Below are positions 1 to 64,000 of a stretch of 64,000 bases of DNA, piece by piece. The notes under the pieces were generated by a model that was not told where the DNA came from, did no database searches, and saw only the letters and a program-made list of their open reading frames with translations. Position 1 is the stretch's first letter. The number at the start of each line of letters is the position of its first letter. The stretch lies in IMG/VR virus record IMGVR_UViG_2775507110_000002; one strand, written 5' to 3'. The translations under genes and the position numbers were made by a program. The stretch comes from an uncultured virus (IMG/VR IMGVR_UViG_2775507110_000002). Lineage: Duplodnaviria; Heunggongvirae; Uroviricota; Caudoviricetes.

Positions 1-8
1 GCGGTGGC

Positions 9-938
9 GTGATGGCGACGCCCATCAGTGAGCACGGCACGGTCCGTGCCTACCGGCGCGGGTGCCACTGCAGGCCGTGCACCAACGCGGCCACCAAGGA
101 GGACACTCAACGGCGTCTTGATCGCCTTGCGGGACGCCCTCGCACTGTTGACGCCTCCCGCGTTCGGAGCCACCTCCGGAGCCTTGCTGCTGAGGGCATG
201 AGTCACGGCCAGATTGCGTGTAGTGCGGGGGTGTCACAGTCCACCGTCAGTCACCTGATCTCCGGCCGCCGTAAGACCGTGTATGCGGCGAAAGAGGCGG
301 CGCTGCTCATGGTGCGGCTGGCTGATCAGTCTGGGGCGTTCTACGTTTCCGCTCTTGGGGCGACTCGCAGGGTGCGTGCCCTGTATGTGCTGGGCCACGG
401 GCCGACGGTTCTTGCGGCGGCTACTGGTCTGCACCGGGATGCGATCACACAGTTGGCGGGCGGGAAGTGGTCCCAGATTCTGTCCGTGCGCGACCAGGCT
501 GTTCGTGAGGCGTACGGCCGGCTGTCGATGACTGTCGGGGTTACGCGTGAGGCTCGTTCCTGGGCTGCCCGGCAGGGGTGGGTGCCGCCGTTGGCGTGGG
601 ATGACGACACGATCGACGACCCGGCCGCGGTGCCGAGCACGGACGCTCCCATGCCGGGGTTCACCGAGGGCGATGACGTGGTGGCCCGGTTCCTGCTGGG
701 TGAGTCCGTGGTTCTGGACCGGGCGGCGCAGCGTGAGGTGATCGCCCATCTCATGGAGTGGAGCAACGACACCCCGGAGGAGATCGGGGCCCGCCTTGGG
801 ATGACGGGTACCGCGGTGGGTCAGACGTGGGTGCGGATGAACCGGGAGGCCCGTGAGGCGGGCCGGCCGGTGCCGTGGCGGCGTGTGTACATCCCTCGGA
901 ACGAAATCAATCAGAACGACATGAGGAGAGCAGCCTGA
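9..938 (+). CDS. Phage multi-HTH DNA-binding protein with N-terminal Cys motif
   Basis: GCHCRPC motif, XRE-like HTH ([20 protein letters not shown]), further HTH near C-terminus ([16 protein letters not shown]). Confidence 0.75.
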
Positions 939-1480
939 TGGCAGGCGAGACCGTGATCACCGTAGTAGGCAACCTCGTCGACGACCCCGAGCTCCGCTTT
1001 ACCCCGGCGGGTGCCGCGGTGGCGAAGTTCCGGGTGGCGTCCGTACCGCGGGTGTTCGACAAGCAGGCCAACGAGTGGAAGGACGGCGAGGGCCTGTTCC
1101 TCTCGTGCTCGGTGTGGCGGCAGGCCGCTGAGAACGCCGCCGAGACGCTGCAGAAGGGCATGCGGGTGATTGTGCAGGGCCGGCTGAAGCAGCGGTCGTA
1201 CGAGGACCGTGAGGGTGTGAAGCGCACGGTGTACGAGCTGGACGTCGAGGAGGTCGGCCCGAGCTTGAAGAGCGCGACGGCGGTGGTGACGAAGACCAGC
1301 TCGAGCGGGTCCGGCGGCCAGGGGCGTGAGGCGTTCCATCGGGCGCGGCAGGAGCAGGGTGCGGTGTCGGCGGAGGATCCGTGGGCGTCGGGCACTCCGG
1401 GGACGTCCGGGGGCGCGCCGGCTGGTGGGTGGGGTGGTGGTTCCCAGGGTGGGGGCTACTCCGACGAGCCGCCGTTCTAG
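938..1480 (+). CDS. ssb: Single-stranded DNA-binding protein
   Basis: [24 protein letters not shown]-terminus, Gly-rich linker, DEPPF acidic tail; ATG overlaps previous stop (TGATG). Confidence 0.97.
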
Positions 1481-1499
1481 GGGCGGTTGAGTGCGGCGC

Positions 1500-1531
1500 A
1501 GGGTCCGGTCCTTTCGGGGGTCGGGCCCTTT
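1500..1531 (+). terminator. Hairpin terminator after ssb
   Basis: agggtccggtcc...gggtcgggccct stem with G-U pairs followed by ttg. Confidence 0.55.
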
Positions 1532-1561
1532 GTCGTGCCCGGTCACCCCTGGACCGTGAAA

Positions 1562-1594
1562 CGTATTGCTATGCAATACGAGAATGGGTATGGT
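1562..1594 (+). promoter_or_regulatory. Promoter with overlapping palindromic operator (copy 1)
   Basis: TTGCTA-N17-TATGGT overlapping CGTATTGC-tat-GCAATACG. Confidence 0.8.
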
Positions 1595-1631
1595 GGTGAC
1601 ACCGCACAACACCACCACCCAGGGGGAACCC

Positions 1632-2129
1632 GTGATCGACAACCTCGGCTTCCACACCGACAACGACCTCCACGCCGAACTCGCCGACCTCGACCGCCGC
1701 ATCAGCAACCTCGCCGCCCAGATCGACGGCGGCTACTTCCACAGCCCCGAAGCCGAGTGGAACACCTGGGCCCAGTACCAGAACCTCGCGGCCTCTCGCC
1801 CCGAGCTCGCCGCCAAGGTTGCCGAGGCCGACGCGGACACCGACCGCCTGCTCGACGCGATCCGCATTGTCGGCGACGTCGAGCTCGGGTTCATCGCCTA
1901 CGTCATCTACGGGCCCACCGTTCTGCCCGTGCCGGCGCTTCACGAGATTCGCCTCATCGAGCGCGACGGCGGCTACACCGTCCCCGGAACCGTCCGCCGC
2001 CGCGTGCCGGCCGACCAGGTCACCACGGTGGAGCGGGAACTGCTGACCGCGGTCGCGGCCCCGAACGGTCACGCCCGCCTGTGGGGTCGCACCGCCCGGG
2101 CCTACCGCACCCAGGTCATCGCGTACTGA
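1632..2129 (+). CDS. Hypothetical protein
   Basis: GTG start after GGGGGA; high-GC3 codon usage; directly below promoter. Confidence 0.75.
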   Translation: MIDNLGFHTDNDLHAELADLDRRISNLAAQIDGGYFHSPEAEWNTWAQYQNLAASRPELAAKVAEADADTDRLLDAIRIVGDVELGFIAYVIYGPTVLPVPALHEIRLIERDGGYTVPGTVRRRVPADQVTTVERELLTAVAAPNGHARLWGRTARAYRTQVIAY

Positions 2130-2201
2130 CCGCCCACCGGCCCACCGGAACCTCCACCCGGTGGGCCTCGACCGCTAGCGCACCCCCAAAGGGGGCCCAT
2201 C

Positions 2202-2396
2202 GTGCCGGAACTCCGCCTCCTCGACCCCGACGGCTATGTCGTCTCCGAGGGCCGCATCACCATCACCCCCACCACCGAACCCAAAGCCCGCACCGCCCTG
2301 AAGGCGCTCGCCATCGAGCACGCCAAGCAGTGGGCGTGGGCCCGCTACGACCACCGCAACTACCGCATCATCACCACCCAAGCCGCCCGCCCGTAA
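2202..2396 (+). CDS. Small hypothetical protein
   Basis: AAAGGGGG upstream, typical codon usage. Confidence 0.65.
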   Translation: MPELRLLDPDGYVVSEGRITITPTTEPKARTALKALAIEHAKQWAWARYDHRNYRIITTQAARP

Positions 2397-2475
2397 GGGT
2401 CGGTGTTCGCCCGGAACCCGCCCCCACCCCCAGTGGGGGCGGGCCCGGTGCCCCAAACGACCAGGAGGACACGCC

Positions 2476-2652
2476 ATGGCCACCGCCACCCACACCGTCA
2501 CCGCCGCCGACAGCCGTGGCGTCCCGCTGTTCATCCAGGAAGTGACGCCCCTCCAGATCGACGACGTGTGTCAGCAGCTCCGCGCCGAGTACCGGCCGGC
2601 CCTCGGCGAGGCCCTCCGGATCAGCGTCGAGCCCATCCGCTGCACCCACTGA
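2476..2652 (+). CDS. Small hypothetical protein (58 aa, not in ORF track)
   Basis: AGGAGG RBS then ATG; MATATHTVTAADSRGVPLF...IRCTH. Confidence 0.7.
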   Translation: MATATHTVTAADSRGVPLFIQEVTPLQIDDVCQQLRAEYRPALGEALRISVEPIRCTH

Positions 2653-2695
2653 CCGGCACGCCCCCTCCTCCTCCTTGCCACCGAAAGGCACCACC

Positions 2696-3070
2696 GTGAC
2701 CGTCGTCCGCCACCACATCGCACCCTCCCCGTTCGGTTGCCGGTGGTGCGGTGAACAGGCCGCGCACCACGGCAGCCGCTACGTCCGCTCCCGCGGCATG
2801 CACGCCTGGGAGCGGCCCACGAACACGCAGATCCTCGCCCGCATGCGGGCACGCCGGGAACGCCGTCTGAACGTGAAGCCCGTCTACCACGCCGCCACCA
2901 GGTGGGTGGCCTCCAGCAACCCGGAGGAAGGCATCCCCCTGTGCGGCGGGTGCTTTACCGAGAGCTGCGTGCCGTGGCTGCGGGTTCAGCGGCACCTTGA
3001 CCGGATCAGGTGGGACCTCGCCCGTTCCACGCCGTCGAAGCCCGGTACATGGGGCGGTGAGCCGTGGTAG
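2696..3070 (+). CDS. Cys/His zinc-finger-like hypothetical protein
   Basis: GAAAGG RBS; GCRWCG...H...H and LCGGC...C motifs. Confidence 0.7.
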   Translation: MTVVRHHIAPSPFGCRWCGEQAAHHGSRYVRSRGMHAWERPTNTQILARMRARRERRLNVKPVYHAATRWVASSNPEEGIPLCGGCFTESCVPWLRVQRHLDRIRWDLARSTPSKPGTWGGEPW

Positions 3071-3240
3071 CCGCCCCGACGCCGCCGTCGCCGAACGGCT
3101 GCCAGCACTGCGGCATCGACCAGCGCGAGCACATGCAGCAGTGGAAGCCCCCGGTCGGCTGGCACAAGTGGACGGCCCCCACCCAGGACCAGATCAAGAC
3201 CCGCATGCGCGCCCGCCGCGCCAACCGCAAGGAGCAGTAA
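3064..3240 (+). CDS. Small zinc-finger-like protein, paralog of upstream gene (58 aa, not in ORF track)
   Basis: PSPNGCQHCG...H...GWHKWTAPTQDQIKTRMRARR aligns with 2696..3070. Confidence 0.7.
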   Translation: MVAAPTPPSPNGCQHCGIDQREHMQQWKPPVGWHKWTAPTQDQIKTRMRARRANRKEQ

Positions 3241-3243
3241 CCC

Positions 3244-3639
3244 GTGGCCCGCTACAACATCAAGTTCGGGAAACTCGGCGACACTCGCCAGAGCGAGGAA
3301 GCGACGCAGTCCGCTGACCCCAAGCAGCCCGCCTACGACGCGGTGTTCGCGTACATCCGCAGCCAGCCCGACGTTGTCCCGGCCACCGTTGTGGAGCGGA
3401 ACGCGATGATCTGGCGTGCCGTGCACGCCGCGCTGGCCACCGCTCCGCCCGCGCAAACCGTCTCGGAACGCCTTGCGCTGGTCGAGGCGCTGGTATCCGA
3501 CTTCATCGACCCGGACCCGTGCTGGTTCGACCACCACGGCTACTGCCAGGCGCACGGCTGGGCTGCCACCGACCCGGGGTGTCCGCACGGTCGGGCGAAG
3601 GCCCTGGGCCTGGAGGAGACGGAAGAGGACGGCTCGTGA
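3244..3639 (+). CDS. Hypothetical protein
   Basis: AAGGAG RBS; CWFDHHGYCQAH...CPH motif. Confidence 0.7.
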   Translation: MARYNIKFGKLGDTRQSEEATQSADPKQPAYDAVFAYIRSQPDVVPATVVERNAMIWRAVHAALATAPPAQTVSERLALVEALVSDFIDPDPCWFDHHGYCQAHGWAATDPGCPHGRAKALGLEETEEDGS

Positions 3640-3791
3640 CCGTCCTCGACCCGGACTTCGTCGCCAACGCCTCCGCCGACGCCATCCGCACCCAGTACGA
3701 GAAGGCCCAGGCGCTCGCCGACCTCTGGTCCGACCGGGCCCGCGAACTGTTCCTGCTGATGACATCCCGAACGCCCAAGGAGCCCCAGTGA
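3636..3791 (+). CDS. Small hypothetical protein
   Basis: GTGA coupling on both sides. Confidence 0.55.
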   Translation: MTVLDPDFVANASADAIRTQYEKAQALADLWSDRARELFLLMTSRTPKEPQ

Positions 3792-4207
3792 CCGCCCCCA
3801 CCCGTACGGGCCCGTCGCCTTCGGGCGGCGGGCCCGCCCCATCCCCGGACTGGAAACCCGCTACCGGTTCCCCCCTGACCATGCACCAACTCGACGTGCT
3901 GCGCCGCATCGCCTGCGGGCAGTCCTGGAAGCAGATCGGGAAAGACCTCGGCATCACAGTGGGCGGTGTCGGGTCGGTCGGCAAGCAGATCCTGCTGAAG
4001 CTGGGGGCCGCGTCGTCGGCGCAGGCGGTGGACATTGCGCACCGTCGGAGTCTGATGACGGAACGCCCCGATTGTGGGGACCGGCCGGCGTATCTGCGGC
4101 ACTTGCGGCGCCCGGAGCCGGCGTGTTGGCGGTGCCTGGCAGCGAATGCGGCTCATGAGGCTGAGCGGCGGGCTGCTGTGAGGGCCGCGAAGTTGCACGC
4201 AGCGTGA
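3788..4207 (+). CDS. LuxR-type HTH regulator with C-terminal Cys motif
   Basis: PLTMHQLDVLRRIACGQSWKQIGKDLGIT...ILLKLGAASSAQAV. Confidence 0.8.
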   Translation: MTAPTRTGPSPSGGGPAPSPDWKPATGSPLTMHQLDVLRRIACGQSWKQIGKDLGITVGGVGSVGKQILLKLGAASSAQAVDIAHRRSLMTERPDCGDRPAYLRHLRRPEPACWRCLAANAAHEAERRAAVRAAKLHAA

Positions 4208-4319
4208 GAGGCCCCCACATCCCCGCCCTCCGTAATCGGACATCTTAGACACCGCCATCGGCCGGGCGGGGGTCCACGGGCCGGTAACTACCCACCGTCA
4301 CATCACGTAGGAGAACGCC

Positions 4320-5150
4320 ATGGGAGCGCCCCGAAGCCTCGCCGCCGTACCTCGGCAGGAGAGGAAGCCCCGCACGTACGAGGAGGTGGTCCACGCCGTC
4401 TACAACGACGAGCGCGCCAACCCGGAGGCGCGGGAGCTGCTTCTCGCCATCGCGTACGCCGTGTACCTCAAGGGCCGGGAGGAGGGTGTCAGCCCGCTCC
4501 GGGAAGCACGACGGGTCCTGGGGCGTACGTCAGTCGGCAAGCCCCGCTATGACGGGCTGATGGCCGCTGACGTTCCCCGGTACGAGACACCACGGGACGT
4601 GGACGTGCACGCCCACACCGTGGCGTGCGAGGCCCCCCGGCTGCGCCCGTACAGGCCCAAGCCCGCCACCCCGTACGAGCCCGACCCCCACGCCCCTTCG
4701 CCGATCCGCCCGTACGAGCTGCCGCCCGAGCTCGCCGCGTTGAAGGCGGAGGCAATGGCCGCGTACACGCCGCCCCGGGACTGGCGCACCGAGGACGGAG
4801 TGTGCGGCGCCAACTCCCGCTACCGGGTCCTCGAGAAGGACCCGGCCACGGGCTGGGTGACTGCGCACTGGTTCTGCTGGCGGCACCAGGACCACGCCGA
4901 CCGGGTCTCCGAACAGCTCCGCGCCCAGAACGATGCTGCTCCCGCCCCGTGGCCGAACAAGGGCGGGCTGCTGCCCTGCTACTTCAAGGCGGACTGGGAG
5001 AAGGTCTACCGGCACTACGCGGGGCGGTTCTGGGAGCCCCCGGTGCATGGGCTGTGCGCGGACGACTGGCATACGCCCGGTCAGGGCCCGGTGGTGAAGA
5101 AGGGCCGCATGCGCCTCGTCCTCGGCGGCGACCTGGACGGCCCCCGGTGA
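4320..5150 (+). CDS. Hypothetical protein
   Basis: AGGAG RBS, 276 aa with biased codon usage. Confidence 0.75.
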   Translation: MGAPRSLAAVPRQERKPRTYEEVVHAVYNDERANPEARELLLAIAYAVYLKGREEGVSPLREARRVLGRTSVGKPRYDGLMAADVPRYETPRDVDVHAHTVACEAPRLRPYRPKPATPYEPDPHAPSPIRPYELPPELAALKAEAMAAYTPPRDWRTEDGVCGANSRYRVLEKDPATGWVTAHWFCWRHQDHADRVSEQLRAQNDAAPAPWPNKGGLLPCYFKADWEKVYRHYAGRFWEPPVHGLCADDWHTPGQGPVVKKGRMRLVLGGDLDGPR

Positions 5151-5194
5151 CCGCCCGGCGCTCCCACCGTCACATCACGCCTAGGAGGCGTCCC

Positions 5195-5401
5195 ATGTCC
5201 CGCATAAGCCTCGGCTTCCCCGTTCTCATCACTGTCGCCATCGCCGGAGGTATCGCCGCCCGACTGTTCTGGGACGCGACCGCCAACCGCCAGGAGGCGC
5301 CGATATGGGTGCCCATCCTTGTCGGCTTCCTTGTCATCACGGTGGGCCTGGCTTTCAAGGTGCAGGTCGATCGGCGTGCGCGTCGCGGGATCGACCGGTG
5401 A
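5195..5401 (+). CDS. Small two-TM membrane protein
   Basis: AGGAGG RBS; two hydrophobic segments. Confidence 0.65.
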   Translation: MSRISLGFPVLITVAIAGGIAARLFWDATANRQEAPIWVPILVGFLVITVGLAFKVQVDRRARRGIDR

Positions 5402-5628
5402 AGGCCCGGCGTGGCCGGTGCGCGTACTGCGACCGGTCCATAGCCGTCACCGCGGCCGGCCTCTGGCCCCACGGCCCCGCACGGTCCTGCCGAGGCAACT
5501 ACACCCTGCCCGCCATGTACGACACCCACCCGACCCGGCACTGGCCGTCCTGGCACTACGGGCGGCGCGTGCACACCATCCCCGGACCCGACACCTGGAA
5601 CCCCAAGGCTCTGGAAGGAGCAGCATGA
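5398..5628 (+). CDS. Small Cys-containing hypothetical protein
   Basis: GTGA/ATGA coupling; CAYC motif. Confidence 0.55.
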   Translation: MKARRGRCAYCDRSIAVTAAGLWPHGPARSCRGNYTLPAMYDTHPTRHWPSWHYGRRVHTIPGPDTWNPKALEGAA

Positions 5629-6062
5629 CCGAACCCAGCCGCCGAGTGCGACCATGCGACCCGCCGACGATGGCGATCAGCGTCGATGGCACGCCGATCG
5701 CCGTTCCCCCAGCAAATCTGGGCTACGACAGGACCGACACCGTGGCAACGCACGGCCTGGACGTGGCACTGTTCACTCCACGCGCTGGCATTCCCGCCGT
5801 GGCGCCGCCGGAGGGCTGGAGGGTCCTGGCGTACGTCTACGTTCCGAGGGAATGCAGTGCCATCCTCGACGCCAACATCACTGTCGAAGCTCCTCTGCCA
5901 TCAGCAGCCCACGTGTACCTGTCGAAGGGCTGCTTGCACGGTGAGCATGTGTACTGCCAGTCGATGACCGGTCAGCAGGGGGAGAAGCGGCCGGGCCGGT
6001 GCAAGTTCTGCGACGCCCGGTGCACATGTCCGTGCCACGACGAGACGGCGGTGGAGGGGTGA
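5625..6062 (+). CDS. Hypothetical protein with Cys-rich C-terminus
   Basis: AAGGAG RBS; YLSKGCLHGEHVYC...CKFCDARCTCPCH. Confidence 0.65.
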   Translation: MTEPSRRVRPCDPPTMAISVDGTPIAVPPANLGYDRTDTVATHGLDVALFTPRAGIPAVAPPEGWRVLAYVYVPRECSAILDANITVEAPLPSAAHVYLSKGCLHGEHVYCQSMTGQQGEKRPGRCKFCDARCTCPCHDETAVEG

Positions 6063-6703
6063 CGGCCCGGAACAGTGCGGCCGCCCAGGCTGCCGCTGTG
6101 CGCGCTGGGGCGCGGCGTGGGGTGTGGCAGCGTCTCCTGGCCGCCCTGGGGGTGCGTACGGGCCGTGTGCGGCGTGCTGACGCTGTTGCGGCCCGGTGGG
6201 AGCACGGTGCCGCCGGGGAGGCCGCCACGGCCCGCCTGGTGGCCCCGCTGGTGTCGCAGGGGTGGGCGGTCCGGCACGACCTGCGGATGCCCGGTAGTCG
6301 GGCCAACCTCGACCACCTCCTCATCAGCCCCTGCGGGACCGCGGTCGTGGTGGTCGACTCGAAGCACTGGCATCGCGGCCGCACCACCACGATGGCCGGC
6401 GGGCGGGTCCACTGCGGTGACGACCGGCAGGACCAGGTCGACGCTGTCGCCCGGTACGCGGCCCGAGTCTCCCGCGCGCTGGACCTGCCCGGGGTGATGG
6501 TGTGGCCGCTCCTCGTCGTCCACGGCTCCCCGATCGCTGGTGGCCGGCTCGAAGCGCAGGCGCCGGACTGGGGCGGGGTGGTGCACGTCCTCGGCCCGGC
6601 CCGCCTGGTACCGACGCTGGCCGCGGCCCCGAAGGTGTCCGACCCGGCCCGGGCGGCCGCCGTTGCGGCACGGGTGGACCGGGTGCTGCTGCCTTATTCG
6701 TAG
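6059..6703 (+). CDS. NERD / nuclease-related domain protein
   Basis: GAAGE, HDL...ANLDHLLI, VVVDSKHW PD-(D/E)xK-type motifs. Confidence 0.85.
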   Translation: MTARNSAAAQAAAVRAGARRGVWQRLLAALGVRTGRVRRADAVAARWEHGAAGEAATARLVAPLVSQGWAVRHDLRMPGSRANLDHLLISPCGTAVVVVDSKHWHRGRTTTMAGGRVHCGDDRQDQVDAVARYAARVSRALDLPGVMVWPLLVVHGSPIAGGRLEAQAPDWGGVVHVLGPARLVPTLAAAPKVSDPARAAAVAARVDRVLLPYS

Positions 6704-6717
6704 AACTCTCAAGCGGG

Positions 6718-6762
6718 TATGGCACCCCCACCATTGACAAGTAATGGCAGGGGTGCCATAGT
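6718..6762 (+). promoter_or_regulatory. Promoter inside an inverted repeat
   Basis: TTGACA-N17-CATAGT within TATGGCACCCC...GGGGTGCCATA. Confidence 0.75.
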
Positions 6763-6809
6763 CGTGTGTGTCGGGAGGCGGAAGGCCTTCCAGCAACGGA
6801 AGGACCGCC

Positions 6810-7319
6810 ATGCGACCCATCACCGGAACCGACATCATCGACTTCTACAACACCCGCTACGACCTCCTCGTCCTCACCCCCAACGGCGAGTTCGACCACA
6901 TCGACCGCGACAGCGTCACGAGCAGCAACTACGACGACGGCAGGGTGACCGCCTACGACTTCGTCACCACCGAAGGCGGCGAAGTTCAGGTCCTGCTGGA
7001 GCGCGGCACGGTAGAGGAAGGCGACTGGTTCCCCGACGCGCTCACCGACGAAGGCGACCTCATCCCCTCGGTGGCCGACGAGATGGCCGACATCATCAAC
7101 CAGGACGGCATCCTCCCCTCCCGCGCCCGCAAGGCCATCCACGCAGGGAAGGCGTGGAAGGCGGCAGACGAAGCAGCCCAGCAGGCTGCAGCCGGTCGCG
7201 CCGCGGCGGTCGTCGAAGTCGTCGCCTACTGCGGGGGGAACCAGTCCAAGGCTGGCAGGCTGCTCGGTCTCGACCAGTCCACCGTCAACAAGCTGGTCGC
7301 GAAGCATCGCCGGGCCTGA
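6810..7319 (+). CDS. Acidic protein with C-terminal HTH
   Basis: GAAGGA RBS; GGNQSKAGRLLGLDQSTVNKLV. Confidence 0.8.
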   Translation: MRPITGTDIIDFYNTRYDLLVLTPNGEFDHIDRDSVTSSNYDDGRVTAYDFVTTEGGEVQVLLERGTVEEGDWFPDALTDEGDLIPSVADEMADIINQDGILPSRARKAIHAGKAWKAADEAAQQAAAGRAAAVVEVVAYCGGNQSKAGRLLGLDQSTVNKLVAKHRRA

Positions 7320-7341
7320 CTGGACACGCATGGAACGCATT

Positions 7342-7380
7342 GTGGCCCACTACCCCGTCTTGGGGTGGTGGGCCACTTTC
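7342..7380 (+). terminator. Rho-independent terminator
   Basis: gtggcccactacccc-gtctt-ggggtggtgggccac then tttc. Confidence 0.7.
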
Positions 7381-7446
7381 GTCATGTTTGGGGCGGTTCG
7401 GTGTGCCTGCTCGCGCCCTGAAATCGAACAGACGTAGCATCACGGT

Positions 7447-7809
7447 GTGCCCAAGAACGAGACCACCTTCCCCTTCCCGGCCGACCTCCTCGACGCCCAG
7501 GAAGCCCTCCACCAGGCCCGCCGCACTGCTGAGGAGTACGCCCGCACCCTTCCCTGGTCTGCCGAACCGATGACCGGGTGGGACAGCGAGAAGCAGCTCC
7601 ACTCCTCGTACCAGTCGAGTAAGGCAGACAGCCCCGGCTACACCGAAGAGCAGCGCACGGAGATGGCCCAGCTGCGTGCGGAGGTGCTGCGGTTGTCGGA
7701 GGTGGTGTACGTGCACCCGTTCTGGGCGACCGTGGAGGCGGGCAAGGTGGTAGAAGCCCGGATGCGGCTGAAGCACGCCCATGAGCCGGCTGCCGCCGAA
7801 GGCGCGTAG
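7447..7809 (+). CDS. Hypothetical protein, possibly leaderless
   Basis: TAGCAT -10-like hexamer ends 6 nt before the GTG. Confidence 0.7.
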   Translation: MPKNETTFPFPADLLDAQEALHQARRTAEEYARTLPWSAEPMTGWDSEKQLHSSYQSSKADSPGYTEEQRTEMAQLRAEVLRLSEVVYVHPFWATVEAGKVVEARMRLKHAHEPAAAEGA

Positions 7810-7811
7810 CG

Positions 7812-8156
7812 GTGCCCGATGAGGGAGCCCCGGCCGGGCCGCCGTTCAGGGGGCTGACGCCGCTGCAGAAGAACCAGGCCCTCGAGGAGTGGCTGCGCTG
7901 GCAGCTTGGACAGGTTCAGGCCCGCATCCGGGACCTGAAGGCCCTGGAGGAGCGGGAGCGGCAGGCGCACGGGACCCTGTGGAAGGTCCAGCCGGAGCGC
8001 CCGGGGTCGCCGGCGTTGCTGCACCGCGGGGACTGCCACCTGCACGACGGAGCGATGACGTTCATCAGCCGGGAGGACGCGGTGGTGGCGTTGACGATGC
8101 CGGAGATCGAACCGTGCACGGTATGCCGGCCGGAGACCGGACTCGACCCGCAGTAG
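7812..8156 (+). CDS. DUF6233-like protein
   Basis: LHRGDC...ISREDA...EPCTVCRPETGL motif. Confidence 0.7.
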   Translation: MPDEGAPAGPPFRGLTPLQKNQALEEWLRWQLGQVQARIRDLKALEERERQAHGTLWKVQPERPGSPALLHRGDCHLHDGAMTFISREDAVVALTMPEIEPCTVCRPETGLDPQ

Positions 8157-8222
8157 GCGCGGCCGCCGCACACCGCGCCCAGGGCCCCGGGGTCGGTTGA
8201 CGTCGTTCTGCCGTGGCGACAG

Positions 8223-8663
8223 GTGCGCCCGCCCCCACCGAAGCGCCCTCTGTCGCCGCCGCGCCCGGAGACCGGCTTGGCGGGCACGGGCCGGGCGCGG
8301 ATGCAGGTGCGGAACCGGCGGACCGCGGCGTGGTCGCTGGAGGCCGCCCCGTGGTCCGCGGCGAAAGCCTCGACGCATGTGCTGGGCCGGCTGCACGAGT
8401 GGGGCTACCAGGAGGCCGACAAGGAGGCCTCCTCGTTGACGGAGCTCCTGGTGCGGACCGCGGTCGCGGACGGCGGCCGCCGCGTGTCCGTACACCTTGC
8501 GGATCAGAACCGGCAGGCACTCATCGTCGCCCTGTCGCACCAGCCGGGGCTCGCCGTCGCGGACACTGCGGTGTTGCCGGAGCTGACCGGGCTGGGCGCC
8601 GTGTCGTGCGGGACGGACACCGCGGAGGACGGGCGCAGAGTCTGGGCGGTCCTCGACCTGTAG
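8223..8663 (+). CDS. Degenerate HATPase_c / anti-sigma-like protein
   Basis: LHEWG, LLTELLVRTAV, GTDTAEDGRRVWAVL; N-box Asn apparently missing. Confidence 0.65.
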   Translation: MRPPPPKRPLSPPRPETGLAGTGRARMQVRNRRTAAWSLEAAPWSAAKASTHVLGRLHEWGYQEADKEASSLTELLVRTAVADGGRRVSVHLADQNRQALIVALSHQPGLAVADTAVLPELTGLGAVSCGTDTAEDGRRVWAVLDL

Positions 8664-8760
8664 CGGTCCGCCAAGTCCTCCCGAGCGGAGGGATGTACCG
8701 GCTCGAACCGCCGTAAAATTGGCGGTATCGAGCGGTACCCTTCCCCTCCTGGAGTCCCTG

Positions 8761-9531
8761 GTGTCCGACGCCCCCATACCCGCCCAGCCGAAGTTCCGTG
8801 ACGACGTCACCGTGGAGTTGGTGAAGGCCACCGCGTCCGATGCGGACGTCCTGTTCGCGGCCCGTGTGTCCACCCTGGGCGAGCGGAGCTTCCCGGCCCG
8901 CGCCATGGTCGACGTGGAGCACACCGCGGTGGAGCATCCGCAGACGGCACGGGACCGGGGGCTGATCAACTACCTGATGCGGGACCGGCACGGGAGCCCT
9001 TGGGAACACACGTCGATGACGTTCTTCATCAGCGCCCCGATCTTCGTGTTCCGCGAGTTCATGCGCCACAGGGCCGGATGGTCATTCAATGAAGAGTCAG
9101 GGCGTTACAGGGAGCTGAAGCCGGTGTTCTACTGGCCCGGTGAGGACCGGAAGCTGGTGCAGCAGGGGAAGCCCGGTCGGTACGAGTTCGTGGACGGCCC
9201 GGCTGGGCTGCGCGACTTCACGCGGCTGCACATGGAGATCGCGTACCGGGAGGCATACGCCGCCTACGAAGCCATGCTGAGAGCGGGTGTGGCCCGTGAG
9301 GTGGCCCGGTCGGTGCTGCCGGTCGGCCTGTACTCGTCCGTCTACGCGACGTGCAATGCGCGGTCGCTGATGCACTTCCTGGGGCTGCGCACCACCCACC
9401 CCGACGCCACAACGCCGTCCTTCCCCCAGCGCGAGATTGAGATGGTGGGGGAGCGGATGGAGGCGCACTGGGCAGGGCTGATGCCGCTCACGCACGCCGC
9501 GTTCAACACCAACGGGCGCGTCGCACCGTAA
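8761..9531 (+). CDS. thyX: FAD-dependent thymidylate synthase
   Basis: HGSPWEH, REFMRHRAGWSFNEESGRY, REVARSVLP, NARSLMHFL motifs. Confidence 0.96.
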   Translation: MSDAPIPAQPKFRDDVTVELVKATASDADVLFAARVSTLGERSFPARAMVDVEHTAVEHPQTARDRGLINYLMRDRHGSPWEHTSMTFFISAPIFVFREFMRHRAGWSFNEESGRYRELKPVFYWPGEDRKLVQQGKPGRYEFVDGPAGLRDFTRLHMEIAYREAYAAYEAMLRAGVAREVARSVLPVGLYSSVYATCNARSLMHFLGLRTTHPDATTPSFPQREIEMVGERMEAHWAGLMPLTHAAFNTNGRVAP

Positions 9532-9547
9532 CCGCGCCCGCCGCCGG

Positions 9548-10117
9548 TCAGAGCGGAGCGCCTCGCAGCTCGACGAGCCGGGCTCGCCCCTTGTCGGTGA
9601 GCCAGCTGGTGCGGAGGCTGACACCGCACTCCAGGTGCCCGCGGTCGTCCTCCCGCTCGTAGGCCGCGGTGACGACCTTCTCTGGGTACACCGTGCACAG
9701 CGTCCACCACGCCCCCGGGATCTCCCACCGGTACTTCCCGGGCGGGACAGGGCGTGTGCGGTGGTCGTGGATGGCTTGGAGGAGAGCAAGGGTGGTGATG
9801 TCGGCGCGCTTCGGCCGCGGGGGCGGGGCGTTCAGGGGGACGCGGCGGATTTCGGTGGCGGCCTCGGTGGGGTTGTCCGGGTCGACGTACCGGTGGCCCT
9901 CGCCGTTGCGGAGGAACTCGGTGTACTCGATCAACTGGGTGCCGTCGACCGTGGTGACGATGCTGATCGGGTCGAGGGCAACGTTGCTGGGGTCGATGCC
10001 GTGCTCGCGCACCCACGCCTGGAGCTTGGCGTTGCGTGGGGCGCCAAGCAGGTAGGGCCAGGTCTCGGGGGTGGCGAGGAGGGCCTGGATGTCGGCGGGT
10101 TCCGGGGCGGGGGTCAC
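9548..10117 (-). CDS. Hypothetical protein with wHTH-like C-terminus
   Basis: Coupled GTG start; C-terminal LECGVSLRTSWLTDKGRARL. Confidence 0.65.
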   Translation of the reverse strand: MTPAPEPADIQALLATPETWPYLLGAPRNAKLQAWVREHGIDPSNVALDPISIVTTVDGTQLIEYTEFLRNGEGHRYVDPDNPTEAATEIRRVPLNAPPPRPKRADITTLALLQAIHDHRTRPVPPGKYRWEIPGAWWTLCTVYPEKVVTAAYEREDDRGHLECGVSLRTSWLTDKGRARLVELRGAPL

Positions 10118-10518
10118 GTGTCCCCCTCGAGCCCGCCGCGACGCCGGGTCTTGCGCACGATCCGGCCGACCTCCCGGCCGATCTGGGCGGAATCGCCGGA
10201 CGCCTCGACCTGGACCTCGCGCTGGGCTTCTTCGAAGGGGATGGCGCACTCGAGGACGTGCCACACCAGGGTTCCGCCTGGGGCGATGACCGTGCCCATG
10301 TGCCAGGTGCCGACCGGCATGGGGTGCCCGGTGCCGACGACGGTGAACTCGCGGACGAGCGCGATGGAATCGGTCGGGGCACAGGCCCAGAACTCGACTA
10401 CGCCGTCCTGGCGGCACGCGAAGTACAGGGGCCCCTGGCCGATGGTGAACCGGTGGTTCTGGTCGTCAACGGGGATCTCGTAGCGGTGGATGACCTCGGG
10501 CTGGGCTGCGGTGCTCAT
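10114..10518 (-). CDS. Phage hypothetical protein
   Basis: IHRYEIPV...VEFWA...FTVVGTGHP...LVWHV; coupled to neighbours. Confidence 0.7.
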   Translation of the reverse strand: MSTAAQPEVIHRYEIPVDDQNHRFTIGQGPLYFACRQDGVVEFWACAPTDSIALVREFTVVGTGHPMPVGTWHMGTVIAPGGTLVWHVLECAIPFEEAQREVQVEASGDSAQIGREVGRIVRKTRRRGGLEGDT

Positions 10519-11012
10519 GCCTTCTCCACTTCGCCCGGCTGCGGCACGCTCTTGGAGTGGTGGAGCGGGGTGGTGGCGATGTCCCCGGCGGCCTGCTGCT
10601 CGGACAGGAGGTAGTACGTCTTCCCGCCGTCCGTGGAGAACGCCTCGCTGTTCCGGCGGGACTGCCACAGGGGAGTCGAGGTCATGCCTTCGGCGTACCG
10701 GTCGATCCACTCGCCAGGGTCGTCGGTGAGGTCGGTGAGGGGCTGGAACCGCAGGAGGCGTTCGAGGTAGGCGATGGCGTGTGGTGCGCTTCCGCCGCTG
10801 TGTCCCATGTCGGCGAAGGCTTGGACGACCTTGCAGAGGCCGCGGATGGTGTCGGGGTCTTCGCCGAGGATGCGGAGTTCGCGGCGTGCGTGGGCGACGA
10901 GGTTGGACTCGGTGGCGCGCGGGGTGGTGCTGCGGCGTCGGGACGGGCCGGGGGTCGGTTCGAGGGCTCCGGTGATGGCGGGAGCGTCGTCGTTGCTGAG
11001 GGAAGGGCTCAT
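10515..11012 (-). CDS. Phage hypothetical protein
   Basis: GHSGGSA...PLTDLTDDPGEW...LWQSRR motif. Confidence 0.75.
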   Translation of the reverse strand: MSPSLSNDDAPAITGALEPTPGPSRRRSTTPRATESNLVAHARRELRILGEDPDTIRGLCKVVQAFADMGHSGGSAPHAIAYLERLLRFQPLTDLTDDPGEWIDRYAEGMTSTPLWQSRRNSEAFSTDGGKTYYLLSEQQAAGDIATTPLHHSKSVPQPGEVEKA

Positions 11013-11088
11013 ACATCCATGCTGGGCCCGGTGAGGCGTTTCGTTGCCCCCGGTCGGGTGCGGGCCGACGCGGGGGCGCAGTGGCGGG

Positions 11089-12138
11089 TTAGGCGTGCCA
11101 GGTGCCGCGGAGGGCGGCGGTGTTGAACCCGGGCCCGTAGGCGACCATCACGCCGCGCGACCCGGGCGTGGGTGGCTCCGCGTGGGTGCGTTCCAGGATC
11201 CGGAGGACGGACGGCCCGCCGAGGTTGCCTTCCTGCTCCAGGGTGTCGGTGGAGTGCCGGGTGTCGTGGGCGTCGAGGCCGAGGGCGCGGGCGGTGTCGT
11301 TGATGATGCGCTGCGATCCGGGGTGGATGATCCCGAAGTCGACGAGCTCGGGGCCGAGCCACTTGAGGAGGTCGGGGAGGACGTCGTCGGCGGCGGTGAG
11401 CGCGGCTTTGGTGCTGTCGAAGTGGAAGCCGGTGTGGTCGACCCTGCCGTTGTAGCGGGTGAGGCTGTCGGGCAGGACGTGCTCGTAGGTGTCGTCGGGG
11501 GTGGCGATGTGGAGGCCGGGGCCGCGGGGGGTGCTGGTGACGATGGTGGCGGCTGCGCTGTCTCCGAACAGTGCCTTGTAGATCATGTGCTCGACTGCGT
11601 CGTCCTGGTGGTTGTAGACGGCGGAGATGACCTCGGCGGCGACGACGAGGACGGTGGAGCCGGGGCGGGCGCCGACCATGTCCACGGCGCGGATCAGGGC
11701 TTGGGTGCCGCCGGCGCAGGCGAGGGTGGTCAGGGCGATGCGCCGAACGTCGGGGCGTAGGCCCAGCTTCTCGACGAGGTGGATGTCGAGGTTGGGGACG
11801 GCCCAGCCGGTGGAGTGGGTGGTGATGATGGCGTCCACGTCGACCGGGGTCAGGTGGTGGAGGGTGAGGGTGCGCCGTGCTGCTTGCGCGGCGAGGTCGA
11901 GGGCGTCGCCGAAGGCGGTGGCCGCGCGGTCGCTGACGCCGGCGTCACCGGAGATGGTGGGGGCGTCGAGGGGGCGGGTGAAGTGCCGGGTCTGCACTCC
12001 GGTGTTCCCGACGATGCGGAGGATCGCCGAAAGCTTGGGGTGGTCGGGGTGGTGGTGGCGGATGTCGTCGGCGATCTCGGTGGTGGTGATTTGGTGGGTG
12101 GGGAACACGGTGGCGGGTTGGGCTATGTAGGCGGGCAC
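11089..12138 (-). CDS. Type III polyketide synthase (chalcone synthase-like)
   Basis: Cys (LACAGG), His (IIHPGS), Asn (GNLGG) triad, ALFGD and AYGPGF motifs; GGAGG RBS. Confidence 0.93.
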   Translation of the reverse strand: MPAYIAQPATVFPTHQITTTEIADDIRHHHPDHPKLSAILRIVGNTGVQTRHFTRPLDAPTISGDAGVSDRAATAFGDALDLAAQAARRTLTLHHLTPVDVDAIITTHSTGWAVPNLDIHLVEKLGLRPDVRRIALTTLACAGGTQALIRAVDMVGARPGSTVLVVAAEVISAVYNHQDDAVEHMIYKALFGDSAAATIVTSTPRGPGLHIATPDDTYEHVLPDSLTRYNGRVDHTGFHFDSTKAALTAADDVLPDLLKWLGPELVDFGIIHPGSQRIINDTARALGLDAHDTRHSTDTLEQEGNLGGPSVLRILERTHAEPPTPGSRGVMVAYGPGFNTAALRGTWHA

Positions 12139-12401
12139 GACATCCTCCGGCAGGCCTGGGCGGCTGTGTCACGCCAACCTAAGGCACGGCGGGTCGGGTA
12201 TTGCCCCTGATCAGAGGGGGTGTAAACGGGGCGTGCGGTCTGGTTCCGGTTGTTGGGGCGGGTGTGACCGGTGGTACCGGTGGTGTGGTTCCTGCGGTTC
12301 CCAGGGGTGGTTTCGGGCCCGGGGCGGGGGCATGGGTGAGGCCACCTGCGCGATGGGGGAGGTGCGTGCAGGTGGCCTCGGCCGGGGGGTGTGCTGGTTC
12401 G

Positions 12402-13238
12402 TCAGGTGGAGTCGGCGCGGAGGACGGGGGTGCGGGCGTGGGCCCTGGACTCCCCGGGGTGGAAGACAAGCACGATGAGGCGGGCCCCTGGGGCGGTCAT
12501 CGGCTGCGCCGCGCACATCGTGACCCACCCGGGGCCATCTTCGGCGTGGAGGAGGGGCCGTTCGTCACCGTCGGGGTGGATGTGGGCCACGGCACCGGTC
12601 CAGACGGGGGCGCAGTCCGGGTCGGCGAGGACATCCTGCTCGAGGCGGCGGAGGATCGGGTCGTCGGGTCGTGAGGCGAGGGCGGCGCGGAGTTGGGGGA
12701 GGACGAGGGGCGCCCAGGCGGTGTGCCAGTTGGTGAGCATGTGTCGGCCGCCTTCCTCGAGGACCATCCACCGCATGGTGTTGCGGGGGACAGCGCCGCG
12801 GGGGAAAAGGCGGGCGAACTCGGCGTTGTGGGCTATGAGCTCCCAGGAGGCGTCGGTGACGTACGCGGGGTGCAGCATGCCGTCGACAGCTTCCTGCCAG
12901 ACGCCAGGGACCTCTTTGCCGGAGCGGGGGGTGAGGGGCCCCGGGGGGTCGCCGATGCCCGCGTACCGGCAGAGGCTGGTCCACTCCTGTTCGTTGAGCC
13001 CTAGGAGGGTGGCGACGGTTCGGAGGTAGTCGCCCGGGGGGTTGGCCCAGACTCCCGACTCCAGGCGCTGGTATGTGCCTTCTGACCGGTTGGTCAGGGT
13101 GTCGATTTGTTGCTGTGTCAGCCCGGGGGCTCGTCGGCCTTGCTTGGTGGGGCGTATGAACCCGTGCCCTTGGGGGTCGATGAGTGCTCGACGCTCCGTC
13201 AGGAGTTTACGAAGGGGACCCTTACTTGCCTTGCTCAT
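12402..13238 (-). CDS. MmyB-like regulator (XRE HTH plus PAS-like ligand domain)
   Basis: RRAPGLTQQQID...TYQRLESG N-terminus; PAYVTDASWELIAHN...LF...NTMRW C-terminal domain. Confidence 0.88.
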   Translation of the reverse strand: MSKASKGPLRKLLTERRALIDPQGHGFIRPTKQGRRAPGLTQQQIDTLTNRSEGTYQRLESGVWANPPGDYLRTVATLLGLNEQEWTSLCRYAGIGDPPGPLTPRSGKEVPGVWQEAVDGMLHPAYVTDASWELIAHNAEFARLFPRGAVPRNTMRWMVLEEGGRHMLTNWHTAWAPLVLPQLRAALASRPDDPILRRLEQDVLADPDCAPVWTGAVAHIHPDGDERPLLHAEDGPGWVTMCAAQPMTAPGARLIVLVFHPGESRAHARTPVLRADST

Positions 13239-13613
13239 GCGGTTGATTTCCCCCGAGTGTATGAGGCATCCGGTGCGGTGAAAGCCTAGTTGCGCTCCCC
13301 GCTTTTAACACTGAAAAGTTTCCCTACAAAACCGCCGGTTTCCCCGCGATGCTGGTCCCGTGCCCCGCTGGCCTGCGGATCTTCGCAGCGTCCTGGGCGG
13401 GTGGGGTATGTGTGGGATTCCCGACCGAACCGTGAACAGTGTTCGGTCTCGGTGTCGCAGCCGGGAATTCCCACTACCTGTCCGGAACGTGGCGGGGAGT
13501 TTCTGGAACGCTTGGGCGTATCGCAGCGCGCCAAGTGTTCGAGGGCTTCCCGCCATTTCTCTGATCCCCTATCAGGGGTTGGGGCGGGGCAGGGTCGAAG
13601 GCGCGGCCGGTGC

Positions 13614-14039
13614 TCAGATGCCGGCCGCGCCTTCGCTGCGCCCGGGGGCGGCCGGTGGGTTGAGTGCGGCGCGGATGAGGTGGGCGCAGCACGACCCGAC
13701 GGGCCCGGCGTCGACGGCCTGGCGGACACGGGCCAAGGTGGCCTCGGCCTGCTGGACGGCGGGGATGAGCTGCTTGACGTGCCGCAGGTTGCCTTTGGCG
13801 ACGGCGTCGGAGGTGTCCGCGCGGCGGGCCAGTTCCTCGATGGCGGGGGCGAGCCGGGGCCAGGATTCCCCGCCGTGGGCTTCGTTGATCCCGGCGGCCT
13901 CCAACGCGTCGCGGGCTTCCTCCAGGAGCGCGGACCGTTCGCGGGCCCCGTTCTCCAGGAGGTCGAGCCGGTCGTACAGGGTGTCGAGGGCGTCGCTGGT
14001 GAGGTCGTCGAGCGGGATGCGCTCGGGCTGGGTGGTCAC
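13614..14039 (-). CDS. Hypothetical coiled-coil protein
   Basis: IPLDDLTSDALDTLY; coupled GTG start. Confidence 0.65.
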   Translation of the reverse strand: MTTQPERIPLDDLTSDALDTLYDRLDLLENGARERSALLEEARDALEAAGINEAHGGESWPRLAPAIEELARRADTSDAVAKGNLRHVKQLIPAVQQAEATLARVRQAVDAGPVGSCCAHLIRAALNPPAAPGRSEGAAGI

Positions 14040-14209
14040 CGGGCCCCCTCGGTGGCGGGGCGGCGTTCCAGGAGGGTGCTGGCGGCGTCGGGTTCGGGGC
14101 ATTCGATGCGGGCGCAGGTGACGTAGCCGCCGGAGCCGAGGAACAGGGACTCGCGGTGGCAGGCGGGGCAGTGGCCTTGGACTGTGGGGAAGCCGGTCTG
14201 TTCGGCCAT
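14036..14209 (-). CDS. Small zinc-ribbon protein
   Basis: GAAAGGA RBS; VQGHCPAC...GYVTCARIECP. Confidence 0.7.
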   Translation of the reverse strand: MAEQTGFPTVQGHCPACHRESLFLGSGGYVTCARIECPEPDAASTLLERRPATEGAR

Positions 14210-14268
14210 GGCGTGGTCCTTTCGGGGTTGGTGGCCGCCCTGGGGTGGGGCGGCCACACAGCAGACGG

Positions 14269-14607
14269 TCAGGCGGCGGCGTCGGTGGGCGGCTTGGGCC
14301 ACCGCTTCCGGCAGGCCGCCTTGTTCGTGCACACGGTGATCGGGGCAATCTCCGGGGCCTCCAGCACGGTGAAGGACCGCTTGCCGATCCGGCCGCACTG
14401 GTCGCAGTGGCGGACGTAGACGTCGCGGGCGTGGCTGCCGGAGGCGGGGCCGACGTAGCCGAGCTGGTGCATCTGGTCCATGAGGTCGCTGGCCTCGCGG
14501 AAGCCGATCCGCATCCACCGCTGGAGGGCGGACGCCGCACCATGCTGATGAGTAGCGACGAGTTCGATGGCCCGCTCCAGCGGCGGGTCGGTAACGGGCG
14601 TGGTCAT
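14269..14607 (-). CDS. Stand-alone FtsK gamma-domain protein with zinc ribbon
   Basis: AIELV...AASALQRWMRIGFREASDLMDQMHQLGYVGPASGSHARDV; CDQC...CTNKAAC. Confidence 0.85.
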   Translation of the reverse strand: MTTPVTDPPLERAIELVATHQHGAASALQRWMRIGFREASDLMDQMHQLGYVGPASGSHARDVYVRHCDQCGRIGKRSFTVLEAPEIAPITVCTNKAACRKRWPKPPTDAAA

Positions 14608-14655
14608 GTGGTGTCTCCTCGGTGGGCCGGGATCACCCGGCAGCAGGGGCGGGGG

Positions 14656-15447
14656 TCAGGCGGCCAGTGCGTCGGTGAAGCACCCGCAGCCGCCCTCGTC
14701 GAACAGGTCGAGCTGGTCGGGCTGCTCATCGATGCGCTGCCGCAGGGCGGTGAGGGTGAGGGGCTTGGTGTCGCCACCGGTCCGGTCGCGAAGAATCGAT
14801 ACGTCCTTGCCGAGGAGGTCACGCATCTTGACCTCGGCGCGCTCGGCGCGGGCGTACCGCTCGGGAAAGACGTCCAGGAGCCGCGCCCACTGGGCCTGGC
14901 CGCCCTTGACGCAGGCGCCGCCGCAGTTGTTGTGCGCGAAGCCGAGGCGGTAGAGCCGGGGATCGACCAGGCCAGCAGCCCTAGCCTCGGCGCGCAGCTG
15001 CTGCTTGTGGCGGATCGGCGGCCGGGTGAGGGGGGCGTCGACTGTCCAGGGGGCCCAGCCCTTGACGATGCCGGGCATGCGCTCTTCCTCGCTCCAGTCG
15101 ATCCCGACGTACAGGGTCGTGCTGGCCGGGTCGGTGTTCTCGACCAGCCACCGGCGGCACGGCTCCTGCTTGAGGGCGTGGGAGCACTGGGCGATGCGGG
15201 TGTTGCCGAGCCACCGCTTGTCCTCGAACACCTGCCACGGGTCGCGGCCGTCGGCGACGCGGGTGATCGGCAGCCCGAGCTGGGCGGCGGCCTGCTCGTT
15301 GAACGCGTAGAGGTCTTCGTCCTCGACCAGGGTGTCGGCGAACAGCAGGGTGGTGCTGGCCGTGCCGTGTTCGGCGACGACGTGGCGGGCGGTGGCCCAG
15401 CTGGTGATGCCGCCGGACCACATGACGACGTGCTGGTGCTGGGTCAT
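14656..15447 (-). CDS. PAPS reductase-like / PP-loop protein
   Basis: VVMWSGGITS, LFADT, CSHALK, HNNCGGACVKGG, GCGCF. Confidence 0.8.
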   Translation of the reverse strand: MTQHQHVVMWSGGITSWATARHVVAEHGTASTTLLFADTLVEDEDLYAFNEQAAAQLGLPITRVADGRDPWQVFEDKRWLGNTRIAQCSHALKQEPCRRWLVENTDPASTTLYVGIDWSEEERMPGIVKGWAPWTVDAPLTRPPIRHKQQLRAEARAAGLVDPRLYRLGFAHNNCGGACVKGGQAQWARLLDVFPERYARAERAEVKMRDLLGKDVSILRDRTGGDTKPLTLTALRQRIDEQPDQLDLFDEGGCGCFTDALAA

Positions 15448-16376
15448 CGTGTGGGCTCCTCGGGCGCGGCAGGGGCAGCGGGCTCCGGCTCGACGGTGTA
15501 CGTGGTGGTCTTCCGGACGGTGCGGGTCTCGGCGTCCGGGTGGCGGCGGGTGACGCTCGCCCGGCGCCGGACCGCGACGGCAGGGTCGGCGTGTGCCCCG
15601 AGGTACTCCCAAGCGCCGTCGAGCTCTTGGACCTCGGCGATGTACTCGACGGACGGCGGGTGCGCCTCGGTCGTGGTGGTCTGCTGCACCCCGGCGGCAG
15701 CCTCACCGGCCAGACGGCGCAGGTGGTCGGCGACGCGGAGAATGCCGACGTTCTCGGAAACCTGCGCGGCATTTCGGGCGAGGCTGGGCGAGTTGAACTC
15801 GCGGAGGGACTCGGCGATGTCGGCGGCTTCGCGGAGCGCGGCGGCCCGGTCGGCAGGCGCAGGCGGGGCAGCGGCAGGGCGCGCGTCCAGGCAGCGCGTG
15901 TCCGCCCCGGGGCTGTGGATCCACCCGGGCCCGCCAGGGTGGGTCATCCACTCGATGGGGTCTCCGCAGACGCAACGGCGGTTGGCCTCGGCCGCGCTGG
16001 TGCCGAGGAGTTGCCGGGCCACCACCAGGGCAGGGCACGGCAGGTTCAGTCGGTTGCGGCTGGGGATGCAGTAGCCGCATTCGGTGTCGGGCAGGTGCCG
16101 GGTCGCTGAGTCCTTCAGCCAGTCGGCCACAGCGAGACCGACCACGGGGTGCATCAGGGCGATGTACGGCAGGTCGGCGCGCTCGGCCGGGTGGTCCGTG
16201 TCGCTCCGGTCGGCGACGATCATCCCGTCGGCGCAGCGGACGACGTGCTCGTCGGTCACCGTCCACGGGCCGGGCGAGGCACGGTGTGCGCGGGCGGCCT
16301 CCTCCCGCAGCTTCTCGGCGGCGGCGCGCAGCTGGTCGGCGGGGCGGTCAGCGGGGGTGGGTGAGGTGGGCATCAA
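15444..16376 (-). CDS. Mosaic phage hypothetical protein
   Basis: LRAAAEKLR, PGPW, YIALMHP, AALREAAD segments. Confidence 0.7.
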   Translation of the reverse strand: MMPTSPTPADRPADQLRAAAEKLREEAARAHRASPGPWTVTDEHVVRCADGMIVADRSDTDHPAERADLPYIALMHPVVGLAVADWLKDSATRHLPDTECGYCIPSRNRLNLPCPALVVARQLLGTSAAEANRRCVCGDPIEWMTHPGGPGWIHSPGADTRCLDARPAAAPPAPADRAAALREAADIAESLREFNSPSLARNAAQVSENVGILRVADHLRRLAGEAAAGVQQTTTTEAHPPSVEYIAEVQELDGAWEYLGAHADPAVAVRRRASVTRRHPDAETRTVRKTTTYTVEPEPAAPAAPEEPTR

Positions 16377-16407
16377 CGGCTCCAGTGGTGGTGTGTAGGG
16401 CGGGTGG

Positions 16408-17154
16408 TCATGCGGCGGGCAGAGTCAGCGCGGACAAGCGGAGGGCCGCGGCCTCGCAGTAGCGTTCATCCGCCTCCACGCCGATCGCCCGCCGGCCAGA
16501 CTGGCGAGCCGCGTCGAGGGTGGAGCCGCTGCCAGCGAACGGATCCAGGACCAGGCCGCTGGGCGGGCAGGCATAGGTGACCAGCGGGGCAAGGATGCCG
16601 AGCGGCTTCTCGGTCGGGTGGATCGCGCGTCCGTGCATCGAGTGGACCTTCACCACCGAGCGAGTGAGCCGGTCATGGCCGATGTATCCCTCGTGGCTGC
16701 CAATCTCGCCGGTGTGCTTCGTGCTCGTGCGGCGCGGCACTGCTTTGACGTTGCTGCCGTGGTACGCCTCGCGCGGAACGTCGTGGTGCACGTGCCGCCA
16801 GTCGCCGCGGTACCAGTGGGTGGCGAGTTCGTGGACGCGCTTGAACCGGTCGGTCGCGAACCCGCTGCCGTTGTGCTTCTCCCACACCACGTCCTGCGAC
16901 AGGCGCCAGGCGGCGAACTCGTCACGCTGCTGAAGGAACATCCGCATGCTCCCGAAGCACCACATGCTGCTCGCGTGCGCCGCGGCGGCGGTGGGCCAGC
17001 CGTCGGGCCACCGGTCCCAGGCAAGGCTGGTCTCGGCGTAGGGCGGGTCTGCCACGATCAAATCGGCGGTGACGTCCAGCGCGGGAAGGACCTCGCGCAT
17101 GTCACCGAGGTACAGGTAGATCCCTGCGTCCTCGTCCTTCCAGTACGGATCCAT
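16408..17154 (-). CDS. Beta-class N6-adenine/N4-cytosine DNA methyltransferase
   Basis: DPPY precedes HPTEKP and VLDPFAGSGST. Confidence 0.93.
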   Translation of the reverse strand: MDPYWKDEDAGIYLYLGDMREVLPALDVTADLIVADPPYAETSLAWDRWPDGWPTAAAAHASSMWCFGSMRMFLQQRDEFAAWRLSQDVVWEKHNGSGFATDRFKRVHELATHWYRGDWRHVHHDVPREAYHGSNVKAVPRRTSTKHTGEIGSHEGYIGHDRLTRSVVKVHSMHGRAIHPTEKPLGILAPLVTYACPPSGLVLDPFAGSGSTLDAARQSGRRAIGVEADERYCEAAALRLSALTLPAA

Positions 17155-17268
17155 CAAGAGCTCCAGGTGAGTGCAGGTACGGTGGTCCGGCCGGCTGCCC
17201 CTGCTTTCCTCAGGGGCAGCCGATACTGCGTGGGTCACAGCCCCTCCGCGACGAGCCGGCCGAGCCCG

Positions 17269-17445
17269 TCAGTCGGTGATCGCGTCGAGGGCGAGGCGGA
17301 TTGTGTGCCGGTCGTCCACGGTGGGGCGGTCCACGCCGGCGTGGTCGGCGGCAGCATCCAGGTCGGCGGTCGTGACCTCGCCCGAAACGGTCAGGCCGTG
17401 GTCGGCAAGGGCCTGGGCGGTGCGGTAGGCGTCGTAGGCGGTCAT
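17269..17445 (-). CDS. Small hypothetical protein
   Basis: MTAYDAY..., TGATG coupling to upstream 35-aa ORF. Confidence 0.6.
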   Translation of the reverse strand: MTAYDAYRTAQALADHGLTVSGEVTTADLDAAADHAGVDRPTVDDRHTIRLALDAITD

Positions 17446-17552
17446 CACCGGCGGGCTCCCAGGGCGTTGAAGGTGGCGATGATGTCGTCGTTGGTGGCGC
17501 CCAGGTCGGTGGCGGTGTCGATCGCGGGGGCGGGGTTGAGGGTTGTGGTCAC
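17445..17552 (-). CDS. 35-aa peptide
   Basis: GGAG RBS, first ORF below promoter copy 2. Confidence 0.5.
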   Translation of the reverse strand: MTTTLNPAPAIDTATDLGATNDDIIATFNALGARR

Positions 17553-17670
17553 CGGGGGCTCCAGGTGGCGGGGTGGGCTCGCTGGGTTTGCGGGGCCCGG
17601 GGAAGGGGGCTCTTTCAGGGTCAGCCCGTTGGGCCTGTTCACTCCCCCCGGTCCGTGCGGGCAGGGCACC

Positions 17671-17703
17671 ATGATACCGCGAAACGTATTGCATAGCCAT
17701 GCG
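17671..17703 (-). promoter_or_regulatory. Promoter with imperfect palindromic operator (copy 2)
   Basis: TGGCTA-N17-TATCAT on minus strand; CGTATTGC-ata-GCCATGCG. Confidence 0.7.
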
Positions 17704-17849
17704 AATGCGGGGGTGGATGTCCGGGCATGACGAAGCCCCCGACCACACCGGTCAGGGGCTCAGCGCTGCACTACTCCCGCGGTACGCCTACGCGTTGGCG
17801 TCCACGTCCTCGAGCTGGTCGTCGTCCAGCCAGCGGCCGGCCGCGGTGG

Positions 17850-18167
17850 TCAGGCCAGGCGGGCGTTCTCCGCGTGGCTCAGCTGCGACGCCTCCGTACG
17901 GGGCGCGTCCTCGTACCAGCAGAACGGGCGGATCGTCCGGGACGCGGCGAAGGCCCGGGTGGCCGCGCCCACGACACTGCCGGCTTCGATGCGGGCGCCG
18001 TCGATGGAGGCAAGGATCCGGGCCCCGTGGTGCTCGCAGCCGGTGGCGGCGTTCCCGGTGCCGTCGAGGATCGTGACGGCGTCGTGCGGGCCGCGGCAGG
18101 GGGTGGGGTCCTCGATGTGCGCGGCGGTGCAGCGGTCGACTGGCTGCGGTGCGGGGTCCTGGTCCAT
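17850..18167 (-). CDS. Cys/His hypothetical protein
   Basis: RCTAAH.EDPTPC...GCEHHGAR; TAATG coupling. Confidence 0.65.
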   Translation of the reverse strand: MDQDPAPQPVDRCTAAHIEDPTPCRGPHDAVTILDGTGNAATGCEHHGARILASIDGARIEAGSVVGAATRAFAASRTIRPFCWYEDAPRTEASQLSHAENARLA

Positions 18168-18517
18168 TAGCGGCTTTCCTTCGGGGTCCAGTTCACGGAT
18201 GCCATGTGGCCGATTCCGGCGGGCGTCCAGCCGTCCTGCGCGGGAGCCTTCGGGTCGTCCCGGAGAGTGCAGCCCATGGTGGCCAGCCGTTGAGTAGCGG
18301 TGTGCTCGTCGAAGGACTTCCATTCCGGCAGGTCGACGGTGGTCAGGATGGCCATCTTCTCGTCGAGGATGTTGAGCTGCCAGCCGTGCTCGGCGATGCC
18401 GTCGTCGTTGGGGAGGCTGTTGGGGGTGCAGGCGGCAAAGAACTCGGGCACGGGGTTCCCTCCGGGGCGATGGTGGCCGGCGCGGGGCACGTCGACCTTC
18501 TGCGTCCACTGTGGCAT
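18167..18517 (-). CDS. Hypothetical protein
   Basis: ORF coupled to downstream gene; start uncertain. Confidence 0.55.
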   Translation of the reverse strand: MPQWTQKVDVPRAGHHRPGGNPVPEFFAACTPNSLPNDDGIAEHGWQLNILDEKMAILTTVDLPEWKSFDEHTATQRLATMGCTLRDDPKAPAQDGWTPAGIGHMASVNWTPKESR

Positions 18518-18595
18518 CGGGTACTGACAGGCCGGGCGGAAACACGTCACCCCCCACCCGAACCGGGCAGGGGGCGGCGGGTTGGTGCTGTCCGC

Positions 18596-19243
18596 TCAGT
18601 GCGGGCGGCGCAGGTTCTCCTGCGCGGTCAGCAGCCCCAGCACTGCGTGTGCCTTGTGGTGCTCCACCCACTGCTGGGCCAGAGCTCGGTCCTTGAACTT
18701 CGCGTACCCGGCCGCGGTGGCGGAGTTCAACTCGATCTTGTCCCAGTCGCCGACCGTGCTGGCGAACTGGGTGGCGATGTCGACGAACGACGGCCCCTGG
18801 TAGTGGCTGACGTGCGGGTCGTTGGCGTCGAGGGGGGTGCCGGACAGGTCGGAGGTGAGAGTGTCGGTGGCGGCCCGCATGGCGAAGTAGGCGGTGGTGG
18901 TGCCGGCGGTCTCTCCGCGCATCGCGGCGAGGACCTGCGTCCGGTGGTTCGGCGGGGACAGGCAGGACTGGTACGAGAAGTCGATTTCGGTACCGTCCGT
19001 GCGGACGATCTTGAATCCGGAGTGGCGGCCGCGCATGGGCTGGTCGATAACGAACGATTCGATGCCGCACCCGATCTTCTCCGGGGCGTCCGGGTGCAGC
19101 TCGATCAAGTCACGGAGCAGCGCGTGGTCCTCGGGCTTGTCGACCTTCTCGCCGACGTTGTAGGCGTCCCGGATCGCGCGTACTGCGTCGCCTGCTGCGC
19201 CTTTGGTGGGCCAGGTGCGGGGGCCGATGCTGAACTTGGGCAC
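18596..19243 (-). CDS. DCL / DUF3223-like protein
   Basis: LIELHPDAPEKIGCGI...FKIVRTDGTEIDFSYQSCL. Confidence 0.8.
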   Translation of the reverse strand: MPKFSIGPRTWPTKGAAGDAVRAIRDAYNVGEKVDKPEDHALLRDLIELHPDAPEKIGCGIESFVIDQPMRGRHSGFKIVRTDGTEIDFSYQSCLSPPNHRTQVLAAMRGETAGTTTAYFAMRAATDTLTSDLSGTPLDANDPHVSHYQGPSFVDIATQFASTVGDWDKIELNSATAAGYAKFKDRALAQQWVEHHKAHAVLGLLTAQENLRRPH

Positions 19244-19400
19244 GGTGTGTGGTCTCCCTGTGGCCGGGGTTCGCTGGGGCTGTTTCTGAGGGTCCCACCC
19301 GCCTCTGACAATCCGTCCGAGGCGGCAACCCCTCACGAGGCGTGTGCGACGAAGCCCCCGGCCGGCGTACGGGCGGGGGCTGTAAGGCGAGCAGGGCGGG

Positions 19401-20081
19401 TCAGTAGTTCCCGTTGGAGAGGAGCTCGCCGTCCTTGTCGTAGATCGTGACGAGGCCGTTGTCGGAGTCCTTCCAGTCAGCGAAGGCCGACGCGAGGAGC
19501 TTCCCGGAACCCTGGTGCGGGCCCATCATGCCGCCCTCATAGTCGGTGTAGACGCTCGCGGAGTCGAGGATGCCGTTGTCGCTGTCGGCGCCCTGCACCT
19601 TCACGATGTGCTTGGCGGCCGTCTTCTCGGCGGCGGTGCCGTTGTCGTTGATGAACGCCTTGAACTCGTCGGCCTGCGACAGCTTCTTCGGGGCGGGCTT
19701 GTCCTCCGCGGCGGGCTCCTCCGCCTCCTCCTTGTCCTTGGCGGGTGCGGCAGGCTTCGCGTCGGCCTTGTCGGGGGCAGTCGCGACCGTGTCGGCCTTG
19801 GTGTCCGCCGAGTCGTCACCGCCGCCGGCTGCAATCCCGACGACGATGAGGAACACGAAGACGCCGCCGACGATGGTGAGGACCTTGTGGCGGGCGACCC
19901 ACGACTTCTTCTGCTGCGGGGGGACGGGCCCGCCGGGGTAGCCGCCGGGTGCCCCCTGGTAGGGCTGCTGCCCCCACCCGGTCTGCGGCTGGGCGGGCTG
20001 GGCGCCCTGCCACTGAGGCGGGCCCTGGTGGGGGCCCTGGGGCTGCTGGGGGTGGTTCTGGTTGTACGGGGGCTGGGTCAT
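19401..20081 (-). CDS. Single-TM membrane protein (superinfection-exclusion-like layout)
   Basis: Gln/Pro-rich N-terminus, KKSW...TM, low-complexity linker, C-terminal domain. Confidence 0.75.
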   Translation of the reverse strand: MTQPPYNQNHPQQPQGPHQGPPQWQGAQPAQPQTGWGQQPYQGAPGGYPGGPVPPQQKKSWVARHKVLTIVGGVFVFLIVVGIAAGGGDDSADTKADTVATAPDKADAKPAAPAKDKEEAEEPAAEDKPAPKKLSQADEFKAFINDNGTAAEKTAAKHIVKVQGADSDNGILDSASVYTDYEGGMMGPHQGSGKLLASAFADWKDSDNGLVTIYDKDGELLSNGNY

Positions 20082-20192
20082 GGGCTACCTGTCGCGAGAG
20101 TCTGCCGGAGCGGTGGGGCGCGATGGCATGTGGATGTGGTGTGTGACAGCTGTGAAGCTCGGATGGTTGCATCCGGTGGGGGTGATTCCTGT

Positions 20193-20378
20193 TCACCCGC
20201 GCCCAGTTCGGGGCGTAGCGGTGAGGATCAGCCCGGTGAGGCCGATGAGGGTGTCGAGGTGGGTGAGCTGCTCGAGCTGGCCGGGTGTCAGGACTGTGGC
20301 GAGGTAGGCGGCTACGAGAAGCGCGCCGGCGACGTGTGCGGGGGTCGGGTTCTGGCCGGGCAGGTGGTTATCGGTCAT
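20193..20378 (-). CDS. Small hydrophobic protein (61 aa)
   Basis: GGAAGG RBS; hydrophobic segments; below promoter copy 3. Confidence 0.6.
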   Translation of the reverse strand: MTDNHLPGQNPTPAHVAGALLVAAYLATVLTPGQLEQLTHLDTLIGLTGLILTATPRTGRG

Positions 20379-20517
20379 GATGCTGGCCTTCCGGGGCGTG
20401 GTGGGTGGTGCTGGTGGACGATGGGGCCACCACGCCGGAAGGCCTCCTGGGGGAGGACCGGTTGGGAGTCGCACCGCGGGCTTTAGGCCTCGGAACCGGA
20501 GGCCCGGGTGCGCACCC

Positions 20518-20550
20518 AACATACCCACTCTCGTATTGCTTAGCAATACG
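20518..20550 (-). promoter_or_regulatory. Promoter with palindromic operator (copy 3)
   Basis: TTGCTA-N17-TATGTT on minus strand; CGTATTGC-tta-GCAATACG. Confidence 0.8.
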
Positions 20551-20560
20551 GTTCGAGGTT

Positions 20561-21934
20561 CTACGTGTGGGCCATGTCGACAAACCGGCTGTAGTGCCCC
20601 TGGAATGCAACCGTGACCGTGGCAGTCGGCCCGTTGCGGTGCTTCGCCACGATGATGTCCGCCTCGCCGGCGCGCGGGGACTCCTTCTCGTACGCGTCCT
20701 CCCGATGGAGAAGCATCACGATGTCGGCGTCCTGCTCGATGGATCCCGATTCGCGGAGGTCGGACACCATGGGCTTCTTGTCGGTGCGCTGCTCCGGTCC
20801 GCGGTTGAGCTGTGACAGGGCGATGACGGGCATGTGGAGCTCCTTCGCGAGGAGCTTGAGGCCGCGAGAGATCTCGGAGACTTCCTGCTGGCGGCTCTCG
20901 GCGGCCTTCCCGCCGTTCTGCATGAGCTGCAGGTAGTCGATGACGATCATCTTGATGCCGTGGCGCTGAACCATGCGCCGGGCCTTGGCCCGGATGTCCA
21001 TCATCGTGAGGTTCGGAGACGCGTCGATGTAGATCGGGGCCTGCTTGATCTCGGCCTGGGCGGTCGCAAGGCGCGTCCAGTCGTCCTCGGTCATCGATCC
21101 GCTGCGGATGTGGTGCAGGGCGACCTTCCCGGTGGCGGACAGCAGCCGGTAGTTGATCTCGCGGCGGCCCATCTCAAGGGAGAAGAACGCGGTCGGCACG
21201 TCGCCCTTGACGGAGCAGGCGCGGATGAAGTCCATGGCGAGGGTGCTCTTACCCATCGCGGGCCGCCCGGCGACAACGATGAACTGCTCGGGGTGGAACC
21301 CAGTAAGGAGCAGGTCGAGATCCATGAACCCGGTGGGAAGTCCGGTGAGGTCCGTGCCTCGGCGGCCAATCTCCTCAATCCAGTCGATGTCCTCCTCGAG
21401 GGTGTCGCCGGCCAGGGCGTAGTCCTCGTCGGCGTTCTCGTCGGCAACCTGGAACAGCTCGGCGCCCGCGGTGTTCAGGTCGTCGGCAAGTTCCCCGTCT
21501 GCGTAGCCGAGCTGGGTGATGCGGGTGCCCGCTTCGACGAGGCGGCGGCGGGTGGCCCGCTCTTTGACGATGTCGGCGTAGTACGAGGCGTTCGCCGCGG
21601 TGGGCACGGCCTGGACGAGGGTGTGGAGGTAGGTTGCGCCGCCGACCTTGGGGAGCATGCTGGTTTTGGCGAGCTCGGCGGCGGTGGTGATGGGGTCGGC
21701 GGGCTCGCCCTTCGCGTACAGGCTGAGGATCGCCGTGTAGACCATCTCGTGGGCGGGCCGGTAGAAGTCACGGCCTTTCAGCTTCGCCTCGGTGACGACG
21801 TCCTCGATGGCGTCCTTGGACAGCAGCATGCCGCCGAGGACGGACTGCTCGGCGTCCAGGTCCTGCGGGGGCATCCGGTCGAACATGCCGCGGTCACGGT
21901 GTGCGGGCTCGGCTGCCTGCGGGGGGATACTCAT
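20561..21934 (-). CDS. dnaB: Replicative DNA helicase
   Basis: PPQDLDAEQSVLG, GRPAMGKS, VIDYLQLM, SQLNR, LRESGSIEQDAD, KHRNG. Confidence 0.97.
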   Translation of the reverse strand: MSIPPQAAEPAHRDRGMFDRMPPQDLDAEQSVLGGMLLSKDAIEDVVTEAKLKGRDFYRPAHEMVYTAILSLYAKGEPADPITTAAELAKTSMLPKVGGATYLHTLVQAVPTAANASYYADIVKERATRRRLVEAGTRITQLGYADGELADDLNTAGAELFQVADENADEDYALAGDTLEEDIDWIEEIGRRGTDLTGLPTGFMDLDLLLTGFHPEQFIVVAGRPAMGKSTLAMDFIRACSVKGDVPTAFFSLEMGRREINYRLLSATGKVALHHIRSGSMTEDDWTRLATAQAEIKQAPIYIDASPNLTMMDIRAKARRMVQRHGIKMIVIDYLQLMQNGGKAAESRQQEVSEISRGLKLLAKELHMPVIALSQLNRGPEQRTDKKPMVSDLRESGSIEQDADIVMLLHREDAYEKESPRAGEADIIVAKHRNGPTATVTVAFQGHYSRFVDMAHT

Positions 21935-22016
21935 GGTGTGGCTCCTTCGGGAGTCCCGAAAGCAGCGGCCGGCCCTTTGGACGGGGAATCACCGGCCGCT
22001 GCGCTCGTGTTCGGGG

Positions 22017-23144
22017 TCAGGCGCGGGTGAACTTCGGGTGGCACTCGGGGCACGGCACGTCACGCCCGTCAGGGAGCTCCCTGGTGCGCTGGTACACGGC
22101 TGCGGGCCTCTCGCCGACGTTGCACACCCCGCACCACTCCGCGAGGCCGCCAGGGGCCGCCTGGGCCCCGGGTAGGGGCTTGTCCTCCGTGCGGCGGCGC
22201 TTCAGGTTGCGCACCCGGTACGGCATGACCCTCGACGGCCGGGTCGCCGGCTTGTCCGCGTCGTCCTGGACCAGGACCAGCTCGAGGTACGTATCGAACT
22301 CGTACCCCTGCGTGTGAGCTCTCGAGGCCAGCAGCGGGGCGAGCGCCCGCGCTTCGTCCGGACCCATCTGCCACTTCCCGGGGAGGTCCTGAAGGAACGC
22401 ATCGGCGGCCCGGATCTCCTCGGCGGTCGGCTGGTAGTCGTCAGCAGTCAGCGCGCACTGCTCGGCGTACCGGTCGGCTTTCGGTGCCCGTCCCTTGTTG
22501 CGGGGGTTAGGGGGAGGAGTACCTCCTCCTCCCTCCGGGGGGTGTGGGGGGGAACCCTGTCCGCGCGCCTTCTCAGGAGAAGCGGTTCGACCTGCGATTT
22601 CGGCCCTGTTTCCGCGTGGCCTGTCAGCGCGTGCCTTGTCAGCGCGTGCCCTGTCAGGAGAAGCGGTCTGACCTGTGCCGATACGGTTACCACTCGGTAC
22701 CGCTTCGCCTGACAGGCCAACCGGTTCCGTGGCCGACTCGGCGATGCCAGCGAGGGTCCAATGAGGGTTGAGGGAGGGGAACTCGTAGAAGGTGTAGGAG
22801 ACCCTTCCGAAGTTCCCGCCGTTGGCCTGGGTGCGGTGCAGGAAGCCCACTTCCCGCAGCCGCGCAACGGACTGGTAGACCGCCTTGCTGCCGATCAGGC
22901 CCTTGCCGTTGGCGCTCAGGACTCCCTCGTTGCGCAGCGCCTCCACCAGGTCGTCCACGCAGAAGCTCTTGCCGTCCTCGCACATGTAGTGGATGTGCGC
23001 CAGGACCAGGAAGTCCAGCGGCTGCGGCAGGCCACTGCCGTACAGCATGTGCCGGTACAGCGGGACGGACGGGCGCAGCGACTGTGCGCGGCCGTCGATA
23101 CGAGCGGAGCCCTGGCTCACGCCCTCGGTCTGCTCGTCGCTCAC
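22017..23144 (-). CDS. Replication initiator (wHTH, internal repeats, C-terminal Cys motif)
   Basis: VARLREVGFL wHTH, linker repeats, SPPHPP, WCGVC...CPECHP; immediately upstream of dnaB. Confidence 0.75.
   Translation of the reverse strand: MSDEQTEGVSQGSARIDGRAQSLRPSVPLYRHMLYGSGLPQPLDFLVLAHIHYMCEDGKSFCVDDLVEALRNEGVLSANGKGLIGSKAVYQSVARLREVGFLHRTQANGGNFGRVSYTFYEFPSLNPHWTLAGIAESATEPVGLSGEAVPSGNRIGTGQTASPDRARADKARADRPRGNRAEIAGRTASPEKARGQGSPPHPPEGGGGTPPPNPRNKGRAPKADRYAEQCALTADDYQPTAEEIRAADAFLQDLPGKWQMGPDEARALAPLLASRAHTQGYEFDTYLELVLVQDDADKPATRPSRVMPYRVRNLKRRRTEDKPLPGAQAAPGGLAEWCGVCNVGERPAAVYQRTRELPDGRDVPCPECHPKFTRA
22563..22675. repeat. Iteron-like repeats, putative origin
   Basis: tgtcagcgcgtgcc twice at 15-bp period; tcaggagaagcggt...gacctg twice. 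Confidence 0.65.
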
Positions 23145-23773
23145 TGGCCGCCACCGAAGTCCGCAGCAGCCTTCTTGATCATGTGGACGGCGTCGCACCC
23201 GGTGAAGTCGAACCACTCGCCACGAATGCGGCGGTCTGCAAACCTGCCGTGAAGGTACGCCTCAGCAGGCCGCCCTCCGGTCCCTGTCCACAGCAGGTCC
23301 ATTCCGGCTGGGGATCCAGTCTGCATGGAGGAGAGGCGCTTCTCTGGGTCGACACTGATTCCGATCTTGATGTGCCGAGTCCGTCGGTCCCTGATCGCGT
23401 AGACCAGGGCAAGGTTGGACGTTCTCGGTTTCGGTACCGCGACGACCTGCGGAGTGAGTGAGGCGGTCAGCTTCCAAACTGGCCGCTTGGTGGCTTCGTT
23501 GTACTCCGAGAAGTGCTGGACGTAGCCAGCGACCTTCAGGCGCTTCAGGCATGCAGAGAGCCGGTCGACACTCATCCGCCAGTCGGAGTTTCGCATCTCC
23601 GCCACGATTGAACGCAGCTTGACGTCCCAGATAGGGCTCTGCCTGACCAGGCGGAGCAAGACGCCATAGTCCTCGGGCTGAAGACCGGCAGAGTCGATCA
23701 GTTCTACCGAGACCGTGACTGAGTAGTCATCGGGAGTGGCGCTGACCTGTGAGGGGTTACCAGGTACAGTCAT
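23141..23773 (-). CDS. wHTH plus GIY-YIG (T5orf172-like) protein
   Basis: LKRLKVAGYV; VYAI...IKIGIS.DPEKRL...QTGSP...E..LH..F...RIRGEWF. Confidence 0.85.
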   Translation of the reverse strand: MTVPGNPSQVSATPDDYSVTVSVELIDSAGLQPEDYGVLLRLVRQSPIWDVKLRSIVAEMRNSDWRMSVDRLSACLKRLKVAGYVQHFSEYNEATKRPVWKLTASLTPQVVAVPKPRTSNLALVYAIRDRRTRHIKIGISVDPEKRLSSMQTGSPAGMDLLWTGTGGRPAEAYLHGRFADRRIRGEWFDFTGCDAVHMIKKAAADFGGGQ

Positions 23774-23918
23774 GAGAGACCTTGCTTTCACGAGAGTGGG
23801 TCTTGAGCAGCGGGCAGCAACCCGCTGTTGTGCTTGGAAGCCCGGTGGTCTGCGATCCGCCGGGCTTTCGCATGTCCAGGACTACCGCGTACCGCGGCTA
23901 TGGCTGGACGTAAGCGGC

Positions 23919-24173
23919 TCACGACTCGCCGCCGGCCGCTTGCGGGTGCTCCCGAAAGAAGGCCAGGAACGGATCGGTTTCCATCACCACGGCGTTCGCG
24001 ACCTTCCAGTACGGATGCGGTCGTCCCTTGCCGAACTGCCAGTCCGGGTGGGTGTCGGCGATGTGGCGGATGCCCTGGTGGGTGATGTGCTTGCGGATAC
24101 CGAGGTCCATGAGGAGCTGGGCGCCGCTCTGGAACGTCACTACTGGCGGCAGGCGCCGCTCGGGCGCGCTCAC
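23919..24173 (-). CDS. Small DNA-binding-like protein
   Basis: VTFQSGAQLL...ITHQGIRHIA...DW; start uncertain. Confidence 0.6.
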   Translation of the reverse strand: MSAPERRLPPVVTFQSGAQLLMDLGIRKHITHQGIRHIADTHPDWQFGKGRPHPYWKVANAVVMETDPFLAFFREHPQAAGGES

Positions 24174-24389
24174 CGCGGGGCCGCGATCTTCGAGGGGTCG
24201 TGCTGTGAGCTGGTGAGTCTCACTAGTAGTCTCAAGGCGACGGCCTTCCTTTGTGATGAGGGACTGGTGCGTCACGTGCTGCCGGCTCGCAGGCCGGTAG
24301 TGCAAAGGACGGCCGGGTGGGGTCGGTAGCCCCCTCGGCCGTTCGTGCGCCCAAGCTGGCTGCTGGGACACACGTTCATACCTAACTGA

Positions 24390-25157
24390 TCACCCCACCC
24401 CGTCGTCTCGGATTTCCCACGAAACCGAACTACGGAGCGGCGCGGTCGTCACCGTGGCATAAGCGACTTCACCGTCACCCTTGGTGCCTCTCGAAACGAT
24501 CCGGAGACACGGCGTGTCCTCCGGAAGCCCCAAAGCAGCTGCCGCCGGGCCCGTGGCCGACGTGGCGGAAACCTCGTAGGTGATCTGCTTGACCCCCATC
24601 CCGAGCCACTGGGCGATGCTCTTCCCGCCAGGCGGGTTGATGTCGCCGGGGCTCATCATCGGCGGTAGACCCGTCCACCCCTCCGGGGTGAGCGTGGCTG
24701 CCGCGACAGTGACGAGCGTCCTCTTGTGCTGAACGGGCGCGCCGTCCGCGTCGAAACGGGTGCGGCTTCGCTCAACGACCTCGGCGCCGGCCGGGATGCC
24801 GGTGTCCGCGTCTTCTTCCGTGGTTACGGTCTGGCTGACCTGCGTCGGGCCCTCCTTGGCGCCCGTGCCGGTGTTGCGCGTCCAGGCCGTGGTGCCGGTG
24901 GCGATCTCACGGTTGGCCGAGCGGTAGGTCCCTAGACGGATCTTCGCGGGCTTGCCCGTGATGACTCTCGCGCCCCAGCCTCGCTGCACCTGGACCAGGC
25001 CCATGTTGGCCATCCGGGTCAGGGCTGATGCAACGGTTTGCTGGCTTGTGCCGTACTCCTCCGCCAGCTTGCGCGTGGTCGGCAGGCGGTCTCCGTACTT
25101 GTAGGCGCCTTGGTCGATTGCGGCCGTGAGCGCCCTAACGATCTCTGTTTGAGTCAC
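24390..25157 (-). CDS. GntR-family repressor (KorSA/TraR-like)
   Basis: GDRLPTTRKLAEEYGTSQQTVASAL...GLV; UTRA-like C-terminus; GAGGAGG RBS; divergent from tra genes. Confidence 0.88.
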   Translation of the reverse strand: MTQTEIVRALTAAIDQGAYKYGDRLPTTRKLAEEYGTSQQTVASALTRMANMGLVQVQRGWGARVITGKPAKIRLGTYRSANREIATGTTAWTRNTGTGAKEGPTQVSQTVTTEEDADTGIPAGAEVVERSRTRFDADGAPVQHKRTLVTVAAATLTPEGWTGLPPMMSPGDINPPGGKSIAQWLGMGVKQITYEVSATSATGPAAAALGLPEDTPCLRIVSRGTKGDGEVAYATVTTAPLRSSVSWEIRDDGVG

Positions 25158-25347
25158 TGCGGTTCCTCCTCTCATGGTCTTCGTCAACATCGAGCCTACC
25201 TTGCGGATAGCTTTCTTGACACGTCCATCTTGCCATGTCTTAATGGTCAAAGGCAACGCGCAGTAAACGCAAAACGACCCCCGGTGGTTGGACACCGAGG
25301 GCCGCGATGCAGACCCACCCACCTGCCACAACAGGAGGTCGATCCGC

Positions 25348-25656
25348 ATGGACAAGGATCGCACGAGGACCGCAGGAAACACCGCCCGACCCGACCCGGA
25401 CATCGCCGAGGCGCTTCGTCAGGTCGTCGCCCACCAGATCGGCCCCCGCCGGCCGGGTGTCGTCTACGAGAACATCGACGGCGCGTTCCGCGTCCTCGAC
25501 GTCACCACCGACCCCTCCGAGGCCCGTCGGATCCTGCGGCGCCGCGCCGCCCAGTTCGCCATCACGATCATCGACGTCCTCCGGCCCGACGCCGAGCCCT
25601 TCTCCGTCGGCACCGTCTGGACCGGATCGGACCGCGTTTTGAAGGCGGTGGCGTGA
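25348..25656 (+). CDS. Hypothetical protein
   Basis: AGGAGG RBS; first gene of rightward operon. Confidence 0.75.
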   Translation: MDKDRTRTAGNTARPDPDIAEALRQVVAHQIGPRRPGVVYENIDGAFRVLDVTTDPSEARRILRRRAAQFAITIIDVLRPDAEPFSVGTVWTGSDRVLKAVA

Positions 25657-25657
25657 C

Positions 25658-25822
25658 ATGGCAATCCAGCGCATCGACATGGCGAACCCCGACAGCGAGG
25701 CCATCCGCGAGGCGGCCAGCAACGGGCAGAGCCTGGAACTCCACGACTCCACCCGGCCGGACGTTGCCCCGATCGTCCTCGACGACTTCCTGATGGCCGT
25801 CATGCGCGGAGAGGTGGCGTGA
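25658..25822 (+). CDS. Small hypothetical protein (54 aa)
   Basis: Fills gap between coupled genes; ends EVA. Confidence 0.6.
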   Translation: MAIQRIDMANPDSEAIREAASNGQSLELHDSTRPDVAPIVLDDFLMAVMRGEVA

Positions 25823-26262
25823 TGAGTACCGCTGACGACCACGCCCGGGCGCAGGCCCTCCTCGACGAGCTGTACCGGCTCAACGGTGCCGACACCCTCG
25901 GCAACCCCACCCAGACCCCCGCCACCCGCATCCAGATCCGCACCGCCGACGGCCAGCTGGTCGGCGAAGCGCTTCTGTCCGCACGGTCCACCGACGAGAC
26001 CACCCTCGCGATCGGCGCGGTAGCCGAGTACGCCCTGGTGATGCCCGCCGACTACCAGGCCGGCCGCGGCACCCCCACCCCCAAGGTCGACGACCTCCTC
26101 ATGGCCGACATCGAGGACCACTTCGCCGACCTCGACCTCGACGACCTCACCCGGCAGACCCTGAACGACGCCATCCCGGCTGACCGCATGGCCGTCACCC
26201 GCGCCATCGATGACATGTTCGGCCACATCCCGCACTGGGACGCCGAGGACGGCGAGCTGTGA
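25822..26262 (+). CDS. Hypothetical protein
   Basis: TGATG coupling; typical codon usage. Confidence 0.7.
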   Translation: MSTADDHARAQALLDELYRLNGADTLGNPTQTPATRIQIRTADGQLVGEALLSARSTDETTLAIGAVAEYALVMPADYQAGRGTPTPKVDDLLMADIEDHFADLDLDDLTRQTLNDAIPADRMAVTRAIDDMFGHIPHWDAEDGEL

Positions 26263-26666
26263 TGGCCACCGCCGACCCCTACGGCCCCGTCCACACCGCA
26301 GGCAACGCCGTCCCGCCCCTGGACCCGGACCTTGCTGGTGCCCTCGACGACCTGGCCGGCATCCACGCGGGCATTGACCTCATCCGCGACGGCATCCGCC
26401 TCCTCGCCCTCGACCGCCACACCCCCGACACCACCCAGACCCTCCTCGCGACCCTCGCCGGATCCGCCGGAGCCGACGTCATCACCGCCATCGGCCACCT
26501 CGTCGCCCGGCTCGCCAACGCCGACCACAACCCCGCACTCCGCAACCTCCCCCTCGACACCCAGAAGCAGGCCCAGCGGCACGGCGAACAGGCCGCGTTC
26601 CACCTCAACGACCCCGACCTCCACCAGCCCGCATCCGAAGCCTCCGCCGACATCACCGGCACCTGA
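26262..26666 (+). CDS. Hypothetical protein
   Basis: TGATG coupling; typical codon usage. Confidence 0.7.
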   Translation: MATADPYGPVHTAGNAVPPLDPDLAGALDDLAGIHAGIDLIRDGIRLLALDRHTPDTTQTLLATLAGSAGADVITAIGHLVARLANADHNPALRNLPLDTQKQAQRHGEQAAFHLNDPDLHQPASEASADITGT

Positions 26667-26681
26667 CCCGAAAGGCCCGCC

Positions 26682-26822
26682 ATGACCGACACCAACATCC
26701 ACGACGACCAGACCCCCGAAGGCCGACCCGCCACCGACACCGAACTCGCCCAGCTCCTCGGCGGGATGACCACCGCCGACGGCACGTCGATCCTCGACAT
26801 CCTCAACGACGACCAGGGCTGA
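26682..26822 (+). CDS. Small acidic peptide (46 aa)
   Basis: GAAAGG RBS. Confidence 0.55.
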   Translation: MTDTNIHDDQTPEGRPATDTELAQLLGGMTTADGTSILDILNDDQG

Positions 26823-26926
26823 CCCGGCCCGCCCTGTCGCCCCCAACCCCCACCGGTTGGGGACGGCAGAGCAGCCCGGACCACCCCGGCACTGCACCGC
26901 CACTCAACGACGAGAAAGGCACCCCG

Positions 26927-27085
26927 ATGACCGCCACCGAGTTCCGCGAGACCCACGGCGACCCCACCACCTGGACCACCGCCGACATCGAAACCCAGCA
27001 GAACCTCGCCGCCTGCGACGCCCTCCCCGCCGACATCAAGGCCGCCGCTGACCGGCTCCGCCAGCTCCTCGCTCCCGCCGCCTGA
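26927..27085 (+). CDS. Small hypothetical protein (52 aa)
   Basis: GAAAGG RBS; FRETHGDPTTWT. Confidence 0.6.
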   Translation: MTATEFRETHGDPTTWTTADIETQQNLAACDALPADIKAAADRLRQLLAPAA

Positions 27086-27121
27086 TCGACCCCACCCGAA
27101 CCCGAGAGGACACCGAACCCC

Positions 27122-28693
27122 GTGACCACCACCCCGGCCCCGCAGCCGCCCACCAGCCCCCACGGCCGGACCCTGCCCAACGCCGGGGACACCGCGCCCA
27201 ACGACGAGCGGGCCATGAAGGCCATCATCTGGACCGCCGTCATCTGCGCCCTCATCCTCGCCGCGATCGGCTTCGTCGGCTCCTACACCGCAGTACGCAA
27301 GCTCGCCGAGGACAAGAACTTCGGCAGCTTCTCCCACGCCTTCCCCATCGGCATCGACGCCGGAATCATCGTCTTCCTCGCCCTCGACCTCATCCTCTGC
27401 CACAAGCGGATGCCCCTCCCCCCGCTCCGCTGGGTCGCCTGGGCACTCACCGCCGCCACCGTCTTCTACAACGCCTCCGCCGGCGACAAGGGCATCACCG
27501 AAGACCCCCTCGCCGCCGCCATGCACGCCACCATCCCCATCCTCTTCATCGGCTCCGCCGAAGCCGCCCGCCACTACATCGCCCGCCTCGCCCAGATCAC
27601 CGCCGACAAGCACATCGACGGCGTCCCCCTCACCCGCTGGATCGTCGCCCCCCTCAGCTCCCTCCGCATCTGGCGCCGCATGCGCCTGTGGAACATCCGC
27701 TCCTACGAGACCGTCATCAAGCTCGAGCAGGAAGTCCGCATCTACCGGGCCCAGCTCAAGAAGGAGCACGGCCGCCTCTGGAGGTGGAAGGCCGGCGCCG
27801 ACCAGATCCTCGTCCTCGAGCTGGCCGCCTCCGGCATGAGCGTCGCCGACGCCATCGACCTCCCGGCCCGCGAAGAAGCCAAGCGGCGCGACGAGGAGGC
27901 CCGCATTGCGCTGGACAAGGAGCAGGCAGAGGACAACCGGCGCCGCAAGGATCTGGACTACCAGAGGGAGCAGCAGCGCCTGGACGAGGAACGGCAGCAC
28001 CAGGAGGAGGCCCGTCGGGCCGAGAGTGAGCGCCAGGCACTCGAGCTGGAGAACGATCGCCAAGCCGCAGCCCGCCAACGGCAGATCGCCGAAGCCGAGG
28101 CCCGCGCCCGCCTTGCTGACATTGCCCGGCGTGAGCAGGAAGTCCAGGAAGAGACGGCACGCCGACGGCGCCAAGAGGAGATCGAGCACGCACGTCACCT
28201 GGCAGTCGAACAGGGCAAGGCCGCCCAGGCTGCCAAGGCCCGACAGGAGGCAGAGCACGCCGCTCGCCTGGAAGCCGAGCGGAAGCTGGATGCCAGCCGC
28301 CGCGCTGCCGAGGTAATGCAGCGAGCTGCCAGTGCCACTGCCAGCCAGACGTCTGCCAATGCCAATCGGCCACCCGCCAGCGGCACCCCCTCTGCCAGTG
28401 CCAACAGCGCTGCCGTACCCGCCAGCCCTGCCAGTGCCACAACGCCTGCCACCACCCCTGAACCTGCCAATGCCAGTACCAGCCAGACCGCTGCCAGCAG
28501 TGCCAGCGCCGTTGACATCGCCCAGGTCGTCGACGTCTACCAGCTGCTTGAGCAGCAGGACGGCAAGCCGCCGTCCGACGCCAAGCTCGGCACCGCCCTC
28601 GGCGTCTCCCGCTCCCGCGCCCAGCAGCTTCGCACCCTGGCTGTCGAGGCTGGCAACACCCAGCTGGCAAAGCCCGTACGCCTCGCCTCATGA
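27122..28693 (+). CDS. DUF2637 / SpdB2-like membrane spread protein with coiled coil and C-terminal HTH
   Basis: IGFVGSY...FPIGIDAGI four-TM region, long coiled coil, PSDAKLGTALGVSRSRAQQLR. Confidence 0.85.
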   Translation: MTTTPAPQPPTSPHGRTLPNAGDTAPNDERAMKAIIWTAVICALILAAIGFVGSYTAVRKLAEDKNFGSFSHAFPIGIDAGIIVFLALDLILCHKRMPLPPLRWVAWALTAATVFYNASAGDKGITEDPLAAAMHATIPILFIGSAEAARHYIARLAQITADKHIDGVPLTRWIVAPLSSLRIWRRMRLWNIRSYETVIKLEQEVRIYRAQLKKEHGRLWRWKAGADQILVLELAASGMSVADAIDLPAREEAKRRDEEARIALDKEQAEDNRRRKDLDYQREQQRLDEERQHQEEARRAESERQALELENDRQAAARQRQIAEAEARARLADIARREQEVQEETARRRRQEEIEHARHLAVEQGKAAQAAKARQEAEHAARLEAERKLDASRRAAEVMQRAASATASQTSANANRPPASGTPSASANSAAVPASPASATTPATTPEPANASTSQTAASSASAVDIAQVVDVYQLLEQQDGKPPSDAKLGTALGVSRSRAQQLRTLAVEAGNTQLAKPVRLAS

Positions 28694-28925
28694 CTGCCAC
28701 CTGCCACCCCGAACTGCCAGCGAAGGGCAACACCGTGAACAACCTCTGCGCCGTCACCAACTGCCTGGCAGCGCCTGCCACCAGCCAGCCCATTCCGCTG
28801 TGCACTCCCCACGGAGTGGAGACCGCGCTGGCAGTTCTGCCACTGGCACTCGCAGGAACGCTGGCAAGTTTCGAGGGTGCCACTGGCAGTGACCTGGCAG
28901 ACCTGCAGGGGCGCGTTGGCAGGCG
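28199..28925. repeat. Dense TGCCA/TGGCA array inside coding sequence
   Basis: About 30 copies by eye, including TGCCACTGGCA twice. Confidence 0.8.
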
Positions 28926-29106
28926 CTGGCGCCAAGGCCAGATCGACGCGGTTCTCTCCTGGATCAGGGAAGCGGGCGACCCGCGAGCGGTGTCCCTTGA
29001 GGACGTCATGGACCGGCTCAGCCTGAAGCAGACCACCGCCTACGACCGCCTCAAGACCGCCCAGGACCTGTACGCCGCCCGGGACCTGAAGTCCCAGACC
29101 GCCTGA
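28735..29106 (+). CDS. Small protein with C-terminal HTH
   Basis: CAVTNC...LCTPH; SLEDVMDRLSLKQTTAYDRLK; alternative start 28690. Confidence 0.7.
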   Translation: MNNLCAVTNCLAAPATSQPIPLCTPHGVETALAVLPLALAGTLASFEGATGSDLADLQGRVGRRWRQGQIDAVLSWIREAGDPRAVSLEDVMDRLSLKQTTAYDRLKTAQDLYAARDLKSQTA

Positions 29107-29279
29107 TCGGAGACCCGGCATGAACACCGCACTCACCGCACCCCAGGCCACCGGACTTGAAGCGCGCCAAGCGGGCGGCCCCGACCTGGACATGAACGAG
29201 GTCGCCGCGGAGCTCTACGCAGCCCTCCAGCACATCGAGAGCCTCAGCCCCAACCACCCCGATCCGTAACCGTCCGTGC

Positions 29280-29432
29280 TTGTTGTTGGGGGTGTTGTTG
29301 CCCACCGTGAGAACGGTCGATCACAGGGGCTGCGCCACCACGTACCCCCTGTGATCAGCAGCAACACCGCTAACAACAAGGCAACAACACCCCGCACAAC
29401 AACACGCCAACAACAGGCACAACAACAAGAAA
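29280..29432. repeat. CAACAACA repeat array, candidate clt or operator
   Basis: Two TGTTGTTG copies facing five to six (C)AACAACA-like copies about 10-14 bp apart. Confidence 0.75.
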
Positions 29433-29475
29433 AACCACCGAGAGTGACACCCCGGCAGACCACCAAGGACCCCCC

Positions 29476-31215
29476 GTGAGCATCGACACCAGCTTCACCC
29501 TCCAGCCCACCGACACCAACATCACCCCGCAGACCCCCGATGCCCCACAGTCCGCGGAGCCCGTCACCCCCGCCCCGAAACCCGCCCCCGCCGTACAGCA
29601 CGCCGACGGCGGCCTCCCCGCGATCCCGCTCCTCGTCATCACCGGCAACACCGCGGCCGCCGGCCTGTCTGCCGCTGCGGTCGCAGGCGGACCGCTGGCC
29701 GCAGCAGGTGTCGCAGCCGCAGGGATCGTCACCGTGGCCGCAGCAGCTGCCAGCGCCCGCCGCAAAACGCAGAAGCCGGCCCGACGAGCCCAGGTGAAGC
29801 CCGCACCGAAGAAGACACCGCCCCGGCAGAACACCCCGACCCGCACCCCCGCCGCAGGCGCCGCCCGGACCAGTAGCAGCCGGCCGGGTGCTACCCGCAC
29901 CGGCTCCGGTACCCGCTCCCTCGGCGGAGGCCGCAGCAGCACCCGGCACTCCTCAGGCGCTTCTGCCGGGAAAGCAACGGCGGGCAAGGGGGCGGCCGCA
30001 CCGAAGAAGACGACCGGCCCCTCCCTCCCGAAGACGGCTCCAGCCGGTGCCAGCCTCAAGCCCACCAGCCTCCGCAAGCCGAACAACGGCAAGACCGCGG
30101 GCAAGACATCCGAAGGGAAGGGTGCCGCCAGCAAGACCACACCGGCCCCCACCGCCCCGAAGAGCCGCATCGGACAGATCAAGAACCTCCGCAACGCGAA
30201 GAAGACCGAGGGCAAATCCCGCAGGGAGCAGCGGGAGCAGAACACGGCCAACCGCCGGGCACTCAAGGACGGGCGCCGCGGCGAGAAGAAGGCCCTGAAG
30301 AACCTGAAGAAGCAGAACAAGGCCGACACCAAGGGGGTGTCGCCCGCGAAGCACGGCAAGGCCGGTGTCACCGCTTCCCTGGCGAAGGCCGCCGGGAAGA
30401 AGACCGACGCCGCCCGGAACAAGATGCGCGCCCACAAGGACGGACAGGCCGTGACCCGCGGCGAGCGCATCCGCCAGGGCCGCCGCAACGCCACCGCCCG
30501 CGCCGCCCTGACCCGCAAAGTTGCAGCGTCCCAGGCCCGCTACGCCACCAAAGCCGCCGGTGCCGCCATCCTGTCCGCCCCCGCCGCCCTCCTCGGCTGC
30601 CTCACCACCCCGCTCGGCCGGAAGCTCGGCTGGTCCTGGCTCATGTACCCCGGCCGGCGCATGTACCGGCGCCTCACCGCGAACGCCAAGCACAACCACC
30701 AGGCCCGCGTCGCCGACGCGAAGAACACCCACGCCCACACCACCGACCCGGCCTCACCCGAAATCGACCAGACCATCGCCGACGGAGTCCCCCGCGGACC
30801 CCGACAGAACCAGCACACCGCAACCCTGGGAGAACCCGTCATGACCGCCGAGCTCAGGTTCCACTTCGACGAGTCCGCAGCAGACATGGAAGCCGCCGCC
30901 ACCGCGTACGAACCCGGCGGAATGATCCACGTCTACCAGACCATCCAGGGCATGCCCGCCGGTATCCAGTCCTGGGCGAACACCTTCAAGATCCTCGCCG
31001 AGAAGAGTGACGAAAGCTTCCCCCTCGAAGCGGAGGTCGGCGAAGCGCTCACCGAAGTCTTCGAACTCCTCCAGAAGGCCGCCACAGCAGCCGAGGACGT
31101 CCAGAAGGTATTCGAGACGAAGCACGAGCAGGACCTCGAGCGCCTCCAGTCGCCCCGCAAGAGCCTCGAAGCGGAGAAGGCCTGGGACGTCGGCTCCAAC
31201 GAAGACCTCCTCTAA
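29476..31215 (+). CDS. TraA-like transfer protein
   Basis: Hydrophobic N-terminus, Lys/Arg-rich middle, acidic helical C-terminal domain ending AWDV; directly upstream of TraB. Confidence 0.65.
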   Translation: MSIDTSFTLQPTDTNITPQTPDAPQSAEPVTPAPKPAPAVQHADGGLPAIPLLVITGNTAAAGLSAAAVAGGPLAAAGVAAAGIVTVAAAAASARRKTQKPARRAQVKPAPKKTPPRQNTPTRTPAAGAARTSSSRPGATRTGSGTRSLGGGRSSTRHSSGASAGKATAGKGAAAPKKTTGPSLPKTAPAGASLKPTSLRKPNNGKTAGKTSEGKGAASKTTPAPTAPKSRIGQIKNLRNAKKTEGKSRREQREQNTANRRALKDGRRGEKKALKNLKKQNKADTKGVSPAKHGKAGVTASLAKAAGKKTDAARNKMRAHKDGQAVTRGERIRQGRRNATARAALTRKVAASQARYATKAAGAAILSAPAALLGCLTTPLGRKLGWSWLMYPGRRMYRRLTANAKHNHQARVADAKNTHAHTTDPASPEIDQTIADGVPRGPRQNQHTATLGEPVMTAELRFHFDESAADMEAAATAYEPGGMIHVYQTIQGMPAGIQSWANTFKILAEKSDESFPLEAEVGEALTEVFELLQKAATAAEDVQKVFETKHEQDLERLQSPRKSLEAEKAWDVGSNEDLL

Positions 31216-31291
31216 CCCCACCCCCGGGGCGGATACCCCCACCGGTCTCCGCCCCACCCCACCCCGCACCGGCACCCCTTAAGGACCCGAC

Positions 31292-33757
31292 ATGGCCGAG
31301 CCCCAGCGCCTCTACCTCACGAACACCCCACCGCCCGCCGACACCACCAAGACCCCGAGAAAGAACACCAAGAACCAGTCCCGGCTACCCCCGCTCGACT
31401 GGGCCGCCTCACACGGGCCCATCACCGGCGCCGTCTCCGCGACAACCGGCGCTGCCGCCGTAGCCCTCCTCGGCACCGCCACCGGCATGCCCGACACCCT
31501 GCCCCTCCTCATCGGCGCAACAGGAGCCATCGGCCACGGCATCGGCCACAGCGTCTTTCGTCGCCTCACCGCCCGCACCGGCGTCACCCGCGCCGCATCC
31601 TGGCTCCTCGCCGGCGGCTGGACCACCTGGGCCATGACCACCGGCCCCCTCACCTGGGCAGCCGCAGGAACCCTCACCGGCATCGGCGTCGGCATCGGAG
31701 CCATGGCCTCCAACGCCGCCATGCACGAAGAAGTCGCCGAAGACGAACGCCTCACCGCCGAAGCCCGCCAGCTCGCCCAGGAACTCGACGCCGGCCGCCG
31801 CGCCATCGCCAACGAATGGCACGACCGACTCCTGCGCGTCACCCGCCTCGACGTCAAAATCTTCGCCGTCGAGCAGTGGAAGAACGGAGCCGGATACTCC
31901 ATCGCCGGAGAACTCCCCGGCGCCGCCGTCTGGACCACCATCCGCGACAAGCACCGCGCACTGGCCGCAGACGCCCGCCTGCCCCGCGGCTGCACCATCC
32001 ACGTCGAAGAAGGCGACATCCAAGGCCGCGTCGTCATCGACGTCACCACCGTCAACATCATGGGCGACATCGTCGACTACCCCACCGACTACACCCCCCT
32101 CTCCATCCTCACCGGCATCCCCTGGGGCTCCCAGCCCAACTCCCAGCCCGTCACCGTCTACCTCCGCGAAGCATGCGCCCTCGTCCTCGGCCCGCCCGGA
32201 TCCGGCAAGTCCACCTTCCTCGACGGGATCATCGCCGGGTTCGCCCGCTGCGTAGACGTCGTCACCTGGGTCATCGACCTCAAGGCCGGAGCCGTCGGCC
32301 GCCCCTGGGCCCGCCCGTGGCTCGAAGCAGCAGGACACATGAAGCCGACCCCGGGTACCGACCGCGCCCCCGAAGGAACCCGCCCCGGAGTCGACTGGAT
32401 CGCCTCCACCCCCGCCGAAGCACTCCTCATGATGCGCGTCGTCCTCGCGATCAACGCCGCCCGCCAGCACCACTACCAAGACCTCATGGACGCGGCGAAC
32501 ACCACGCTCCTGCCCGTCTCCCGCACCATCCCGCAAATCGAAGTCGTCATCGACGAAGGCGCCGAACTCCTGTCCGCCGCCACCCACGGCGACCCCGTCA
32601 TGAAGGAACTCCAGGCCGCCGTCAAGAAGACGATGCGCACCACCCGCGCCATGGCCGAACGCCTCGTCCTCACCGCAATCGACGGAAACGTATCCGCGAT
32701 CGGCAACACCGAAGTCCGCAAGTTCTCCCCGGTCGGCGCAGCCCTCACCTCCGGCGAATCCGTCACCAGCAACATCAGCAAGCTGTTCTCCAGCGTCCGC
32801 GTCGACACCAGCCAGCTCAACGAGAAGGGCGCCGGCGTCATCGGCCAGGCCGGAGCCGACGGCTTCGAACCCACCCCGTTCAAGACGTGGCGCACCAGCC
32901 CCAACATGGTCCGCGACGTCGTCCTCGCCACCAACGACACCCGCCCCCACCTCGACCAGGCCTCCGCCACCGCGGGCGGCAACATCTACGCCCAGCGCTG
33001 GACCCCCGAGCGCGCAGGATGGCTCTGGGGGGCACCCGAGTACACCGACCCCGACCCCGGCACCGCCCCTGCCCTCCCCGCCCAGACCGGCACCCAGCAG
33101 CCGCAAACCCCCCGCAGCAACCGCCCCGCACAGAACACCGGCGGGGGCCTCAACCTCTCCTACAAGCGGCGCCAGCAGCCCCTTCCCGCAGAAGACCCCG
33201 ACCAGCTCGCAGCCCGCCTCATGGAACAGATCGACCAGGAGTACGGCACCACCGACGAGCCCAGCACCAGCGGCCTCAACCTCTCCTACAAGCGAACCCA
33301 GCCCGAAGACCGCACCGACCCCCGCCTCACCTTCGCCCGCAACCTCATCCGTGCCGCCGGACCTGACGGGCTTGACACCCGCGACCTGTGGCCCGCCCTC
33401 GCCCAGGAGTTCGGCCCCGAAGGCTGGGACCGCACCGTCGTCACGAACTGGCTGAGCAAGGACGTCACCGCAGGGCGCCTCCACCGCAAGGCCAAGGGCA
33501 TCTACGGCCACGGCCCCCAGCCCGACGACGCCGACGATCACGGAACGGCAGAGGAAACAGAGCTGACCGAGCTCCTCCCGACTGCCGTCGACCTGGTCGT
33601 CACCAAACAGCGGGCATCCGCCCAGTTCCTGCAGCGCAACCTCCGCATCGGCTGGGACCTCGCCAACACACTCCTCGGCGCCCTCGAAGCCCAGGGCGTC
33701 ATCGGCACCCCACAGGAAGACGGATCCCACCCCGTCCTCCGGCAGCCCGACAACTGA
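31292..33757 (+). CDS. traB: TraB-like FtsK/SpoIIIE conjugative DNA translocase
   Basis: N-terminal TMs, Walker A GPPGSGKS, IDLK, Walker B VVIDEGAE, C-terminal wHTH and FtsK-gamma domain. Confidence 0.88.
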   Translation: MAEPQRLYLTNTPPPADTTKTPRKNTKNQSRLPPLDWAASHGPITGAVSATTGAAAVALLGTATGMPDTLPLLIGATGAIGHGIGHSVFRRLTARTGVTRAASWLLAGGWTTWAMTTGPLTWAAAGTLTGIGVGIGAMASNAAMHEEVAEDERLTAEARQLAQELDAGRRAIANEWHDRLLRVTRLDVKIFAVEQWKNGAGYSIAGELPGAAVWTTIRDKHRALAADARLPRGCTIHVEEGDIQGRVVIDVTTVNIMGDIVDYPTDYTPLSILTGIPWGSQPNSQPVTVYLREACALVLGPPGSGKSTFLDGIIAGFARCVDVVTWVIDLKAGAVGRPWARPWLEAAGHMKPTPGTDRAPEGTRPGVDWIASTPAEALLMMRVVLAINAARQHHYQDLMDAANTTLLPVSRTIPQIEVVIDEGAELLSAATHGDPVMKELQAAVKKTMRTTRAMAERLVLTAIDGNVSAIGNTEVRKFSPVGAALTSGESVTSNISKLFSSVRVDTSQLNEKGAGVIGQAGADGFEPTPFKTWRTSPNMVRDVVLATNDTRPHLDQASATAGGNIYAQRWTPERAGWLWGAPEYTDPDPGTAPALPAQTGTQQPQTPRSNRPAQNTGGGLNLSYKRRQQPLPAEDPDQLAARLMEQIDQEYGTTDEPSTSGLNLSYKRTQPEDRTDPRLTFARNLIRAAGPDGLDTRDLWPALAQEFGPEGWDRTVVTNWLSKDVTAGRLHRKAKGIYGHGPQPDDADDHGTAEETELTELLPTAVDLVVTKQRASAQFLQRNLRIGWDLANTLLGALEAQGVIGTPQEDGSHPVLRQPDN

Positions 33758-33824
33758 CCACCCCGGCCGCCCGCCACCCCGGCGGGCGGCCCCGCCTCAA
33801 CCGCGACCCAGGAGATCCCCGCCC

Positions 33825-34316
33825 GTGAACCGCCTGCCCGACCCCCAGCAGCCCACCACCCAGGCCGGGCAGCCCCACATCGACGCCCAGGTCCAGCAGT
33901 TTCGCGCAGCCATCGACGACGCCACCCGCATCCCAACCTGCTACCGAGACCCCAGCGAGGTCCCCGCCATCGGAACCGCCCCGCCCGTACCGCAGCCCGG
34001 CCCGCCTCCGATGTCGCAGTGGGCCATCGACGCCAGCGGGGTCCTCAAAGGCGTCGGTGCCGTGTCCATCCCGATCGGGATTGCAGTGTGGGTCGTCGGC
34101 CAGGTTGACCCGCTGGCTCTCGGCATCATCTTCGGCTCGCCGGCCGTCGCCGCCCTCGCCGTGGCCCGCCTGGTGGCGAAGGTCAAGGACGCCAACCAGA
34201 ACGCGCCGCAGCCCGTCACCAACCACTTCCACGGCACCGTCCACCACGACGAACGCACCGTCACCAGCACCAACCGCGGGATCATCGCGAACACCCGCAA
34301 CCAGCTGCCCCGCTAA
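33825..34316 (+). CDS. SpdD / DUF6251-like membrane spread protein
   Basis: Pro-rich N-terminus, two TMs, TNHFHGTV; follows traB. Confidence 0.7.
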   Translation: MNRLPDPQQPTTQAGQPHIDAQVQQFRAAIDDATRIPTCYRDPSEVPAIGTAPPVPQPGPPPMSQWAIDASGVLKGVGAVSIPIGIAVWVVGQVDPLALGIIFGSPAVAALAVARLVAKVKDANQNAPQPVTNHFHGTVHHDERTVTSTNRGIIANTRNQLPR

Positions 34317-34870
34317 CCCGTGATCGTGCCGAGGAGCGGCAACCGGGGGAAGGGCAGCCCGGACAAACCCCCGATCGTGCGTCACGCTGGTCATGCACGG
34401 CCGGTCAGGGAGCCCCGGTGTCCCCGCGCCCACTCCCCGACCGGCCGGCCACACACCGCGCCGCCCGGCCCCCAGCCACCAGCGGCGCACCACGGCCCCC
34501 TCCAGACCCGAGGACTGGAGGGGGCCGCCGCACGTCCGGGACCAGGCCACCCGCAACAGGGCGCTGACACGCCGGGGTCGCCTGTGGCACTCGTCACACG
34601 GTCTTCTCTTCCTGGAGCGCTGACATCCCTCAGAATCCAGAGGAATCCCGAGACATCCCGAGAACTCTCCCCTCGCTCACTCAGAAGACCCACATCTGAG
34701 CCGCCCGCTCGGTTGAAGTTTGGCTCTGAAACGCAGAGTTGGCAGGCGGCCCCCGTAGAATCGTCAGCAACGCAAAAGGAGCCTCACCCCTCGACCCGGT
34801 TCCTACGCCATCGGTCGAAGTGCTGGCTCCTCAAGCGGTGTCCACCCATCGCCAGACAGAAGGACTCCAC

Positions 34871-35068
34871 GTGCAGAATAACGCAGAAAGACCTCCGCGT
34901 CCCCGCGCCACCCTGAACAGATGGCTCACCTCGACCACCGCTCACCTGCGGAAATGGGTCGCAGGGCCTGGACAGCGCGTTCAGTCCAGCTTCATGCACG
35001 GTGCGGCGACCAAGCTCGGCGAGTTCGCCACCACCGTCGTCATCGCCTGGCTGATCTACCGGCGCTAG
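34871..35068 (+). CDS. Small protein with C-terminal hydrophobic anchor
   Basis: GAAGGA RBS; ends TTVVIAWLIYRR. Confidence 0.6.
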   Translation: MQNNAERPPRPRATLNRWLTSTTAHLRKWVAGPGQRVQSSFMHGAATKLGEFATTVVIAWLIYRR

Positions 35069-35077
35069 CAACGCCAA

Positions 35078-35110
35078 GGAGGGCCCCACCAGCAACGGTG
35101 GGGCCCTCCT
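35078..35110. terminator. Hairpin terminator between convergent genes
   Basis: ggagggccccacc-agcaac-ggtggggccctcc. Confidence 0.7.
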
Positions 35111-35275
35111 CCATGTCCGGCGACCTGGCCTTCCTCAAGTTCGACCGGGTGGAACCGCGACCAAGCCGGTCCACGCGAACGGCGAGCACCAGATCGAGAA
35201 CATCCTCGAGCTGCGCGACATCGTCACCGCCGTGGAGAACCACAAGGTGATGCAGGCAGACCTGAAGATCCGGCC

Positions 35276-35938
35276 CTACTGCACCGGCTTCCACACTCCG
35301 CAGCCCCGCGCCGTGAACTGCCCATCCGACGCCCTGATCGTCACCGTGATGTCCTGGGCCGACGTCGCGAACCCGTTGTCGAGGATCTCCCCACCGCGCG
35401 ACGTGCGCTCCCAGTAGCAGTCCTCCAACGCCCCCACTACCCGGTACCGCCCTGGCGCGATCGCATCCACGTCCGACCCCGGCTTCCCCGTCACCCGGTA
35501 CGTGCCGTCCGAGTAGAAGCGCACCCCCGCACCCAGCACCTCGGTCACCGTCTTTGACCACTCCGGGCACAGCAACGGCACTCCCGCCTGCAACACCGCG
35601 GAGTGCTCCGCATCCGTCTCGTCCAGGGTCAGCCACTGAACCGCACCCGCCCCAGACTCCTCCTGGTTGGTCAGCGTCGCGCAGATGTCCGCCACATACG
35701 CCGAAGCCACCTCATCGGGCAGCCACCCCTCGGCCTCCGCCATGGCGTCGACCTTGTCCTCCGCGGTCAACGCCACCGGCGGAGGCTCAGGCGGTGTCAC
35801 CGAAGGGGACGGCGAAACCGACGGACTCGAGGACGCTTTCGCCCCGCCACCGTCGACGCCCCCGCCGGAGCACCCCGACATCAACACCACCGCAGCCAAC
35901 CCAGCCGCCACGGCCCCCACCCCACGCATCGCTCTCAT
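35276..35938 (-). CDS. Lipoprotein
   Basis: Signal peptide with LMSGC lipobox; DGTY.V...IAPGRY...CYWER. Confidence 0.8.
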   Translation of the reverse strand: MRAMRGVGAVAAGLAAVVLMSGCSGGGVDGGGAKASSSPSVSPSPSVTPPEPPPVALTAEDKVDAMAEAEGWLPDEVASAYVADICATLTNQEESGAGAVQWLTLDETDAEHSAVLQAGVPLLCPEWSKTVTEVLGAGVRFYSDGTYRVTGKPGSDVDAIAPGRYRVVGALEDCYWERTSRGGEILDNGFATSAQDITVTIRASDGQFTARGCGVWKPVQ

Positions 35939-36055
35939 GCGCCGCAGGATCCCAGCCCAACCAGGCAGGGGGAAGGAAAACCCCCACATCGGGGATCATC
36001 AGTAACAGGCGCGGGGCCTAACGAAGACCAACCACACAGCGGGAGCCCCACCGCC

Positions 36056-36589
36056 ATGACCCAAGGCCGACTTGTCGAAGCCGAGACCGCCGCCCGCCGC
36101 GCCAAGCTCCTCAAGCTGCGCCGGCAAGGCGTCCCGTACGACGACCCCCGCATCATGGACCTCGGCTACGCCAACACCGGAGCCGCCCGCAAAGACCTCA
36201 CGAGGGCTCTCCAGCACCACCACGAAGAAGAAGCCGCCGAGGCCAGCGTCTACCGGCAGCAGGAAAACGAGCGCCTCGACGCCCTCCTCGCCGCCGTCTG
36301 GGACAAGGCCACCACCCCCAGCCCCGTCTTCAACAAAGAACGCGAGATCGTCGCCCAGGAGATCGACCTCAAGGCCGTCGAAACCGTCCTCAAGCTCATG
36401 GACCGCCGCGCCAAACTCAACGGGCTCGACATGCCGCAGCGCACCGAACTCTCCGGACCCGACGGCGGCGCAGTCCCCTTCGGCACCGGCTCCCTCGATG
36501 AGCTGAACACCCTCATCGGCTTCGCCGGCCAGAACACCCCCACAGCAGGCTCTCCGGAGAAGGACACCGGTGGCGACGCCGACAGCTGA
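36056..36589 (+). CDS. Terminase small subunit
   Basis: HTH-like N-terminus, ERLD, RRAKLNGLD, ELSGPDGG; overlaps TerL. Confidence 0.8.
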   Translation: MTQGRLVEAETAARRAKLLKLRRQGVPYDDPRIMDLGYANTGAARKDLTRALQHHHEEEAAEASVYRQQENERLDALLAAVWDKATTPSPVFNKEREIVAQEIDLKAVETVLKLMDRRAKLNGLDMPQRTELSGPDGGAVPFGTGSLDELNTLIGFAGQNTPTAGSPEKDTGGDADS

Positions 36590-38135
36590 ACTCCTCGAGG
36601 ACGCACTGCTCAACGAGTACCGGGAACTCCCCGTCCTCGAGCGCCGCCGCATCGCCCAAGCAGCCAGCCCCGACGTACGGCTGCGTCTCGCATGGGTGGA
36701 GCGACAGATGGCCATGGACCGGTCCCCGGGAGCCCTCGCGTCCGTACTTACCGAGGGCCGGGAGAAGCAGGCCCCGCACCTCGACATGATCGACGACGTG
36801 TTCCGGCGGATCGCTGCGGGGGAGCGGATGCAGGTCATGATTACCTGCCCGCCGAGGCACGGGAAATCTCAGAGGGCCTCCCGATGGGGCCCCCTCTGGT
36901 ACCTGCGCCGCAACCCCACCGCCCGCGTCATGCTCGCCTCCTACGGCGCCGAGCTCGCCGACGACCACGGCCGCTGGGTCCGCGACCAACTCCGCCTCCA
37001 CGGCGACACCCTCGGCGTACGCCTCGACCCCGCCTCCCGGGCCGCGAACCGCTTCGACCTCGAAGCGCCCCGCGGCTCGTCCGTACGAGGCGGCATGGTC
37101 ACCGCAGGTGTCGGAGGATCACTTACCGGCAAGGGATTTTCGCTCGGGATCATCGACGACCCGTTCAAAGGCTCCGACGATGCGAACAGCCCCGCCCAAC
37201 GCCAACGCGTCTGGGACTGGTACCGGTCCGTGTTCTACACCCGGCGCGCCCCCGGCGCCTCCATCGTCCTGATCAACACCCGATGGCACGAACTCGACCT
37301 CTCCGGGCAGATCCTCGACACCGAACCCGAGAACTGGACCCTGATCGACCTCCCCGCCCTCGCCCTGTCCGACACTGACCCGCTCGGCCGGCAACCCGGC
37401 CAAGCTCTCTGGCCCGAGCAGTACGACGAGGAAGAGCTCGCCCGTACCAAACGAGCCGTCGGCGAACGTGTCTGGTGGGCTCTCTACCAGCAGCAGCCCC
37501 GACCCCTCGAAGGCGGCGTCTGGCAGTGGGCATGGATCACCGACAACCGCACCAACCCCGTCGCGTTCCGAGCCGTCGACCTCACCCGGATCGTCGTCGC
37601 CCTCGACCCCGCAGGAGGCGACACCCCCGGCCACGACGAATCCGGCATCGTCGCCGCCGGCCGCTCAGCCGACGGCCACTACTACGTCCTCGCCGACCGC
37701 ACCGGCAGTCACAGCGCAGAAGCCCGCGGCCGCGAAGCCTGCCTCCTCGCCCTTGAACTGCACGCCGACGCCATCGTCGTCGAGACGAACTACGGCGGCG
37801 ACATGGCCAGACAGAACGTCATCCAGGCCTGGAACGAACTCGAGCGCCGCGGCGAAACCCAAGGGCAGCCGATGCCGCGGATCGTGGACGTCACAGCGAA
37901 GAAGGGCAAACGCCTCCGCGCCGAACCCATCGCCCAGCTGTACGAGACGAACCTCGTCCACCACCTCACCGAGTTCCCAGCCCTCGAGACCCAGATGGTC
38001 ACCTGGATCCCCGGCATGGACTCACCCGACCGCCTCGACGCCCTCGTGCACGCCCTCACCGAGCTCGCCAACCCGGCCACAGCATCCGCGGGGAGCAGCG
38101 CGTACAGCGATCAGCGGCTGGCCGGTAGGCGATGA
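36570..38135 (+). CDS. Terminase large subunit
   Basis: PPRHGKS, IIDDP, TRWH, YQQQP, VALDP, ETNYGG, SPDRLDA. Confidence 0.95.
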   Translation: MATPTAELLEDALLNEYRELPVLERRRIAQAASPDVRLRLAWVERQMAMDRSPGALASVLTEGREKQAPHLDMIDDVFRRIAAGERMQVMITCPPRHGKSQRASRWGPLWYLRRNPTARVMLASYGAELADDHGRWVRDQLRLHGDTLGVRLDPASRAANRFDLEAPRGSSVRGGMVTAGVGGSLTGKGFSLGIIDDPFKGSDDANSPAQRQRVWDWYRSVFYTRRAPGASIVLINTRWHELDLSGQILDTEPENWTLIDLPALALSDTDPLGRQPGQALWPEQYDEEELARTKRAVGERVWWALYQQQPRPLEGGVWQWAWITDNRTNPVAFRAVDLTRIVVALDPAGGDTPGHDESGIVAAGRSADGHYYVLADRTGSHSAEARGREACLLALELHADAIVVETNYGGDMARQNVIQAWNELERRGETQGQPMPRIVDVTAKKGKRLRAEPIAQLYETNLVHHLTEFPALETQMVTWIPGMDSPDRLDALVHALTELANPATASAGSSAYSDQRLAGRR

Positions 38136-38296
38136 ATCACGGATGTGGAGAAGCGCCAAAGTCTCCGAATCTCGGATCCGCCAGATCCAGGATCCTCTAC
38201 AAGCAAAGTTGTAGACGGTTCCGCACACCAGAGAAATCACGTGGCATGATGAGACACAGGGTTAGCGAATCGGCTTCCCGCCGAAACTGCTGATCC

Positions 38297-38337
38297 AAAA
38301 GGGGAGAGAGCCACCCAGAAGCTCGGTGACTCTCTCC
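38297..38337 (-). terminator. Terminator below small peptide gene
   Basis: ggagagagccacc...ggtgactctctcc stem with T4 on minus strand. Confidence 0.7.
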
Positions 38338-38351
38338 GTGCGGACGCCGGG

Positions 38352-38450
38352 CTAGGAGATGCTCGAGGCCTGCGCTACCTCAAGGGCCAGTTGGAGTAGC
38401 GCGACTACAAGGGCCAGAGCACTCCAGTCCGGCTGTTCTTTTCCTGACAT
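38352..38450 (-). CDS. 32-aa hydrophobic peptide, type I toxin-like (not in ORF track)
   Basis: AAGGAGGTGA SD; MSGKEQPDWSALALVVALLQLALEVAQASSIS. Confidence 0.7.
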   Translation of the reverse strand: MSGKEQPDWSALALVVALLQLALEVAQASSIS

Positions 38451-38691
38451 GGGTTATCACCTCCTTCCGCTAGCGCGAAGGAGACTGAACCGCCGTCAGG
38501 CGTCCATGCACACGATGTTATGCGGTCGGCGACCCGGAACGTGTCGGGCGAAGCGAATTTCGACCCCACCCTCGATATTTTTGCCGGTCAGTCACACCCT
38601 GGATATGGATAGTGACGTTGAGTGATCGGGGGCAACGTCCGGGCGGCTCGCCCGTACCCTGATCACATGGCGCGGGGCCTGGTGTGAAGAG

Positions 38692-40581
38692 GTGCGCCCC
38701 GTGGGCTTCAGGGACCTGGTCATCGACGCATGGTCATGGCTGAACTACAAGCCCGTGTTCAGCGAACCCGGACACAGCCGCGGCATGCCCTACCGCCGCG
38801 CATTCCCCGAGGCATACGCCACCTGGGTCCCCGACGACGACGTACGGCGCCTCGCCTCCTACAAGGTCCTCGCCGCCTACGACAACAACCAGGCCGGTGA
38901 ACTCGCCGAGTTCCGTGACGGTGCTACCGCACGTGAACGCCGCGAGTTCGGTGACCCCAGCATGTTCATCGACACGCTGGTCGCGCACGTCATGGGCCGG
39001 GACCAGCACATCGTCGTCCCCGGTGCCGAGCAGACCGACACCACCGGGCAGAGCGAGGACGCGGCCGCCGCCGAACGGGTCCAGGAACTCCTCCGCGAGT
39101 GGGCCGAGGACGAACTCCTGCCGATGCGGATGCTCCAGGCCGAACGGAAAGCCGTCGGACTCGGGGATGCCGTGTACCTCCTGTACTGGGACTCCGACAA
39201 GCAGCGGCCCCGCCTGCGCACCTACGACCCCGGGTTCTACTTCCCCGTCCTGCCCGAAGACGGCGACAGCTCCGACTACCCCCAAAAGATCCACCTCGCC
39301 TGGGAGTTGCCCGAAGACCCCCGCCGGCAGCTGAAGAAGCGCCTGCGCCGCATCACCTACGAACTCGACTGGATCGGCCCCGCCACCGCCTCCGGTATCG
39401 ACCAGAACGGGCGGCCCGTCCGCGCCCCCGTCATGTCCGAACCCACCGACGACAACCCGGCCACGCCCCTCCTCAACCGCGGTGACACTCTCGACGAGAC
39501 CGGCAGCATCACCCGCCTGTACCCGTGGAACGACCAGCCGACTGCCCGTACCTGCTACCTCACCGACGCGATCTGGGACATCGGCGACCTCACCGGCACG
39601 AACCTCGACGTCGACAACCTGCCCCTGGACCGCGCCCAGTTCGCGACCAGCGCCACCGGCGAAACCCTCGACCGGCTCGACCTGTACCTCGACTTCATTC
39701 CGCTGGTTCACGTCCCGAACACGGTCCCGCCGGCCGAGGAGCACTGGGGGCAGTCGTCCCTCGCGAAGGCGCTGCAGGCGTTCGACGAGCTCGCCAACTC
39801 CGATACCGACAGTGCCCGCGCCTCCGCCACCACCGGCCTCCCCATGGTGTGGATCTCCGGAGTCAGCGACGCCAGGCAGCAGTACGAGGTCGGCCCAGGA
39901 ACCATGTTCAAGGTGCCGGAGAATGGCAAGGTCGGGGCCATCGACACTTCGCCCGCTCTTCGCGAGCTTCGCGAACACCGGCACGACCTGGCCGACCGGG
40001 CCGCGAACATCGTCCGCCTCCCCGCCGTGTCCCTCGGCACCATGGACCCCTCCAAGGTGCCCTCCGGATACGCCCTCGAACTGTCCCTCGGCCCCCTCGA
40101 CTCCCTCATCGCCGGGATGCGGCTCGCTCGCGCCCACAAGGACACCCTCCTCCTCCGGTTCGTGCAGCGCCTGTTCATTGCTGGCCAGCACCCCGACTGG
40201 GCGGGCGTTACCCCACTCCCGGCGAAGCTGGTCCGCGGCCCGTACACCCCGACCGATAAGGGTGCCGTCCTCGAGCAGGTCACCACCGCCTACGAGGCGA
40301 AGGTCATCAGCCTGGAAACCGCGGTCCGCATGCTCACCGAGGTCGGCTGGCCCATCGAGGACGCGGCGAGGGAGATCGAGCAGATCCAGTCGAGGTCCTT
40401 CGAGCAGGCCCGCCTCCTGGCTGACGCCCTCGGAAACGCGGAGGAGACCGCCGACTTCCTCGGCCGGAAAGCCCCCGAAAACCAGCCGGCGCCCACCCCG
40501 AACCTGCCACCGGTTCCCGCCCAGGACGACGAGGAAAACCCCGTGGCCGAGGAGCCCCGGGGGAGCGGGGGCAACGAATGA
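38692..40581 (+). CDS. Portal protein
   Basis: Follows TerL; LGDAVY, PLVHVPN, WGQS, PSGYALEL, ISLETAV. Confidence 0.85.
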   Translation: MRPVGFRDLVIDAWSWLNYKPVFSEPGHSRGMPYRRAFPEAYATWVPDDDVRRLASYKVLAAYDNNQAGELAEFRDGATARERREFGDPSMFIDTLVAHVMGRDQHIVVPGAEQTDTTGQSEDAAAAERVQELLREWAEDELLPMRMLQAERKAVGLGDAVYLLYWDSDKQRPRLRTYDPGFYFPVLPEDGDSSDYPQKIHLAWELPEDPRRQLKKRLRRITYELDWIGPATASGIDQNGRPVRAPVMSEPTDDNPATPLLNRGDTLDETGSITRLYPWNDQPTARTCYLTDAIWDIGDLTGTNLDVDNLPLDRAQFATSATGETLDRLDLYLDFIPLVHVPNTVPPAEEHWGQSSLAKALQAFDELANSDTDSARASATTGLPMVWISGVSDARQQYEVGPGTMFKVPENGKVGAIDTSPALRELREHRHDLADRAANIVRLPAVSLGTMDPSKVPSGYALELSLGPLDSLIAGMRLARAHKDTLLLRFVQRLFIAGQHPDWAGVTPLPAKLVRGPYTPTDKGAVLEQVTTAYEAKVISLETAVRMLTEVGWPIEDAAREIEQIQSRSFEQARLLADALGNAEETADFLGRKAPENQPAPTPNLPPVPAQDDEENPVAEEPRGSGGNE

Positions 40582-40649
40582 CCAGACCCGTGCTTTCCTT
40601 GGATCAAGGCGCGGGGCCTGACAACGACTCCTTGGGAGGACGTACCCTC

Positions 40650-41411
40650 ATGCGCCGCCCCCAGCTCCACCGCCCCACCCCGAACCACACCTGGGCGCAT
40701 CCCTACGCCGGCCCCATCGCCATGGCCGTTTTCTACAACGATGGCGGTGACCCGCCCCCCGGCGCCCCGGCCAACGACGACACACCGAAGCCCGCGCCGC
40801 CCAAGCCGAAGCCGCCCGTCCCCGCCTCCGACCGACCCGGCCTCCAGGACGGCGAACTCGTCGTCCACAAGGACTGGCTGGAGCAGAAGCTCACCGTCGA
40901 GAAGGACGCCGGCCGCCGCAACGGCAACCAGCGCCTCGCCGACGACCTCGGCTTCGGAGACGTCAAGGAGATGCGCGCCTACGTCGAGGAGAAGCGCAAG
41001 GCCGACCAGGCCCAGCTCTCCGAAACCGAGCGCCTCACCCAGGAACTCGCGGAACGGGAACAGCAGCTCGCCACCCGCGAAGCCCAGGCCGCGGCTCGGG
41101 AACTCGCCGCGAACCGGCGGGCGCTCCTCGTCGGCCTCGGCGCCACTGGTGCGGACCTCGACGACGCCACCGCGCTCCTCCGAGTCGCGAACGACGCCAC
41201 CGACACCGAAGTCGAAGCCGCCGCCGAAGCGCTGAAGCAGCGCCGCCCCGAACTCTTCGGTGCCCGCCCCCAGGCCCCCCAGCAGCAGCTTCCCCCGGCC
41301 CCGCACGGCGCCCCCGCCGGCACACCCCCCTCCCGGCAGTCCGGGGGCAGCAAGCCCGGAGACCGCGGCCGCGAAATGGCCCGCCTCCGCGGACACAAGC
41401 CCGCCGCCTGA
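40650..41411 (+). CDS. Capsid scaffolding protein
   Basis: Pro-rich ends, coiled coil, RPELF; GGAGG RBS; between portal and capsid. Confidence 0.75.
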   Translation: MRRPQLHRPTPNHTWAHPYAGPIAMAVFYNDGGDPPPGAPANDDTPKPAPPKPKPPVPASDRPGLQDGELVVHKDWLEQKLTVEKDAGRRNGNQRLADDLGFGDVKEMRAYVEEKRKADQAQLSETERLTQELAEREQQLATREAQAAARELAANRRALLVGLGATGADLDDATALLRVANDATDTEVEAAAEALKQRRPELFGARPQAPQQQLPPAPHGAPAGTPPSRQSGGSKPGDRGREMARLRGHKPAA

Positions 41412-41521
41412 CCTGAGTCTTCTCGGCCGTCACGCCGAGGTTGGGACCACGCCCGCTCCTCGTGGACGCGCACCTACGGGTGCCGATGCCAAACACCGCA
41501 TCACCACGAGGAGAGGCAGTC

Positions 41522-42268
41522 GTGAACGACTTCCAGCCGCTCTCCTACTCGAGCGAAGTCACCGCCGACCGGCCGTGGCTCGCGTCTCTGGTAGGAGTGC
41601 AGGACACCAACACCATCACCCTCGACCTGAGCAAGTTCACCGAGGGCGTCCACTACACCCCCGGCACCCTGCTCCAGCGCCGCAACGTCATGCGCTCCGG
41701 CATCCCCCTGGGCAAGGTCGCCGCCTCCGGGCTGTACGCCCCGTACTCCGGGCCCCGCTCCGAAGCGCAGACCGTCACCGTCACCGGCGGACCCACCGGC
41801 GGCACGTACACGCTGACGTTCTCCGGGCAGACCACCGCCGGCATCCCGTACAACGCGACCGCCGCCCAGGTGCAGACCGCCCTGGAGAACCTCTCCAACG
41901 TCGAGGTCGGCGACGTCACCGTGACCGGCGGCCCCCACCCGGGCAGCGTCATCACCGTCACGTTCGTCGGCCAGTACCTCGGCGACGACGTCGCCCAGAT
42001 GACCGCCTCCGCCGCGTCCCTGACCGGCGGTACCAGCCCCGCCGTCACCGTCGCCACAGCCACCGCCGGTGGTGGAGCATCCGCGTCCGACGGCACCCAG
42101 GTCCTTGCCGGGTTCCTCGTCTCCAGCATCGCGTTCAACCCCGGCAGCACCAAGGCCGCCGGAGCGCTGCTGTGGCACGGCGAGGTCTTCGCCGACAAGT
42201 GCCCCATCCCGTTCGACCCCAGCGACGTCGCCGCGACCGAGCCCGGCGTCAACATCCACTACCGGTAG
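41522..42268 (+). CDS. Head decoration protein with inserted beta domain
   Basis: SGIPLGK...GLYAPY and DGTQVLAGFL flank QTVTVTGGPTGGTYTLTF insert. Confidence 0.75.
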   Translation: MNDFQPLSYSSEVTADRPWLASLVGVQDTNTITLDLSKFTEGVHYTPGTLLQRRNVMRSGIPLGKVAASGLYAPYSGPRSEAQTVTVTGGPTGGTYTLTFSGQTTAGIPYNATAAQVQTALENLSNVEVGDVTVTGGPHPGSVITVTFVGQYLGDDVAQMTASAASLTGGTSPAVTVATATAGGGASASDGTQVLAGFLVSSIAFNPGSTKAAGALLWHGEVFADKCPIPFDPSDVAATEPGVNIHYR

Positions 42269-42280
42269 GAGGAGACCGTC

Positions 42281-43336
42281 ATGGAGCAGAACCTCGAGAT
42301 CCTCCTGCGCGACACCAACGACGAAGACCTGACGGTCTTCGCCCGGGAGATCGACACCCCCGCGAAGTACCGGCTGACCCGGGAGATCCTGCCCGAGCGG
42401 CAGATCCAGGCCGTCAAGTTCAAGGCCGAGTCCGCGAAGCGCCGCGTCAACGCCGCGAAGTTCCGGGCCTACGACGCGCCGACCGCGCTCGCGAAGCGCC
42501 AGGCCGAGAAGGTCGTCAACGAAGGCATGCTGCCCGCTCTCGGTCAGACCCTCCCGGTCTCCGAGATGGACCAGATCCTCCTCGACGTCAGCCACGGCCA
42601 GGACACCGAGCGGTACATCGAGCTGCTGTACGGAGACGTGGAGCGGCACGTCGAGTCCATCAAGACCGCCCAGGAACTCGCCTGCGGGCAGCTCCTGGCC
42701 ACCGGCACCGTCAACCTTCCCGGCCTCGGACTGGACGTCGACTGGAACGTCCCGGCCGAGAACATGCCCACCGCCGCGATCATGTGGGACGACGAGGACG
42801 CCACCCCGATCTCCGAAGAGCGGGCATGGATCGACTTCCTCGTCGACGGCGGTGCACCGGAGCCGAAGCAGGTCCTCACCTCCCGCCGGGCCCTGCGGGT
42901 TCTCGCGGCGAACGCCGAGTACCGGCGCGCCTACTACGGCTCGTCCACTCTCGGCGGCACTCCCACGGCGACACTGTCCCCGCTGGAGGTCAACGTCGTC
43001 CGGGACCGCTATGGCCTGCCGCCGGTCGTCACCTACGACGTCAAGGTCTGGAACAACGACACCTACCAGCGCGTCATGCCGGACAACAAGTGGATCATCC
43101 TTCCGGACGTGTCCCCGCAGGAGTGGGCCGAGACCCTCTACGGCATCACCCGCGAGGCCGCCCGATTCACCTCCGGCACCAACCCGGCACTCACCCGCCA
43201 GGAAGCCCCCGGCATCGTCGTCGTCTCCAAGTACGACGACGACCCGGTGCAGATCTACACCCGCGGTGCCGCGATCGGCATGCCCGCCCTGTACGTCCCG
43301 GACCTGCACATCTCCGCGACCGTCCTCGGGGCGTGA
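42281..43336 (+). CDS. Major capsid protein
   Basis: AKFRAYDAP, LATG.V...VDW, DPVQIYT...MP; AGGAGG RBS. Confidence 0.88.
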   Translation: MEQNLEILLRDTNDEDLTVFAREIDTPAKYRLTREILPERQIQAVKFKAESAKRRVNAAKFRAYDAPTALAKRQAEKVVNEGMLPALGQTLPVSEMDQILLDVSHGQDTERYIELLYGDVERHVESIKTAQELACGQLLATGTVNLPGLGLDVDWNVPAENMPTAAIMWDDEDATPISEERAWIDFLVDGGAPEPKQVLTSRRALRVLAANAEYRRAYYGSSTLGGTPTATLSPLEVNVVRDRYGLPPVVTYDVKVWNNDTYQRVMPDNKWIILPDVSPQEWAETLYGITREAARFTSGTNPALTRQEAPGIVVVSKYDDDPVQIYTRGAAIGMPALYVPDLHISATVLGA

Positions 43337-43339
43337 CCC

Positions 43340-43675
43340 ATGGCAACCCTACGGACAGCTGTGTTCGTGAAGGACCCGGACCGTCACGCGATGGTCCTCC
43401 TGCACCCGGGGGAGGAACCGGAGCCGCGCCTAGCGGCTCTGATCACGAACCCGGACGCGTGGGAGGGCGGGAAGGTCCCGGCCGCAGCGGCAACCGGCGA
43501 CGGCCGGGGAGACGCCTCTGGCGCAGCCTCGGACGACACCGGAAGCGCTGACCCCAAGTCCGACGAGACCCCCGACAAGGACTCCGACGACACCAAGCCG
43601 GCCGCACGCAAGACCGCGGCCAAGAAGCCGGCCCGGGGCCGGACGGCCGCCGCTGAGGGCACCGGCGGCCAGTAA
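43340..43675 (+). CDS. Virion-region hypothetical protein
   Basis: ITNPDAW then low-complexity tail. Confidence 0.7.
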   Translation: MATLRTAVFVKDPDRHAMVLLHPGEEPEPRLAALITNPDAWEGGKVPAAAATGDGRGDASGAASDDTGSADPKSDETPDKDSDDTKPAARKTAAKKPARGRTAAAEGTGGQ

Positions 43676-43764
43676 GCGGTGTGCGGGCCCGCCCCCTGGT
43701 GGGGCGCCAGGCCGGGCCCGCACCTGCACCCCTTCCCAGCCCACTCCCAGACCTGGAGGACCCG

Positions 43765-44100
43765 GTGGACACAGCCGTACGAGAGTGGCTGCTCTCCCAG
43801 CTGGGCCGCAGCACCGACCTGGCAGACCTCACCGCCCGCTACACCCGGCTCGGCACCGGGCGTGCGGTCGCCATCGAGGTCGTCCGCGAACGCCTCGCCG
43901 AGCTCCTGTCCTCGCCGGGGTCCGTGTCCGTGTCCGGTGTCGTGTCCATCAACGTCTCCGCGAACATCGCCGCGTACGAACGGCAACTGGCCGAGCTGCT
44001 GTCCGGCAAGCCCCCGGCCCCCGACGACCCGACCGTTCCGGACGACGAGGACAGCAGCGGCTTCGGCCTGATCCAGCTCGTCGAGCGGCCCCGCCGATGA
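43765..44100 (+). CDS. Head-tail adaptor-like protein
   Basis: GGAGG RBS; position after capsid. Confidence 0.6.
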   Translation: MDTAVREWLLSQLGRSTDLADLTARYTRLGTGRAVAIEVVRERLAELLSSPGSVSVSGVVSINVSANIAAYERQLAELLSGKPPAPDDPTVPDDEDSSGFGLIQLVERPRR

Positions 44101-44930
44101 CCACCCCCACCCGCCGCCGCACTCTCCGTGCCCGCCTCCTCGACTTCATCCGCGGTGGTGTCAGCCGTCTCACGAGCGCGTGGCGGATCCTCACCGACGC
44201 CCAGGACCGGCTCCTCGCCGCCCTCGCTTCCATCCGGCCCGGGCGTGCCGCGGCCGCCCGCATCCGCGCCGCTGTCCTCGCGTTCCAGCAGGCCCTCGCC
44301 GCGTTCAGCCGGGACACCGGGGCGTTCATCGAACGGTGGGCCGCCACCGACCTTCCCACCGCATACCGTGACGGGTCCCTCGCCATGCTCGACCGGGCCG
44401 ACCGCACCCACCGCTCCTGGTCCTGGACCCGGCGGCACCAGAGCACCGTCACGACCCTGACCGCCCAGTACTACGCCGACCTCATGGGCTGCCTCCAGGA
44501 AGCCATCCGCCGCGGACAAGCCTTCCTGCGCGCCGCCCAGGACGCCGCCCGCGCCCGCGTCACCCAGTTCGACGCCGGCAGCTTCGACCCCGACGCGCTC
44601 CGCGCACTGCACCCCCTCGGCACCGTCATCTACGTCAACGACGCCAGACACCCCGTCGAGACCTGGGCGGCGGCCGCCTTGTCCTGGCAGGCCGTCACCA
44701 CCGCCAACGCCGGGGCCGTCACCACGGCGTACGAACAGCTCGGCTGCACCCGCGTCCAGGTCCGTGATGGGAACGGCTGTGGCTGGCGGAGCCACGACGA
44801 TGCCGATCTGGCGGACGGCACGTACCGCAGCATCGACGACGCCCTCGCCCACCCCACGGCTCACCCGAACTGCCAGCGAGAGTTCCTCCCGCACTTCGAC
44901 CGCCCCGACCTCCTGGGAGCCTTCGCATGA
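44097..44930 (+). CDS. MuF-like minor capsid protein
   Basis: VRDGNGCG...AHPNCQR C-terminal motif. Confidence 0.7.
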   Translation: MTTPTRRRTLRARLLDFIRGGVSRLTSAWRILTDAQDRLLAALASIRPGRAAAARIRAAVLAFQQALAAFSRDTGAFIERWAATDLPTAYRDGSLAMLDRADRTHRSWSWTRRHQSTVTTLTAQYYADLMGCLQEAIRRGQAFLRAAQDAARARVTQFDAGSFDPDALRALHPLGTVIYVNDARHPVETWAAAALSWQAVTTANAGAVTTAYEQLGCTRVQVRDGNGCGWRSHDDADLADGTYRSIDDALAHPTAHPNCQREFLPHFDRPDLLGAFA

Positions 44931-45310
44931 CCGCCCCGAGCATGGCCGACAAGCCGCACCAGGTCCGCCTCACCTCCAACGGCCTCAGCAGCAGCGTGGA
45001 GATCGACGGCACCGACGTCAGCAGCAGCGTCCAGGGCTTCAACCTGGAGGCCCGCCTCGGCTCCGCACCGCTCCTCGTCCTCTACGCCACCCCGCAGGCC
45101 GGCGTACAGTTCGACGGCCTTGCGCACGTTGCGGTTGGCGACCAGCAGCACCCCGGCGACACCGTTGCAGCGTTCCTCGCCAACATCGACCCCGCCGCCC
45201 TGAGCCGCGCCGCCCTCAACCGCGACGACCTCGACGGCACACCCCACGAACTCACCCGCGCCATGCTTCAGACGCTCGCCGACATGGCCACCGGTAAGGC
45301 AGGTGTCTGA
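44927..45310 (+). CDS. Hypothetical protein
   Basis: VEIDGTDVS; coupled. Confidence 0.65.
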   Translation: MTAPSMADKPHQVRLTSNGLSSSVEIDGTDVSSSVQGFNLEARLGSAPLLVLYATPQAGVQFDGLAHVAVGDQQHPGDTVAAFLANIDPAALSRAALNRDDLDGTPHELTRAMLQTLADMATGKAGV

Positions 45311-45762
45311 TGGCCGGGCTGGACGGTGCGCTCAAGGGCGCGGTCGCGTTCATCGAGAAGAACCTCCTCATCGACACCGTCCGCATCAGCCTTCCCGGCC
45401 AGGGCGAACCCGTCCTCAACACCACCACCGGCGAGCTGGAGTACCCCGAGGGCGACGTCCTCTACGAAGGCCCTGGGGGAGTCGTCGCCGGATCCGCGAC
45501 GATGGAGCGCTCTGCCGTCCCGGACGCCGTGCAGCCGTGGACGCAGCAGACCCGCTCCACGTACGTCCTCCTCACCCCCCTGTCCGCACCGATCCCCGAA
45601 GAGCACGCTGTGGTGTCGGTCGTTGCAGTCCACGACCCGGCCCGCACGTCGCTCCTCGGCCGAACTTGGATCTGCGCAGACCAAGGCCAGGCCGGAACCG
45701 TCGAGGTCGTACGCCGAACCGCGCTGGACCAGAACCGGCCCGCCCCGGACGGTGCACCATGA
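45310..45762 (+). CDS. Head closure protein (DUF6093-like)
   Basis: DTVRI...TGE...LYEGPG; position. Confidence 0.65.
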   Translation: MAGLDGALKGAVAFIEKNLLIDTVRISLPGQGEPVLNTTTGELEYPEGDVLYEGPGGVVAGSATMERSAVPDAVQPWTQQTRSTYVLLTPLSAPIPEEHAVVSVVAVHDPARTSLLGRTWICADQGQAGTVEVVRRTALDQNRPAPDGAP

Positions 45763-46148
45763 CTCCCGATGAGATGGCCGACCGGCTCGAGGATGCCGCC
45801 GACAACCTCGGTGACGCCATCGCCCGCCGCGTCGTCCACACCGCCGAACTCGGCCGCGGCATGATTCGCGCCAACGCCACCGGCCGCCCCGGACCCAACG
45901 TCATCACCGGCAAATACCGGTCCTCGTGGGAAGTCGTCGGCCGGTCCATCCCGCATGGGGCGCAGTGCACCATCGGCACCAACGCCCCACAGGGCCGCCG
46001 CCTGGAGTACGGGTTCTGGGACATGACCGACAGCATCGGCCGACATTTCTACCAGCCGCCGTACCCGCACGTCGGCCCCGCCGTGCCCCGCATGGAAGCC
46101 GTGCTGCGCGAGCAGATGCTCGGCGCCGTTGAGGAGGTGCTGGGGTGA
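45759..46148 (+). CDS. HK97 gp10-like neck protein
   Basis: TGKYRSSW, GTNAP...LEYG, PPYPHVGPA. Confidence 0.8.
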   Translation: MTPDEMADRLEDAADNLGDAIARRVVHTAELGRGMIRANATGRPGPNVITGKYRSSWEVVGRSIPHGAQCTIGTNAPQGRRLEYGFWDMTDSIGRHFYQPPYPHVGPAVPRMEAVLREQMLGAVEEVLG

Positions 46149-46594
46149 TCGCCCGCCTGCCCGTCACGATGGCACTGTCCGCACTGCTGGCCTCCGCGAC
46201 CAACACCCCCGTCGGCCGTGGCCGCAAGCCGGCGAAAGCAAACCCGCCGTACTACCTGCTGCAGGCGGTGAGCGCTCAGACCAGCGGTGCCCCGTTCACC
46301 GACCTCAACGAGGACATCACCCTCGTCTACCAGGTCACTTCCATCTCCGGCCCCGACCCGACCCGGCCCGACTCGCACGGTGTGGCCGACCAAGTCGAGT
46401 GGATGGCCGACAAGGTCCGCACTGTGATCCTCGGCCGCGACCCGGCGACCGGCCTCTGGCTCCACCCGCTCGTCGTGCCCGACGCCAAGGTCATCGGCCG
46501 GAGCCTCGACACCGAACCGGGGGGATCATCCGACCCTGCCGATGCCATCATGAGTCATGTACAGCGGTTCAGGTTCGACCTGACCTCCGCCTGA
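46145..46594 (+). CDS. Tail terminator-like protein
   Basis: PPYY, YQVTS; precedes major tail gene. Confidence 0.65.
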   Translation: MIARLPVTMALSALLASATNTPVGRGRKPAKANPPYYLLQAVSAQTSGAPFTDLNEDITLVYQVTSISGPDPTRPDSHGVADQVEWMADKVRTVILGRDPATGLWLHPLVVPDAKVIGRSLDTEPGGSSDPADAIMSHVQRFRFDLTSA

Positions 46595-46721
46595 CCCACG
46601 GTCAGGCTTTACACCGCACCGCGGCGGCCCCTGCGCGGACGTGCCACTCGTGGCCGACTCCCACACAACGGTTTCAAGGGGCCAGCATCTCAAGCCGAGC
46701 CCCGGGACAAGGGGCCCACTC

Positions 46722-47204
46722 ATGCCGGTCAAGAAGTACATGCGGCGCGGAACGTCGAAGTTCTACTTCCTCGAGACGATCGCCGCCGGAACGATGATCC
46801 CGACCCGTACCGAGCTCACTGCCGGCACGGAGTTCTCCGAGTTCATCGCGGCGATGGACGGCTGGACCGTCGCGAACAACGAGATCGAAACGCCGAACAT
46901 GGCGGACACCTACGACTCGACGATCCCCGGCTCGGACAAGGCCGACACCTCCACGTTCACGTTCTACGAGGACGAGGTCGACGCCGAGATCGAGGAGATG
47001 CTCGCCAAGGGCACCACCGGGTACGTGGTCATCCTCCGCAAGGGCGACGTCCCCGCGAACAACAGCATGGACGTCTTCCCGATCCGCGTCGCCTCCCAGT
47101 CTCCGCAGTACACCGCGGACAACGAGGCCGCGAAGTTCGTCGTCACCTGCTCCATCACCTCCCGGCCGGTCCAGGGCGCCCCCGTGCCCGCCGCCACGCC
47201 GTAA
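46722..47204 (+). CDS. Major tail tube protein
   Basis: PTRTELTAG, IPG, GTTGYVV, DVFPIRV. Confidence 0.85.
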   Translation: MPVKKYMRRGTSKFYFLETIAAGTMIPTRTELTAGTEFSEFIAAMDGWTVANNEIETPNMADTYDSTIPGSDKADTSTFTFYEDEVDAEIEEMLAKGTTGYVVILRKGDVPANNSMDVFPIRVASQSPQYTADNEAAKFVVTCSITSRPVQGAPVPAATP

Positions 47205-47304
47205 CTGGCCCCTCAGCTCCCGGCCGGGCCCGAGCAGTGTTCGGGAAGGGGCGCCGCACGCGCGCCCGGCCGGGTCCCCCTTCCCCTGACGGAGGAACCA
47301 CCTC

Positions 47305-47853
47305 ATGACCGCACGCACGCCCGCACCCCCGGCCGAAGCTGTTGCCGCAGACGCGCACTGGGCGGCGAAGCTCGCCAAGCTCCGCGCCCGCACCCGCCCC
47401 ACCGTCACCCTGACGATCTGCGACGACGAGGACCTCAAGAAGGCGGCCGCGACCGCCCGGTTCCTGGAGCAGCAGGCCAAGGAAGCCGCGGAGCAGAACC
47501 CGGGCGACAAGGCATCCCAGGCCGCCGCGAAGGCCGCATCCGAGCACCTGGCCGCCGCGCAGGCGGCTCTCGACGAGGCATCCGTCGAACTGCGCTTCCA
47601 GGCTCTGCCCCGCAGCGAGTTCCGCGAGCTCCTCGCCGCGCACCCGCCGACCGAGGAGCAAGCCGGGAAGGGCTACGACTTCAACCCCGACACGATGGCC
47701 CCGATCCTGATCGCCGCAGCGTCCCTGGACCCGCTCACCGAGGAAGACGCCTCCGAGTTCCTCGCCGAGTGGTCCCAGGCCGAAGGCGAGGCACTCGTGT
47801 CTGCCGCTCTCAGGGTGCAGCAGGCGGACCGCATGGACCTGGGAAAAGGCTGA
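47305..47853 (+). CDS. Tail assembly chaperone (G)
   Basis: AHPP motif; ends at GGGAAAA slippery site. Confidence 0.85.
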   Translation: MTARTPAPPAEAVAADAHWAAKLAKLRARTRPTVTLTICDDEDLKKAAATARFLEQQAKEAAEQNPGDKASQAAAKAASEHLAAAQAALDEASVELRFQALPRSEFRELLAAHPPTEEQAGKGYDFNPDTMAPILIAAASLDPLTEEDASEFLAEWSQAEGEALVSAALRVQQADRMDLGKG

Positions 47854-48215
47854 TCGAGGATGAGCAGCTACGTGCCGAACTGGAGCTGTGCCACCACCAC
47901 GGCATGCCCCACTCCCAGTTCCGGGGCATCGGCACCGGCACGTGGACTCCCCTCGACCGCGCCAAGGCCCTCGCCTACCAGGCCTACCTGCGGACCGTCT
48001 GCACGTGCGGGACACGCGAAGACGAGTGGGACCCCGACCTCGGTGGCGACCCCTACGCCTACGTCGCATCCGCACGCCGCTGCTTCGGCTGCGAAGAACT
48101 ACAGCGCGAGCAGCAGCACATTCCCGAAGGGCAGGCGGGGGCCGGCATGAAAGTCGTCCTGCTTCCCGCGTCGGTGGCCGCCGCCATGGAAGTCGCCGAA
48201 GCACTCAAAACCTGA
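47841..48215 (+). CDS. Frameshift extension of tail chaperone (T part of GT)
   Basis: G GGA AAA at 47841-47847 leads into -1 frame: RLIEDEQLRAELELC...WTPLDRAKALA. Confidence 0.8.
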   Translation, partial: GKRLIEDEQLRAELELCHHHGMPHSQFRGIGTGTWTPLDRAKALAYQAYLRTVCTCGTREDEWDPDLGGDPYAYVASARRCFGCEELQREQQHIPEGQAGAGMKVVLLPASVAAAMEVAEALKT

Positions 48216-48254
48216 CCCTGACCAGCCGCGTACTGATGGAGAGGAGGGCGACCG

Positions 48255-51200
48255 GTGGCCCACTGGAACCTTGATGTGTCCCTGCGGGGGCAGGGCGCCA
48301 GCCTGGCCAGGACGTTGCGGGCCAACGCCGGGCACGCCCGCACCCTCGCCCGGGCAACCTCCGACGCCGAACGGGAAGTCCGCCGCCTCGGCACCACCTC
48401 ACGCACCGCGCAGGGGTCCATCGCGGGTGTAGGCCGGGCATCCGACGCAGCCCGGGGCCGCCTGCAGCGCATGGCCCGCCAAGCCCAGAACGGCGCCCGG
48501 GACCTCCGCGACCTCGCCCGGGCGGCAGCCGACGCCGAACGCAACCTCAACCGGGCCGTCCGCGACATCCGCATCACCGCCCACCTCGACGACAACACCA
48601 CCACCGGCCGAGCATCCCTCCGGGCCGCCCTGGCAGACATCCAGGCCCTGTCCCCGGTCCGGATCCGCGTCGACTTCGACGGCGACCCCGCCCAGATCGC
48701 AGCGACCGCCGCGGCTATGCGGGACATTCACTCCAACGCAGACCGCACCAACACCGCCCTGGGTGGGCTGACCAACCAGAGCGCGGCCGCCGCCATGGCC
48801 CTCCGTGCAGCCGAAGGCGCCGCGCGCGACCTCGCCCGGGCGCTCCGGACCCTCCGCGCCCGGGCCGAAGCAGCCGCGAACGCCCTCGATGACATCGGCA
48901 CCCGGGCAGCCGCCGCGGCCGCCGGGTTCCGTACCCTCGGCACGGCCGCCGGGGACGCCAACACCAACCTGACCACCCTGTCCGGGAACAGCCGCACGCT
49001 GCGCAGCGACATGGACGACCTGGACGGCACCCTCACCCGGGTCACCGGCCGACTCGGCGGCCTCAACGGCACCCTCGGCACGGTCAGCAACTCCACCAAC
49101 AGCACCGCGGGCAACACCAAGAACCTCATCATGGCCGCGGTCGCCCTCGGCACCGCGCTCATCCCCATCGCCGCAGCCACCGCCCCGATCGCCGCCGGCC
49201 TCACCGCATCCGGTGCCGCGGTCGGCGCGTTCGGTGTCGCGGTGGCCGGGCAGATCGTGGCCCTGACCGAAGCGGTCGAGGCGGAGACGAAGTACCAGGA
49301 CGCGATCGACGAGCACGGCAAAGCGTCCGAGCAGGCCGCCGAAGCCGAAGCCGCCTACCTGCGGGTCCTCGATGAGATGCCGCCCGCAGCCCGGGAGACC
49401 GCTGCCGCGTTTGCCGTCGTCAAGGACGAGTACAACGACTTCTCCGACGCCCTGGCCGGCGACACGATGCCCGTCGTCACCAAGAGCATGGGCTTGTTCC
49501 GGGCAATCCTCCCGGACCTGCCCCCGCTGGTCCGCGGTACGTCGAAGGAGCTCGACCGGCTCCTCAACGTCGCCGCCGGCGGAATGACGACACCCGGCTG
49601 GGACCGGTTCGTCGCGAGCTTCACCCGGTTCGCCACCGAGTCCCTCGCCCGCGGCACCACCCACCTGGTCAACTTCACCCGCGCCCTCAATAACGGGGAG
49701 GTCGGCGAAGACCTGCGGGAGTTCCTCGACTACGCCCGCGCAAACGGGCCCCTCGTCGGCGACACCCTGATGAACCTGGCCAGGGCCGCCACCACCCTCC
49801 TCGTCGCCGCCTCCGACATGGGCGTCGGCATCCTCCAACTCGTCAACATCTTCGCCCAGCTCGTCGCCTCGGTGCCCCCTGAGTTCCTGTCGGTCCTCCT
49901 GCAGCTGTACACCGGGTTCAAGCTCGTCACCCTCGGCGCCGCAGCCCTCGGCGCGGTCACCGGATCCGCCGCTGCCGCACGCCTTGCTGCGTACTTCGCC
50001 ATCATGCGCGCCGCAGGTGTCAGCACCACCCTGCGGGCCACCGCGGCGAGCATGACCGGCATGCAGAAGGCCGCCGTCGGCCTCGGTGTCCTGGCCGTCG
50101 CCGCAATCGGTGTCGCGAAGCTCGCCGAGAACGCCCGCGGGGCCCCGCCGGACGTCGACCGGCTCACCACCAGCCTCAAGCGCCTTGCCGAGACCGGCGA
50201 GTTCGGCGGCGAGCTGAAGAAGACGTTCGGTGACGTGTCCGGCCTCGTCGACAAGATCGGCGAGATCGGCGATGCCGCCCAGGAGAACGAGGACTACGTC
50301 AAGTCGTTCGGGAACAGCGGCATCGGCCCCCTCGACGCGCTCCGCAGCAAGGCCAACGACCTCTGGCAGGACTTCACCAAGGGCGAGAAGTCCCTCACCG
50401 CCCTGGAAGACGACTTCGGAGCCCTCGACGAGGCCATGGCCGGCATGGTCCAGTCCGGATACGGCAAGCAAGCCGCTTCCGACTTCGACCTGATCGAGTC
50501 GGCTGCGAAGAACGCCGGCTACACCACGAAGGAAGTCGCCGACCTCTTCCCCGCCTATCAGGCTGCCGTGGCCGCTGCGGCTGCCGAGCAGGAACTCGCC
50601 ATCGCCGGGATGGGCCTGTTCGGGCAGCAGGCCGCCGACGTCAAGACGAAGCTCGACGAGCAGCGGGCCTCCGCCGACGGGCTCCGCGGCGCGATCCAGG
50701 CCCTGAACGACGTCAACCGGGCCGCCCTCGGCGGGATGATCGGTTTCGAGGCGGCAATCGACACCGCGGCGAAGGCGGCGAAGGAGAACGCCGGCGCCCT
50801 GAACATGGTCAACGGGCAGCTCGATCTGAACAGCCCCAAGGCTCAGGCCGCCGCGACTGCTCTGCAGGATCTCGGAGCGAAGACCGACGAGGCTGCCGCC
50901 GCGGCCCGGGCATCCGGGCAGCCGTGGGAAGACGTCAACGCGATCTACGAACGCGGCCGGTCGAAGATCGTCGAGTACGGGCAGCAGATGGGCCTCACCA
51001 AGGCCGAGGCCCGCGCCCTGGCGCAGAGCATCCTCGAGATCCCTGCCGACCGCAGTACCGACATCACGATGCGCACCGAGGACGCCATCGCCGGGCTCGA
51101 CCAGGTCATTGCCGCGATTAAGGCCACCCCGGGCAGCAAGTCCGTCACGGTCGACGCCCTCACCTCGGACGCCATTGCCCTGCTCAACAGTCTCGGCTAC

Positions 51201-52778
51201 AAAACTGAGACGCTGCCCGACGGCCGAGTCAAGGTCACTGCGAACACCGGCAGCGCCCTGTCGGGTCTATGGGCGGTGAAGTCGGCCCGGGACAGCCTGT
51301 CCGACAAGACGATCACGATCACAACGAACTACCGGGTAACTGGCAGCTCGGCTCGTCGCGAGGGCGCGTACGGGTCTCAGCTCCGGGAGGCCGACGGCGG
51401 GGTAGTCGACTACTACGCCGACGGCGGTATCCGCAGCCGTACCGTCCAGCACTTCGCCTCCGGGTCCGAGAACCATGTCGCGCAGATTGCCCCCGCCGGC
51501 GCGATGCGGGTGTGGGCCGAGCCCGAAACGATGGGGGAGGGCTACGTCCCGTTCGCCCCGTCGAAGCGACCCCGCTCCCGGGCCATCACCGAGGAGATCG
51601 TGCGGCGCCTCGGAGGCGACCCCAACGCGATCCAGTGGAACGCGGACGGCAACGTCACCGACTGGCGGTACGACCCCACCAGCGGGTCCCTGTACTCCCC
51701 GACGGACGCCGGGCAGGCCGGGCACAAGACCAAGAAGGTCAAGGTCAAGGGCGGCAAGACCAAGGAAGTCGAATACTTCTCCCTGGCCGCGGTCGAGAAG
51801 CAGCTCAAGGCCAACAGCAAGGCCACTCAGGTCTGGAACAAGGACCTGGAGAAGGTCGCCGACCGGGTCGGTGGTGACGTCGCCGACGCCCTCGCCGCGA
51901 TGGGCAAGGACGGTGTGGCCCTCGCGAAGAAAATGGCGAACGGGTCGACGAAGTACATCAACGAGATGGCGGCCGCCCTCCGCGGCCTGTCCGCTACCGC
52001 GAAGGCCAGCCTGACGGACTACACCCGGCAGCTCGACAAGGCCACCGGCGCCGACAGTGCGTTCACGAAGAACCTCGCGACGCTGGCGGCCCGCGGGTAC
52101 GGGGACCTCGCCAAGCAGCTCGCCGCCCAGGGCGACACCGCCGCACAGCAGCTCGCCGCCGCCGCGGTGAAGGACAACAAGAAGGCCAGCAGCGCGAACA
52201 CCGCGGCGCAGAAGGCGAACAGCGCCCTCACGAACGACGAGGTCGACCAGCTCATCGCCATCATCGCCGCGATCAAGACGAACAAGACCGGCATCCACAA
52301 CGTCGCCGACACCACGGGGCTCGGCGAGGACGCCATCATCGCCACCGCCACGAAGGCCCAGTCCCAGATCAAGGCGTCCCTCGGCTCGAGGGCGTCGAAG
52401 TTCATCGCGGACTTGGCCCGCGCGAACAAGGGGCTCAGCTACGAGAACGGCGGGATCCGGGAGGGCATCTACGCCACCCGCGGCGGGGCCGTGACGTTCG
52501 CCGAGCCGGCCACCGGCGGCGAGGCGTACATCCCCCTCGGGGCGAGCAAACGCGGCCCGGCCACGAACGTCCTCCGCGACGTGGCCGCCCGGTTCGGGGT
52601 CGGCCTCACGGACGTATCCGGCAGCCGCCCCCTCGTCATCGTCCGCGAGGGCGGCGACACCAACGTCAACGTCACCACGGTCCGCACCGGCGCCACAGCG
52701 TCGGACATCGCATCCCAGGTCGGACGCCAGGTCCGCAGGGCTCGCAGGGGAGGGGTGAACGCCCGTGCCGCCGCTTGA
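48255..52778 (+). CDS. Tape measure protein
   Basis: 1507 aa Ala-rich helical protein after chaperones; ADGG...EPETMGEGYVP motifs. Confidence 0.93.
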   Translation: MAHWNLDVSLRGQGASLARTLRANAGHARTLARATSDAEREVRRLGTTSRTAQGSIAGVGRASDAARGRLQRMARQAQNGARDLRDLARAAADAERNLNRAVRDIRITAHLDDNTTTGRASLRAALADIQALSPVRIRVDFDGDPAQIAATAAAMRDIHSNADRTNTALGGLTNQSAAAAMALRAAEGAARDLARALRTLRARAEAAANALDDIGTRAAAAAAGFRTLGTAAGDANTNLTTLSGNSRTLRSDMDDLDGTLTRVTGRLGGLNGTLGTVSNSTNSTAGNTKNLIMAAVALGTALIPIAAATAPIAAGLTASGAAVGAFGVAVAGQIVALTEAVEAETKYQDAIDEHGKASEQAAEAEAAYLRVLDEMPPAARETAAAFAVVKDEYNDFSDALAGDTMPVVTKSMGLFRAILPDLPPLVRGTSKELDRLLNVAAGGMTTPGWDRFVASFTRFATESLARGTTHLVNFTRALNNGEVGEDLREFLDYARANGPLVGDTLMNLARAATTLLVAASDMGVGILQLVNIFAQLVASVPPEFLSVLLQLYTGFKLVTLGAAALGAVTGSAAAARLAAYFAIMRAAGVSTTLRATAASMTGMQKAAVGLGVLAVAAIGVAKLAENARGAPPDVDRLTTSLKRLAETGEFGGELKKTFGDVSGLVDKIGEIGDAAQENEDYVKSFGNSGIGPLDALRSKANDLWQDFTKGEKSLTALEDDFGALDEAMAGMVQSGYGKQAASDFDLIESAAKNAGYTTKEVADLFPAYQAAVAAAAAEQELAIAGMGLFGQQAADVKTKLDEQRASADGLRGAIQALNDVNRAALGGMIGFEAAIDTAAKAAKENAGALNMVNGQLDLNSPKAQAAATALQDLGAKTDEAAAAARASGQPWEDVNAIYERGRSKIVEYGQQMGLTKAEARALAQSILEIPADRSTDITMRTEDAIAGLDQVIAAIKATPGSKSVTVDALTSDAIALLNSLGYKTETLPDGRVKVTANTGSALSGLWAVKSARDSLSDKTITITTNYRVTGSSARREGAYGSQLREADGGVVDYYADGGIRSRTVQHFASGSENHVAQIAPAGAMRVWAEPETMGEGYVPFAPSKRPRSRAITEEIVRRLGGDPNAIQWNADGNVTDWRYDPTSGSLYSPTDAGQAGHKTKKVKVKGGKTKEVEYFSLAAVEKQLKANSKATQVWNKDLEKVADRVGGDVADALAAMGKDGVALAKKMANGSTKYINEMAAALRGLSATAKASLTDYTRQLDKATGADSAFTKNLATLAARGYGDLAKQLAAQGDTAAQQLAAAAVKDNKKASSANTAAQKANSALTNDEVDQLIAIIAAIKTNKTGIHNVADTTGLGEDAIIATATKAQSQIKASLGSRASKFIADLARANKGLSYENGGIREGIYATRGGAVTFAEPATGGEAYIPLGASKRGPATNVLRDVAARFGVGLTDVSGSRPLVIVREGGDTNVNVTTVRTGATASDIASQVGRQVRRARRGGVNARAAA

Positions 52779-53667
52779 GCTCACGGACTGGCAGTACGAA
52801 CTCGGCGGCGTCCTCATGGGCGCCGGAACACCCATCCAAGTCCTGGAGACCACGGGTCTCGGCCGGCCCCCGGTCCGGGACGCCGACGTCGACCAGCCGT
52901 CCATGGACGGGGCCTTCGCAGGCCCGGACTACTACGCGGCCCGGCAGGTCCAGATCGACGCCGCGATCCGCATCCCCGGCGACCCGGCAGCGTGCCACGA
53001 CGTGGTGGCCGCCCTCCAGGTTGACGCCGACGACCCCGCGGTCCGCCTCGCCGGTGGGGTGACGATGCCGCTGCGGATCCTGCGCCCGGGCCGCCCCGTG
53101 AAACGCCTCGACGGCCGGCTGCGCCGCGTCGACCCCGAGTACAAGCAGGTCATCCACGGCTACGTGCCCCTGGACATCGAGTTCATCGCCACCGACCCCG
53201 GGTTCTATGCCGACGAGGAGACCACCACGGAGATCCCTCTCGGCTGGCTCACCGGTGGCGGGTTCGCGGCCCCCGTCGTCGCCCCGATCTTCGTGCAGTC
53301 CGGGACGACCGCCGCGGACCGGCCCGGGTGGGCGCACAACCAGGGCACCGGGAACGCGTGGCCGGTCATCCGCATCACCGGGCCCGTCGCCAACGTCAGC
53401 GTCATTCACTCCACATCCGGGCGCCGCCTCGACCTGCCCACCCTCAACCTCACCGCAGGCCAGTGGGTGGAGATCGACACCCGGCCCGGCTACCGCACCG
53501 TCACCCGGGAGAACGGCGGCAACGCCTCCGCACTCCTGTCACCCGCATCCCGCATCGACCTCTTCAGCCTGCCGCCCGGCCAGTCCGAGTTCCGGTGGAC
53601 AGGGTTCGACAACACCAACTCGTCCCGTCTCCGCCTGACCTGGCGCGACGCCTACACCGCCCTCTGA
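52765..53667 (+). CDS. Distal tail protein
   Basis: Follows tape measure; FIATDP.FY, N.G...AWP.I.ITGP, LPPG. Confidence 0.8.
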   Translation: MPPLELTDWQYELGGVLMGAGTPIQVLETTGLGRPPVRDADVDQPSMDGAFAGPDYYAARQVQIDAAIRIPGDPAACHDVVAALQVDADDPAVRLAGGVTMPLRILRPGRPVKRLDGRLRRVDPEYKQVIHGYVPLDIEFIATDPGFYADEETTTEIPLGWLTGGGFAAPVVAPIFVQSGTTAADRPGWAHNQGTGNAWPVIRITGPVANVSVIHSTSGRRLDLPTLNLTAGQWVEIDTRPGYRTVTRENGGNASALLSPASRIDLFSLPPGQSEFRWTGFDNTNSSRLRLTWRDAYTAL

Positions 53668-53677
53668 GGAGCGCACC

Positions 53678-54613
53678 ATGCCGCTGTACCAAGTGCCGAT
53701 CCTCACGGACGGCGCCACCCACTCCGCCGAGCAGTTCCGGGCCATGGTCCAGGACCTCGCCCGCGGCGCGGAGGGCATCACTGCGGGCACCGACCTGAAG
53801 GTCACTCAGCTTGGAACGCCTGGGACCGGGGTGCAGGTGGCCAGCGGGTCCGGGGTCGTCCGCGGTCGCGTCAACGCGTTCCAGGGCAGCTACGCCGTCC
53901 GCAACCAGGGTTCCGACACCGTGGACATCGCCTCGACCGGCGGGTCGCCGCGCTCCGACATGCTGATCCTGCGCGTCGAGGACCCCCAGTACGAGGGGAC
54001 GCTGAACCCGGAAGTCGACGACATCAACTACTTCCAGGTCATCTCGAACGTGTCCTCGTCCGCCACGGCGATCCCCGACGGGCGCACCGGTATCCCACTG
54101 GCCCGGATCGACATTCCCGCATCCACGTCCACGATCACCAACGCCATGATCAAGGACATCCGGAAGGTCGCGAATCCCCGCCGCGAATCCCGTCTCCTCA
54201 CCCAGTCACCGGCCACCGCCTCCACGGCGATCACCGGCAGCAGCCTGGTCTACTCCTATTTCTCCACCGCCGCCGGGTGGAGCATCGCCATCCCCAGCTG
54301 GGCCACCACCATCCGGGCGAAGATCGACGTGGCCGGGCTTCGCCTCCTCGTCAACCCCTTCTACGGTGTCCTCCGCGCAACCTTCGGGGCATCCCTCATC
54401 CTTCAGGCCACCACCCTCGACGACAACCAGTCCGGCACCCGCCGCATCAACAGCCTCGTCGCCGACACCCTCACCATCCCCGACGCCTACCGCGGCACCA
54501 CCCAGCTCCTGCGCCTCCAGGGCGCCGGAGCCACGGGCAACACCGGACAGATGCAGGTCGACGCCGCCGCGATGCTGACCGCCCAGGTGGAGTTCGAGGA
54601 GGCGCCCCGGTGA
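53678..54613 (+). CDS. Minor tail protein
   Basis: LKVT, PRSD.LILRVEDP, IPLARIDIPA. Confidence 0.75.
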   Translation: MPLYQVPILTDGATHSAEQFRAMVQDLARGAEGITAGTDLKVTQLGTPGTGVQVASGSGVVRGRVNAFQGSYAVRNQGSDTVDIASTGGSPRSDMLILRVEDPQYEGTLNPEVDDINYFQVISNVSSSATAIPDGRTGIPLARIDIPASTSTITNAMIKDIRKVANPRRESRLLTQSPATASTAITGSSLVYSYFSTAAGWSIAIPSWATTIRAKIDVAGLRLLVNPFYGVLRATFGASLILQATTLDDNQSGTRRINSLVADTLTIPDAYRGTTQLLRLQGAGATGNTGQMQVDAAAMLTAQVEFEEAPR

Positions 54614-55710
54614 CCCCGGGCCGGGTCCTCACCCAGCACGCGCTGACCGGGGCGTGGCTGTCCACGGCCCTGCCGCTGGGGGATCTGGAGTACGGGCCGG
54701 AGCTCAACGGCCCCGGCAGCCTGTCCGGGACCCTGTCACCCCGGCTGCTGTCGCAGAACCCCACCCTCATCAGCCCGGGCACCACCCTCATCTACGTCGA
54801 GGAAAACGAGCAACTGCGCTGGGGCGGCCTGGTGTGGCACTTGGAGATGCAGGGCGACAAGCTCGCCCTGGAAGCCGCGTCGTGGTCGTCGTACCTGCAG
54901 AAGCGCCGCGATCTGGATGGCAACTACGGGGGCCGCGGGCCGTACGTGTACGCCGACCCGTGCACCGTGGTCCGGGACATCTGGGCGTACGCGCAGTCCA
55001 TCCCCGACGGGAACCTTGGTGTCACCGTCGACTCGACCACCTCAACGGCGAAGGTCGGCACCCCCGCCGAGCCGCTCGCGTCCCCGTTCTGGGAGAAGCC
55101 CGTCCTCGGGGAGGCCGTCGACAACCTCGTCTCCGGTGAGGCCACCCCCGACTACACCTGCGACGTCGCCTGGAACACCGGCAAGACCGCCCCCGTCCGC
55201 CGGGTCCGCCTCGGCTGGCCGCGCCTCGGGGCCCGCCGCACCGACATTACTTTCTCCTCGGGCGTGAACATCATTGAGGACCCCCCGGTGTCGATGGCCG
55301 CCGACGACTACGCCCAGGTCGTCATCGCCACCGGCGAAGGCGACGGCTCCGCAAAACCGTCAGAGATCTCCGCGGTGCGCAACGGTCGGCTGCGCCTGGA
55401 GCACCTCATCGACATCCCCGACGTGAAAGGCCGCGACATCCTCGCCTCCCGGGCCGCGGCCGAACGGGCCCGCCGGCAGAACCTCGGCTCCGTCGACCAG
55501 ATCACCATCCGCAACACGAGCGCCGCACCGTTTGGGTCGTGGCAGGTCGGCGACGACGTGTACACCCGCGTCAACAACGCCTGGACCTCCTATGTCGGGT
55601 GGCGGCGCATCACCGGGTGGCGTATCCAACCGCACGCCAACGGCGGGCCGCGCGCCGTCGTCGACCTACAGCCCGCCGACGCGTTCCAGTACGGAGGTGT
55701 CACCTCGTGA
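54610..55710 (+). CDS. Minor tail / baseplate hub protein
   Basis: LNGPGSL, WGGLVW, PRLGARR, F..GVNI, VGDDV. Confidence 0.75.
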   Translation: MTPGRVLTQHALTGAWLSTALPLGDLEYGPELNGPGSLSGTLSPRLLSQNPTLISPGTTLIYVEENEQLRWGGLVWHLEMQGDKLALEAASWSSYLQKRRDLDGNYGGRGPYVYADPCTVVRDIWAYAQSIPDGNLGVTVDSTTSTAKVGTPAEPLASPFWEKPVLGEAVDNLVSGEATPDYTCDVAWNTGKTAPVRRVRLGWPRLGARRTDITFSSGVNIIEDPPVSMAADDYAQVVIATGEGDGSAKPSEISAVRNGRLRLEHLIDIPDVKGRDILASRAAAERARRQNLGSVDQITIRNTSAAPFGSWQVGDDVYTRVNNAWTSYVGWRRITGWRIQPHANGGPRAVVDLQPADAFQYGGVTS

Positions 55711-57314
55711 CCTACGACATCGGTCGCACACTCGCCGACCTCGAACGCCGCCTGAAGAACGTGGAAGCCCAGTCCCGGCTGAAGTCTGCGTCCCTCGACG
55801 ACACCGCACTCGTCGTCCGGGACAGCACCGGATCGCTGCGGGGCATCGTCGGCCAGCAGGGCGACGGCACCACCGCCGTCACCATCGTCAACGGCGGACC
55901 GCCGCCGACACCGGCCACACCCACCGCCGCCCCAGCACTCGGTGGCGTCTCGGCCGGGTGGGACGGCCTGTTCGCCGACGGCGCGGTCATCCCGCTGGAC
56001 TGGGCACGGGTCGAGGTCCACGCCTCACCCACCAGCGAGTTCACCCCGGACGCCGAGTCTCTCGTCGCAACGATCGAAACAGCGCAGGGCGGCATCGTCT
56101 ACATCCCCGCCACCACACCCCAGTACGTGCGCCTCCTGGCCCGCAACACCTCCGGCACCGCGTCGCCCCCGACAGCCCAAGTCGGCCCGTACACGCCGAA
56201 GCCCGTGGCGGGGGAGATCGGCATCGGGGAGATCACCAGCACCCTGATTGCCGACGGGGCGATCACCACCCCCAAGGTCTACGCGAACGCGATCACAACG
56301 GGGCTCTTGGCCGCCGGGGCGGTCGACGCCGTAGCGCTGAAAGCCGACGCCATCACCGGTAAAACCATCACCGGCGGCGTCATCAACGGCGCCGAGTTCC
56401 ACTCCGACGACGGCGCCGGCGGACTCGTCGACATCGAAAGCGGCACCGTCCTCACCACCGCATCCACCGGATGGCAGATCGCCATCGACCCCAGCAAGCC
56501 CCAGCCCGCCGTCGTCTGGCTCAACGACACCGGCGTCATCGCTGGAGAGATCAACGGCATGGGCGACTCCACCCGCCCCGGCCTCGTCCTGTCCTCCGGG
56601 CCGTTCACCGACGGGGCCGTCACCGACTGGCGGTGGGCAACCCGCTCCGGAGCCGACGGGGCCATCAACGGATGGCGCACCGGGAGATTCCGCGAGTCCG
56701 ACCAGAACACCATCCTCGGCGGCTACATCAACCTTGCCCCCGACAAAGCCACCATGGCCTGGATCGACACCGCCAACGCCGCCACGAACACCATCCTGCA
56801 AATCACCCAGGGCGTGTTCACGTTCGACGAGGGCCGGTTCGTGATCGAACCTCCGGTCTCCTCGAACTCCTCGCTCTGGGTTGCCGCCAAAAGCGGACAC
56901 ACTGGCCGCCTGATCCGGGCTCAGGTCAACTCCGTCGACCAGTTCGCTGTCACCGCGGCCGGAGCAGTCACCGCAGCCGGATCCGTCACCGCCGCAAGTT
57001 TCACCACGACCGGCGCGATCACCGCAGCAGGGGTACTAACCGCCGGGAACATCGCCGCAGGCAGCGTCGCCGTCACCCCCTCCGGAGCGAACACCCCCAC
57101 GTCCGTGTCCGTCTCCGGACTGTCCGTCCAGGGCACCAGCTTCCGCGCCTTCGTCTCCATCGCCAACCCCGCCCCCGGCTACACCGCCAGCAACAACGGC
57201 GTCACCGGCGTCGGCTTCACCAACCTCACCTCCAGCGGCCTCACCATCTGGGCCACCCGCCAGAACACCACCGCCCTCACCGTCCACTGGATGGTCATCG
57301 GCATGAACGCCTAG
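55707..57314 (+). CDS. Tail fibre / receptor-binding protein
   Basis: Coiled N-terminus, FN3-like segment, AIT repeats, C-terminal VHWMVIG domain. Confidence 0.75.
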   Translation: MTYDIGRTLADLERRLKNVEAQSRLKSASLDDTALVVRDSTGSLRGIVGQQGDGTTAVTIVNGGPPPTPATPTAAPALGGVSAGWDGLFADGAVIPLDWARVEVHASPTSEFTPDAESLVATIETAQGGIVYIPATTPQYVRLLARNTSGTASPPTAQVGPYTPKPVAGEIGIGEITSTLIADGAITTPKVYANAITTGLLAAGAVDAVALKADAITGKTITGGVINGAEFHSDDGAGGLVDIESGTVLTTASTGWQIAIDPSKPQPAVVWLNDTGVIAGEINGMGDSTRPGLVLSSGPFTDGAVTDWRWATRSGADGAINGWRTGRFRESDQNTILGGYINLAPDKATMAWIDTANAATNTILQITQGVFTFDEGRFVIEPPVSSNSSLWVAAKSGHTGRLIRAQVNSVDQFAVTAAGAVTAAGSVTAASFTTTGAITAAGVLTAGNIAAGSVAVTPSGANTPTSVSVSGLSVQGTSFRAFVSIANPAPGYTASNNGVTGVGFTNLTSSGLTIWATRQNTTALTVHWMVIGMNA

Positions 57315-57322
57315 GAGTACCC

Positions 57323-57604
57323 GTGACCGCCCAAGAGGACTATGGCGACGACTTCCCGCCGTCCGTGCAGCTCATCGCCGTCTGCCACACCCCCGACTGC
57401 CCCGTCGAAGACCAAGCGTTCGAGGGCACCTACTACCCGTACGGGAACTACAACCCGCCCCGCTACATGGGCCAGTGCGGCCGCTGCGGGCAGCCCTACA
57501 CCGACCTGCGCCCCGCCCCCACGCCGGCCGAGCCCGCACCGGACCCGGACCCCGAAACACCCACACCCACCCCCGTCGAACCGACCACCCCGGACACCCC
57601 GTGA
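57323..57604 (+). CDS. Small Cys protein, Pro-rich tail
   Basis: AGGAG RBS; CHTPDC...CGRCG. Confidence 0.65.
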   Translation: MTAQEDYGDDFPPSVQLIAVCHTPDCPVEDQAFEGTYYPYGNYNPPRYMGQCGRCGQPYTDLRPAPTPAEPAPDPDPETPTPTPVEPTTPDTP

Positions 57605-58077
57605 ACATGACCAGCGGCACCCGCAGCCCCTTCGGGCTGTGGTCCAGCACCGACGTCGTCCCCACCACCCTCCCGGTCGACCTCCCCACCAACACGTGGC
57701 GCACCATCCTGCGCACCGTCGTCCCCGTCACCGCCGGGGACCTCCTCGACATCGACGCCCGCGCCCGCTTCACCAACGACTGCGGCTACAACATCGGCGT
57801 CGGCCACCACCTGTGGGCCTACGACTGCGACTCCGGTCTCGGCACAGCAGGCGACTGGTGGCGTATCGGCCCGAGCAGCGGCGACAACGTCGACCCGCAA
57901 CGCCACCACCTGCCCGTCCACAACAGTGCTGTTTACGAGGTCCCAGCGGACTGGCCGGACGGGCACCGCATCGTCATCGTGCTCCGCGCCGACGCCCACT
58001 CCACCGCGGCGAAAGCCAGCCACACGCTGACCGTCGACCCGCTGGGGGTCCTCACCGTCCGCCGCTGGTCCCACTGA
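57601..58077 (+). CDS. Hypothetical protein
   Basis: GTGA coupling; beta-rich. Confidence 0.65.
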   Translation: MNMTSGTRSPFGLWSSTDVVPTTLPVDLPTNTWRTILRTVVPVTAGDLLDIDARARFTNDCGYNIGVGHHLWAYDCDSGLGTAGDWWRIGPSSGDNVDPQRHHLPVHNSAVYEVPADWPDGHRIVIVLRADAHSTAAKASHTLTVDPLGVLTVRRWSH

Positions 58078-58231
58078 CCAGGGGGAGCACCTGGCCCGCA
58101 CACCCGTACGCTGATCCGTAGGGCGACCCTCCGCCCCGCACCACCCCCGAGGGACTGCCACCCGGCCCCGGCCGGCGCAGCACGCCAACCACATTTGCTC
58201 TGGGCGCGGGGAGTGCAGGAGCACGGGCACG

Positions 58232-59056
58232 GTGCCCACCGATCTCACGATCCGCACGTACGAGACAGCTCCCGGCCTCGGCCGGCACATGGTCCTGGAC
58301 CCGCGGAGTCTCGCCTACCGGCGCCCGTACGACGGGCAGCCGCTACGCGCCACCGCGTGGGAACCCCGCCTGCCCGTTCTTGACCAGCGCAACCTGATCG
58401 CCCAGGGCATCCACACCGCGGACGCCTACGGTCTCGAGTCGGACACCGACGCACTCGCGTCGTGCACCGGCAACGCGGCCACCGCCCTCCTGTCGATCCT
58501 CCTCACCCCCGAGCAGGCTCACGCCGCAGCCCTGAACCTCGCGGATGCGGCGATGGCGCAGCATTTCGCGATCGGTCTGTACGCCGATGCCACCGCTTGC
58601 GACCAGTGGTCCGAGTACGCGTGGCCCACCCAGGACGTCGGCTCGTCCGGCCTCGGCGTCGCCAAAGCCATGCGCGCACGCGGGCTGATCGACCAGTACG
58701 GGCACGCCACCACCGCCGAGGAACTCTGCGCCCTCTTGCAGACCGGGCCGGTCCTCCTCGGCATGCCCTGGCATGCCGCTTTCAGCAGCCCGGACCCGGA
58801 CGGCTTCATCGACACCGACCCGGCGTGGGCGGACTCGCCTCTGGAGGGCGGCCACGAGGTATGCGTCACCGCCCTCGAAACCGTAGCCCTCGACGACGGC
58901 ACCCTCATGCCCGAGCACTCGATCTTGCGCTTCAGGAACTCACATGGCGCCGCGTGGGGGGACCACGGCGACGGCCGGCTCCGCCTCTCCACGTACCTGG
59001 CCATCCGCGACCAGGCCGACGTCATCCAGCCCCGAAAGGACGGAGTCCTCCTGTGA
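58232..59056 (+). CDS. Papain-like (C1) cysteine peptidase
   Basis: DQ...SCTGNA, GGHEV, FRNSHG..WG..G. Confidence 0.8.
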
Positions 59057-60444
59057 CCACCTTCCACGCCGCGGTCGACCACATCGACCCCGGCGACGAC
59101 ACCCTCACCCCGACCACCACCTACCTCGGCACCGTCGACCAGGCCCATGTCGACGAGGTCCGTGCCATCGCCGAGCTCACGGACTCTGAGCGGTGGGTGA
59201 AGGACCACCCGCGGCTCGCCGGGGCGTTTTGCGTGCTGCGGGACGACGGCGACCTCGATGTGTACGTGCCGACGGACGCCGCCGACTACCGCGTCTACGA
59301 ACCCGACCCCGCACCGAAGGGCGGCTTCGCCACCGGCGGGGTCGTCGAGTCCGAAGCCATGGCAGTCGTGGGGGAGGAGGGCCCCGAGGAGTACGTGCCT
59401 CTGCCGCGCGGGGCGGCAGGCCCGGCGTACATCGACGGCGTGGTCCGCTTCGGCGGCCAGTCCATCGGTGGCGCCATGGACACCCCCGGCAACCCGCCCC
59501 GCTTTACCTGGCACACCACCGAGTCCCCGGCTGGCGGGAACTACTTCCGGTCGATCGCCGCCTACCTCATACGCGTGGGCGCCGAACCGCAGGTCATCTA
59601 CGATCCGGTCACGGACGAGCTCGGCCAGTTCGGGCCGCTCACCAAGTCCGGGCGCGCTCTCCGCAACGACGGCTCCCGCCGCACGAACCGTGAGGGCAAG
59701 GTCAACATCCAGGTCGAGGTCCTCGGCAAGGCCGCCTCCCCGTGGACGAAGAACTTCGACCCGGCTAAGAAGCCGAACTTCCGGAAGCTCCTCGCCGCCG
59801 GCCGCGCCCACGGCATCCCCGACACGTGGCCGGCCGGGAAGCCCGCCGCCACCGCCGCAGCGGCCACCAACCGCAGCCGTACGACGTGGCAGTCCAAGGG
59901 CGGCCACTTCGGGCACTCCCAGGTGCCGGGCAACGACCACTGGGATCCGGGCGGCATCGACACCAGCATCGTCCCGGGCAAGCCGTCCAGCGGCGGTAGC
60001 TCGGGCTCCGGCGGCGAGGCTTCGACGGGCACGTACACCGTGAAGAAGGGCGACACCCTCTCCGGGATCGCGGCCGCGCACAAGACGACGGTCGCCGCCC
60101 TGGTGAAGCTGAACGGGCTCAAGGACCCGAACAAGCTCGCCGTCGGCCAGAAGCTCAAGGTGTCCGGCAGTGCCTCGTCGAAGCCTTCCGCGCAGCCGCT
60201 CCAGCCGTTCCCCGGGGCCGCGTTCTTCCACGGCGGCCGCCACAGCCCGATCATCACCGCCATGGGCCGTCGGCTCGTTGCCGAGGGCTGCGGCAAGTAC
60301 AAGTCCGGTCCCGGCCCGAACTGGACCAACGCAGACAAGGCGTCCTACGCCGCGTGGCAGCGCAAGCTCGGCTACTCCGGCGCGGACGCCGACGGCATCC
60401 CCGGCAAGTCCTCCTGGGACGCCCTCAAGGTACCCAAGTCCTGA
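59053..60444 (+). CDS. Endolysin: amidase_2-like, LysM and peptidoglycan-binding domains
   Basis: [41 protein letters not shown]...ADGIPG. Confidence 0.9.
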
Positions 60445-60480
60445 CCACCACCAGCCCCTCCCAACTCTCAAGGAGCCACC

Positions 60481-60849
60481 GTGAACACCCCCAGAATCTT
60501 CGGCCGGGAGCCGTCAGCGATCCTCGGCCTTGTCGCCGTCGCCGTCCAGTTCTTCTCCGCGTTCGTGATGGAGGTCAGCCAGGACACGCAGACCGCGGTC
60601 AACGCGGTCGCGGCGGCCGCCGTCGGCCTGGCCGTGGCGTGGATCGTCCGCGACGGCGTCATCGCCGCTGTTACCGGCCTCGCCGCGGCAGCCCTGGCGC
60701 TCGGCATGAACCTCGGCCTGGACTGGTCGGCGGATCGGCAGGCCGCATGGATGGCCGCCGTCATGGTCGCCGCTCAGTGGTTCGTTCGTACCCAGGTCAC
60801 AGCCCCCGCTCCGCCCAACCCGGCCAAGGCCGCTGTCGCCGCGCCCTGA
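60481..60849 (+). CDS. Holin-like membrane protein
   Basis: IFGREP, several TMs, FVRTQVT; follows endolysin. Confidence 0.75.
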   Translation: MNTPRIFGREPSAILGLVAVAVQFFSAFVMEVSQDTQTAVNAVAAAAVGLAVAWIVRDGVIAAVTGLAAAALALGMNLGLDWSADRQAAWMAAVMVAAQWFVRTQVTAPAPPNPAKAAVAAP

Positions 60850-60887
60850 GCAGACCCACCCGTGCAGATACCTAGAGGGGGCCGCCC

Positions 60888-61178
60888 GTGACCGCCGACC
60901 TGATGGGCATCGACATCGCCCAAGGCGGGGCCGTCGCTCTCCTCACCCTCGTCGTCCTCATGGTCCTCACCGGGCGCCTCGTGCCCCGCAGGACCTACGA
61001 CGACCTGCTGAAAGAGCGCGATACCTGGAGGGAGGCGCACACGGTGTCCGAGGCTGCACGGACGTCGGAGCGCGACCAGACCAAGGAACTGCTGGAACTG
61101 TCCCGCACGTCCGCGCACGCGCTGCAGGCGCTGCCGCGTATGGGGCTTGAGGAAGATTCGGAGGTGGACGCCCGGTGA
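60888..61178 (+). CDS. Lysis-region TM plus coiled-coil protein
   Basis: One TM, GRLVPR, coiled coil. Confidence 0.7.
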   Translation: MTADLMGIDIAQGGAVALLTLVVLMVLTGRLVPRRTYDDLLKERDTWREAHTVSEAARTSERDQTKELLELSRTSAHALQALPRMGLEEDSEVDAR

Positions 61179-61384
61179 AGTGGTTCAAGCGCTTGCGCTG
61201 GCCGTCCACCTCGGATGGGCAGGAGGCCGCCGAGTCCGCGCTGCGACGGGCGAAGGCGGCACGCAAGGAGGCTGAGGAACGGCATCCCGCTGTGACCGAG
61301 GCCGCTGGGGCGCTCCGCGCGGCCCGGCAGGAGAACCACTTCGCAGCGCGCTTCCGCGCATCCATAGAGGGGAGATCGGCGTGA
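61175..61384 (+). CDS. Small lysis-region protein
   Basis: GGAGG RBS; ENHFA motif. Confidence 0.65.
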   Translation: MKWFKRLRWPSTSDGQEAAESALRRAKAARKEAEERHPAVTEAAGALRAARQENHFAARFRASIEGRSA

Positions 61385-61728
61385 GCCCTGCGCAGATCCT
61401 CAACCTGGCGGTCAGCGCCCTCGTGTTCCTGTGCTCCCTGGTGTTCGTCGTCACCTATCACGTGATGGCTCCGTGGCGGCGGACACCCATGGGATGGCAC
61501 CTGATGCTGTTCACCGCGGCGATCGGCCTTCTCGGCCTGTACACCGTCGTCGTCACCATCACCGGCCTCGACGGCACCCCCGCCATGGTCCTGCGGTACA
61601 TCCGGTCCGCCCTGCTGCTCCTCGTCGCGGGGCTGATGCTCCAGCGGACGTGGATGGTGTGGACCGCCCAGCACCGGCCGGCCCCGGCCGCCGCCACCTC
61701 CGATAGTCGTACGGGAGACACTCCATGA
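61381..61728 (+). CDS. Three-TM putative holin
   Basis: Three TMs, APWRRTPMG. Confidence 0.7.
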   Translation: MSPAQILNLAVSALVFLCSLVFVVTYHVMAPWRRTPMGWHLMLFTAAIGLLGLYTVVVTITGLDGTPAMVLRYIRSALLLLVAGLMLQRTWMVWTAQHRPAPAAATSDSRTGDTP

Positions 61729-63857
61729 CCACGGTGACGGGCAAGCTGGTCGGCGGGATCCCGTCGCAGACCCGGATCGAGATCGAGCTGGTCGACGTCA
61801 CCGGCACGCGGGCGATCGGGTACGCCGGCGGCGAGGAGGCGGAGGTCGTCCGTCCCGTGCCGGTGAAGCCGCAGGAGGACGGCACCTGGTCCGCGGACCT
61901 GATCCCGAACGCCCTGATCCAGGCGGATGCGGGGGACACGGTGTGGGCGGTGATGGAGGGCCGCTCGTACGACGGCACTCCGGTCATGACGTACATCGTG
62001 GTCCCGGAGACTGGCGGCCCGCACTGGGTGGGGGATTTGCGGGTCGACCTGGGGGACGCCCCGACCGGGGGCAGCACCATCGTGTACGTGCCGGGCCCGG
62101 CGGGGGACGACGGGCAGGACGGTGCGGACGGCCTGTCGGCTTACGAGGTGTGGCTGGAGGCCGGGAACACCGGCACCGAGGCGGACTATCTGGCGTCGCT
62201 GGTTGGCCCGTCGGGGGCGGCGGAGGCCCAGGAGTACACGGACACCGCCGTCGCTGCGGAGGCGGCGCGCGCGGACGAGGCGTACGACCCGGCCGGCGCG
62301 GCAGGGGCCGCCTTCACCGCAGCTGTCGACGCCGCATCGTCCGACGCCGCCACCAAGGCCGCTACCGCCCGAGACGCTGCGATCGCCTCGGCAGCACAGG
62401 ACGCGGCCACCAAGGCGGGTAACGCCCAGTCGGCAGCAGTACAGGCTGCGGCAGTGGCAGCTGCCGGTCTCTACCTCCCCAAGGCCCTGTTGACGGTCGA
62501 TGCCTTCATGTCCCAGCCCGGCACGAAGGTCTTCGGACACAGGGGTGCGGGGATGGTGGCACCGGAGCACACCGAGGCCGCCTACGACTACGCAATCGCC
62601 CACGGCATCCAGGCCATGGAACTCAGCGTCAACGTCGACAGCGAGGGCCAGCTGTGGTGCCTCCACGACCTGACGCTCGACCGGACGACGTACAACACCG
62701 GGGCACTCAACACGTATCCGTCGACCGGGGTCGCCCAGCGGATCCTGACGAACGGCCGGGTGATGCTTGGCCAGGGCTGGACGGATCAGCCGATGGTGCC
62801 GCTCCGGCGGATGCTCGACAAATACCTCGGGAAGGTCGTGCTCTTCGTCGAGCCCAAGGGCAACGACGCCGTCGTCCCGCTCCAAAACCTCCTGGCCACG
62901 TCGTACCCGCACGCGAACCAGTCGGTGATCTGGAAGGCGCACGTCGGCACAAGCTTCGTCTGGCCGAAGAACAACGGGTTCCGGACCTGGTGCTACGTGA
63001 ATGACGACTCCGAGAACTCGGCGCTCGACGCCAAAGACTCCCTGGTGGACTACTGGGGTGTCTCCACATCGATGCCGTCCGCTCGGCGCAAGGAGATCGT
63101 GCAGCGGCCGGGAAGCAAGCCCGTCTTCAGCTGGCCGGTGTACCGCCGGTGGCAGCGGGCCGCCCTGGAGGCTGACGGAGTGGTCGGGCTCATGTCGTCG
63201 GACCCGGTGTACGTGCGCGGCACCACCGCCCAGGCCACCGCGTCCCGGTGGGACCAGCAGGTCAAGGAGTCCGGCGGAACCCCGCAGACCGACTACAACG
63301 TCGACGCGGCGTTGAAGTTCTCCGAGACCGGCGGATGGGTGTCCATCAACCGGTCCCGCGGTACGTACGGGCTCGGCCGGTACTGCCCGATCGTCTCCGG
63401 GGCCGGCGGGTACCGCATCCAGGTCGAGATGAAGTACGACCAGATCAGCAGCGACCTCAACGTCCACGGCGGCCTCTACCTGGGGAAGGCCAGCGACGAC
63501 CCGTACGAGTTCAACACGATCAACCCGAGCAACGGCTATCACCTGATCCTCCGCCACAACGGGGTTCTCCGCCTGTACCGGCATGTGACGACGCAGACGG
63601 GCGGCATCTTGCTCGGCGCGGGGGACATCGGGACTGACGCTCCTGTGGCGGGCCAGTCGATGACCATTCAGGTGGACGTGACGCCTACGACGATCGAGGC
63701 GCGGCGGCTGGGCAATCCACTGTGGACGACGGGGCCTATCTCGGAGACGAATCCGAACGACCGCTACCGGGGCGGCTACTTCGGGTTGAGTAACGGCAGC
63801 ATCAGCGACACGGCGGTGCGCCCGTTCTGGCGGAACCTGGTGATCACGCAGCTGTAG
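61725..63857 (+). CDS. Virion appendage-like protein with GDPD domain
   Basis: Collagen-like GPAG..GADG.SAYEVW...G..GTE; GHRGAG..APEHT, E.SV, HD.TLDRTT, VEPK. Confidence 0.85.
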   Translation: MTTVTGKLVGGIPSQTRIEIELVDVTGTRAIGYAGGEEAEVVRPVPVKPQEDGTWSADLIPNALIQADAGDTVWAVMEGRSYDGTPVMTYIVVPETGGPHWVGDLRVDLGDAPTGGSTIVYVPGPAGDDGQDGADGLSAYEVWLEAGNTGTEADYLASLVGPSGAAEAQEYTDTAVAAEAARADEAYDPAGAAGAAFTAAVDAASSDAATKAATARDAAIASAAQDAATKAGNAQSAAVQAAAVAAAGLYLPKALLTVDAFMSQPGTKVFGHRGAGMVAPEHTEAAYDYAIAHGIQAMELSVNVDSEGQLWCLHDLTLDRTTYNTGALNTYPSTGVAQRILTNGRVMLGQGWTDQPMVPLRRMLDKYLGKVVLFVEPKGNDAVVPLQNLLATSYPHANQSVIWKAHVGTSFVWPKNNGFRTWCYVNDDSENSALDAKDSLVDYWGVSTSMPSARRKEIVQRPGSKPVFSWPVYRRWQRAALEADGVVGLMSSDPVYVRGTTAQATASRWDQQVKESGGTPQTDYNVDAALKFSETGGWVSINRSRGTYGLGRYCPIVSGAGGYRIQVEMKYDQISSDLNVHGGLYLGKASDDPYEFNTINPSNGYHLILRHNGVLRLYRHVTTQTGGILLGAGDIGTDAPVAGQSMTIQVDVTPTTIEARRLGNPLWTTGPISETNPNDRYRGGYFGLSNGSISDTAVRPFWRNLVITQL

Positions 63858-64000
63858 GGGAGGGGGGGGGCGGGAGTCCGGGCCATCCTCGCTGTCCTAT
63901 AACTTTGCGACATTAATAACGTGATCTTGCTCAGCTCTCCGGCAGCGCCGCACCCCCTCTGATCTGCCATCCTCGGCCCGTCTCAACGGACAAGCAGCAG

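Follow-up and report, generated by a model that had tools for sequence, protein, structure and literature searches.

A vioB–vioA-like type III polyketide synthase cassette as probable accessory cargo of a pZL12-like Streptomyces phage-plasmid

The closest described counterpart of the locus analyzed here is the vioA/vioB pair of Streptomyces somaliensis SCSIO ZH66, in which the type III polyketide synthase (PKS) VioA makes 3-methyl-4-hydroxy-6-alkyl-α-pyrones and VioB represses vioA (available parts of PMC4924298 and PMC5898002). Deletion of vioA abolishes violapyrone B ([M+H]+ 225.149), deletion of vioB raises it approximately eightfold, the neighboring ORFs are without effect, and expression of both genes depends on the developmental regulator WblA (PMC4924298). 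VioA has been expressed in S. coelicolor M1146, and vioAB is listed for 21 further genomes (PMC5898002). The pair is located on a circular plasmid of ∼85 kb that is related to pCQ3 and pCQ4. Violapyrones inhibit methicillin-resistant Staphylococcus aureus (MRSA), with a best MIC of 25 µg/mL (PMC4924298). VioA, Gcs and Cpz6 share clade B2-2 (PMC5898002, section 5), and because Cpz6 yields the same compound with 53% identity to VioA (PMC4924298), the product class holds over a wide range of identity. In the available parts of these texts, no MmyB-like regulator is mentioned as a partner of Cpz6 or Gcs. The MmyB/MltR family combines an XRE DNA-binding domain with a PAS-like ligand domain; its members adjoin antibiotic genes, and the MmyB-like structure 3pxp holds a fatty-acid-like ligand (PMC3406030, in the part available). 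The words "phage" and "MmyB" have zero occurrences each in PMC4924298 and PMC5898002, and a literature search joining "MmyB-like" with "type III" found no paper. One paper that deals with Streptomyces phage-plasmids and type III PKSs notes that such clusters occurred exclusively in prophages on plasmids. A more distant parallel is the Photorhabdus PpyS/PluR system, attributed to Brachmann in 2013 and reportedly a pyrone quorum-sensing system in which signaling was demonstrated. It likewise joins a small ketosynthase-made α-pyrone to a dedicated receptor, but its synthase and receptor families are unrelated to those described below, so the resemblance is one of logic only.

The window (the whole 64-kb stretch of DNA that was analyzed) contains a pair of genes that closely parallels vioA and vioB. 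The first-pass annotation had described an intact type III PKS directly downstream of a co-oriented XRE/PAS-like regulator, and both ORFs are indeed present on the minus strand, the PKS gene at 11089–12138 and the regulator gene at 12402–13238, with a gap of 263 bp between them. The pair is not an unknown system but corresponds to the violapyrone cassette vioA/vioB already in print, whose VioB acts negatively on vioA. In S. somaliensis as well, an XRE-type regulator lies directly upstream of a type III PKS in a two-gene unit, and the protein lengths are similar (350 and 272 aa, compared with 349 and 278 aa in the window). The two loci differ in sequence (identities of ∼75% for the PKS and ∼65% for the regulator, estimated through a pCQ3 proxy), in the replacement of I174 by Val, and in their flanking genes. 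The nearest deposited relative is the pZL12.100/pZL12.99 pair (GQ919031), with identities of 90.8% for the PKS and 92.4% for the regulator, the same gene order and strand, and a related phage backbone, but with different downstream neighbors and no Tad3-like gene. Their annotation goes no further than "type III polyketide synthase" and "transcriptional regulator". The annotated pZL12.100 product is 447 aa long and its gene overlaps the regulator gene, which probably reflects a mis-set start.

The assignment of the vioA-like gene is based on Pfam and NCBIfam scans and on alignments with PDB sequences. The protein scored above the Pfam cut-off for Chal_sti_synt_N (77.4 bits, cut-off 27) and also for FAE1_CUT1_RppA, ACP_syn_III and ACP_syn_III_C (28.5 bits for the last, cut-off 26.6), and Chal_sti_synt_C, at 26.6 bits, fell just below its cut-off of 27. 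It matched 120 type III PKS sequences in the PDB at E ≤0.001, the top solved relatives being 1u0m (3.4e-45), 3v7i (2.9e-43) and Pks11 (4jao; 7.7e-35). The catalytic triad is formed by Cys141, His272 and Asn305, which align with the catalytic residues of these three structures and are invariant in an alignment of six sequences, as are the HPGS (residues 272–275) and GNLGG (residues 304–308) motifs. Gcs (3v7i), the second-best solved relative, has the same G-N-x-G-G pattern, although it is only distantly similar and has 413 residues in the solved chain; GNLGG resembles the GNRGG of the Gcs type and not the RppA type. An earlier suggestion that HPGS and GNLGG mark a distinct clade was borne out, the clade being that of the VioA/Cpz6 pyrone synthases. 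Full-length identity between the window PKS and pCQ3.110c (WP_012840496.1) is 75%, and the latter is in turn 95% identical to VioA (PMC4924298, Table 1); identity to VioA was gauged through this pCQ3 proxy and not from the VioA sequence itself. Among the positions of VioA probed by mutagenesis (I174, L190, Y229 and S242; PMC5898002, section 9), L190, Y229 and S242 are kept and I174 is conservatively replaced by Val. G231, known from the G231L variant named in abstracts on violapyrone, is also kept. In the phylogenetic tree, the window PKS falls within one starred clade (97) with P0041, a protein of S. albidoflavus that by eye is nearly identical to pCQ3.110c in the printed blocks of the six-sequence alignment. 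Judged by sequence, the window PKS is a VioA ortholog, and its predicted product is an alkyl-α-pyrone of the violapyrone type. This prediction calls for caution, as a few substitutions can alter the specificity of a type III PKS and the window copy, at 75% identity, carries Val in place of I174.

The regulator was characterized by Pfam, AlphaFold2 and Foldseek. It comprises an N-terminal XRE helix-turn-helix (HTH_31, residues 35–86; 27.5 bits, cut-off 27, E 3.9e-6) and a PAS-like ligand-binding domain (MLTR_LBD, residues 115–268; 64.7 bits, cut-off 26.3, E 1.4e-17). A phmmer comparison of the regulator with the PDB gave no matches, and PHROGs contained no family for the PKS or the regulator. 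The AlphaFold2 model had a pLDDT of 88.1, and its best Foldseek match was the MmyB-like 3pxp (chains B and A; E 4.6e-9, 281–284 aligned columns), followed by isolated PAS domains at E 1e-3 or weaker. The match to 3pxp has a TM-score of only 0.42–0.45, an rmsd of 14 Å and a sequence identity of ∼21%, and we tentatively attribute the low TM-score to the two domains being arranged differently in the model. Identity of the regulator to its counterparts is 65.3% for pCQ3 and 63.9% for pCQ4, and these counterparts are themselves 94–95% identical to VioB (PMC4924298). The pCQ3 protein used here is WP_093561384.1, the current record for what the paper lists as WP_012840387.1, and the two were equated from gene order alone, WP_012840388.1 being encoded by the next gene. 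VioB is thus a member of the ligand-binding MmyB family. MmyB is an activator with a TTA codon in its gene, in contrast to VioB, which is a repressor in print; since identity to VioB is only ∼65% and MmyB is an activator, the sign of regulation could differ in the window copy. TTA codons occurred in 2 of 27 regulator genes (in one case as the first codon of the range that matched) and in 1 of 11 PKS genes, and control of the cassette by bldA was rejected because these codons are not conserved.

The non-coding DNA of the cassette has conserved elements on the minus strand. The 263-bp region between the two genes (12139–12401) contains a terminator-like hairpin after vioB, an inverted repeat at 12338–12379 with 15-nt arms that are 93% complementary, and a putative vioA promoter with a conserved −10-like TAGGTT (12176–12181), the palindrome CTGATCAG (12207–12214) and the ribosome-binding site GGAGGA within 12143–12150. 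A profile of 21 homologous vioA upstream regions matched 12141–12206 with an E-value of 4.9e-4. The region upstream of vioB (13239–13613) has a non-coding block, a putative vioB promoter/operator, that is kept in 21 phage-plasmid and chromosomal loci (profile match at 13251–13380, E 1.5e-20), and the region contains a −10-like TAGGCT (13283–13288), the AT-rich inverted repeat TTTTCAGTGTTAAAA (13303–13317) and a ribosome-binding site (13247–13254). The stop codon of the gene upstream of vioB is spanned by a perfect 15-bp hairpin (13596–13635, minus strand; 100% complementary arms and a 10-nt loop), a candidate terminator that likely insulates vioB from upstream transcription. A simple terminator scan found no terminator with a T-run, a scan for sigma-70 consensus promoters gave no sites, and an Rfam scan of 10000–14700 returned nothing at E ≤1. 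The promoter and operator roles are proposed here from sequence conservation. A strict TTTT-N4-10-AAAA palindrome was present upstream of vioB in only 6 of 24 loci and between vioB and vioA in none of the 24, and is therefore not a general operator. No shared VioB box could be named, as cross-scans of the vioB-upstream profile against the vioA-upstream regions, and the reverse, gave nothing below E = 3.

The surroundings of the cassette are those of a phage. Its neighbors, which are phage accessory or early genes without tailoring or export functions, comprise a Tad3-like gene, a DUF7352 gene, ThyX, an FtsK-gamma protein, a PAPS-reductase-like gene and a DNA methylase. PHROG assignments placed terminase, portal, scaffold, major head, tail, tape-measure and holin genes at 36.5–64 kb. 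The large terminase subunit (TerL) shares 96.9% identity with its counterpart in phage ZL12, and 72% of the segment 30001–55000 matches ZL12 at 86.8% identity, which confirms the pZL12-like phage nature of the window. Relatives carry ParA/ParB, and sequenced ones measure ∼85–94 kb, compared with 64 kb for the window. Among the sequencing runs listed, none of RNA contained the window, and the best DNA run shared 0.26 of its words. When positions 10000–14000 were compared with ZL12 by megablast, the only match was at query positions 1088–3659 (84.7% identity) with differing flanks, which delimits the cassette as a mosaic module common to both at 11087–13658. The ZL12 locus yielded no Tad3 homolog.

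The two genes are consistently linked. In a sample of 301 Streptomyces genomes, the regulator lies directly upstream of the PKS gene and in the same orientation in 23 of 26 assessable loci; adjacency was also observed in 10 of 10 Streptomyces genome loci, and among pZL12-like plasmids in PLSDB the cassette is present in 26 of 34, mostly ∼22–30 kb from TerL and in the same arrangement. The identities of the PKS and regulator to the window proteins are strongly correlated (r = 0.94 for 34 loci and r = 0.97 for the 26 plasmids), so the proposal that the synthase and the ligand-type regulator form a true functional pair is upheld. PKS identity is uncorrelated with TerL identity (r = −0.09, 26 plasmids), which argues that the cassette swaps among backbones. 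The two genes therefore travel and diverge as one unit that is independent of the backbone. The first-pass annotation had named homologs that are mostly chromosomal and unlinked as a finding that would speak against it. Most carriers in the species sample do lie off pZL12-like phages, with 21 of 23 cassette-carrying genomes having no related terminase, but the genes are not unlinked. Conversely, 17 of 19 genomes with a pZL12-like terminase lack the cassette, and none was found in pSAM1 or NZ_CP109172.1 across the 48–49 kb examined, including the syntenic junction. Around the chromosomal copies (∼77% identity) lie NRPS, cold-shock, protease and esterase genes. The tree requires seven switches between contigs of ∼90 kb and large contigs, at least five of which are forced by starred branches, and both genes are under purifying selection (dN/dS 0.09–0.34).

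We consider it likely that the window pair is a vioB–vioA violapyrone cassette and travels as accessory cargo on a temperate, pZL12-like phage-plasmid of Streptomyces. The present analysis contributes the identities of the genes, their orthology as judged from sequence, the linkage and joint divergence of the pair, its mobility and the purifying selection on it, whereas published work on the S. somaliensis ortholog contributes the compound made and the repression by VioB; for the window copy we infer the product, the ligand, the operators and any benefit to the phage-plasmid. In the proposed mechanism, the VioA-like protein would act as a homodimeric type III PKS, performing condensation with methylmalonyl-CoA followed by lactonization to give 3-methyl-4-hydroxy-6-alkyl-α-pyrones. 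By analogy with VioB, the MmyB-family regulator would be made from its own promoter and repress vioA, and derepression would presumably occur when an amphiphilic ligand fills its PAS-like pocket. Each gene would form its own transcription unit, bounded by the hairpin after the upstream gene and the one after vioB, and the two would move as one module between chromosomes and phage-plasmids. The term "accessory cargo" sits uneasily with carriage by 26 of the 34 sequenced pZL12-like plasmids, and the cassette could have a role in the life cycle of the element.

What the element gains is a further question, and a possible though doubtful answer is lysogenic conversion, in which the pyrones act on cells, either by inhibiting competitors or, like germicidin, by affecting germination and hyphal growth, and so favor the carrier strain and with it the element. 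The anti-MRSA activity of violapyrones is in line with this reading, although it is weak. It also draws on the grouping of VioA with Gcs and Cpz6, on the dependence of vioB and vioA expression on WblA, and on germicidin A, a closely related 4-hydroxy-α-pyrone that reversibly inhibits Streptomyces germination (PMC5733532, in the part available). Purifying selection on both genes also fits a benefit of this kind. Against it, among the literature matches listed (titles and the starts of abstracts) no tests of violapyrones on Streptomyces germination or on phages were found, and no conserved TTA (bldA) codon ties the cassette genes to development.

A more specific proposal, to which we give a small chance, is that retention of the cassette by pZL12-like temperate phage-plasmids reflects an effect of the pyrone on the population of carriers itself, whether it slows germination or hyphal growth in the manner of germicidin or reports density to VioB. 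If this were true, the timing of host growth, of sporulation and of susceptibility to induction and transfer would come under the control of the element, and this would be phage-carried signaling by a small polyketide, a chemistry unlike that of the known peptide-based phage communication. The full autoinducer circuit, in which the pyrone tracks carrier density and VioB senses it and tunes lysis/lysogeny, transfer or host development, appears unlikely. The synthase and the ligand-type receptor do constitute a self-contained, linked and co-diverging pair that most of the PLSDB plasmids above carry in the same arrangement; pockets of the MmyB family accept amphiphilic molecules that combine a polar head with an alkyl tail (PMC3406030), a shape that violapyrones also have, and pyrones are known signals, germicidin being an autoregulatory α-pyrone (PMC5733532). 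The distribution speaks against a circuit tied to the phage, since cassette and pZL12-like terminase mostly occur apart in the species sample, pSAM1 and NZ_CP109172.1 lack the cassette in the segments examined, chromosomal copies sit among ordinary chromosomal genes, and the cassette swaps among backbones. The vioB and vioA upstream profiles, moreover, matched only their own sites within the 64-kb window (next-best E ≥2), and this profile search, a low-power test, found no link from the cassette regulatory DNA to other phage genes. Print reports only repression of vioA, and no response to the product. A viral signaling role of the pair is speculation, and accessory carriage of a violapyrone cassette remains our preferred explanation.

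Production of a different compound, for example a malonyl-primed naphthalene, a phloroglucinol or a resorcinol, is suggested by database names, as GenBank labels pZL12.100 "similar to RppA" and PGAP names relatives PhlD. We regard it as improbable. Although 1u0m is the best solved relative of the window PKS by score and identity to the VioA proxy is only 75%, 1u0m is only remotely similar (158 bits over 346 residues), the DpgA equivalog of NCBIfam scored 104.5 bits against a cut-off of 425, and both the GNLGG motif and the starred clade with P0041 place the enzyme with the pyrone synthases. In addition, Gly231 of the window PKS aligns with a tyrosine of RppA that is needed for malonyl priming. 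Very improbable is a sulfonate carrier as for the Cpz6 presulficidins, with a pyrone that is sulfated from PAPS and passes the sulfate on, perhaps linked to the PAPS-reductase-family gene at 14656–15612, 1.4 kb upstream and adjoining the DNA methylase gene: unlike the large caprazamycin antibiotic cluster of Cpz6 with its sulfotransferases, the scanned neighbors include no sulfotransferase family, the PAPS link was rejected because the PAPS-reductase-like and methylase genes also occur in NZ_CP109172.1 (69% and 55% identity), in which the 49 kb examined revealed neither a PKS nor a regulator, and the authors of PMC4924298 argue for a different role (section 11).

In summary, the window pair is a new copy of a two-gene natural-product cassette already characterized in Streptomyces, on a mobile element of known type. 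The comparison brings out two points seemingly unstated in the vioAB papers, namely that the "plasmids" carrying the cassette are temperate phage-plasmids of the pZL12 type, and that VioB is one of the ligand-binding MmyB proteins.

The gene pair at positions 11089–13238 of the window (− strand) is a new copy of vioAB, a cassette already known and characterised, and the element that carries it is likewise of a known type. In Streptomyces somaliensis SCSIO ZH66, deletion of the gene for the type III polyketide synthase (PKS), vioA, which lies on a circular plasmid of roughly 85 kb, was reported to abolish violapyrone B, and deletion of the adjacent XRE-family gene vioB raised it about eightfold; deletion of the flanking ORFs had no effect, so that the vio cluster was reported to consist of only vioA and vioB (Huang et al. 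2016, PMC4924298). Of other published work, one study noticed the PKS of pSLE1 and pZL12 and judged it to lie outside any cluster (Gomez-Escribano et al. 2015, PMC4487206), and another described T3PKS clusters as confined to prophages on plasmids (Sharma et al. 2023, PMC10023795).

The synthase gene (11089–12138, −) is an ORF encoding 349 aa. In agreement with the first-pass annotation, the PKS is intact and its Cys141, His272 and Asn305 align with the catalytic residues of the nearest solved structures, 1u0m (3.4e-45), 3v7i (2.9e-43) and Pks11 (7.7e-35). The motifs HPGS and GNLGG are likewise present as described and are invariant in a six-sequence alignment. In Pfam, Chal_sti_synt_N scored 77.4 bits, FAE1_CUT1_RppA, ACP_syn_III and ACP_syn_III_C also exceeded their cut-offs, and Chal_sti_synt_C fell slightly under (26.6 bits; cut-off 27). 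No NCBIfam equivalog was attained (DpgA, 104.5 bits versus a cut-off of 425). The database labels ‘RppA-like’ and ‘PhlD’ carried by relatives are unsupported: Gly231 aligns where RppA has the tyrosine on which its malonyl priming depends. The remaining residues at VioA-numbered sites are V174, L190, Y229 and S242; in VioA, assigned to the pyrone-forming clade B2-2 together with Cpz6, DpyA and Gcs, I174A and Y229A were reported to severely impair production and S242A to abolish it (Hou et al. 2018, PMC5898002). The PKS is 75% identical to WP_012840496.1 (pCQ3.110c of Streptomyces sp. W9, confirmed as the protein beneath the plasmid match H17), to which VioA is 95% identical (PMC4924298, Table 1). 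For an ortholog at this distance a violapyrone-type product is a reasonable inference, because Cpz6, 53% identical to VioA, was reported to yield the same compound (PMC4924298).

The regulator gene (12402–13238, −; 278 aa) lies 263 bp upstream of the PKS gene on the same strand. Its annotation as an HTH/PAS-like regulator is borne out by the Pfam domains HTH_31 and MLTR_LBD, the MmyB-like ligand-binding domain (E 1.4e-17), and by structure prediction. A phmmer search of solved structures found no relative. The AlphaFold2 model (pLDDT 88.1, from 26 homologs) gave as best Foldseek match the MmyB-like structure 3pxp over its full length (E 4.6e-9), with isolated PAS domains ranking after it; the TM score to 3pxp was low (0.42–0.45), which fits a different placement of the two domains relative to each other in the model. 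The regulator is 63.9% identical to the pCQ4 regulator and 65.3% to that of pCQ3, which now bears a differing accession (WP_093561384.1) and was therefore matched with its Table 1 entry by position only; VioB is reported to be 94–95% identical to both (PMC4924298, Table 1). Members of the MmyB family are described as binding amphiphilic molecules that have a polar head and alkyl tail (PMC3406030). This shape suits violapyrones as well as their beta-keto-acyl precursors, either of which would be a candidate ligand of VioB.

Judging by two hairpins, the PKS and regulator genes would form separate transcription units. One, with a perfect 15-bp stem, spans the stop of the gene upstream (13596–13635), and the second lies 3′ of vioB (12338–12379). 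A block of ∼130 nt located 5′ of vioB is conserved in phage-plasmid and chromosomal copies (profile on the window, E 1.5e-20) and contains a putative −10-like TAGGCT (13283–13288) and an AT-rich inverted repeat (13303–13317) of putative function. Upstream of vioA, the candidate elements are a conserved −10-like TAnGTT (12176–12181), a palindrome, CTGATCAG (12207–12214), and a GGAGGA ribosome site. Consensus promoter and terminator scans returned no site, and a box common to the vioA- and vioB-upstream regions could not be defined. In a wblA mutant, vioA was reported by qPCR to be up and vioB down (PMC4924298), which agrees with separate promoters and repression by VioB.

The window is the genome of a tailed phage. 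PHROG matches between 36.5 and 64 kb comprise large terminase, portal, scaffold, major head, major tail, tape measure and minor tail proteins and a holin; further matches are DnaB, SSB, ThyX, a DNA methylase, a PAPS-reductase-like protein and an FtsK/SpoIIIE protein. An FtsK/SpoIIIE-type translocase (31292–33757, +; phrog_31069, E 2.7e-74) is located just ahead of the packaging genes and fits Streptomyces-style conjugal transfer, which the pZL12 paper, by its title, reportedly describes. The large terminase (TerL) is 96.9% identical to that of the plasmid-phage ZL12, which matches 72% of positions 30001–55000 at 86.8% identity and merely 27% of positions 1–25000, in 10 pieces. In a megablast of positions 10000–14000, the ZL12 match was restricted to 11087–13658, exactly the cassette, and covers pZL12.100 (‘type III polyketide synthase’) and pZL12.99 (‘transcriptional regulator’). 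pZL12.100 (L001 9449–10792) is annotated as 447 aa with a 47-bp overlap with the regulator gene; this GenBank start is probably wrong because all homologs begin at MPAYIA..., giving 349 aa. The window terminase gene is uninterrupted. In several relatives (plasmid matches H106, H116, H118, H120, H129, H130, H135 and H138) the terminase match is broken in two by a gap of about 1 kb and overlies annotations for homing endonucleases of the HNH or LAGLIDADG type, which suggests an intein or intron inside the gene.

Directly downstream of the PKS gene lies a Tad3-like gene (10515–11012, −; Pfam Tad3, a type I Thoeris inhibitor family, 115.9 bits, E 1.2e-33); Tad3 is reported to bind the ThsB sensor (2026 review, PMC13728456). 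Neither the ZL12 locus nor three related phage-plasmid loci, in their 6-kb flanks, showed a Tad3 homolog, and this convergent junction therefore looks like a hotspot of swapped accessory genes. Between the Tad3-like gene and ThyX are two small genes (10114–10521 and 9548–10135, both −), one with DUF7352 (70.7 bits) and the other without a Pfam match. An FtsK-gamma-domain protein, a PAPS-reductase-like protein (phrog_424) and an N6/N4 DNA methylase are encoded in a row at 14269–17238 (−). The latter two also adjoin in NZ_CP109172.1, where no vioAB was found in the region examined, and this points to a module for DNA modification that has nothing to do with the pyrone.

The first-pass annotation had proposed the cassette as a possible phage signalling system, in which the PKS product would be sensed by the cognate receptor. 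In layout the cassette matches a synthase–receptor pair, and the pairing is real. Among 301 genomes of a Streptomyces species sample, 23 contain 27 PKS loci (E of 1e-70 or better), 23 of them with a co-oriented regulator directly upstream; three (L035, L037, L039) have no regulator within 1.5 kb and L034 is truncated by a contig end. The pair was present at 10/10 Streptomyces loci of the genome collection and absent from an eleventh, Myxococcales locus (PKS 30% identical). Over 34 loci, PKS and regulator identities to the window co-vary (r = 0.94). PLSDB contains 34 plasmids whose terminase shares 54% identity or more with that of the window (next best ∼40% or lower), at least 26 of which retain both genes less than 1 kb apart, among the best 44 of 208 PKS and best 60 of 175 regulator matches. 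Over these 26, r was 0.97 for PKS and regulator and −0.09 for PKS and TerL; the co-divergence asked about is thus found, and the pair diverges as a unit shuffled among phage backbones. Both genes are under purifying selection (dN/dS 0.09–0.34, three comparisons each). The free recombination of the pair among backbones speaks against a phage signalling role, as does the lack of the cassette in some pZL12-like elements: in two of the eight other plasmids, pSAM1 and NZ_CP109172.1, neither gene was found at E ≤1e-3 in 48–49 kb including the syntenic junction. At three chromosomal loci, a second and more distant MmyB-like gene (38–45% identical) lies beside the cassette (L019 1–438, L031 2649–3422, L038 605–1432); in L031 and L038 the PKS gene is on the other strand, and in L019 the second gene is cut off by the locus end.

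The cassette also functions and endures in chromosomes without any phage. The species sample ties the cassette less closely to phages: a related terminase occurs in 19/301 genomes, and only two of these, G032 and G145, also contain the cassette, in G145 with both on one contig. Copies ∼77% identical to that of the window lie on contigs of 177–443 kb, and the annotated neighbours in L002 and L010 include NRPS, cold-shock, alpha-lytic-protease and carboxylesterase genes. A FastTree phylogeny covered 145 proteins: that of the window, those of 120 database clusters and those of 24 sample loci (omitting the duplicates L013 and L014 and the fragment L034). Contig size served as the proxy label of its rows (80–110 kb versus at least 190 kb; 50 rows unlabelled). 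The label changes seven times, at least five of them forced by starred branches (shuffle mean 31.7), and the deepest rows all come from terminase-free genomes. This fits a chromosomal origin of the cassette with repeated capture and return, a reading in which the label is indirect and the tree root is not established. In G005, which also has an intact plasmid copy, a PKS fragment on the largest contig (C1:317611–318174; residues 157–337, 73% identical, two in-frame TAA stops) is likely a decayed chromosomal copy.

The proposal is thus supported in part; its signalling half is not supported, and against it stand the phage-free chromosomal copies and the regulatory blocks, which have no other copy in the 64-kb window (next-best matches, E at least 2); the two vio papers (PMC4924298, PMC5898002) mention neither phage nor MmyB. 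Conceivably the pyrone could act in the control of germination, since its close chemical relative germicidin A is reported to inhibit germination (PMC5733532).
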